Source of the DNA: an uncultured archaeon
GTDB taxonomy: Archaea; Asgardarchaeota; Thorarchaeia; Thorarchaeales; Thorarchaeaceae
Reading direction: 5' to 3'
DNA length: 32,000 nt
Assembly (NCBI GenBank): GCA_964610875.1
Contig: CAZSWP010000016.1
Coordinates: 37,730 to 69,729 of the forward strand
Numbering within the stretch: the stretch's first letter is position 1; every line of letters begins with the position of its first letter. A model generated the notes under the pieces. It saw only the letters and a list, made by a program, of their open reading frames with translations. It made no database searches and was not told the DNA's origin. A program made the translations under genes and the position numbers. Shown piece by piece: positions 1-32,000 of the stretch.

Positions 1-847
1 TCGCAGTGTTTTCTATGAGATCCTTCTCTGCAGTAATCACCCATGCCACCTTTTCAGAATCGAATTTGAAGAGATTGGAAACGGATTTCGATAGCATCTC
101 TTTAACTTGAGTTGCAATTGGTTCCATTTTTTTCAATATCTTCGAATCAATTACGTCATGCGTTCTTGAAGCAATATCCACAGCAAGGTCTGCAATGCGT
201 TCAATGTACTGTACTGCCAACCGAAAATCAAGAGCTGATACCGGTGAGATCTCCATTGCTTCTGATATGCGGGGATATTGTATTGCCAGTCTCAACTCTC
301 TGACTATGAGAAAGAACAGTCTATCGACCTCTTCATCCCGCTGAATCACCGCATTTGCTAGGTCACGGTTCCCCTTGAAATATGCCTCAAGACCATCATT
401 CAACATTCTTGAGGCAATGAGATTCATCCTTCTCATGGTCTTATGAACGGGTAGTGTTGTTGGATCAACAAGACACTGAATCACTATCTGTTGGTCCGTT
501 TCATCTGTGATCTCGAGTGCTACAAAACGCTTGATAATATGTCGCAGAGTTTCTCGTTGTTCGTTAGTGATAGCTTTCTCTGCAACAATCTTGATTTCAT
601 CAAAACCTAGCAGGTATTTACTAGTGATTGACCACCTCAGGTTGGTTTCTATAGGTACTGTTGTGGACCGACTCTCTCCTGGTTTAGGCAATCTTGGGTC
701 AACGATCAGACAACCGTCTTCTCGTTCTGCAACGACTACAGGGTCGCCCTTACTCAAATTCTGTCTGGTAACCCATTCCTTCGGCAAGATAATTAGATAT
801 GAACTGCCACTCTTGCCACCGGTCTGTTGAAGTCGTCTAATATTCAT
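1..847 (-). CDS. AbrB/SpoVT-domain plus PhoU-domain regulator (archaeal phosphate-uptake-regulator-like); C-terminal end cut by window edge
   Basis: Absent from the ORF track because it runs off the window. My translation of the minus strand from the ATG at 847-845 reads MNIRRLQQTGGKSGSSYLIILPKEWVTRQNLSKGDPVVV (AbrB/SpoVT-type). PhoU-like helices follow: RDEEVDRLFFLIVREL and YIERIADLAVDIASRT (compare PhoU LERIGDHATNIAE). The frame is open to position 1. Confidence 0.75.
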   Translation of the reverse strand, partial: MNIRRLQQTGGKSGSSYLIILPKEWVTRQNLSKGDPVVVAEREDGCLIVDPRLPKPGESRSTTVPIETNLRWSITSKYLLGFDEIKIVAEKAITNEQRETLRHIIKRFVALEITDETDQQIVIQCLVDPTTLPVHKTMRRMNLIASRMLNDGLEAYFKGNRDLANAVIQRDEEVDRLFFLIVRELRLAIQYPRISEAMEISPVSALDFRLAVQYIERIADLAVDIASRTHDVIDSKILKKMEPIATQVKEMLSKSVSNLFKFDSEKVAWVITAEKDLIENTA

Positions 848-1006
848 GGAGATACATCCTAACCTTTGTCAGTTTAGGCAACGCTAGATTATAGATGGCG
901 CCTAATACGCTTACCGCAGCACATCATTTTCTATCTATCTCATCTAGTTATTGGTCACCTATGACAGACATTTTATGTCAAACCTTCTCCAACTATCAGT
1001 GATGCT

Positions 1007-2644
1007 TTGTTGACTTCACTAGACCGACGTTCAATTCTCACTCGAATTATCAATGCAGGGTTCCAAATCACCCCTGATGCATTAGACTATATTATGAGTC
1101 TACCCTCTCCAATAGCAATTATTGAAAATTTGATTCAAGAGTGCATTTCAGATGATTCCTGCACAATGATATCTCCTATGACTATCACTGACTACCTGGG
1201 GAAACAATCCGAAAGCGAAATATATGATGCAGTTGAGATCGAAGACTCTTCTGAACAGGAACCTCTTCCAACGGACTTATCTATTAATGACACAGACATA
1301 CCTCAACCAACATCAGATGAACGTATACTCATTCTCAAGAACCCCCAATATGACTCTGTAGGCTCTTCTGGAACAGTAGAGGATTTTCTAGCTCTTTTCA
1401 AAGACCGTTTTAAGAGAATTCACAAAATCTACATGAATAGGATTGACACGAGTACTGCTATTTCTCCAAAGTTGGCATTTACCAGAAAGGAAGAGGCTCG
1501 TGCATACAAAGCGCTCTCTCGCGAGGGCGGTAAACGTCGTAGGCGTCCACTAACCAAGGTAATTGGTATGGTGCGAGATAAGAGCGTATCTAGGTCTAGG
1601 AATGTGATAATCCAGCTTGAAGATGCTGAAGGAGTCATAATGTGTGTGATTCCTGCAACCCGTCAAGGATTGAAGGGTGCACAATTAGCTGCTAAAGGGA
1701 ATTCTATTCTTCTTGACGAAGTAGTCTGCATTGCAGGTTACGTTGACGAAGATGGTCGTATGATTGCTGATGATGTAATCTTCCCCGATATTCCTACTTC
1801 TCGTAACATCGGTAGAGCCACACGTGATGTCTATGCTGCATTCATTTCTGACATTCATTGTGGTAGTAAAGAATATCTGGAGGACGAATTTGATACTCTT
1901 ATCAACTGGTTCCGAGGTGAAGATGTAGATGAAGCAGATAAAGACATGTCCGTGAAAACAGAGTATCTCTTCATTGCTGGGGATATAGTTGATGGAATTG
2001 GGGTCTACCCAACTCAGAAAGATGAACTTCTCATTCCTAACCTCTACGATCAATACGCATTCATAGCCAAGAAACTCCGTCGACTACCAGAGCGAGTTAC
2101 CGTAATAGCTATTCCGGGTAATCACGATGCTTGTAGACAAGCTCTGCCCAGACCTCCTTTTGCTGAGGAGTTTGCTCAACCCCTGTACGAGCTTGGCGAA
2201 CATATTATGCTGCTTGGTGAACCTGCTCTTATCGAAGTGGAAGGTGTTAAGATACTGTTGACGCATGGGGACTCCATGGACGACCTCGTTGTGAACAGTC
2301 CTGGTGCATCATATACTAAACCTGAGGTTGGAATGCGAGAACTACTGGTGAAAAGACACTTAGCTCCCGTCTATGGTGGCAAGACTGAACTAGCTCCTCT
2401 GAGCCGCGATTGGCTTGTACTGGAAACACCTCCTGATATCGTCCATTTTGGCCACTCTCATCATAATGCTATAGACAACTATAGGGGCATACAGATCATA
2501 AACTCAGGTACTTTTCAGGCGCAGACTGATTTTATGAGAAAGCAAGGGATAGTACCAACTCCGGGTATTGTCACTTTCATCAACCTCCAGAATGGCCATC
2601 CCACACCGAAATTCTTCTATGATGTTGATAAGTTTGCACAATAA
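1007..2644 (+). CDS. polB: DNA polymerase II (PolD) small subunit DP1
   Basis: 545-aa ORF with a TTG start as tracked; exact start uncertain. It carries Mre11/calcineurin-type phosphoesterase motifs (ISDIHCGS, FIAGDIVDG, IPGNHD, LTHGD, GHSHH) after an OB-like central region. The N-terminal helical domain (ILTRIINAGFQITPDALDYI) is typical of DP1. Confidence 0.9.
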   Translation: MLTSLDRRSILTRIINAGFQITPDALDYIMSLPSPIAIIENLIQECISDDSCTMISPMTITDYLGKQSESEIYDAVEIEDSSEQEPLPTDLSINDTDIPQPTSDERILILKNPQYDSVGSSGTVEDFLALFKDRFKRIHKIYMNRIDTSTAISPKLAFTRKEEARAYKALSREGGKRRRRPLTKVIGMVRDKSVSRSRNVIIQLEDAEGVIMCVIPATRQGLKGAQLAAKGNSILLDEVVCIAGYVDEDGRMIADDVIFPDIPTSRNIGRATRDVYAAFISDIHCGSKEYLEDEFDTLINWFRGEDVDEADKDMSVKTEYLFIAGDIVDGIGVYPTQKDELLIPNLYDQYAFIAKKLRRLPERVTVIAIPGNHDACRQALPRPPFAEEFAQPLYELGEHIMLLGEPALIEVEGVKILLTHGDSMDDLVVNSPGASYTKPEVGMRELLVKRHLAPVYGGKTELAPLSRDWLVLETPPDIVHFGHSHHNAIDNYRGIQIINSGTFQAQTDFMRKQGIVPTPGIVTFINLQNGHPTPKFFYDVDKFAQ

Positions 2645-2655
2645 ACATCAATGGT

Positions 2656-3921
2656 CTATTTGAGTAGTTGTTTTGCCACTTTAGAAAGTCTTGGGTCCTC
2701 ATCAAGTATGGTTCCAATCTGTTTCTTGCTCACTGCAAGTCGGATTTTCTTTGTTCTGCCATACCTGCCTTTGGAAACAACTGTGGTATTGATTAATCCT
2801 AACATATCCAATTCACTAATCAAATCACTGACTCTACGTTGTGTCAACGTGTCCAGAGAGAGTGTCTTGACTATCTCGGAGTACATATTGAAGCACTCTC
2901 CAGTGAAAATATCACGTTTGCCACTGGCTGCTAGTGCATAGACTGACAGGAGTACCGCCTTAGACTGCATTGGTAATGTCTTCACAGTTTCCGTTATAGT
3001 GTCACGTTCGATAAACTTCTGTGCCTCTCTAACATGTTCCTGAGTGACCAGATCATCTCCCTTTCTTTCGGCAAGTTCTCCTGCAGTTCTGAGGAGGTCT
3101 AGTGCTCGGCGTGCGTCCCCGTGTTCCTGAGCTGCAAGGGCTCCTACAAGGTTTATGACACCTTCATCTTCTATCACTCCGTCATTGAATGATATTGCTA
3201 CTCGTTGTTGCAGAATTCCTCTGAGTTCTACGGCATTGTAAGGTGGAAAGATGACTTCCTCTTCTCCAAGTGTAGACAATACACGCGGGTCCAGCATCTC
3301 CTTGAATTTCAGGTCATTGCTGATTCCAATAATAGAGATTCTACTGTTCTCAAGTTCACTGTTCATTCGAGTCAGACCATATAGAATATCATTACCTTGG
3401 TTAACATCACGCTTGACAAGGCTATCAACCTCGTCCAATACCACAACCAGAATGCTTGATTGTTCATCGAGTTTTCTCTTCAAAATTGACCTGATCTCGT
3501 CGGTTGGTAGACCAGTAAATGGCACTTCTGACCCATCTGGCATAGTTGCATCAATACCCGTACAGAGCTTTCGAAGTACACGATAATTTGTTCCAACAAT
3601 ACGACAATTGATATGCACATCAAGTGGGGGCATAATCCCACTCTGTTCTGCTTTCTCTACTAGAGTTCTAAGGACATATCTTGCTACAACCGTTTTTCCA
3701 GTTCCGGTCTTTCCATAACATAGGATGTTGGAAGGTGGTGCTCCTCGGAGTGATGGACCCAGGATTGATGCAATACGACTCATCTGATCATCCCTATATG
3801 GTAGATCGTCAGGAACATATGTTGGTCTGAGTGCATTTCTATTCTTGAAAATTGCCTGACCCTGTATGAACTTATCAAACAACTTATCCAGTTTCGGTTG
3901 CTTGCTCAACTGCTGGTTCAC
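2656..3921 (-). CDS. cdc6: Orc1/Cdc6 replication initiator (AAA+ ATPase plus C-terminal winged helix)
   Basis: 421 aa with Walker A GKTGTGKT and Walker B VVVLDEVD. The C-terminal region (VSDLISELDMLGLI...SKGRYGRTKKI) looks like a winged helix. It is convergent with DP1 (11-nt gap) and has an ORB motif directly upstream. Confidence 0.92.
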   Translation of the reverse strand: MNQQLSKQPKLDKLFDKFIQGQAIFKNRNALRPTYVPDDLPYRDDQMSRIASILGPSLRGAPPSNILCYGKTGTGKTVVARYVLRTLVEKAEQSGIMPPLDVHINCRIVGTNYRVLRKLCTGIDATMPDGSEVPFTGLPTDEIRSILKRKLDEQSSILVVVLDEVDSLVKRDVNQGNDILYGLTRMNSELENSRISIIGISNDLKFKEMLDPRVLSTLGEEEVIFPPYNAVELRGILQQRVAISFNDGVIEDEGVINLVGALAAQEHGDARRALDLLRTAGELAERKGDDLVTQEHVREAQKFIERDTITETVKTLPMQSKAVLLSVYALAASGKRDIFTGECFNMYSEIVKTLSLDTLTQRRVSDLISELDMLGLINTTVVSKGRYGRTKKIRLAVSKKQIGTILDEDPRLSKVAKQLLK

Positions 3922-3960
3922 TCCAGTAATTATACGACCTCCACAAGAAACCTAGCTTTC

Positions 3961-4000
3961 TTCCAGTGGGGGCACCCTTGTTTCCACTGGAAATCTCCAG
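3961..4000 (-). promoter_or_regulatory. Origin recognition box (ORB): dyad plus G-rich element, with an inverted partial copy
   Basis: The minus strand of 3993..3973 reads TTTCCAGTGGAAACAAGGGTG, a TTCCAGTGGAA dyad plus G-rich tail like the Sulfolobus/Pyrococcus/Aeropyrum ORB consensus as I recall it. The plus strand of 3961-3972 reads TTCCAGTGGGGG. The motif lies 40-80 nt upstream of the cdc6 start. Confidence 0.6.
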
Positions 4001-4102
4001 ATAAAGCTACGTATTACATCGGTGGCTTTTTGGACAACTAATAAGTTCATGAGCCAGCCAGTTGCCAGATGTTCGAACAACCAGAAAAGAGTGATCCGCC
4101 CA

Positions 4103-4735
4103 ATGCGTTTGAGAGACCTAGAGATAGAGCTTCAACAAATGAACCGGCATACTGAACATGAGGTATCTTTGGAGAGCTATCCCACTCCTGCCCCAATCGC
4201 AGCAGCCATATTGTTTGCAGCAGAGATGGAACATAGCGACATCCACGATAAGACCGTTCTTGACTTGGGTTGTGGCGATGGGATCTTTGCACTTGGCGCT
4301 GCTCTACTTGGAGCAAGATGTGTTCTAGGAATTGACCTACAAAGCAAAGCCTTAAAGGCTGCTCGCGAGAACTCAACACGGCTCGGGATACATGATAAAG
4401 TAGACCTAGTACTAGGAGATGTTTCCTCCTTAGAACTACTAGGAACTGTTGACACTGTGATGAGTAATCCACCATTCGGTGTTAAAAATAGAGGCGCAGA
4501 CCTTAGATTCCTGAAAAAGGCAATATCTGTTGCCCGGGTGACGTATAGTATTCACCTTGCAGGTGATAAGAACAGAGCATTCCTGGAGCATAAGATTGAA
4601 GCTCTAGGTGGAAATGTGACACAAATAGAAACATTTCAGTTTCCAATTGCAAAAATCTATGAATTCCACAGGAAAATGAAACATCTTACGAAAGTTGATC
4701 TATACCGCATTGAGAGTGTGAAAGTAAATGGCTGA
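4103..4735 (+). CDS. SAM-dependent methyltransferase, METTL5-like / COG2263-type putative rRNA N6-adenine methylase
   Basis: SAM-binding motif I VLDLGCGDGIFALGAALLGA and motif IV NPPFG. I prefer the ATG at 4103 (MRLRDLEIELQQ) over the tracked GTG at 4022, which would run into the ORB region. The gene overlaps csl4 by 8 nt, a pairing I recall as conserved in archaea. Confidence 0.75.
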   Translation: MRLRDLEIELQQMNRHTEHEVSLESYPTPAPIAAAILFAAEMEHSDIHDKTVLDLGCGDGIFALGAALLGARCVLGIDLQSKALKAARENSTRLGIHDKVDLVLGDVSSLELLGTVDTVMSNPPFGVKNRGADLRFLKKAISVARVTYSIHLAGDKNRAFLEHKIEALGGNVTQIETFQFPIAKIYEFHRKMKHLTKVDLYRIESVKVNG

Positions 4736-5465
4736 TGTAAAAAGCGGTGACACTGTTGTACCGGGGGACCAATTGTGCGTTATTGAAGAGCTCTTGCCGA
4801 GCTATGGGACTTATGAAAAAGACGGTGTTGTATTTTCGGCAACAGCAGGAACCGTATCTATGGATTTGAAAGACAGAAAAATTAGCGTATTCGACCCGAG
4901 CGGTGGAATGCGACTTGCTTTACCTGTTGAGGGCGATATTATTGTTGGTGAAGTGACTTCAGTATACGACCAAAGAGCTGAGGTGACAATTGCAAAGCGC
5001 AATGACGAGTACTTTCTGAGTGGCCTCGTTGGTGAGATACATATCAGCAATGTGACCCGGCGATATGTGAAAAGCATGCACGATGTGACAAAAATAGGTG
5101 ATATAATTCGTGCAGTATCTCTAAGCACACATATAATACCTGTTGAACTCAGTCTTGTCGGAACCGAGTTTGGAGTCATCTATTCAGAATGTGTGAAGTG
5201 TGGGGCTCCTCTGACACTTACAACACACAACAACATGGTCTGTCTCAGATGTGAATATCGTGACACCCGTGAGGTAGCTGAGGATTACGGACAACAATTT
5301 GGTCTTGAACCACGACCTGACCTTGCTCCTCGACGAAGACGGTACGACCGAAGAAGTTATGATGATAGGCGTCGCGGAGGGCGACGTAGTAGTGACCGAA
5401 GAGGCGACAGAAGTTCAGATCGTCGCGATAGTAGAAGAGGTAGCAGCAGAGATAGGAGAAGATAG
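4728..5465 (+). CDS. csl4: Exosome RNA-binding subunit Csl4 with a C-terminal Arg/Ser/Asp-rich tail
   Basis: N-terminal domain (VVPGDQLCVIEE), S1-like domain (GDIIVGEVTSV...AEVTI) and zinc ribbon (CVKCGAPL...CLRCEY). The last 44 aa are RRRRYDRRSYDDRRRGGRRSSDRRGDRSSDRRDSRRGSSRDRRR. It sits in the methylase-csl4-rpoL context. Confidence 0.85.
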   Translation: MADVKSGDTVVPGDQLCVIEELLPSYGTYEKDGVVFSATAGTVSMDLKDRKISVFDPSGGMRLALPVEGDIIVGEVTSVYDQRAEVTIAKRNDEYFLSGLVGEIHISNVTRRYVKSMHDVTKIGDIIRAVSLSTHIIPVELSLVGTEFGVIYSECVKCGAPLTLTTHNNMVCLRCEYRDTREVAEDYGQQFGLEPRPDLAPRRRRYDRRSYDDRRRGGRRSSDRRGDRSSDRRDSRRGSSRDRRR

Positions 5466-5467
5466 AT

Positions 5468-5758
5468 ATGGAACCAAAGATTATTGAAGAATCTCGCTAT
5501 GAGATTGTTTTTGAAATCAGGGGTGAGGGTCACTCATTCCCAAATCTATTACGAAAGACTTTGCTTGAAGAACCAGCTGTTGAGTTTGCCGGTTATAATA
5601 TTGACCATCCGCTGTTGGCCAATCCTGTGTTCACAGTAAGGACAAAGCGAAGGCAGGCAAACACAGTCACAAGAGATGCTCTTGAGAAGATACTTGCAAG
5701 GACTGAGGAGTTTCGAAAGAAATTCAGTCAAGCAGCAAGTGACTTCGGTGAGAGTTAA
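5468..5758 (+). CDS. rpoL: DNA-directed RNA polymerase subunit L (Rpo11/Rpb11 homolog)
   Basis: 96 aa. EIVFEIRGEGHSFPNLLRKTLLEEPAVEFAGYNIDHPLLANPVFTVRTK matches the RpoL/Rpb11 dimerisation fold signature. It starts 2 nt after the csl4 stop. Confidence 0.9.
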   Translation: MEPKIIEESRYEIVFEIRGEGHSFPNLLRKTLLEEPAVEFAGYNIDHPLLANPVFTVRTKRRQANTVTRDALEKILARTEEFRKKFSQAASDFGES

Positions 5759-5793
5759 TCAAAATAAATAGAACTGATAGCCGGTGACCATCA

Positions 5794-6210
5794 TTGTGGG
5801 ACTTCTTAGTTGAACATGATTCAGCTGAGAGTGTCATGCGGGACCAGGGTCTCGCACAAATTGGTGACACCCTCACAAATCTGTGCTATTCATTGACAAA
5901 GTCAATTGTGCTGGAACGAGCTAATGGAGTCAAAGTGAGGGACAGTGTACTCGCACGAGCAATACGATCAACGTCTGTCTATGATCAGATTGGCCGTCGG
6001 ACAGATATTGGTAGAGCTGCTGATGCGTACGAGGCTATTCTTGCTTGGTTGTGGCTAAAACACAAAGTGACCATCAAAGAGATTGTAGAGTTTCTCGTCC
6101 CACACTTAAACATTGACCATGAAACCAGTAGAAAAGAAGAAGGGGCAATTGCTGCAATAGCCTTTCAATCGTTATTAGAACACGTAAAGGATAGACTTCC
6201 AAACATATAA
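5794..6210 (+). CDS. Small RNase III-like domain protein (tentative)
   Basis: GLAQIGDTLTNL resembles the RNase III signature (ETLEFLGDALL), and RAADAYEAILAWLWL resembles the second signature (xxGDxFEALxGAxYxD). The tracked start is a TTG at 5794. The ATG at 5836 (MRDQGLAQIGD, 124 aa) is more likely. Confidence 0.45.
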   Translation: MWDFLVEHDSAESVMRDQGLAQIGDTLTNLCYSLTKSIVLERANGVKVRDSVLARAIRSTSVYDQIGRRTDIGRAADAYEAILAWLWLKHKVTIKEIVEFLVPHLNIDHETSRKEEGAIAAIAFQSLLEHVKDRLPNI

Positions 6211-6500
6211 TGAGTAATTGTGTTATTCTCACAAACTAGTATACTATCCAGTTGCTTTTACTGAATATCTGCCGAGCGGTTGATTTTTCGTTGTTTCAGT
6301 AGAACTAAGATAATGATTGATATAAAACCGTTCCAAACCCATGGTGAAAGTAAACACCATTAGTAGCATGACACACTTCGAGGGATTACACATCTACTAT
6401 TTCATACCCCCTTTTATCAAAACATCTTATGTCCTACCATTTAATCATTCAATTGCAGGTGACTATTGCTAGGAATTAGAATATGTCGCTGCCACAAATC

Positions 6501-6508
6501 CTTTAATT
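6501..6508 (+). promoter_or_regulatory. Putative TATA box for tfs
   Basis: CTTTAATT lies about 40 nt upstream of the tfs ATG in an AT-rich 335-nt intergenic region. Position-based guess only. Confidence 0.3.
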
Positions 6509-6546
6509 GGATATGATACTTCGAACGATACTCGGAGTCTTACAAA

Positions 6547-6870
6547 ATGCAATTCTGTGAAAAATGTGGCGCAATGATGATGCCTGCAAAAGGCGATGAT
6601 GGAAAAAGGATCTTACAATGCAGGAGTTGTGGCCATACGGAATCAGCAACAGGTCAGATGAAGGTTGAACAGACAGTAGAGAAGACTCCTCGTGATAAGA
6701 TAATAGTGGTAGAAGACGAGAGCATTCCTATGCCCAAGACAGCTGCAACTTGTCCAAAATGTGGGCACAATGAAGCCTACTACTGGACAGTCCAGACACG
6801 TCGAGGTGACGAAGGAGCTACTGAATTTTATAGATGCACAAAATGTGGCACGACTTGGAGACGGTATTGA
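6547..6870 (+). CDS. tfs: Transcription factor S (TFS; TFIIS/Rpb9-like cleavage factor)
   Basis: 107 aa. N-terminal zinc ribbon CEKCG...CRSCGH. C-terminal TFIIS-type zinc ribbon CPKCGHNEAYYWTVQTRRGDEGATEFYRCTKCG with the acidic DE hairpin. Confidence 0.9.
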   Translation: MQFCEKCGAMMMPAKGDDGKRILQCRSCGHTESATGQMKVEQTVEKTPRDKIIVVEDESIPMPKTAATCPKCGHNEAYYWTVQTRRGDEGATEFYRCTKCGTTWRRY

Positions 6871-7181
6871 AGGGGTTCAGTGTAAATAATTACGTAATGT
6901 TAGAACTTTCAAATATCATTGTTTTGAGTAAGATTAGAAAGAGCATGACTTTTTCATCAAGACTCCATAACCTAAGTATTAATGAAGAAACTCAGAAAAA
7001 GATTGGAATCTACTCAATTCAGGGTCAAAGTAGTCAAGTATAAATTTTGTACAATTAAGAAGACAAATTCAATATTCAGAAATTAGATTGGAAAAGGAAA
7101 TCCCTTCCTGTAAGGATGTATCAGAAATGATTTTAGCTTGTCAACAGATATGCCAAGGACTAGCTCCTTAAGTAGTGAATT

Positions 7182-8585
7182 CTAACCAAAGAATTGTTCA
7201 AAATCCTCAATAGATAGTTGCAAACAATTAGGTAATTCTTCAAATTCACTAAACCATTCCTTTACAGTGTCCAACTGTAAGGGTTCTCTCTGAGACGTTA
7301 CCAATACAGGTAGAATCATCTTTCCTTCCAATCCCAATTGTTTCAATCTAGTTTCTGATGATGAAACAATATCTGCCCATTCTAAGACTTCAATACGATC
7401 AGCTTTGTTGTCAAGTACTCTCTTATAGAAATCAGAATACGGAATGAACATGAGGTTTGCTTCAAGTTCAATATCTATGAAAAAATCATGTGCCTTACAC
7501 GAAATTACATAGAGTGTATCTTTATTGGAAGCCAAAATATCGATTTTTATTCTCTCTCTTCTATAATATTTTAACTTCTCAATTGATTCTTCATCAATTC
7601 CTTGAAAATCAATTTCTGTGAAATCTACATTGAGATTAGTCTGTGTTTCAATTCTTTGTTTGACGAAATCATTGAAACACTCACCATATTCAGTCTTTAA
7701 TTTACCACCAGTATTGATAATCTTTGACAACCAAACAGATGTTAATGATATGGGAGGTTTACCAAACATGTAGCTAAATTCATCTTCTCCAGAGATTGGA
7801 TAGTATATACATGATGCAGGATTGGAACCAGGATTGTATGTTAGATGATCCAATACACCAATCCATTCATAACTAGGAATATGTTCGAAAATTGATGTTA
7901 GATATTCTTCTTTTCGAAGTAATGTGAAAGATCTACCAATATCTCGTCCTGTATACTCAATTTTCATGAATTCATTCTCAATTTTCGTGATGGTTTCGAG
8001 ACTCATTCCAAACGAACTGAAAAGCATGTATGATATCTCATCAAAGTGCTCCACAAGAGAGTGAGTTTCAAAAAAATGATTAAACCAGTCTAGATTAGTG
8101 CCTTTTTCCACGAACCATTCACTATATGAATCACGATTTGAAATGGTACCAAACGATGGAGTTCCATTCGAATCAATTTCAATTTTGAAATGATTTGATT
8201 CTTTACACTGATGGATAAGTGATTTCAGAGGAGATATTTGTGGTCGAAATGTGTGAAGTGCAGCTTTTGCATAGAACAACTTCTCAGGATCGTGAAGGAT
8301 GATTTTTGTTGATTTTAGATAAGATTTAGATGGTTTGAAGAGATTTCTTTCAAGCAGACTGTCAAGTACCATAACAGTATCATGGAGTTCTATCAATAAC
8401 ATTCTTCTTTTACTGGTTTCTTCTGTTCGTTGGATTTTTCTAGGCAGGATATCAAGAATTCCAGATATGACTAGTGTTGAGAATTCATCCTCAATACCAC
8501 AGATGTATCTCTCCAAACCATTATTCGCTCTGTCCAACTGCTTTTGAAGATAACTCAATACTTTTTCCTTGCCCTCCAAAATCAT
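7182..8585 (-). CDS. Hypothetical 467-aa protein; C-terminal region has a degenerate PD-(D/E)xK-like nuclease motif
   Basis: Long clean ORF in a visibly AT-richer segment. Sampled 60-nt lines give about 30-35% GC against about 45-50% in flanking core genes. The C-terminus RRERIKIDILASNKDTLYVISCKA fits the E...D...(E)xK strand pattern of the restriction-endonuclease/Hjc fold, but has Ser where Glu is expected. I recognise no other family. Confidence 0.6.
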   Translation of the reverse strand: MILEGKEKVLSYLQKQLDRANNGLERYICGIEDEFSTLVISGILDILPRKIQRTEETSKRRMLLIELHDTVMVLDSLLERNLFKPSKSYLKSTKIILHDPEKLFYAKAALHTFRPQISPLKSLIHQCKESNHFKIEIDSNGTPSFGTISNRDSYSEWFVEKGTNLDWFNHFFETHSLVEHFDEISYMLFSSFGMSLETITKIENEFMKIEYTGRDIGRSFTLLRKEEYLTSIFEHIPSYEWIGVLDHLTYNPGSNPASCIYYPISGEDEFSYMFGKPPISLTSVWLSKIINTGGKLKTEYGECFNDFVKQRIETQTNLNVDFTEIDFQGIDEESIEKLKYYRRERIKIDILASNKDTLYVISCKAHDFFIDIELEANLMFIPYSDFYKRVLDNKADRIEVLEWADIVSSSETRLKQLGLEGKMILPVLVTSQREPLQLDTVKEWFSEFEELPNCLQLSIEDFEQFFG

Positions 8586-8619
8586 CAGAATTCACCAGTA
8601 CTCAACAAAACTATCTGAA

Positions 8620-8631
8620 TACTATATAGTA
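8620..8631 (-). promoter_or_regulatory. Putative TATA box (perfect 12-nt palindrome TACTATATAGTA) for the 467-aa gene
   Basis: Located 35-46 nt upstream of the ATG at 8585. It is the only strong TATA-like element there. Confidence 0.35.
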
Positions 8632-9216
8632 GGTATTTGATATTAACTTCTACTTGCATTCAGACAAGATTATTCAGATAAATCACTGAAAGAACACGAT
8701 TAATCTTCGATTTTGAGAGTAATATGAAACAAGATTAATGTTCTCTCAAATACCATCAAGTTAAGAGCTTCAACACACCAGAGGAGTTCTGGATGTACTG
8801 TCACTATACCTGACTCGCAAGTGTTCGCCTCTGCACCATTTCCAGTTATAGAAGTTGACAATTAAAATCCATATTTAATGCAGCTGAATCAAGGAATATG
8901 CAGGAGTTTTTTGTCTAAACCAAAAGTGAAAAAACATGACACCACTTGTTTTATTATTTCAAAAAGGACATAACTAGTTTGAATAGTGTTACGGCTGTGC
9001 AAATGGAACCAGAAATAAAGCCTTTATGAACTCAAAAAACTATTAAAATGTCTATTATTACTACGTTTTGCGTAGCATTTTCTATCCTCTCTCAATTCAT
9101 ATATTAAAGATACCAAATCCCGTAAACCAGCTAGACCAAGCACCTAAGTAATCCCTTGTTCATACATTCTCTGGGAGTTATGCCCCGCGAGTGGGGAATA
9201 TATTCTCCTATTCTGC

Positions 9217-9549
9217 ATGGAAGAGTGTAAGATGACAGAAGAAAAGTCGACGCCGACATGGGTGTGGATGCTACGAGGATTTGCAGCCCTCATACTCACA
9301 ATTTTACCACTGATGGGTGTCATGTTCATCGTATTAGCTGTGGGAATCATACCAAACGTCTGGCTTGAGAAGGACAATGACCTGTTGTTGGAAGTTATCC
9401 CTAGGATTCTCGAAATCGAAACTGGATATACCGGAGTAACGACTGCAACTATCAGCTTTTCAATGCATCGAACTGATACTATTTCCAAATTTGAAACTCT
9501 TGGTTTCAGGAAAATGCGTGAGAGCATATCTATGACTAAAAGGCTCTAG
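9217..9549 (+). CDS. Hypothetical small membrane protein
   Basis: Hydrophobic stretch WVWMLRGFAALILTILPLMGVMFIVLAVGII. The plus-strand product looks more protein-like than the overlapping Ser-rich minus ORF (9144..9527). AATATATT at 9197-9204 suggests a near-leaderless start at the second ATG (9232). Confidence 0.35.
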   Translation: MEECKMTEEKSTPTWVWMLRGFAALILTILPLMGVMFIVLAVGIIPNVWLEKDNDLLLEVIPRILEIETGYTGVTTATISFSMHRTDTISKFETLGFRKMRESISMTKRL

Positions 9550-9820
9550 GTTGCATTCTTACAAATAGACCTATAGCTAGAAAGAGTCAATTGGCCTCTA
9601 TTACTAGCAATCTTTGCTCTAGTGACCATGTACAAAGTGTAAGCTCAGTTTTGTTACTTGACATGGAGAAATTACGGTGGGTAAAATTTTCATCCCTCTC
9701 GGAGTATGGGAGTGGACTTATTATCTAGCTTTGATAGACTACAACCTGTAGGTGCGAAGCTTGTCAGAAGAGAAGAAGTATCCACGAAAGAGATATGCAC
9801 CACTCTGTACTGTCAAAAGC

Positions 9821-10123
9821 ATGTCTGCAGATACAAAGAACCCCGTTCGAATACTTTGTATTGTAGTGGAAACTGCAGAAGGCGCAGCTCTTGTTCAAGA
9901 TATCTTTGATAAAATGGACAACCAGGGGTCAATCAGAGTCATTGTTCCTGAAGAATTAGAACTCGCCAAAAAGTACATGTTGATTGGAGATATTAGTGAG
10001 GACTCAGAAGGCCTTAAGTTAATTGCATCATCTGTGTATGATGTCGACACTCTTGATGTCAAGCTTTACAAGGAAACAGTGAAATTGGAGGAAAGAGTTA
10101 ACCGAGCTAACCACTCACCATAA
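9821..10123 (+). CDS. Small OB-fold protein, RPA3/RPA14-like (tentative)
   Basis: I prefer the ATG at 9821 (100 aa) over the tracked GTG at 9752. The pattern is NPVRILCIVVE...GSIRVIV...YMLIGDIS...LKLIASSVYDV..LDVKLYKETVKLEE. It resembles the beta-barrel plus C-terminal helix of eukaryotic RPA3 (as recalled: KPVCFVGRLE...GTIEL...VEVVGRV...FDLGLYNEAVKI). The gene sits directly upstream of pcn. Confidence 0.4.
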   Translation: MSADTKNPVRILCIVVETAEGAALVQDIFDKMDNQGSIRVIVPEELELAKKYMLIGDISEDSEGLKLIASSVYDVDTLDVKLYKETVKLEERVNRANHSP

Positions 10124-10141
10124 TTCACTGGAGGAACCATA

Positions 10142-10897
10142 ATGTTTCACGCAACACTGGATAGCACCAAGACATGGAAACAGATTGTGGACTCGTTAGC
10201 CACACTCTTAACAGAGGTCCACTTTGTCATTTCCGAAACTGGTGTTACACTACGTCAATTAGACTCTTCAAAGGCTGCGATGGTTGACCTGACGCTTCCA
10301 TCAGGAGTCTTTCAGGAGTATGCATGTAAGGGAGAACATGATGTCTGTCTGGGAATGGATGAACTGGCCAAAGTCAGTAAGAGAATGGCCGGGGATGATG
10401 TACTTGATTTCAGTCTGGATGAGAAGGAGAAACGTTTTGAAATCAGGATGACGGGGCAAGCTGAGCGAAGATTCAGCCTGCAATTATTGACTCCCCCTGA
10501 AGACCGTAGCAAGAAACCGAATCTCTCCTTTGAAGTGAAAGCAGAACTAGATGCAAACTCCTTCAAGCAAGCAGTCAAAGACATTGGTGTTATATCTAAT
10601 CATATCAAAATCGTTGCAGACGGTGACACATTGCGTTTCCTTGGAGAAGGGGACACTGGTGAAGCGGAGGTCTCTCTGAAGAAAGGTGATGATGACTCTC
10701 TCCTCATCGATCTCAAGGTAGACAAGAAAGCCACTGCAATGTATGCTCTCAGCTACTTGTCGGAGATAGCAAAGGCGATGGCAAGTAATAATCTCATGTT
10801 ACAGTTCAGCTCTGACAAACCCATTCTGTTGGACTTTGCAGTTGCTGAGGGTGGAAGAATCAGTTTCATCTTAGCACCCAGAGTTGAGAGAAGGTAA
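10142..10897 (+). CDS. pcn: DNA polymerase sliding clamp PCNA
   Basis: 251 aa. N-terminal WKQIVDSLATLLTEVHFVISETGVTLRQLDSSKAAMVDL and C-terminal ISFILAPRVE are typical of archaeal PCNA. Confidence 0.9.
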   Translation: MFHATLDSTKTWKQIVDSLATLLTEVHFVISETGVTLRQLDSSKAAMVDLTLPSGVFQEYACKGEHDVCLGMDELAKVSKRMAGDDVLDFSLDEKEKRFEIRMTGQAERRFSLQLLTPPEDRSKKPNLSFEVKAELDANSFKQAVKDIGVISNHIKIVADGDTLRFLGEGDTGEAEVSLKKGDDDSLLIDLKVDKKATAMYALSYLSEIAKAMASNNLMLQFSSDKPILLDFAVAEGGRISFILAPRVERR

Positions 10898-10922
10898 TCC
10901 GTGATGACAATGGTGCTTCCAG

Positions 10923-12323
10923 ATGGCGAACGATACCAAGGAACGTACCCGTAGGTTCCTTCAGCTACTGTTCCAAGATTATTATAGAACACATCATGAT
11001 AGTGTGAATATTCCTGCCAAAATCCATATGCGTGAATTTGGTGTTGAGAGCTGGTACTATACTTGGAGATGCAATATTCGTGTTGAAAAGACAGAAGACG
11101 GGTCTGAGATCAAATCAGGATGTGGTGAGAGTGGTACATCATTTCTACCTCTCACAGAATGTCCATCTTGTGGGTCCACCGACTTAGATATCACAAATTG
11201 GTCCCGTCATCTGGGTTTTAAATCAAAGGACCTTCTTCTTAACGAGATTGTCACAAACGTTCCTCACAGTGTTTATCATTCATCCGCATTCTACGAGTTT
11301 CCTATTGCAAGAAGAATGATTGAGAAAAACTGGCAAGGTGCAGAATTAGTCTTTGATATAGATGCTGACCATCTTGACATTCATTGTGCTGATAATCATG
11401 ATGCGTGGATGTGCTCTAATCCAGAGTGCGAACATAAAGGAACTGGAAGACCGCCGGAAAAATGCCCCGAGTGTGAAGGTGATTCCTTTTCATCTTTCAA
11501 ATGGCTATGTGATAGATGCTTGGAACGTGCCAAACGCGATACAGTCAAACTTTACGATAAATTTCTCCTAAAACACTTTGGTATAGATGAAGACAAGACA
11601 ATCCTGAATTACAGTGGTCACAGAGGGTATCATATTAGAGTTAATGACCCAAAGATTCACGAACTTGATTCTAATGCACGTTCTGAGATTGCTCGATACA
11701 TCACAGGAGATGGGCTGAGTAGCAGCATAACCTCTAAAGGAAACCTACGAGTGATTCCCACAGGCGAACTAAGAAGCTGGCAATTACCCTCCATTGCAAG
11801 ACGTATTGCTGATGCCATGATTGCATTTATTGACAATCTTGACTTTTATGAAGGAAATGACAGATGGCTAAAGTATTTGGTTGAGGGGAAGAAGGATGCA
11901 ATTGACGGTCTTTCTAGAAACCCCCCGATTTTGAGTTACAAGGTAAAAGGCATTGGAGTAAAATCGTGGCAAGAGATTGTCGAACAGGCAATCACGTTCT
12001 ACAATGCCGAAATTGATTTGCCTGTCACACATGACATACATCGTGTAATCAGGCTCATAGGCAGTCTTAATGGCAAAACCGGATTTACTGTGAACCACCT
12101 AACTCGTGATCAGCTGGACGACTTTGATCCATTTGCAGACCCTTTGGCATTTGCAAACAATCAGTCCATAAAACTGAGAATCCCTGAAATGAGATTCAGT
12201 GTTCCGGAATTCAGAATAGGTGATGACCTATATGGTCCGTATAACAATACCAATGAGGAACTTCCAATGCCTGCAGCAGTGTTCCTAATGTGCAAGGGGA
12301 TGGCATCCTATGAGCGATCCTGA
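10923..12323 (+). CDS. priS: DNA primase catalytic (small) subunit PriS, with an extra N-terminal Cys-containing insert
   Basis: Catalytic motifs ELVFDIDADH and SGHRGYHIRV. The canonical Zn stem is CSNPECEH...CPECEG. At 466 aa it is long for PriS. An extra segment of about 50 aa (aa 44-93: WRC...GCG...CPSCG) lies between the REFG and SRHLGF motifs. Confidence 0.88.
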   Translation: MANDTKERTRRFLQLLFQDYYRTHHDSVNIPAKIHMREFGVESWYYTWRCNIRVEKTEDGSEIKSGCGESGTSFLPLTECPSCGSTDLDITNWSRHLGFKSKDLLLNEIVTNVPHSVYHSSAFYEFPIARRMIEKNWQGAELVFDIDADHLDIHCADNHDAWMCSNPECEHKGTGRPPEKCPECEGDSFSSFKWLCDRCLERAKRDTVKLYDKFLLKHFGIDEDKTILNYSGHRGYHIRVNDPKIHELDSNARSEIARYITGDGLSSSITSKGNLRVIPTGELRSWQLPSIARRIADAMIAFIDNLDFYEGNDRWLKYLVEGKKDAIDGLSRNPPILSYKVKGIGVKSWQEIVEQAITFYNAEIDLPVTHDIHRVIRLIGSLNGKTGFTVNHLTRDQLDDFDPFADPLAFANNQSIKLRIPEMRFSVPEFRIGDDLYGPYNNTNEELPMPAAVFLMCKGMASYERS

Positions 12324-12963
12324 TTATATCAATATCCAAAACGCATGGGAAGATGAGCAAGATGACTCCGCACTGAAGGATCTTGAGGATCTCAGACTGA
12401 GTAAGATGGCAGAAGCATTATCTCGAGTACGACTACAGCTTGCTGAAACTCCATCTGAAAAGGAGATTGAAGCAGAAATCCTTACCCAACAAGCCCTCAA
12501 TATGGAGTATATGCTGAAAGACCTCCTACATATGCGTCGTAACAAAATCATCTCAGATGTTCTACGAGGTGAAACCCCTTCAGGTATAATGACATTATCC
12601 GAGGAAGAGTTCTACAATCGCCTCTCAAGAGCTTTTACCAGCCACACAGAGTTCACCGAAGAAGTCCTTACTGGTACACCTCCTCCCACATTGCGAAAAG
12701 AGGATCCTCCTAAGAAGAAGAAAACTAAAGATAAGAAAAAATCTGAGAAGGAACCTGATGATGGATTGCAATACATTATGGTGCGATTCACTCGTGAAGT
12801 AGAAGAGGAATTCGTTGGGATGGACGAGATAGTGTACGGCCCATTTGGAAAAGAGGACATTGCAACAATCCCCACTGCTAACGCAAGAATCTGGCTTCGT
12901 AATGGTACAGCAGTACGTGTCATTGCAGACGATATTGAGAGGGAAGATGACAATGAAGAGTGA
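12310..12963 (+). CDS. GINS subunit (Gins51/Gins15 type, A-domain then B-domain)
   Basis: A-domain helices (LLHMRRNKIISDVL). B-domain YIMVRFTREVEEEFVGMDEIVYGPFGKEDIATIPTANARIWLRNGTAVRV matches the archaeal Gins51 C-terminus as I recall it. It overlaps priS by 14 nt; priS-gins51 adjacency is known in archaea. The inter-domain linker is Lys-rich (PPKKKKTKDKKKSEKE). Confidence 0.75.
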   Translation: MSDPDYINIQNAWEDEQDDSALKDLEDLRLSKMAEALSRVRLQLAETPSEKEIEAEILTQQALNMEYMLKDLLHMRRNKIISDVLRGETPSGIMTLSEEEFYNRLSRAFTSHTEFTEEVLTGTPPPTLRKEDPPKKKKTKDKKKSEKEPDDGLQYIMVRFTREVEEEFVGMDEIVYGPFGKEDIATIPTANARIWLRNGTAVRVIADDIEREDDNEE

Positions 12964-13252
12964 GAATATTCTTGAATCACTTCACAAAATCCGGCAACTG
13001 GTAGATGCGATACAACGCGATATGACCAGTGACTCACAAAAGATGCGTGTTGCTCTGTCAAATATAATGCGTCTTTTGAATAGGGAGAAGGGGACTATTA
13101 CTGATCTTGGTGGTACCCCAGATGACCTTCTAAAGTACCTACTAACCCTGTCAAACGAGCATGAGAACAAGATAGTGATAACAATCGACAGTGTCACAAA
13201 AGACCTCGATGAACTGATTATAGCGGTAAATCGTGATGTACGAAACGGCTAA
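12947..13252 (+). CDS. Hypothetical small helical protein (about 101 aa)
   Basis: The tracked ORF 12845..13252 overlaps the GINS gene heavily. ATGs at 12947 and 12953 give MTMKSENILESLHKIRQLVDAIQRD..., which overlaps the GINS stop by only 11-17 nt (operon-style coupling). No family recognised. Confidence 0.45.
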   Translation: MTMKSENILESLHKIRQLVDAIQRDMTSDSQKMRVALSNIMRLLNREKGTITDLGGTPDDLLKYLLTLSNEHENKIVITIDSVTKDLDELIIAVNRDVRNG

Positions 13253-13256
13253 GTGT

Positions 13257-13487
13257 ATGATTTCCTCCTACCTATACATGTCACCAAACAAGAGATGGAT
13301 TTTGTATATCGCGGCCATTATTTGCATAGCACTTGCACTAATCGGTGGCATGATGTATCCCCTAAACCAGCTTGATATCATCAGTATTCTAGCATATGAA
13401 GTAGTGGTCATCTTTTTTATGTTGGCCATCATCAAACTCATTTATGATAGGGGACTTCCAGACAACACAGAATATGAACCAATGTAG
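13257..13487 (+). CDS. Hypothetical small membrane protein (two predicted TM helices)
   Basis: WILYIAAIICIALALIGGMMY and IISILAYEVVVIFFMLAIIKLIY. I prefer the ATG at 13257, just after the upstream stop, to the tracked GTG at 13233. Confidence 0.45.
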   Translation: MISSYLYMSPNKRWILYIAAIICIALALIGGMMYPLNQLDIISILAYEVVVIFFMLAIIKLIYDRGLPDNTEYEPM

Positions 13488-13593
13488 CACGCTGTCGTTC
13501 TTTTGTCGAACCACATCTTTTAATATCGGATTAAATCAGGCTCAATTACAAGCTAGCCTATGTGCCATTTAGATATCTGGTGGTTCGACTCTT

Positions 13594-14136
13594 ATGACAG
13601 AAACAGACGAAAAAACTGGTCCTCCTGAAACACTGGTTGAACCTGTTGACATGTCCACGCTGGACCAGGGATTCAGGGATGAAATAAAGAGCATGCCCCA
13701 TGGCGAAGCACTCTCAGCCTGTTTTGCATGTTCTACTTGCACTGCCGCATGTCCAATTGCAAACATGTGGGAATACAAACCACATCAGCTAATTCGAATG
13801 ATAATTCTTGGTATGCGGGAAAAGGTACTGTCCTCAGACGAGATCTGGTTATGCCTGACTTGTTTTGAGTGTCAGGAACGATGTCCTCAGAATGTACGTG
13901 TCACTGACATCTTATTTGATTGTAAGAATTTAGCAGCTGAAGAAGGAAAGATTCCTAGCAACATCGTGGCCCTTGCTCAATCATTGATGTCAGATGGTCA
14001 GCTCTATGTCATCACAGCGGATTGGGAACGTGAAGATATGGAACTAGAACCAGAGCTTCCTGGTCTTTCTACTGATGAAATCAAAGAGATTTTGAAAAAC
14101 ACTCGGACCGGTAAAATTGTGGGAGGAGATGAGTAG
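13594..14136 (+). CDS. hdrC: Heterodisulfide reductase subunit C-like (2x[4Fe-4S])
   Basis: Two CxxCxxCxxxCP motifs: CFACSTCTAACP and CLTCFECQERCP. The stop directly abuts the hdrB ATG. Confidence 0.85.
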   Translation: MTETDEKTGPPETLVEPVDMSTLDQGFRDEIKSMPHGEALSACFACSTCTAACPIANMWEYKPHQLIRMIILGMREKVLSSDEIWLCLTCFECQERCPQNVRVTDILFDCKNLAAEEGKIPSNIVALAQSLMSDGQLYVITADWEREDMELEPELPGLSTDEIKEILKNTRTGKIVGGDE

Positions 14137-15003
14137 ATGCCATCATATAATCTCTATATGGGCTGCAGTGTTCCAGCTAACTACCCCAACTATGAAGCAT
14201 CAATTTTCAAAGTAGCGGAACTATTTGATATGGAACTGAACTACATGGAAGGGGTGGCATGTTGTGGAAGTCCTAATCTTCGAGCAATAGATTATCTAGG
14301 CTGGGTGCTTGTTAATGCCAGAACTCTAGCTATTGCTGATAAGAATGGACAAGATATCATCACACCATGCAATGGCTGTTTTGGTTCACTAAAAGATGTT
14401 CATCACTTACTAATGCATGATAAAGAATATGTAAAGAAGGTAAACAAGGAATTAAAGAAAGAGGGCCTTGAGTTTACTGGACGAGCAAAACCTCGGCATT
14501 TTGTTGAGGCACTCTATACAGACATAGGCATTGAAGAAATAAAGAGCAAAATCAAAAAACCACTAGACGGTGTAGGGATTGCAATACACTATGGTTGTCA
14601 TCTTTTGCGTCCTAAAGATGTCACTGAGATTGAACCCGAGTATGTTGCTGAGCTAGTTAGTGCCACTGGCGCAAGTGTTGTTGAATATCATCTCTGGAAA
14701 CAATGTTGTGGCGCAACGGTATTGCCTGTGAACGAACCTCTGGCAATTCGACTAGCACGTGATAAACTCAAATCAATGAAAGATGCTGGTGCTGAATTTG
14801 CAACAGTGATCTGTCCTGCATGCTGCAACCAGCTTGATCTACAACAGTTGGGATTGAAGGAGTCGTATGGTGAAGAATACAACCTGCCAGTACTGTTCTA
14901 CCCTCAGATACTTGGTCTTGCTTTGGGTCTTGACGAGGAAACAGTTGGTCTTGAGATGAATCGTGTATCAGCTAATCCGATTCTTGAACATCTTTCAGGT
15001 TGA
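14137..15003 (+). CDS. hdrB: Heterodisulfide reductase subunit B-like (two CCG domains)
   Basis: CCG-domain cysteine motifs VACCGSPN...CNGCFG and QCCGATV...CPACCNQ. 288 aa, typical HdrB size. Confidence 0.85.
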   Translation: MPSYNLYMGCSVPANYPNYEASIFKVAELFDMELNYMEGVACCGSPNLRAIDYLGWVLVNARTLAIADKNGQDIITPCNGCFGSLKDVHHLLMHDKEYVKKVNKELKKEGLEFTGRAKPRHFVEALYTDIGIEEIKSKIKKPLDGVGIAIHYGCHLLRPKDVTEIEPEYVAELVSATGASVVEYHLWKQCCGATVLPVNEPLAIRLARDKLKSMKDAGAEFATVICPACCNQLDLQQLGLKESYGEEYNLPVLFYPQILGLALGLDEETVGLEMNRVSANPILEHLSG

Positions 15004-15016
15004 GGTGTGTAGTAAG

Positions 15017-16267
15017 ATGTCTGACCCAGTCCTTGTCATTGGTGCTGGCGTTGCAGGGATGACCGCAGCTGTTGAGCTTGCGGACTCTGGTATCAAGACC
15101 ATATTGGTAGAACGTCTAAATACCATTGGTGGCAATGCTCTTGACCTCTACAAAGCATTTCCCACCGATGATTGTTTCTATTGTTTTGAAGGAAACAGGT
15201 GGCGTCCTGGCATCAGAAAATGTTTCTATAGAAGTGCTATGACTGACCAGCCAAATATTGACCTTAAAATGAACACAACTGTTGAGAAGATCACAGGGGA
15301 TCCTGGTAAATTTGAAGTCACATTGAAGATCGGTCCAAAATATATTGACCCGAAGAAATGTATAATGTGTGGACTCTGCCTGAAGGAGTCAAAGGCATTT
15401 CAATTAATATCCCCACAATGTCAACCACAAGCAGTAACATTCAATCCTGAATTACTTGATGATGCTGCAAAGAAAGCAACAGAAGACTGTCCTACAAAAG
15501 CAATTGATCTAGATGCTAAACCCTCTGAGGATATAATAAAGGTTGCAGATATTGTGATTGCAACTGGTTTTCATGAGATGCAACCCTCCACAATCGACGA
15601 ATACGGTTATGGAAGGCACGCAAATGTAATAACACAACTCGAACTAGCCAAGATTCTTGACCCTCTTGAAGAATCTGGGGGTAAACTTGTTCGACCCTCT
15701 GATGGTAAGACTGCCAAAAATGTGATGATGGTACAATGTGTTGGTAGCAGAGATGAGAATTACTATCCATATTGTTCCAAGATATGTTGTGTATTTGCAT
15801 TAAAACATGCTAATATTATCGTCAACGAACTAGGTGCTGCAAATGTCAGTGTCGTATACATGGACATTCGTACCTACGACCGACATGAACGATACTACCG
15901 CGACTCCCGTACTGGTGGTGTTGACTTCATAAGAGGACGTATCACAAGCGTTGTTCCCGATACGGATGGGACTTTGACAATCACTGTTTATGACTCCTTA
16001 CTAAATCAATATCTAAAGACCGAAGTAGATTTGTTAGTGCTATCATCAGCTCTTGAACCCCCTGAAGGTGCGAATGAGTTGATTGAAGCCTTAGGTCTAA
16101 AGAGTGCTAGTGGGTTTGTCGCTCCTGAGGATCCCACTTCGGAGAACGAAGTTGTGGCAGGTCCCCATGTTTATGCATGCGGCACTGCCTTAGGACCAGC
16201 TGAAGTACCAGAGAGTGTCACACAAGCACGGGCTGCTGTGTCAAAGATTATTCAGAGCAGGATGTGA
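15017..16267 (+). CDS. hdrA: HdrA-like FAD/Fe-S flavoprotein, short form (about 416 aa; no C-terminal ferredoxin or MvhD part)
   Basis: ATG at 15017 with GAGGTG upstream (tracked GTG at 14963 is less likely). Dinucleotide fold VIGAGVAGMTAA. HdrA signatures FPTDDC and QCVGSRD...YCSKICC. The inserted Cys motif is partly degenerate (CIMCGLC...DCP). Confidence 0.8.
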   Translation: MSDPVLVIGAGVAGMTAAVELADSGIKTILVERLNTIGGNALDLYKAFPTDDCFYCFEGNRWRPGIRKCFYRSAMTDQPNIDLKMNTTVEKITGDPGKFEVTLKIGPKYIDPKKCIMCGLCLKESKAFQLISPQCQPQAVTFNPELLDDAAKKATEDCPTKAIDLDAKPSEDIIKVADIVIATGFHEMQPSTIDEYGYGRHANVITQLELAKILDPLEESGGKLVRPSDGKTAKNVMMVQCVGSRDENYYPYCSKICCVFALKHANIIVNELGAANVSVVYMDIRTYDRHERYYRDSRTGGVDFIRGRITSVVPDTDGTLTITVYDSLLNQYLKTEVDLLVLSSALEPPEGANELIEALGLKSASGFVAPEDPTSENEVVAGPHVYACGTALGPAEVPESVTQARAAVSKIIQSRM

Positions 16268-16271
16268 TACA

Positions 16272-18437
16272 ATGACAAACACTAAGACTCCCATTCTACT
16301 ATGCACCTGTGGAAAACAACTTGGCCTAGACTATGATTTCCTTTCTTCCGAACTCAAGAAACTACCCGATGCAGGGTCCATAACAATATGTGATACTCTA
16401 TGTCAAGAAGATGGTCTTGCTGAGATTGTATCTAAACTTGATGAGAGTGAAGGCAGACTTGTAATAGCCGCCTGTACCAGTCAGAAGATACAACCTCGTA
16501 TTGACAACTTTGTGTCCGATAAAGGTAAAGACCCATCATCAGTGCGTTATGTAAATATCAGAGAGCACTCTGCTTGGGTACATCCTGACCCTAAATCGGC
16601 GAGCAAGAAATCACTTGATATGATTCGTGGTGTTCTTGCATCCATGTCTACAGTCGAACCTCTAACAATTGATGAGAAAGATATTGCAAATCATGTGACA
16701 GTCATTGGTGGCGGGATTGCAGGAATTGAAGCGGCACTCGGTCTTGCTTCACTTGGCTATGATATAGCCCTGATTGAGAAGGATGAACATCTCGGTGGAC
16801 ATGTTATTCAGCTACCTGTGGTTGCTCCTACTGAAAAATCCGGGAAAGAGATTATGAGCGGTCGCCTTAAAGATATAGAAGCAAGTGATAAGATCAAAGT
16901 AATTACAGACGCCCATGTAAAGTACGCTGAGGGTGAGATGGGCGATTTCAAGATACATTACATTTCAAAAGATAAAGAAGAGAATGTCTTGAACACATCT
17001 GCAATTGTCATGGCAACTGGCTTCAAAGAGTTCAAACCTACAATGATGGATGAGTATCGGTACGGCAAGAATCCTGATGTGATAACCCAATATGAACTCT
17101 CAAAGAAACTGGCCGAAGATGACCTCACAAGAGTATCAGATGGTGGACCAGTCAAAGATGTCGTTATGATACAATGTGTGGGCAGTCGTTCAGAAGAGTA
17201 CAAGCGAGACTGTAGTAAGCTCTGTTGCACGTTTGCCATTGATAATGCACTTGAAATCAAAGAACGAGTCCCAGATGCACAAGTACGGATTGTGTACATG
17301 GACATACGAGTACCCTTTGAGAATGAAATGATATACAAAAAATCACGCGAGATTGGTGTTGACTACATTCGTGGGCGAATTAGCAAGATCTGGGAGAATG
17401 ACAATGAAACACATGTTCAGTTCTACGATTCCCTCATGAATAAGTACTTTGAAGTCAGTCCTGACCTTGTTGTACTCTCTTCTGCTATTCTACCTCCTGA
17501 TGGAATCGAAATCCTATCTGAAACAATGGGTTATATTTTGGAAGATGATGGTCATATCAAAGAGCTCTACGGGAAGCTACGACGAAATGAAACTCGTCGT
17601 CGTGGTGTACTTGCTGTGGGAGCAGTTACAAGACCACAATTTGTATTCGAAGCGGTAACAGACGCCCAAGCCGGCGCACTTGTGATACACAATGAACTAC
17701 AGAGTGGCAAAATCAAGAAACTCGCCCGAGGTGCTGTATTAGATATTGACGAATGTGTTGGTTGTAGTCTGTGCGAACAACAGTGTCCCCGTGGAGTTCC
17801 TCTTATGATAGAACAGACAGAAGCTGAGGCAGAAGATGAAGATCAGAAATTACTTTTCAAAGCCGCTATTGACACATTGAACTGTCATGCATGTGGAGTC
17901 TGCCAGAGTCTCTGCCCCTCTGGAGCAACACAATTGAATTTCTTGACAAATGAACAGCTCTGGTCTCAAATAGAGAGCACCCTCAATAATGCTACTGCTG
18001 AAGATGCAATTACTCTCTGTTTTTATTGTGAAGAATGTGCTGTGTCAACTATTGACATTGTAGGCACACGAAAAACGGAATACGCTGCAAACACACGCCT
18101 GATACCCGTACCCTGTGCTGGTCGAGTCAGTATCATTGATATTTTGAAGGGTTTCGAGAACGGTGCAAGCACAGTCATGATTGCTGCATGTGAAACCGAT
18201 CGTTGTCATGTGGGTGGCACCGGTAATGAGATTGCACAGGTTCAAGTTGATGTTGCCCGTGAGATCTTGGAGGCGATTGGTTGGAATGGAGAAAGGGTAG
18301 AGATGTTTAGAATGTTCAGTGCAGAACCTGACCGTTTCACCAACGCTATCAATGAAATGACAAGACGCGCCCATGAGCTAGGGGCTTCCCCTCTGCACAA
18401 AGGCACCGCTGGAAAATGGAAGGAGGTTGAAAAATGA
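16272..18437 (+). CDS. hdrA: HdrA-like flavoprotein fused to a 2x[4Fe-4S] ferredoxin and an MvhD-like domain
   Basis: ATG at 16272 (MTNTKTPILLCTCG). N-terminal Cys domain, VIGGGIAGIEAA and QCVGSRS...DCSKLCC. Ferredoxin motifs CVGCSLCEQQCP and CHACGVCQSLCP. The C-terminus CFYCEECA...IPVPCAGRVSIIDILKGFENGASTVMIAACETDRCHVGGTGNEIA matches the MvhD/FlpD fold. Confidence 0.85.
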   Translation: MTNTKTPILLCTCGKQLGLDYDFLSSELKKLPDAGSITICDTLCQEDGLAEIVSKLDESEGRLVIAACTSQKIQPRIDNFVSDKGKDPSSVRYVNIREHSAWVHPDPKSASKKSLDMIRGVLASMSTVEPLTIDEKDIANHVTVIGGGIAGIEAALGLASLGYDIALIEKDEHLGGHVIQLPVVAPTEKSGKEIMSGRLKDIEASDKIKVITDAHVKYAEGEMGDFKIHYISKDKEENVLNTSAIVMATGFKEFKPTMMDEYRYGKNPDVITQYELSKKLAEDDLTRVSDGGPVKDVVMIQCVGSRSEEYKRDCSKLCCTFAIDNALEIKERVPDAQVRIVYMDIRVPFENEMIYKKSREIGVDYIRGRISKIWENDNETHVQFYDSLMNKYFEVSPDLVVLSSAILPPDGIEILSETMGYILEDDGHIKELYGKLRRNETRRRGVLAVGAVTRPQFVFEAVTDAQAGALVIHNELQSGKIKKLARGAVLDIDECVGCSLCEQQCPRGVPLMIEQTEAEAEDEDQKLLFKAAIDTLNCHACGVCQSLCPSGATQLNFLTNEQLWSQIESTLNNATAEDAITLCFYCEECAVSTIDIVGTRKTEYAANTRLIPVPCAGRVSIIDILKGFENGASTVMIAACETDRCHVGGTGNEIAQVQVDVAREILEAIGWNGERVEMFRMFSAEPDRFTNAINEMTRRAHELGASPLHKGTAGKWKEVEK

Positions 18438-21352
18438 AGAAGTCCTCTACGCCTCCTGCTGTTCCTCCAAAAAGACAACGAATGTTAGAAATGATTCTGG
18501 CATTAGGAGGTCTTAAGGAAGAAAAAGCTATTCCACTAGGTAAAGTGAATGAAGCAATTGAGGATCTGAAAGATGAACTCAGTCCGTTACTTGAATCTAT
18601 ATTTGCATTTCCAGAAACCTATTTTACCGACTTTCAGAAAGCTATTGAACAAGTAGATCTCTCCTCAGAGATCAATGACCCAGGGGTTCTCCAATCAACA
18701 ATTGAGCCTCTTAAAGAGGCAGTCACTATCTCTGACACAGCTTCTTTGAAAGAGATCCTTAGTATGTTTGAAGAATCTCTCAAAGCTTCTGAATCTGTTG
18801 GAGAAGAGGAATCCGCGTTCCAGAAAAATATAGGGGCAATAAAAGCCGCACTCAAGACTGACCCTGAAACTGCTCTACTCTTACTTCAGGAATATTTGGG
18901 CATCACTTCTCGCTATGGTCAACCACCTTGTCATGACGCCTGCCCTGCTGGTGTACATACACAGAGGTTTGTCAACCTCATGCGCGATAAGCAGTTTGAT
19001 GAGGCTTTAGCGCTCATGCGAAGTACTTACCCATTCCCTGGCACATTAGGTCGTGTATGTAATGCACCCTGTGAGGAAGGCTGTCAAAGGGGTCAGATTG
19101 ACCAATCAGTAAGTATTAGAAACCTTCACAGATTCCTAGCTGATAATGAACGAGCAAGTGGAAAGATTCATGAACCAACTCCTGCTATTGACAAAGAACA
19201 AAGAGTTGCAGTAGTCGGAGCAGGTCCTGCTGGAATTGGCTGTGCCTATGATTTAGCACGAATGGGTTATCCTGTTACTATATTTGAAACAAAACCTGAG
19301 AATGGTGGCCTTCTACGATATGGAATCCCCTCATATCGTCTTCCAAGAGATGTTCTTGATGAAGAGATCACCTATGTCAAGAAGCATGGTGTAGATATTA
19401 TCAACGGTGAACAAATCAAGAAACCAAGTGAACTTCTTGCAAAAGGTTTCAGTGCAGTGTTTATTGGAACTGGGGCATCTTCTAGTCGTAAGTTGCGTAT
19501 CGAAGGAGAAGATGCAACTGGTGTATATCACGCACTGGAATTCTTAGATGAATTCAATCTTGGTAAGAAATTCAAACTGGGTAACCGAGTAGCAGTCATT
19601 GGTGGCGGAAATGCAGCTATAGACTCAGCACGTGTCGCTCTTAGGTTGGGTGCTAAGGAAGTTGTCATTGTTTATAGACGATCCAAAGAAGAAATGCCTG
19701 CAATCGCCTCCGAGATTGAAGATGCTGAACACGAAGGTATAGACATCAAAATACTATCTTCCCCAGTCAAAATTATTGAAGAAAATGGAAAAGCCACAAC
19801 TTTACGTTGTATACAAATGAAATTGGGAGAACCTGATTCATCGGGTAGAAGAAGACCCGTTCCTATACCTGACTCAGAGTTCGACATAGATATTGACAGT
19901 GTGATTGTTGCTATTGGTCAGGGTATTGATGCTGAAGATTACTTCCCAGACCTCGAGTATTCAGAATGGGGCTTGATAGAAACAGACTCCAATACTTGTC
20001 AAACAAGTGTTGAAGGTATATTTGCTGGTGGCGATGCAGTAACGGGTCCAGCAACTGTGGTCAAAGCAGTTGGTGCTGGAAAGAAAGCTGCAAAGGTAAT
20101 AGACAGTTTTCTGCAAGGAGAAGAAATGGTTCAAGACATACCTGTCTATGATAAGATTATTGCCACTGTTGCTGCGGAAAAAGCCCAAGCAAAAGAGGGC
20201 AAACGGGCGGAAATGCCAGTATTGGAACCAGAGTCACGTGGTGAGAGCTTTGATGAAGTCGAACTTGGATTTGACCCTCCTATGGCTGTCACAGAGGCTG
20301 GCAGATGCATCAATTGCTCCCTTTCCAATATGGATGTTACCGTCTATGGTGATAGACTCGCCTCAGAAATCAGAAAGAAAATCATGAAGCAATTTGTCCA
20401 GGATGAAGCTGAAAGGGGTCTTATTCTCTCTATTGTCAGAGAATATGGAGCATTGACAGCAAAGGACTTGCATGAGAAGACAGACATCCCACAGAATCGT
20501 GTATTTGCACATCTCGTTCAAATGAAGAGGAATGAAGATTTGGTCTTGGCTGGAGAGGACCACGGCTATGTCCTATACGATGTTCATCGCACTGCAACCG
20601 AGATTGAAACCGCAATTCAAACAGTATCAAGTCTATCTCAACAGTTAGCAAAAGCAAGAAAGGAATTAGATGAAATCCTTGCTGATCTCAAAGCTACCGA
20701 TATTGGGAAACTGGCTGCTGCTCTTGAAACCTATTCAAAGGCACGTGACAAATTGACCAAGGTGACAGTCAGCGGATCTGTAATTGCAGAGGATGCTCTC
20801 TCTCAAGTAGAAGAGAAAATCCAGTCTGCAGTCTTGCTAGCATATAGGACTCGGGCAAAGCTTCCATCCACTCGACCAAAGGTTGCCTTAGAGAGCCTTA
20901 CAGATGTTGATGTACCATCAGTATTGGAAGAATACAAGAGTCAGATGGGTTATGCTCCACTTCTTGGATTTGGCACCATCGAATGGAATCACTCCAGATG
21001 CCTGGGTTGTAAGTCTTGCGAACTCGAATGTCCAGAAGATGCAATCAATCTCGCCCCTGTACTTCGTATACCAGAGGTCTTTGAATTTACAGAAGAATCC
21101 CTTGACAATCTCCCCGGCAATAGGAGTCTTTTCTATAGGACTGTCAAATCACTTGCGGTGAAAAAACCGGTGGATAATATCATTCTAGAAGAAGAATCTC
21201 CAGGTTTCGGGTCAGTGGAAATTGACCTTTGGCTCTGTGTTGCCTGCCGCACATGTGTTAGGCGTTGTCCTGGCCCAGAAGATGGTGCATTAGACCTTGA
21301 ACTCAAGTGGAGCCTTCCTGAGGTAGTGAAACAGATAACTTCTGGTGTATAA
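18434..21352 (+). CDS. 972-aa multidomain oxidoreductase: unknown N-terminal helical region, GltD/NfnB/SudA-like NAD(P)H flavoprotein, winged-helix-like segment, coiled coil, and C-terminal 2x[4Fe-4S] ferredoxin
   Basis: PPCHDACPAGVHTQRFVNLM...FPGTLGRVCNAPCEEGCQRG (GltD-type Fe-S region). VAVVGAGPAGIGCAYDLA (FAD) and VAVIGGGNAAIDSAR (NAD(P)H). LILSIVREYGALTAKDLHEKTDIPQNRVFAHLVQMKRNEDLV (wHTH-like). CLGCKSCELECP and CVACRTCVRRCP (ferredoxin). The ATGA start overlaps the upstream stop. Confidence 0.8.
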   Translation: MKKSSTPPAVPPKRQRMLEMILALGGLKEEKAIPLGKVNEAIEDLKDELSPLLESIFAFPETYFTDFQKAIEQVDLSSEINDPGVLQSTIEPLKEAVTISDTASLKEILSMFEESLKASESVGEEESAFQKNIGAIKAALKTDPETALLLLQEYLGITSRYGQPPCHDACPAGVHTQRFVNLMRDKQFDEALALMRSTYPFPGTLGRVCNAPCEEGCQRGQIDQSVSIRNLHRFLADNERASGKIHEPTPAIDKEQRVAVVGAGPAGIGCAYDLARMGYPVTIFETKPENGGLLRYGIPSYRLPRDVLDEEITYVKKHGVDIINGEQIKKPSELLAKGFSAVFIGTGASSSRKLRIEGEDATGVYHALEFLDEFNLGKKFKLGNRVAVIGGGNAAIDSARVALRLGAKEVVIVYRRSKEEMPAIASEIEDAEHEGIDIKILSSPVKIIEENGKATTLRCIQMKLGEPDSSGRRRPVPIPDSEFDIDIDSVIVAIGQGIDAEDYFPDLEYSEWGLIETDSNTCQTSVEGIFAGGDAVTGPATVVKAVGAGKKAAKVIDSFLQGEEMVQDIPVYDKIIATVAAEKAQAKEGKRAEMPVLEPESRGESFDEVELGFDPPMAVTEAGRCINCSLSNMDVTVYGDRLASEIRKKIMKQFVQDEAERGLILSIVREYGALTAKDLHEKTDIPQNRVFAHLVQMKRNEDLVLAGEDHGYVLYDVHRTATEIETAIQTVSSLSQQLAKARKELDEILADLKATDIGKLAAALETYSKARDKLTKVTVSGSVIAEDALSQVEEKIQSAVLLAYRTRAKLPSTRPKVALESLTDVDVPSVLEEYKSQMGYAPLLGFGTIEWNHSRCLGCKSCELECPEDAINLAPVLRIPEVFEFTEESLDNLPGNRSLFYRTVKSLAVKKPVDNIILEEESPGFGSVEIDLWLCVACRTCVRRCPGPEDGALDLELKWSLPEVVKQITSGV

Positions 21353-21444
21353 GGCCAAGTGAAATTTACTGCCATTGCAAAATCCACAAATATACTAGAA
21401 GTCAATCTTAGGCATTACTCTATTCACGAGGGGCTTGCCAAATA

Positions 21445-22647
21445 ATGATTGACTTTTCACTTACTACGGAACAACGGGAATTACAGAAAAAGGCACGTGA
21501 ATTTGCACAAGAATACATGTTGCCTTATGCCGCATATTATGATGAAACCGGAGAGTTCCCAATGCCCATCATCAAAAAGGCATGGGAACAGGGTCTTATG
21601 AACCTCGGAATACCTGAGGAGCTTGGTGGACCCGGTCTCGGCATTGTCGAAGCCTGCATCGTGGTTGAAGAAATGGCTGCTGGTTGTGCAGGCATGACCA
21701 CCAGCATCTATGCCAATTCACTTGGACCTGAACCCATACTGATTGCTGGAAGTGATGAACAGAAGGAGAAATATCTTCGCCCACTGATCGAAGAACCAAA
21801 ACTCGCATCCTTTGCGTGCTCTGAACCCGGAATGGGTAGTGATGTTGCAGGTATAAAGACCACTGCCACAAAAAATGGAGATGAATACATCCTCAATGGT
21901 TCTAAGTTCTGGATTACTAACGCACCATATGCCGATTATTTCACAGTCTTTGCCTCACTTGACCCCAGCAAACGACACAAGGCACTATGTGCGTTCATTG
22001 TGGATGCAGATACAGAGGGTGTCAAGACTGGACGTCCTATTGAGAAGATGGGACATAGGGCTTCAGCTACATCTAATATTGTTTTCAGAGATGCACCAAT
22101 CCCAGCTGAAAACCTTCTGGGCATGGAAGGCATGGGCTTCTTGATTGCCATGCAGACCTTTGCTATGACTCGTCCTGCAATAGCTGCATTTGCCACTGGT
22201 CTTGCTCGTGCAGCAATGGAATACGCTAGAGATTATGCCGACCGAAGAGAAGCATTCACCAAGAAACTCAAGGAATTCCAAGCAATTCAGTTCAAACTTG
22301 CAGAGATGTATATGAAAGTTGAAGCCTCTCGGATGCTCTATTTGAAAGCAGCTTGGGCTGCAGACACATCAGGTGACTCTACGGTACCTGCCTCGATAGC
22401 CAAAGCATATTCTACTGATGCTGCAATGTGGATTGCTAGTGAAGCTTTACAGATTCATGGGGGTTATGGCTACATCAAGCAATATCCTATTGAGAAACTC
22501 TTCAGAGATGCAAAACTCTACCAGATCTATGAAGGTACCAGTGAGATCCAACGCCTGATTCTTGGGCGTCATGTACTCGACGGATATGATCCAGCAATGG
22601 AAAAGATACCCAAATGGACGGGGCAGAAAGCACCAGACTGGGAGTAG
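21445..22647 (+). CDS. Acyl-CoA dehydrogenase (short/medium-chain, butyryl-CoA dehydrogenase-like)
   Basis: 400 aa. Motifs [23 protein letters not shown] and the C-terminal [17 protein letters not shown] are classic for this family. Confidence 0.9.
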
Positions 22648-22682
22648 GGCATTTTTGGCCCCTCCCTCCTCATTTTCTTTCC
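22648..22682 (+). terminator. Putative terminator (short GGGC/GCCC hairpin with T5, then a pyrimidine-rich T tract)
   Basis: GGGCATTTTTGGCCCCTCCCTCCTCATTTTCTTTCC follows the acyl-CoA dehydrogenase stop directly. Archaeal termination commonly uses oligo-T tracts. Confidence 0.35.
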
Positions 22683-22739
22683 GTACAATTAGATAGTCTT
22701 ATATGAAGAACCTTCGAGCTCGAGTCTGAGGACATAGAA

Positions 22740-22901
22740 ATGCCCGGTTCACATGGATCACTAACAAAGGCTGGAAAGGTACGCGAGTCCACTCCTAAAG
22801 TTAAAGGGCGTGAACGTCATACTCCCATTCCTCGTGTTCGAAATAAGAGGAACTTTCAGAAGCGATTTGTACGCGGCAGAACTGTAGGACAACAAAAGTA
22901 A
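22740..22901 (+). CDS. rps30e: Ribosomal protein eS30 (S30e)
   Basis: 53-aa ORF, below the track's length cut-off. My translation is MPGSHGSLTKAGKVRESTPKVKGRERHTPIPRVRNKRNFQKRFVRGRTVGQQK. It contains the eS30 signature GSLxKAGKVRxxTPKV. A TATA-like CTTATATG lies at 22698-22705. Confidence 0.8.
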   Translation: MPGSHGSLTKAGKVRESTPKVKGRERHTPIPRVRNKRNFQKRFVRGRTVGQQK

Positions 22902-23168
22902 TCTCTGTAGTAGAATCTGCCAATTTTCCTAGTAGATTCTATATTCAGTATTTCATCCTAATTTTGTATTCCAACCATAAATGCAGACAGTTTCTTTTCT
23001 GATTTTAATAGAATAATTATTCATTAATTATTCCGATTGCTCTTTCCATCATCTTTTAGTGGTCACCTCTGCCATTATATAATGGGATCAAAATTAGTGA
23101 ATGATTTCTATCGTACTCACGGTGGGAGATGCAATCTCTGAATGTGATTTGATTATAGGGGTGAGTGA

Positions 23169-23741
23169 ATGAAAACGAGGTTCTGGTGTACAATACTCAT
23201 CTGTACTATGTTTAGCATACCACCAATATGCACAATATATACGGGACCAACATCTAGAAGCTGTTTTACTCCAAGTGATAGTTCTGGTCCTGAGTTTCTT
23301 GATGTTACCAGTCAGTTTTATGATTCTCATCAAGACATGGCACCAGTATCTGATCATCTCTTCCTACATGTCACTGTATACGATGAAGATGGTATTGACA
23401 CAGTGATTGGAAGCTATAGTGAGGTAGAATCCGACACCTGGAACAACATCACGATGCAGTTTGCACAGGGCCATGGTGACGGCCAACTAGAATACAATAC
23501 CACTGGTCCAAGTTATACTCTCGACCTATCTAACAGGACAAAACAGTATAATGTCCAGTATTATGCCAATGACACCCTTGGCAACTGGAATGCGTCGGAA
23601 ATCGTACTGTATTCCGACAACATTCTAGTTTATCCTAGTTCATCCTTCAGACAAATGGAGATATTGACCGTAATTTCTCTATCAGTAATTATACTAATGG
23701 TAATTAGGACCTACATTTACAGAAGAAAGAGGTCTACATGA
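23169..23741 (+). CDS. Hypothetical secreted, C-terminally anchored surface protein
   Basis: N-terminal hydrophobic signal-like segment. The central beta-rich region has five N-x-S/T sequons (NIT, NTT, NRT, NDT, NAS). C-terminal TM plus basic tail (ILTVISLSVIILMVIRTYIYRRKR). GGGGTGA lies upstream of the ATG. Confidence 0.55.
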   Translation: MKTRFWCTILICTMFSIPPICTIYTGPTSRSCFTPSDSSGPEFLDVTSQFYDSHQDMAPVSDHLFLHVTVYDEDGIDTVIGSYSEVESDTWNNITMQFAQGHGDGQLEYNTTGPSYTLDLSNRTKQYNVQYYANDTLGNWNASEIVLYSDNILVYPSSSFRQMEILTVISLSVIILMVIRTYIYRRKRST

Positions 23742-23796
23742 GATGATTTAGTCCTGAATTTTGATAGAAGATATATTTTCTATTTTGATAACTTGT

Positions 23797-23979
23797 CTAA
23801 TAATGATACCGCCTTCGGTGACGTTCAACATCATCTGTTGGCGTATTTCGCTCAATCTCATATTGTGCTTTATCCTGAGTTTTAACGAAACCACGTTCTC
23901 TCATACTGGGAGCAAACACAACTAACAGAATAACTACGACCAGAAGTAACAGGCCACCAACCAGATAGACATCCTGCAA
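23797..23979 (-). CDS. Hypothetical small membrane protein (weak call)
   Basis: 60 aa with a TTG start and one strongly hydrophobic helix (VGGLLLLVVVILLVVF). No other support. Confidence 0.25.
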   Translation of the reverse strand: MQDVYLVGGLLLLVVVILLVVFAPSMRERGFVKTQDKAQYEIERNTPTDDVERHRRRYHY

Positions 23980-24053
23980 ATGAAAACCACCACAAGAATT
24001 ACTTGATTTTAATCCAGATAAGGAATTTGTTTCTGCAAGTATCTATACAAACA

Positions 24054-24878
24054 TCAACAATCGTTCTTGATACCCATCCCATCTCTGTGATATCTGCCAA
24101 ATTCTTCTATTTTCTCAAGTCTAGTTTGGTCAAATACAGGACCGTCCATACAGACCAGTTCTCCTGTGGGATCCAGACTACAGGTCCCACAGATACCACA
24201 TCCACATTTCATGTATCTCTCCAGTGATGCTTCAATTGCAATACCCTGCTCTGTAGCAAGTTTGAAGGTTAAATGCATCATCAGTTCAGGTCCACAGGTG
24301 TAAATCCTATCAAAGTCATTGTTTCTCAACAGAGTCCTGAGTGCATCCGTAGCTAATCCCTTTTGTCCCATTGAACCATCATCAGTAGTAATCACGAGAT
24401 TGAAGACTCCACTGGAAATCTTCTCCAAGTCATAGAGAATGAGCTCATCCTTTGTCTTTGCTGCCCATATTGCAGTCACTTTGATATCCTGTTCTAACAA
24501 AACCTTACAGAGAAAATACAATGGTGCTACCCCAACTCCTCCGCCTACTAGAAGAGCATGTTCATAGTCAGAAATGGTAAATGAATTACCAAAAGGCCCT
24601 CTAATACCTATCCAGTCCCCAGTCGTAAGCTTACTCAGAGCTTCTGTAGCGGGTCCAATAATCTGTACGGTAATACCCGCTGTTGGCTTCTTCCAAGATG
24701 CAACACTCATAGGTATCTCATCCACATCAGGAATCCAGACCATTACAAATTGACCTGGGAGAAAGTCCCTATCAGGCATATCGAAATAGAGAGTGACTGC
24801 TCTAACAGACTCCTCTACGGCCTTTTTTATCTGCACAGATATTGGTGCTCCAGCTAGCTTATCCACATCCATGGTCAT
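24054..24878 (-). CDS. pyrK: Dihydroorotate dehydrogenase (class 1B) electron-transfer subunit PyrK
   Basis: Ferredoxin-reductase-like FAD/NAD fold with the C-terminal 2Fe-2S motif CGCGICGTC...C. It overlaps pyrD by 4 nt. Confidence 0.88.
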   Translation of the reverse strand: MTMDVDKLAGAPISVQIKKAVEESVRAVTLYFDMPDRDFLPGQFVMVWIPDVDEIPMSVASWKKPTAGITVQIIGPATEALSKLTTGDWIGIRGPFGNSFTISDYEHALLVGGGVGVAPLYFLCKVLLEQDIKVTAIWAAKTKDELILYDLEKISSGVFNLVITTDDGSMGQKGLATDALRTLLRNNDFDRIYTCGPELMMHLTFKLATEQGIAIEASLERYMKCGCGICGTCSLDPTGELVCMDGPVFDQTRLEKIEEFGRYHRDGMGIKNDC

Positions 24879-25744
24879 TTCCTCCCTGCAAGTCCCACGA
24901 TATCTGATATATTCTTCAAGCCATGTTCTTCCAGATATCCTTTGACACCCTGTTTAATCTCACTAAAGACTTCTACTCCTTTGAGAAGGGCGGTCCCAAT
25001 CTGAATGGCGCTTGCTCCTGCAAGATGCATCTCAACAGCATCTTCCCATGTTGTCACCCCTCCTACTCCAACTATAGGGATGTCCAGCGCATGATACAGA
25101 TCATAGATACATCTGACAGCAATAGGAAACACTGGTGGTCCTGAGAGGCCTCCTACAAGGTTTCCCAGTACTGGTCGTTGCTGTTGAATGTCTATCTTCA
25201 TAGCTCTTACAGTGTTTATTGCGACAACTGCATTAGCTCCGGCACGCTCAGCTTCTTTTCCTACCGATACAATGTCGGATGCATTCGGTGTTATTTTTGC
25301 GAGAAGTGGAACATCGACCACATCTCGAACAGTCTTCACATAGTCATAAGTCAGGTCTGGACTGTGGGATATTGTAGCAATCTCTGCATGTGGACATGAG
25401 AGATTCAACTCAATTGCATCAGGCCGCATCTCAATACCCTTGATGGCCACTGACCTGGTTTCTTCAGGAGTACTTCCAAATATACTGAGCACAACAGGAA
25501 CCTTGTGTGCTCGGAGTATTTCTATCTCCTCCTCGAAAGCATCGATACCTGGATTGGTGAGGCCAACAGCATTAATCAGTCCGCCGTGGGTAGGGGTCAT
25601 GACCGGTCCAGGATGTCCTTTTCTTGGGACTGGTCCAATGGACTTGGTGACTACTGCATCAGCTCCTGCAAGATAAACACGTTTCATGATGGATGCCGTA
25701 ACACCTAGAATCCCTGAGGCAAGCCAATATCCTTCAATCTTCAA
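24875..25744 (-). CDS. pyrD: Dihydroorotate dehydrogenase class 1B catalytic subunit PyrD
   Basis: TIM-barrel motifs AVVTKSIG, ELNLSCPH (active-site Cys), GGLSGP and IVGVGGV. TTG start. The N-terminus looks about 10-15 aa shorter than I expect for the family. Confidence 0.88.
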   Translation of the reverse strand: MKIEGYWLASGILGVTASIMKRVYLAGADAVVTKSIGPVPRKGHPGPVMTPTHGGLINAVGLTNPGIDAFEEEIEILRAHKVPVVLSIFGSTPEETRSVAIKGIEMRPDAIELNLSCPHAEIATISHSPDLTYDYVKTVRDVVDVPLLAKITPNASDIVSVGKEAERAGANAVVAINTVRAMKIDIQQQRPVLGNLVGGLSGPPVFPIAVRCIYDLYHALDIPIVGVGGVTTWEDAVEMHLAGASAIQIGTALLKGVEVFSEIKQGVKGYLEEHGLKNISDIVGLAGRK

Positions 25745-25852
25745 GTTGACCCAACCTTCGACCTTGTCACAAAGGTATATGGTAATAAGCGAAGCGCCTT
25801 CGACAGACTTATCCGAAAGTCAGTCATTCATGCACTCTGGAGATGTTAACTA

Positions 25853-27106
25853 TTGGTCGTTTACCTGATACAGACAGTGTTCGGTCTTTTCCTACTAGAT
25901 GATAATGGAGAAACAAAGGCACGTGTCATTTACTATCCTGATGTCGAACGAGCCGCGAATGAGATCCGGTCTATCAATGAAGACACTGCTACTCAAGGGT
26001 TGAAAGACATGATATCTAAGATCGAGAATATTTCATTTGACTCGATCCATGTGATGAACACTGCAATGGGCCGTCTACTTGGTGATATGACCACTTATGA
26101 TGTGAGTGCTGAAGAAACATCTCCTGTCATCAAGCTCTTCATTGGCACCCAAGACACACATCTCCAAAAAGAAGGCATTGTGGAATCGAAAGAAGAAGCC
26201 CAAATATTCAGACGCGACGTAGGAATTATGGTATCGCGTTCCATGATAAGCGAGGCGAGTGAGGAGAGAGACCTTCTTGTCAAGCATGCAATAGATAGTG
26301 TGGGTGAGATTGACAAGAGTATCAATCTTGTAGCAATGCGACTGAGAGAATGGTACTCGCTGCATTTTCCATCTCTGAACAATATAATAGAAGACCACAT
26401 GGTATTTGCCAAGATTGTGGCAACATTCAGTTCAAGAATTGACATCAAACCAGAAGAACTTGTATCATTAGGAGTTCCTGAGGGTCTTGCAGAACGAGTA
26501 GCTGTAGCTGCGAAGGGCGATATTGGTGCTCCACTTGAGTCGGAAGACCATGTGATGTTAAAGAAACTGGCTGATGAGATTCTTGCAATGTATAGCACCC
26601 GTCGTGAATTGGAAGAATATGTTGCCACAATCATGAGGAAAATTGCTCCAAATCTCACAGAACTGGCTGGTCCTCTCGTTGGTGCACGGCTTCTCAGTCA
26701 AGCCGGTTCATTGAAGGAACTTGCTAGAAAACCATCTAGCACACTTCAGATTTTTGGTGCTGAAAAGGCGCTCTTTCGAAGTCTGAAGACCGGTGCTGAC
26801 CCACCAAAACATGGTCTGATATATCAGGTATCAGAAATCCATTCAGCACCATACTGGCAACGTGGGAAGATTGCAAGAGCTCTTGCAGGAAAACTAGCCA
26901 TCGCTGCACGTGTAGATGCTTATTCAGACCGAGATATTGGTGCCACTCTACGACAACAGTTTCTAGACCGATTAAAGGAGATTCAGACCCAGTATCCTGA
27001 GGCACCTCCACCAAAACCCAAAAAATCTGCTTCAAAAGAGCGGGGGAAACCCAAGAAAAGACGGGATCGAAGCCGTCCTAGAAAGAAAGGAGGTCGTAAG
27101 AAATGA
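25853..27106 (+). CDS. nop5: C/D box sRNP core protein Nop5 (Nop56/58 homolog)
   Basis: NOSIC/Nop domain: AMRLREWYSLHFPSL and GARLLSQAGSLKELARKPSSTLQIFGAEKALFR. Lys/Arg-rich C-terminal tail. TTG start as tracked. ATGA overlap with the fibrillarin gene. Confidence 0.9.
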   Translation: MVVYLIQTVFGLFLLDDNGETKARVIYYPDVERAANEIRSINEDTATQGLKDMISKIENISFDSIHVMNTAMGRLLGDMTTYDVSAEETSPVIKLFIGTQDTHLQKEGIVESKEEAQIFRRDVGIMVSRSMISEASEERDLLVKHAIDSVGEIDKSINLVAMRLREWYSLHFPSLNNIIEDHMVFAKIVATFSSRIDIKPEELVSLGVPEGLAERVAVAAKGDIGAPLESEDHVMLKKLADEILAMYSTRRELEEYVATIMRKIAPNLTELAGPLVGARLLSQAGSLKELARKPSSTLQIFGAEKALFRSLKTGADPPKHGLIYQVSEIHSAPYWQRGKIARALAGKLAIAARVDAYSDRDIGATLRQQFLDRLKEIQTQYPEAPPPKPKKSASKERGKPKKRRDRSRPRKKGGRKK

Positions 27107-27801
27107 CCAAGATAGATGAGACCAAGTTACCAGGAGTATTCAGAGTGCAGGATGAGAATAGAGTTTCTCTTGCAACAAAGAGCCTCATTGAAGGTCAAAG
27201 CGTATACGGTGAGAAGATTATCAAATCTGATGGGGAAGAATATCGCTTATGGTCAACACGACGCTCAAAGCTTGGTGCAGCTATACAGAAGGGTCTCCGA
27301 GAGATGCCCATTCAACAAGGCTCACGAGTTCTCTATCTTGGTGCAGCTTCAGGTACGACTGTAAGTCACGTTTCAGACATTATTGGTCCCAAGGGGATGG
27401 TATATGCCGTAGAGTTTTCCCTTCAAGTGGCTCGAAAACTTGTGTTTCTTGCGGAAACTCGGCCAAATATTGTTCCTATCATAGGTGATGCAAGATACCC
27501 CTCAAAATACACGTCTCTGGTGGGAAGTGGAGTTGATGTAGTCTATCAAGATGTTGCGCAGTCTGACCAAGCACGAATTCTCTGTGACAACATGAATGTG
27601 TTCTCATCCTTTGGTGGATGGGGTATGATTGCAATCAAAGCACGAAGTATTGACTCTGCATCTCGGGTAGATAGGGTGTACAGCAAGGAGATCTCAGAAC
27701 TCTCTCGTCGTGGCACCGAGATAGTGGAAAATATAGACCTCGCACCACTCGAGAAGGACCATCGGTTTGTAATAGTCCGAGCTACGGAGGAGCTCACGTG
27801 A
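27103..27801 (+). CDS. flpA: Fibrillarin-like rRNA/tRNA 2'-O-methyltransferase
   Basis: 232 aa. SAM motif VLYLGAASGTTVSHVSDI and VVYQDVAQSDQARIL. Canonical nop5-flpA gene pair. Confidence 0.92.
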   Translation: MTKIDETKLPGVFRVQDENRVSLATKSLIEGQSVYGEKIIKSDGEEYRLWSTRRSKLGAAIQKGLREMPIQQGSRVLYLGAASGTTVSHVSDIIGPKGMVYAVEFSLQVARKLVFLAETRPNIVPIIGDARYPSKYTSLVGSGVDVVYQDVAQSDQARILCDNMNVFSSFGGWGMIAIKARSIDSASRVDRVYSKEISELSRRGTEIVENIDLAPLEKDHRFVIVRATEELT

Positions 27802-28253
27802 GTCGAATCTTTGAGCGCATGCTCGAGAAAGAGATAGATGCTACAAATGACCACTTACCAGCAAAGAGAATATCCCTACAGGATATCAAAGGTATTGACT
27901 CGCCTGCATTTCCAACAAGAGCAGGAGAACAGTCTATGTTTCTCCAAGAAGAGATTGATATGCTACTCAAGGACATTCCTGAGCAATATTATGTCAACTT
28001 CATGCTTCCAATAGTCATTCTCCGTCGTATGGACCTTGGCGCAGGTATCTATACAATCACTGGTTCGAAACCAGAACTCTTCTACATTCACTATATCATA
28101 GGACAAGTTGACCTAGAATGGGGGAAAATGCGACTGTGGAAGTCAAGTGACCGTCTAGCACGACCACAAGTACAGATTCTCCGCCGCAAACTGCCCTCCA
28201 CTACCACGATAGGATTCACTACAGCATTTGTCACTGATGATAAACAGAAGTAA
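27798..28253 (+). CDS. DUF61/UPF0216-family archaeal protein (function unknown)
   Basis: MLEKEIDATNDHLPAKRISLQDI...PTRAGEQSMFLQEEIDMLLKDIP...MLPIVIL matches the UPF0216 pattern as I recall it (INKHLPxxRxxLxELL...RDGSxHxFxxxELxxL...LRLPIxxE). The GTG start overlaps the flpA stop; an alternative ATG lies at 27819. Confidence 0.6.
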   Translation: MSRIFERMLEKEIDATNDHLPAKRISLQDIKGIDSPAFPTRAGEQSMFLQEEIDMLLKDIPEQYYVNFMLPIVILRRMDLGAGIYTITGSKPELFYIHYIIGQVDLEWGKMRLWKSSDRLARPQVQILRRKLPSTTTIGFTTAFVTDDKQK

Positions 28254-28260
28254 GAAGAAA
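28252..28260 (-). terminator. Putative oligo-pyrimidine terminator of the 5S rRNA gene
   Basis: The minus strand reads TTTCTTCTT starting 2 nt after the 5S 3' end. It overlaps the DUF61 stop codon region. Confidence 0.35.
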
Positions 28261-28262
28261 GT

Positions 28263-28405
28263 GGCGGCTTGTAGCCTTCTCACGGGCTCGCGCACCGCAG
28301 ATTTGCCACAACGACCTCAGGCGTGGTCAGTTAACGCGAAGTGCGCCAACTTTTAACTTCCGAGTTCGGAATGGGATCGGGTGAGCCCTGGGGTCTATGG
28401 CCGCC
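28263..28405 (-). rRNA. rrn5: 5S ribosomal RNA, about 143 nt, with an extra internal hairpin
   Basis: The minus strand reads GGCGGCCAUAGACCCCAGGGCUCACCCGAUCCCAUUCCGAACUCGGAAGUUAA...GGUGCGCGAGCCCGUGAGAAGGCUACAAGCCGCC. It has the helix I ends GGCGGC/GCCGCC, the loop C CCGAAC..GGAAGUUAA motif and the GUGCGCGAGCC helix IV/V motif of archaeal 5S. Length is about 143 nt, against about 120-125 nt normally. Confidence 0.85.
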
Positions 28406-28432
28406 ATCAAGACTATTGTGGTTTTTGTTTCG

Positions 28433-28440
28433 TTTTAAAC
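28433..28440 (-). promoter_or_regulatory. Putative TATA box of the 5S rRNA gene
   Basis: The minus strand reads GTTTAAAA, 28-35 nt upstream of the mature 5' end at 28405. This is the expected archaeal TATA spacing. Confidence 0.5.
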
Positions 28441-28747
28441 ATTACTCTGTGTCTCTTGGTAATCAATCAAGATTTCAAATGAAACCTGTGCAAAGGGATA
28501 CCACCTCATGTCAAACAGGGAAGGATTTACGCAGTTTTATCCCTTCTAACTGTTGTCTGAGAGATATCTTTTATATGCACTGATCAAATAAGAGTCTTAT
28601 AACCTCCTAAATCATAAAATAAATTACATTAGCCAACTAAATTTTGAGCATAATATAATTCTACTCTTTTGTATACCTATAATACGGGTGTGCTTTCAGA
28701 TGTGCACAAAGGACAACGACGTACTATCCCTAGTATTGGAGGACATA

Positions 28748-28918
28748 ATGAGTAGGAAGGGGGAGACCTATGATATCGCTCTCGATACTACTAATAATGA
28801 TGAATTATTAACCAGACACATACTATATGACATGACTTGCCCTAAAGAAAATACAGAAGAAATCTACATCAGCAAGACTGTGTTCACAGATAGTATTTCT
28901 ATTGACATATCAAAATGA
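28748..28918 (+). CDS. Hypothetical small acidic protein (56 aa; weak call)
   Basis: ATG at 28748 preceded by TTGGAGGACATA (GGAGG 5 nt upstream). The tracked GTG at 28688 is less convincing. AT-rich island and no family recognised. Confidence 0.3.
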   Translation: MSRKGETYDIALDTTNNDELLTRHILYDMTCPKENTEEIYISKTVFTDSISIDISK

Positions 28919-29053
28919 TTTTTGTTTGACTTTGATTGGGTTTGTCTTTACTATCTATGATTTAACCTTCAGAAATTTATAGGAGTAATATACTAGAAAC
29001 CTAAGGTAGGATACATGGACTATATTGAGCGAGCTAAACAGAAGTTTTCTTGA

Positions 29054-29509
29054 ATGACTGACTATCGACTCGCTCGGGAGCTTGATCAACTCTATTATGA
29101 TACTTGTGAGTTATTACATCCACTAAACACACCACTGGGAATATTTGAGAAAGTGATACCTCCAGACATACCTCACAGTTTACTATTGTCCTTGGTTTCC
29201 AAAACACAAAAGGAGATTACAAAAAATCTAGATATTTCTCAATTACCCTCTGATAGAACACCTGGGCTAATTGGTCAGGCTGCATTATTCAAAATATTGC
29301 GCGATATTAATTGTGATTTTTCTTTTTACATGAAGGGTGGATTTGATGAATTAGGATACATGTTTCTCAGATTTCTTGGTAGAGCTCAATGTTATGTTGA
29401 CTATGTCAAGCCAAAATCAAATCATGACATTCTCTCTTATTATTTTACCAAAAGTGAACACATGCATGAAGTTGTATCTTATGAAAAGATGTGGGTTAGT
29501 CAGAACTAG
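29054..29509 (+). CDS. Hypothetical protein (151 aa), possible HTH segment
   Basis: Clean ORF in the AT-rich island. SKTQKEITKNLDIS could be an HTH. It overlaps the next ORF in another frame. Confidence 0.45.
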   Translation: MTDYRLARELDQLYYDTCELLHPLNTPLGIFEKVIPPDIPHSLLLSLVSKTQKEITKNLDISQLPSDRTPGLIGQAALFKILRDINCDFSFYMKGGFDELGYMFLRFLGRAQCYVDYVKPKSNHDILSYYFTKSEHMHEVVSYEKMWVSQN

Positions 29510-30464
29510 AATTCTTGAGGGAATCAGTCCATTTGAAAGCGATGATCTACGAATTATTCTAAGTAATGCAGTTGCTTTGAGGACAAATAGAGAACTAACA
29601 AAATCTGACATAATGCGCTGGCTTGATTGTTCACGAAAGCAAGCTAAGCATATCTATGAAATTGTTTCAGATATGCGCCTTGTTCGAACAGACTATTCAC
29701 TGAATCCTTCAAAGTTGGGCCTTACAAGAATTCTTGAAAAAACCAAATCGATTAAACTCGATGCAACTGAGCTTGTATTGGGTGTTCGTGATTTAGATGA
29801 TAAATCTGAGAATTTCTTGATAATGAAATTGACTGAATCAAGAAGTAGAGAGAAGGGGCTGATGAATGAAGCGAAGTATCTCAATACAAAAAACTACGAC
29901 GTAACGGAGAAAAAATGGACTCTGAAAAAAGAATCATCAAGAGGAATCTCTAAAAAAGAGCTACTTTCCTTTGCGGTTTCCAGTGTTATCCAAAAAATCG
30001 GTTCTGATGTGAATGTTTCTAAACGAGATAAACTAATTTCAGCAATTCTCTGTTCAGTACCGGATTTCAATGGAATCAAACAGAATTTGACTGAATCTCT
30101 TGGTATCCCGATGAAAGAGATTGAGTTATCATATAGGAATGTAATTAGGAGAAAATTAGTTACATCATCACAAATCCTGTCATTTCCTGAACTCAATAAA
30201 CTGGTTTGTATCATTCTATCAGGAAAATCTAATGATGTAATCTCCACATTAGCTGTAATTGTTAAATCTGTTCCACGAGCAGTTTTTAGATTAAACGATT
30301 CTTGGGACTATGGACTAGTTTGGGTTGGTCTTCCTATTTATCTCGTAAGTCAGTTTCTTAACTTTCTTCAACCTTTTCGTGACGAAAGTAAGACCATTGA
30401 TAGTGTCTATATGTTGCAGTCATTCAAAAGGTACACTCTTTCTAGTGTTCTTTCACTTCTATGA
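29481..30464 (+). CDS. Hypothetical protein with two Lrp/AsnC-like wHTH-plus-linker modules (putative DNA-binding regulator)
   Basis: Two repeats of the pattern HTH - hydrophobic - xxPxKLGL-like. First: LTKSDIMRWLDCSRKQAKHIYEIVSDMRLVRTDYSLNPSKLGLTRIL. Second: IKQNLTESLGIPMKEIELSYRNVIRRKLVTSSQILSFPELNKLVCIIL. I prefer the ATG at 29481 (MKRCGLVRTRILEG) to the tracked 29376. Confidence 0.45.
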   Translation: MKRCGLVRTRILEGISPFESDDLRIILSNAVALRTNRELTKSDIMRWLDCSRKQAKHIYEIVSDMRLVRTDYSLNPSKLGLTRILEKTKSIKLDATELVLGVRDLDDKSENFLIMKLTESRSREKGLMNEAKYLNTKNYDVTEKKWTLKKESSRGISKKELLSFAVSSVIQKIGSDVNVSKRDKLISAILCSVPDFNGIKQNLTESLGIPMKEIELSYRNVIRRKLVTSSQILSFPELNKLVCIILSGKSNDVISTLAVIVKSVPRAVFRLNDSWDYGLVWVGLPIYLVSQFLNFLQPFRDESKTIDSVYMLQSFKRYTLSSVLSLL

Positions 30465-30531
30465 ATCTACTATGGTAAATCATGCTTTTCTACAGAGGAG
30501 ATTTATATCAAATTAGTATGTGTAGTGTCTT

Positions 30532-31284
30532 ATGTTGGTTCCAATACATACACGTACTCAGTTTCTTGCTTTTGTATCTATATTTACTGCAATGGCTACA
30601 GTATTAGATATACTCCCCATAATTCCTGGGTTCTACAGTGGGATATGGGACTCATGGCTATTCATTTTGAGCCCAATCATCGGTATTATTCTGGGTCCTT
30701 TTGCAGGAGCAATCTCAGTTGGTCTTGGAACCACAATTGGTCACTTGATTTATTTTAGAGATCCCTTTGAGTTCGTGTTCATGCTTGGTGCGCCTTTAGG
30801 GGCAGCCATGACTGGATTCATTCATAGAGCTAGATGGCCTCCTGTTCTTGGCGTTTATTCGATACTGTTATTGTCTTATTTCATAACCCCAGTTGCTTGG
30901 TCGCTTACCTTTTGGGGCATATGGGATGTCCTGCTAGGGTTTGGTCTACTCGTAATTACCTCAATACTTCTCAATAGCAATACAATAAAACAAAAAATCC
31001 AAGAAAATGAAAAAGTTTTGTCTACATTAGCAATCATAATTGGGCTTGAAACAGATATTCTCTTTCGGGTTTTCGTTTTTGTACCCTGTCAGACCTATTG
31101 GTTCTTCTATGGGTTGACTGGAGAACAATTACAACTAATCTGGATTGGTGCAGGGTTTATCACACCAATTAAGGTGCTTTTAGCAACAATAATAGGACTG
31201 TCCATTATCATGTCATTATTCAGAGCTTTTCCTAAATCCACAATCAATGAAAAAGAGAATCCAAGCAATCCGCTACTCGAATGA
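30532..31284 (+). CDS. Polytopic membrane protein, ECF-transporter S-component-like (tentative)
   Basis: 250 aa with about 6 hydrophobic helices. The Gly-rich helix IIGIILGPFAGAISVGLGTTIGHLI is reminiscent of ECF S components. Function not established. Confidence 0.5.
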   Translation: MLVPIHTRTQFLAFVSIFTAMATVLDILPIIPGFYSGIWDSWLFILSPIIGIILGPFAGAISVGLGTTIGHLIYFRDPFEFVFMLGAPLGAAMTGFIHRARWPPVLGVYSILLLSYFITPVAWSLTFWGIWDVLLGFGLLVITSILLNSNTIKQKIQENEKVLSTLAIIIGLETDILFRVFVFVPCQTYWFFYGLTGEQLQLIWIGAGFITPIKVLLATIIGLSIIMSLFRAFPKSTINEKENPSNPLLE

Positions 31285-31494
31285 AAATCTACATTCTCAT
31301 TTACGAACTCTGAGTACAGGAAACACAGGGAACATAGATTCATCGGGATTATTGTAAGACCTGTGCACATTGATTACCAAAGTTCCCCTCAATACAATAA
31401 CAAATCCACCATTAATATTTGGACAGTTCGACAAAGTTATGTAGACTCTTAGCAATAGGTTTTAACCGTTTGAAAATGTGGAGGGTAACACCTT

Positions 31495-31665
31495 ATGCCT
31501 GTGAGATTTTTAGCCAGATTATCAAAATATGATAAGAACCATCTTGGATTTATCGTTCCTAAATATGTGAAAGAGTTCTATAAACCAGAACCTGGAAAAT
31601 ACAAGGGTTGCCAACAGTTACAAGAAATCTGGTCAAAGTTGGACATTTCTTTAGTGAATGATTGA
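31495..31665 (+). CDS. Hypothetical small protein (56 aa; weak call)
   Basis: Below the track cut-off. ATG preceded by GGAGGG 11 nt upstream. The product MPVRFLARLSKYDKNHLGFIVPKYVKEFYKPEPGKYKG... has a vague AbrB/SpoVT-like N-terminus. Confidence 0.25.
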   Translation: MPVRFLARLSKYDKNHLGFIVPKYVKEFYKPEPGKYKGCQQLQEIWSKLDISLVND

Positions 31666-31834
31666 ATAAAGAATGTACATCTGTAGGTCTTTGTATAGCA
31701 AAAGATAATCATAGTATTGTGAGGTTGACCAGACACATAGAATAACCTCACAGAGTACGATCCATTACCGTTTATGGAGGTACATCACTCTGGTGTCCAA
31801 GTGTGTACAATTTACAATGAACGGTGGTATCAGC

Positions 31835-32000
31835 CTAGCGCATGGAGATATCAATGGGTCCCCGATACAAATGAGGGAATTCCGACATTCTCTTCCTGGT
31901 AAACTTGCCCCAAATATTGGCAAGCAAGGCGCAATTGTAGAAGTATGGGTTGCTAGCAGCTCCAAAAATCCTAGACAAAGCTAGACATGTTTCACTGGGA
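31835..32000 (-). CDS. 3' end of an unidentified CDS entering from the right window edge (tentative)
   Basis: The minus-strand frame is open from 31999 to a TAG at 31837-31835: ...SRIFGAASNPYFYNCALLANIWGKFTRKRMSEFPHLYRGPIDISMR*. It competes with two short tracked ORFs (31765..31965 minus, 31793..31984 plus), so this call is uncertain. Confidence 0.3.
   Translation of the reverse strand, partial: PSETCLALSRIFGAASNPYFYNCALLANIWGKFTRKRMSEFPHLYRGPIDISMR

Follow-up and report, generated by a model that had tools for sequence, protein, structure and literature searches.

The gene cluster at positions 13594-22647 of the window (the whole stretch of thorarchaeal DNA that was analysed, 32,000 nucleotides) encodes proteins related to heterodisulfide reductase (Hdr), followed by an acyl-CoA dehydrogenase (ACAD). 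It raises the question of which electron donor the Hdr-like proteins use and whether the ACAD belongs to the same complex. The reading preferred here, to which a probability of about 0.55 is given, is a cytoplasmic HdrABC-type complex for flavin-based electron bifurcation or confurcation, conserved in Asgard archaea, that would be linked to NADPH in this lineage and of which the ACAD would not be an obligatory subunit.

Gene order and flanking signals

Six co-directional genes on the + strand encode HdrC, HdrB, a short HdrA, an HdrA-MvhD fusion, a 972-aa protein termed G5, and the ACAD. The TAG of hdrC (13594..14136) abuts the ATG of hdrB at 14137 (0-nt gap); hdrB (14137..15003) is followed after 13 nt by short hdrA (15017..16267, true ATG at 15017) and this, after 4 nt, by hdrA-mvhD (16272..18437, true ATG at 16272), which shares an ATGA overlap of 4 nt with the G5 gene (18434..21352). 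A gap of 92 nt then precedes the ACAD gene (21445..22647, 400 aa). Gene order and spacing agree with the initial annotation (gaps of 0-14 nt or 4-nt overlaps, then a 92-nt gap), and, judging by the ATGA overlap, G5 is translationally coupled to HdrA-MvhD.

Upstream of hdrC, a BRE/TATA-like archaeal promoter motif, CTTTTAATAT (13517..13526, + strand), is kept in 8/8 aligned Thorarchaeota loci and is accompanied by a GGTGG Shine-Dalgarno-like element (13579-13583, + strand). The G5-ACAD intergenic region (21386..21433, + strand) contains a TATA-like motif of weak conservation, ACAAATATACTAG (21386-21398), and a GAGGGG Shine-Dalgarno-like element (21428-21433), both upstream of the ACAD gene; no oligo-T tract follows the G5 stop in this intergenic sequence. 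Directly 3' of the ACAD stop, a T-rich tract formed by TTTTT and then TTTTCTTT (22652..22681, + strand) resembles an archaeal terminator and may act as one.

Pfam and NCBIfam scans of the window's other candidate genes returned replication, transcription, rRNA-modification, and pyrimidine genes or ORFans, and no hydrogenase, formate dehydrogenase, or Etf gene. The scans agree with the earlier statement that such genes are missing from the 32 kb and support the description of the cluster as an Hdr-type module without hydrogenase, outside a methanogenic context. The sole PyrK-like gene of the window (24054-24878, minus strand) lies in an operon with PyrD.

The Hdr-like core and its asymmetric HdrA pair

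The domains of the six proteins are assigned by strong matches. The CCG motifs of HdrB and the CxxCxxCxxxCP motifs of HdrC, by which HdrABC is recognised, are both present. HdrC (180 aa) is a soluble 2x[4Fe-4S] protein in which the latter motif occurs twice, with 8/8 cluster cysteines invariant across 64 orthologues and matches to Fer4_8 and TIGR03290 (101.8 bits against an equivalog cut-off of 160). HdrB (288 aa) contains two CCG motifs (CX31-39CCX35-36CXXC), detected as two CCG domains at 92 bits, and matches TIGR03288 at 269.5 bits (cut-off 345.15); its 10 cysteines, all invariant in 67 orthologues (10/10), are predicted to bind two non-cubane [4Fe-4S] clusters, as in an HdrB-like catalytic subunit.

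A single-polypeptide bifurcating HdrA (as in 5ODC) unites an N-terminal cluster domain, an FAD core with the HA4 motif and Cys197, and two ferredoxin domains of two clusters each, one inserted and one C-terminal; here these features are divided over two paralogues. The short HdrA (416 aa), which aligns to residues 146-560 of M. wolfeii HdrA, has a thioredoxin-reductase-like FAD core, a CxGxRD...CSxxCC cluster motif, and an FPTxDCxxC motif containing the equivalent of Cys197; of the two clusters of the inserted ferredoxin domain it retains one, and both the N-terminal domain and the C-terminal ferredoxin domain are absent. The long HdrA-MvhD (721 aa) has a 4-Cys domain at its N-terminus and an FAD core that bears the cluster motif; further on come a C-terminal ferredoxin domain of the 2x[4Fe-4S] type and, at aa 582-704, the [2Fe-2S] domain of MvhD/FlpD (PF02662, matched over its entire profile at 108.8 bits, 6 Cys invariant). 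It has neither the inserted ferredoxin domain nor the Cys197 equivalent. Mapped onto M. wolfeii HdrA, the two sets of features are complementary, and of all HdrA modules the pair lacks just one cluster of the insert. Among NCBIfam models, HdrA2 gives the top match for both paralogues, at 288 bits for the short and 450.8 bits for the long one against a cut-off of 1100.

HdrB, HdrC, and HdrA all find their best family match in CoB-CoM heterodisulfide reductase models, as expected of a canonical CoM-S-S-CoB heterodisulfide reductase of the methanogen type; this identity is nevertheless highly improbable, since all the scores lie well below the cut-offs, no Mcr, CoM, or CoB genes occur in the window, and the operation of a CoM-S-S-CoB cycle in Asgard archaea without Mcr is described as unestablished (PMC8163825). 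Because none of the Hdr subunits reaches its CoB-CoM-specific NCBIfam equivalog cut-off, the substrate of the HdrB CCG site is not transferable from the methanogen enzyme.

Comparison with known systems places the core among the HdrABC-type complexes. MvhADG-HdrABC (5ODC, 8RVU) shares the two CCG motifs of HdrB, the 2x[4Fe-4S] of HdrC, the CxGxRD...CSxxCC core of HdrA, and the MvhD [2Fe-2S] module as electron entry, and among solved structures its HdrA chains come closest to both paralogues; in contrast, the window has no MvhA or MvhG, two HdrA paralogues instead of a homodimer, a fused MvhD, and the additional G5. HdrA2B2C2 of Methanosarcina acetivorans works without a hydrogenase (PMC5296606) and has HdrA C-terminally fused to MvhD, but the window differs from it in the score of the long HdrA (451 against the cut-off of 1100), in the second, short HdrA and G5, and in the predicted donor, NADPH via a GltD-type module rather than F420H2. 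The pairing of a short HdrA with HdrA-MvhD has its precedent in QmoABC: QmoA is a short flavoprotein HdrA that docks the separate flavoenzyme AprAB, QmoB is a long one with an MvhD-like domain, and an HdrC-like Fe-S module is also present (PMC3333476). The HdrC of the window matches the N-terminal part of QmoC at 63 bits, over the first 107 of 360 positions of the qmoC model; unlike QmoABC, however, the window has a true CCG HdrB and G5, and neither the HdrE-like membrane haem domain (the cytochrome b of QmoC) nor an aprBA linkage, with no apr genes in the window. FlxABCD-HdrABC of Desulfovibrio and syntrophs, named as present in Asgard archaea by Imachi et al. (PMC7015854), is likewise a hydrogenase-free, pyridine-nucleotide-linked HdrABC with an MvhD-type connector (FlxD). 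No FlxA, FlxB, or FlxC homologues accompany the core here; the fifth gene is G5, in which the nucleotide module is of the GltD/NfnL type and NADPH, not NADH, is predicted.

G5, a proposed adaptor scaffold with an inserted flavin module

G5 is proposed as a previously undescribed adaptor subunit specific to Asgard archaea. Its N-terminus is helical; the protein further contains a winged helix, a coiled coil, and a split 2x[4Fe-4S] domain, and its AlphaFold models are of low confidence. The N-terminal region (aa 1-158; 18434..18907, + strand) is helical in the predicted structure (pLDDT 65-88), gives no Pfam family match, and carries a conserved PKR motif; K7 and R8 are invariant across Asgard homologues. 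The conserved C-terminal part (aa 635-972; 20336..21352, + strand), with distant homologues in Lokiarchaeota and Helarchaeota, contains a MarR/TrmB-like winged helix (pLDDT 75-87), long helices, and the split ferredoxin domain, whose CxxCxxCxxxCP motifs at 856-866 and 935-945 are separated by an insert of ~65 aa.

A winged helix of MarR/TrmB type, weakly detected, together with Fe-S cluster motifs and a promoter-like motif just downstream of G5, could suggest a redox-sensing regulator of the hdr genes or of the ACAD promoter. Such a role is very unlikely: the wHTH Pfam matches stay below gathering thresholds, G5 proteins are 750-1220 aa long, the gene is ATGA-coupled to hdrA-mvhD here and in Lokiarchaeota and Helarchaeota lies inside the hdr operon with hdr genes on either side, and the protein has taken up an entire NADPH-flavin-FeS module, the clusters of which require an outlet for electrons.

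This module, of the NfnL/GltD type, is inserted at residues ~160-630 (18911..20323, + strand), to which the GltD-likeness of G5 is confined. It includes Fer4_20 (67 bits) and Pyr_redox_2 (127 bits), matches PRK12771 at 492 bits, and possesses the elements that define GltD/NfnB/NfnL modules, namely Fer4_20, an FAD GxGxxG motif (GAGPAG at 262), and a GxGxxA motif for NAD(P)H (GGGNAA at 390, accompanied by YRR at 414-416). C166, C170, C209, C213, and C217 are cluster cysteines, as are C625 and C628, which lie on a permuted segment. The best solved relatives are the NfnL domains of Bfu-type NfnABC/Stn (9bov_A, 9n5u_A, and 8oh5_C; 405, 399, and 356 bits), followed by NfnB (4ylf_B, 343 bits).

NfnABC/StnABC (9BOV, 9N5U, 8OH5) and NfnB (4YLF) share the FAD, NADPH, and two-cluster motifs of G5; as in NfnA/StnA, a permuted 'RCxxC' segment follows the domain, and this segment, RCINC at the C-terminal end of the module, corresponds in the alignment to the N-terminus of NfnB from T. 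maritima. In the Bfu-type enzymes the NfnL domain oxidises NADPH and relays single electrons via two clusters (PMC11829005). In contrast to NfnABC/StnABC and NfnAB, the domain is here embedded in an unrelated scaffold and coupled to Hdr; neither BfuB/BfuC (HydB/C-like) nor an Fdh/NuoG-like domain occurs in G5 or the window, and no PyrK-like NfnA/NfnS lies alongside. HdrA-GltD fusions had been proposed earlier as a direct NAD(P)H access for HdrA, in which the GltD-type module, with a GxGxxG motif, would let NAD(P)H donate or accept electrons at mid-potential (PMC12054007); the window's module, however, sits inside G5 instead of HdrA and has the NADPH-type GxGxxA/YRR.

The homology of the module to NfnB/NfnL, together with the retention of the motifs for NADPH and FAD and of the two cluster sites, would also be consistent with a second, Nfn-like bifurcating site at the G5 flavin, HdrA serving as relay or as second stage of a two-stage, transhydrogenase-like machine; the FAD of NfnB/NfnL is the bifurcating flavin of NfnSL-type enzymes (PMC12018979). 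This is improbable, since in the nearest solved relatives, Bfu-type NfnA/StnA, the FAD is a plain NADPH entry and electrons are bifurcated at another site (PMC11829005), the cluster has no NfnA/PyrK-type partner (the PyrK-like gene being paired with PyrD), and the module is missing from most orthologous complexes.

The NAD(P)H entry suggested by the initial annotation is thus upheld for this locus, in the form of a complete NfnB/NfnL-type NADPH-FAD-2x[4Fe-4S] module, while its GltD-like gene has to be redefined as an insertion in an otherwise conserved, non-flavin adaptor. In particular, the NfnL/Stn-type module is found in 7/74 Thorarchaeota species loci, and 62 Thorarchaeota loci encode G5 with N- and C-terminal parts but without the flavin module. 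GltD-type G5 is distributed patchily on a rough NJ tree.

Conservation in Asgard archaea and the adjacent dehydrogenase

The Asgard Hdr/G5 module was defined as co-located short hdrA, hdrA-mvhD, G5, hdrC, and hdrB, with G5 recognised by its PKR N-terminus, winged helix, and split 2x[4Fe-4S] domain. It is present in the window, in those of the species loci that span the cluster (56/74), and in four Lokiarchaeota/Helarchaeota loci; in the latter, the five genes recur without GltD and without an ACAD (0/4), and G5 is placed between hdrA-mvhD and hdrCB. By tblastn, HdrAs, HdrAM, HdrB, and HdrC of loci L085 and L086 are 36-44% identical to those of the window, and the C-terminal part of G5 is 26-33% identical.

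The ACAD shows three ACAD domains (116, 91, and 168 bits) and the catalytic Glu E363 in YEGT, and is of the MCAD type, with 53% identity to the Etf-dependent human MCAD, whose E376 aligns to E363 and W166 to W156. It scores 427 bits with MCAD against 307 and 293 bits with the Bcd-EtfAB / CarCDE structures (5OL2, 6FAH). Its identity among Thorarchaeota, 72-83%, is as high as that of HdrB, and a C-terminal tail beyond the canonical fold, GY-PAM-x3-P-x-W-x5-PDF (aa 380-399), is kept in this clade. A tblastn search with FixA/FixB gave no Etf homologue in the window or within +/-10 kb at 88 Asgard loci, 84 of them from Thorarchaeota (1.35 Mb); hence EtfA and EtfB are not encoded with the dehydrogenase at the locus.

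Bcd-EtfAB and CarCDE resemble the locus in that an ACAD of the same superfamily lies beside a ferredoxin-reducing flavin system, and the overall chemistry of NAD(P)H, enoyl-CoA, and ferredoxin would be thermodynamically equivalent; they differ in that the window's ACAD is nearer to MCAD, its association is not kept outside Thorarchaeota, and no EtfAB is near. G5 might be a docking adaptor through which the ACAD is wired directly to the Hdr/NADPH module, with no Etf in between. Functionally the system would then correspond to Bcd-EtfAB, and electrons of NADPH would be split to ferredoxin and, via iron-sulfur clusters and the ACAD FAD, to enoyl-CoA. The potentials involved are -320 mV for NADPH, about -450 mV for ferredoxin, and about -10 mV for enoyl-CoA, which would make the reaction workable with NADPH as donor. 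This arrangement is unlikely, despite several points in its favour. The ACAD gene lies directly downstream, on the same strand, in 69/71 informative Thorarchaeota loci, while the genes beyond it vary; the oligo-T follows the ACAD and not G5; the ACAD is as conserved as HdrB, its clade-conserved tail of ~20 aa could be a docking motif, and Etf is missing nearby. Moreover, most G5 proteins have no flavin and just 2x[4Fe-4S] and interaction modules, so some partner must dock, as AprAB does on the short HdrA QmoA (PMC3333476).

On the other side, the co-occurrence of the dehydrogenase with the block, which the initial annotation had proposed as a check, holds in Thorarchaeota but fails in Lokiarchaeota and Helarchaeota, and two thorarchaeal loci (L081, L071) have lost the ACAD and kept the Hdr genes. 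PCNA, PriS (primase), and GINS also adjoin hdrC in the conserved thorarchaeal synteny block, so the ACAD adjacency is weak evidence. All characterised relatives of the MCAD-type enzyme use Etf, and no case is known to us in which an ACAD flavin exchanges electrons with an iron-sulfur protein; in GltD-less variants, in addition, the acyl-CoA potential is too positive for a mid-potential donor. A promoter-like motif conserved, if weakly, precedes the ACAD gene. EtfAB is reported to be encoded elsewhere in Thorarchaeota MAG(s) (PMC8072921), and, as a rule, the butyryl-CoA dehydrogenases of Asgard archaea are associated with EtfAB (PMC7015854). Given the general synteny, the missing ACAD outside Thorarchaeota, the MCAD type, the motif, and the reported EtfAB, the Etf-free coupling suggested by the initial annotation is disfavoured; the ACAD is probably a lineage-specific conserved neighbour and no obligatory subunit, with its own promoter and an Etf encoded elsewhere.

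In the preferred reading, the NADPH-linked HdrABC-type complex, we infer subunit assembly, electron path, and reaction direction from the observed gene order, domains, cofactor motifs, and conservation patterns. The core would be formed by HdrC, HdrB, and an asymmetric, Qmo-like pair of HdrA paralogues, to which the long HdrA would bring the N-terminal cluster domain, the C-terminal ferredoxin domain, and the fused MvhD, and the short HdrA the only inserted ferredoxin domain, presumed to be the ferredoxin port, and the only Cys197-type ligand. G5 would contribute, as fifth subunit, its 2x[4Fe-4S] domain and protein-interaction modules. In the 62 loci with flavin-less G5 another electron donor would have to serve the MvhD/G5 port, conceivably the neighbouring ACAD or a partner encoded elsewhere. 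In the window's lineage G5 would have acquired the NfnL/GltD-type NADPH-FAD-2x[4Fe-4S] module, and electrons may pass from NADPH to the G5 FAD, the G5 clusters, the MvhD [2Fe-2S], and the HdrA FAD, from which one branch would lead through HdrC to HdrB and the other to ferredoxin. The acquired module thus leads to a predicted reaction in which NADPH, oxidised ferredoxin, and the HdrB substrate, pictured as a disulfide-type acceptor and not demonstrably CoM-S-S-CoB, would be reversibly converted to NADP+, reduced ferredoxin, and reduced substrate.

The hdr cluster and its genomic setting

The cluster consists of six genes on the forward strand: hdrC (13594–14136), directly followed with a 0-nt gap by hdrB (14137–15003), a short hdrA (15017–16267) after 13 nt, a long hdrA-mvhD fusion (16272–18437) after 4 nt, the fifth gene (18434–21352), which encodes the 972-aa protein G5 and shares an ATGA overlap with the hdrA-mvhD stop, and, 92 nt further on, the gene of an MCAD-type acyl-CoA dehydrogenase (ACAD; 21445–22647). 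The co-directionality and spacing claimed in the initial annotation are borne out by the ORF list and by direct reading of the junctions, and Pfam and NCBIfam scans of the window confirm its claim that hydrogenase, formate dehydrogenase and Etf genes are absent; domain-level assignments of the six genes by the same libraries are unambiguous.

The remaining window is an archaeal housekeeping island in the Pfam and NCBIfam scans, with genes for the PolD small subunit, Cdc6, Csl4, RpoL, TFS, PCNA, PriS, GINS51, eS30, PyrK/PyrD, Nop5 and fibrillarin, plus ORFans; scanning it for tRNAs and Rfam families gave no match. The cluster is placed inside the replication-gene island (1007–12963; PolD small subunit, Cdc6, PCNA, PriS, GINS). 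The 53-aa eS30 gene, absent from the listing, is found at 22740–22901 (+; PF04758, 38.9 bits), just 3' of the terminator-like T tract after ACAD. A PyrK-like gene (NAD_binding_1 and DHODB_Fe-S_bind, NfnA fold) overlaps the PyrD gene at 24054–25744 (-); it was rejected as an Nfn partner of G5, as it forms a dihydroorotate dehydrogenase B pair with PyrD. About 2.8 kb of low GC content (0.34–0.37; 6900–9700) separate the TFS gene (6547–6870) from a 123-aa gene (9752–10123) and hold a 467-aa ORFan (7182–8585, -) without Pfam or NCBIfam match; since the two flanking genes adjoin each other in the Thorarchaeota loci L005 and L007–L009, this region looks like an insertion. A second low-GC region (0.37–0.38; 28300–32000) contains ORFans at 29376–30464 and 30532–31284, also without family matches. 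Between GINS and hdrC lie two small ORFs of 98 aa (12956–13252, +) and 76 aa (13257–13487, +), the latter strongly hydrophobic and probably with two membrane helices; the hdrC promoter motif is located downstream of both. Similar-sized ORFs occupy the same place in annotated Thorarchaeota loci, homology to the two of the window being confirmed for L009 and, weakly, for the 98-aa ORF in L007.

Conservation in Thorarchaeota and in Lokiarchaeota/Helarchaeota

Homologues of G5 and of HdrA-MvhD carry almost exclusively Thorarchaeota names. When GTDB species genomes were scanned with the G5 C-terminal part, 74 loci emerged; most are labelled Thorarchaeota, nine bear the label Promethearchaeota or Hermodarchaeota, and for a dozen the label is just "archaeon" or "uncultured archaeon". 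The window proteins were searched against these loci by tblastn. All 56 loci that cover the cluster in full have the gene order hdrC-hdrB-short hdrA-hdrA/mvhD-G5. Of the 71 loci informative on ACAD, 69 have it 70–175 nt 3' of G5; it is missing from L081 and L071, where a hemerythrin-PAS gene or a solute-binding protein gene follows G5 instead. Across nine compared loci, ACAD is 75–81% identical to its orthologues, as high as HdrB (76–79%), and the genes 3' of ACAD differ between loci. The genes upstream of hdrC (PCNA, PriS, GINS and the two small ORFs) are conserved equally, so that within this clade the adjacency of ACAD is weak evidence of function.

The cluster stands at the very start of one complete Thorarchaeota chromosome record (L024, CP070761.1 positions 1–12484), which suggests proximity to the origin; such a position may be one reason why the synteny is so unusually rigid. 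An insertion of ~2.7 kb separates hdrA-mvhD from G5 in L078 (6085–8780), and gene fragments (partial Succ_CoA_lig, Proton_antipo_M) replace the upstream hdr genes in L061 (CP070658.1, 3000–8750), where G5 and ACAD are still together; both could reflect rearrangement or mis-assembly.

A phmmer search of 1.84 billion representative proteins with the C-terminal part of G5 returned only 47 matches, among them proteins of ~735–747 aa with 25–33% identity from Helarchaeota and Lokiarchaeota. Four loci of these lineages (L085–L088) share the order of two double-HdrA genes (~1020–1170 aa), mvhD, a coiled-coil gene (93–101 aa), short hdrA, hdrA-mvhD, G5, hdrC and hdrB; the Hdr subunits of L085 and L086 are 36–44% identical to those of the window, the GltD segment of G5 was not detected in either by tblastn, and the Pfam list of G5 in L087 and L088 comprises Fer4 families only. 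ACAD is present in none of the four. This comparison indicates that G5 is an integral, conserved member of the Asgard Hdr module, and that the ACAD adjacency is confined to Thorarchaeota and the NADPH module to some of them. Co-occurrence of the dehydrogenase with the hdr/G5 genes, a check that the initial annotation named for the hdr/gltD-like block, holds within Thorarchaeota (69/71) but not in Lokiarchaeota/Helarchaeota (0/4), and the GltD-like segment is itself found in only 7 of the 74 loci.

In Lokiarchaeota/Helarchaeota the double-HdrA pair, mvhD and the coiled-coil gene make up, with the Hdr/G5 module, a conserved nine-gene cluster. The upstream one of the two giant double-HdrA genes (~1020 and ~1150 aa; L085–L088, ~1–6600) bears an MvhD domain; these genes were rejected as a source of the GltD module, as no match to it was found in L085 or L086. 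The 93-aa coiled-coil gene showed no homology to the 98-aa and 76-aa ORFs of the window. In L086 mvhD is called as two short ORFs of 57 and 48 aa (5524–5904), both with FlpD matches, which may reflect an in-frame UGA selenocysteine codon as reported for Asgard MvhD (PMC9723677).

Architecture of G5 and of the HdrA pair

G5 is read as a new adaptor whose flavin module is facultative. The fifth gene of most Thorarchaeota specifies a protein of ~754 aa without a flavin domain, which aligns with G5 of the window at the N-terminus (aa 10–130, 35% identity) and over the C-terminal 336 residues (60%) and has no counterpart to residues ~160–630; both terminal parts are present without the GltD-like segment in 62 of the 74 loci. 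The conserved part comprises the helical N-terminus, which bears a PKR motif, a winged helix (pLDDT 75–87 in the model), long helices and a 2x[4Fe-4S] ferredoxin domain split by an insert of ~65 residues; in one lineage the protein reaches 1219 aa and combines the flavin module with both winged-helix repeats. The AlphaFold2 models (mean pLDDT 60.7 for full G5 and 50.6 for the C-terminal 338 aa) were too poor for fold searches, and a profile search with the distant G5 homologues retrieved only 5 proteins.

Among solved structures, the inserted module is closest to the NADPH-oxidising NfnL-like domains of Bfu-type NfnABC/Stn (9BOV, 405 bits; 9N5U, 399; 8OH5, 356), followed by T. maritima NfnB (343 bits). 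Its FAD motif GAGPAG (residue 262) and NADPH-type motif GGGNAA (residue 390), then YRR, are intact. In the alignment the first cluster site consists of C170, C209, C213 and C217, and the second is permuted: the RCINC segment (C625, C628), which aligns to the NfnB N-terminus, lies C-terminal to the domain and completes this site together with C166. In NfnABC the NfnL-like domain oxidises NADPH and passes single electrons via two clusters to a bifurcation site located elsewhere (PMC11829005). In a rough NJ tree of concatenated HdrB, short HdrA, HdrA-MvhD and ACAD the GltD-type loci are scattered, with deep branches unresolved. Many proteins of 900–1135 aa in Thorarchaeota, Hermodarchaeota and Promethearchaeota match the module with 43–57% identity; many are annotated as heterodisulfide reductase subunit A and were taken as HdrA-GltD fusions, possible donors of the inserted domain.

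When mapped onto M. wolfeii HdrA and compared for cysteine conservation in 67–69 orthologues, the short and long HdrA emerge as complementary paralogues. The short one has the FAD core, the CxGxRD...CSxxCC cluster motif, the FPTxDCxxC motif containing the Cys197 equivalent and an inserted ferredoxin domain that retains one cluster (C115, C118, C121, C158); the long one has a 4-Cys N-terminal domain, the FAD core, the cluster motif, a C-terminal 2x[4Fe-4S] domain and MvhD, and by the same analysis lacks both the inserted domain and the Cys197 equivalent. The two would form a heterodimer in which every module occurs once. Its formal counterpart is QmoA/QmoB, whose long member likewise bears an MvhD-like domain and whose short member binds a partner flavoenzyme (PMC3333476).

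Candidate electron path and the acyl-CoA dehydrogenase

The evidence best supports an NADPH-linked HdrABC-type bifurcating or confurcating complex, whose assembly, electron path and direction would follow those of Mvh-Hdr, NfnABC and Flx-Hdr. Electrons from NADPH would pass through the FAD and clusters of G5 to the [2Fe-2S] of MvhD and the HdrA FAD, from which one would reach the acceptor of HdrB via HdrC and the HdrB non-cubane clusters, and the other ferredoxin via the inserted cluster of the short HdrA. The intact NADPH motifs speak for the NAD(P)H-linked complex initially proposed, but only in the seven loci that have the module; all Hdr subunits score below the NCBIfam CoB-CoM equivalog cut-offs, so that this substrate is not transferable.

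The initial annotation had also suggested that the complex may couple the acyl-CoA/enoyl-CoA pair to ferredoxin without Etf. Thorarchaeota G5 would then dock ACAD, possibly by the clade-specific C-terminal tail of the dehydrogenase, onto HdrA-MvhD/HdrBC, with enoyl-CoA as high-potential acceptor and oxidation of NADPH (or of a thiol donor at HdrB) coupled to the reduction of enoyl-CoA and ferredoxin. Such coupling is thermodynamically sound for the NADPH variant and would account for the missing partner of the flavin-less G5 variants as well as for the ~20-residue ACAD tail (GY-PAM-x3-P-x-W-x5-PDF) kept in Thorarchaeota orthologues. It is disfavoured by the outgroup loci without ACAD, by the general synteny of the region and by the likeness of ACAD to MCAD: its best solved relatives are the human and pig enzymes (427 bits, 53% identity over 379 residues), with the catalytic Glu and Trp166 retained, in comparison to ~300 bits for Bcd and CarC. 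A promoter-like motif upstream of ACAD also stands against it; conservation is partial for this TATA-like element (AAnTGACTTATAC) and for a GAGGGAG ribosome-binding site, but clear for the hdrC promoter motif AAACTTTTAATAT. Oligo-T is present after ACAD and absent after G5, and the sequence is compatible with co-transcription of the two genes, separate transcription or both. A tblastn search found no FixA/FixB (Etf) homologue in the window or in 88 fetched Asgard loci, 84 of them from Thorarchaeota (1.35 Mb in total); two etfAB clusters are reported in a Thorarchaeota MAG (PMC8072921), and butyryl-CoA dehydrogenases of Asgard archaea are usually associated with EtfAB (PMC7015854). On this balance, an Etf-free link between ACAD and Hdr appears unlikely.

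The NADPH-linked Hdr complex would join a known group, since hydrogenase-free pyridine-nucleotide-linked Hdr complexes (Flx-Hdr, MetFV-Hdr, type III HdrA-GltD) and paired HdrA paralogues (Qmo) have precedents. No account of the G5 subunit, its NfnL insertion or the split-HdrA arrangement as a conserved module of Asgard archaea was found in the searchable literature; on the Thorarchaeota cluster or an Hdr-ACAD link it yielded just general references to hdrABC, Etf and ACAD in Asgard MAGs. The locus offers a yes/no test of whether beta-oxidation can be wired to Hdr without Etf; if it were, this would be a new non-Etf solution to Bcd-type bifurcation, which would have arisen in the archaea closest to eukaryotes and would involve a dehydrogenase that shares 53% identity with mitochondrial MCAD.

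Models of Asgard physiology (syntrophic H2/formate transfer, "reverse flow") rely on Hdr-type complexes, in organisms that have no methanogenesis to point to the partners and substrates of these complexes. The locus defines a compact, very highly conserved Asgard Hdr module with a previously unannotated subunit, G5; the natural fusion in one Thorarchaeota lineage names one of its redox partners, NADPH, and provides an expressible enzyme for probing how these archaea balance NADPH, ferredoxin and a putative disulfide-type acceptor.
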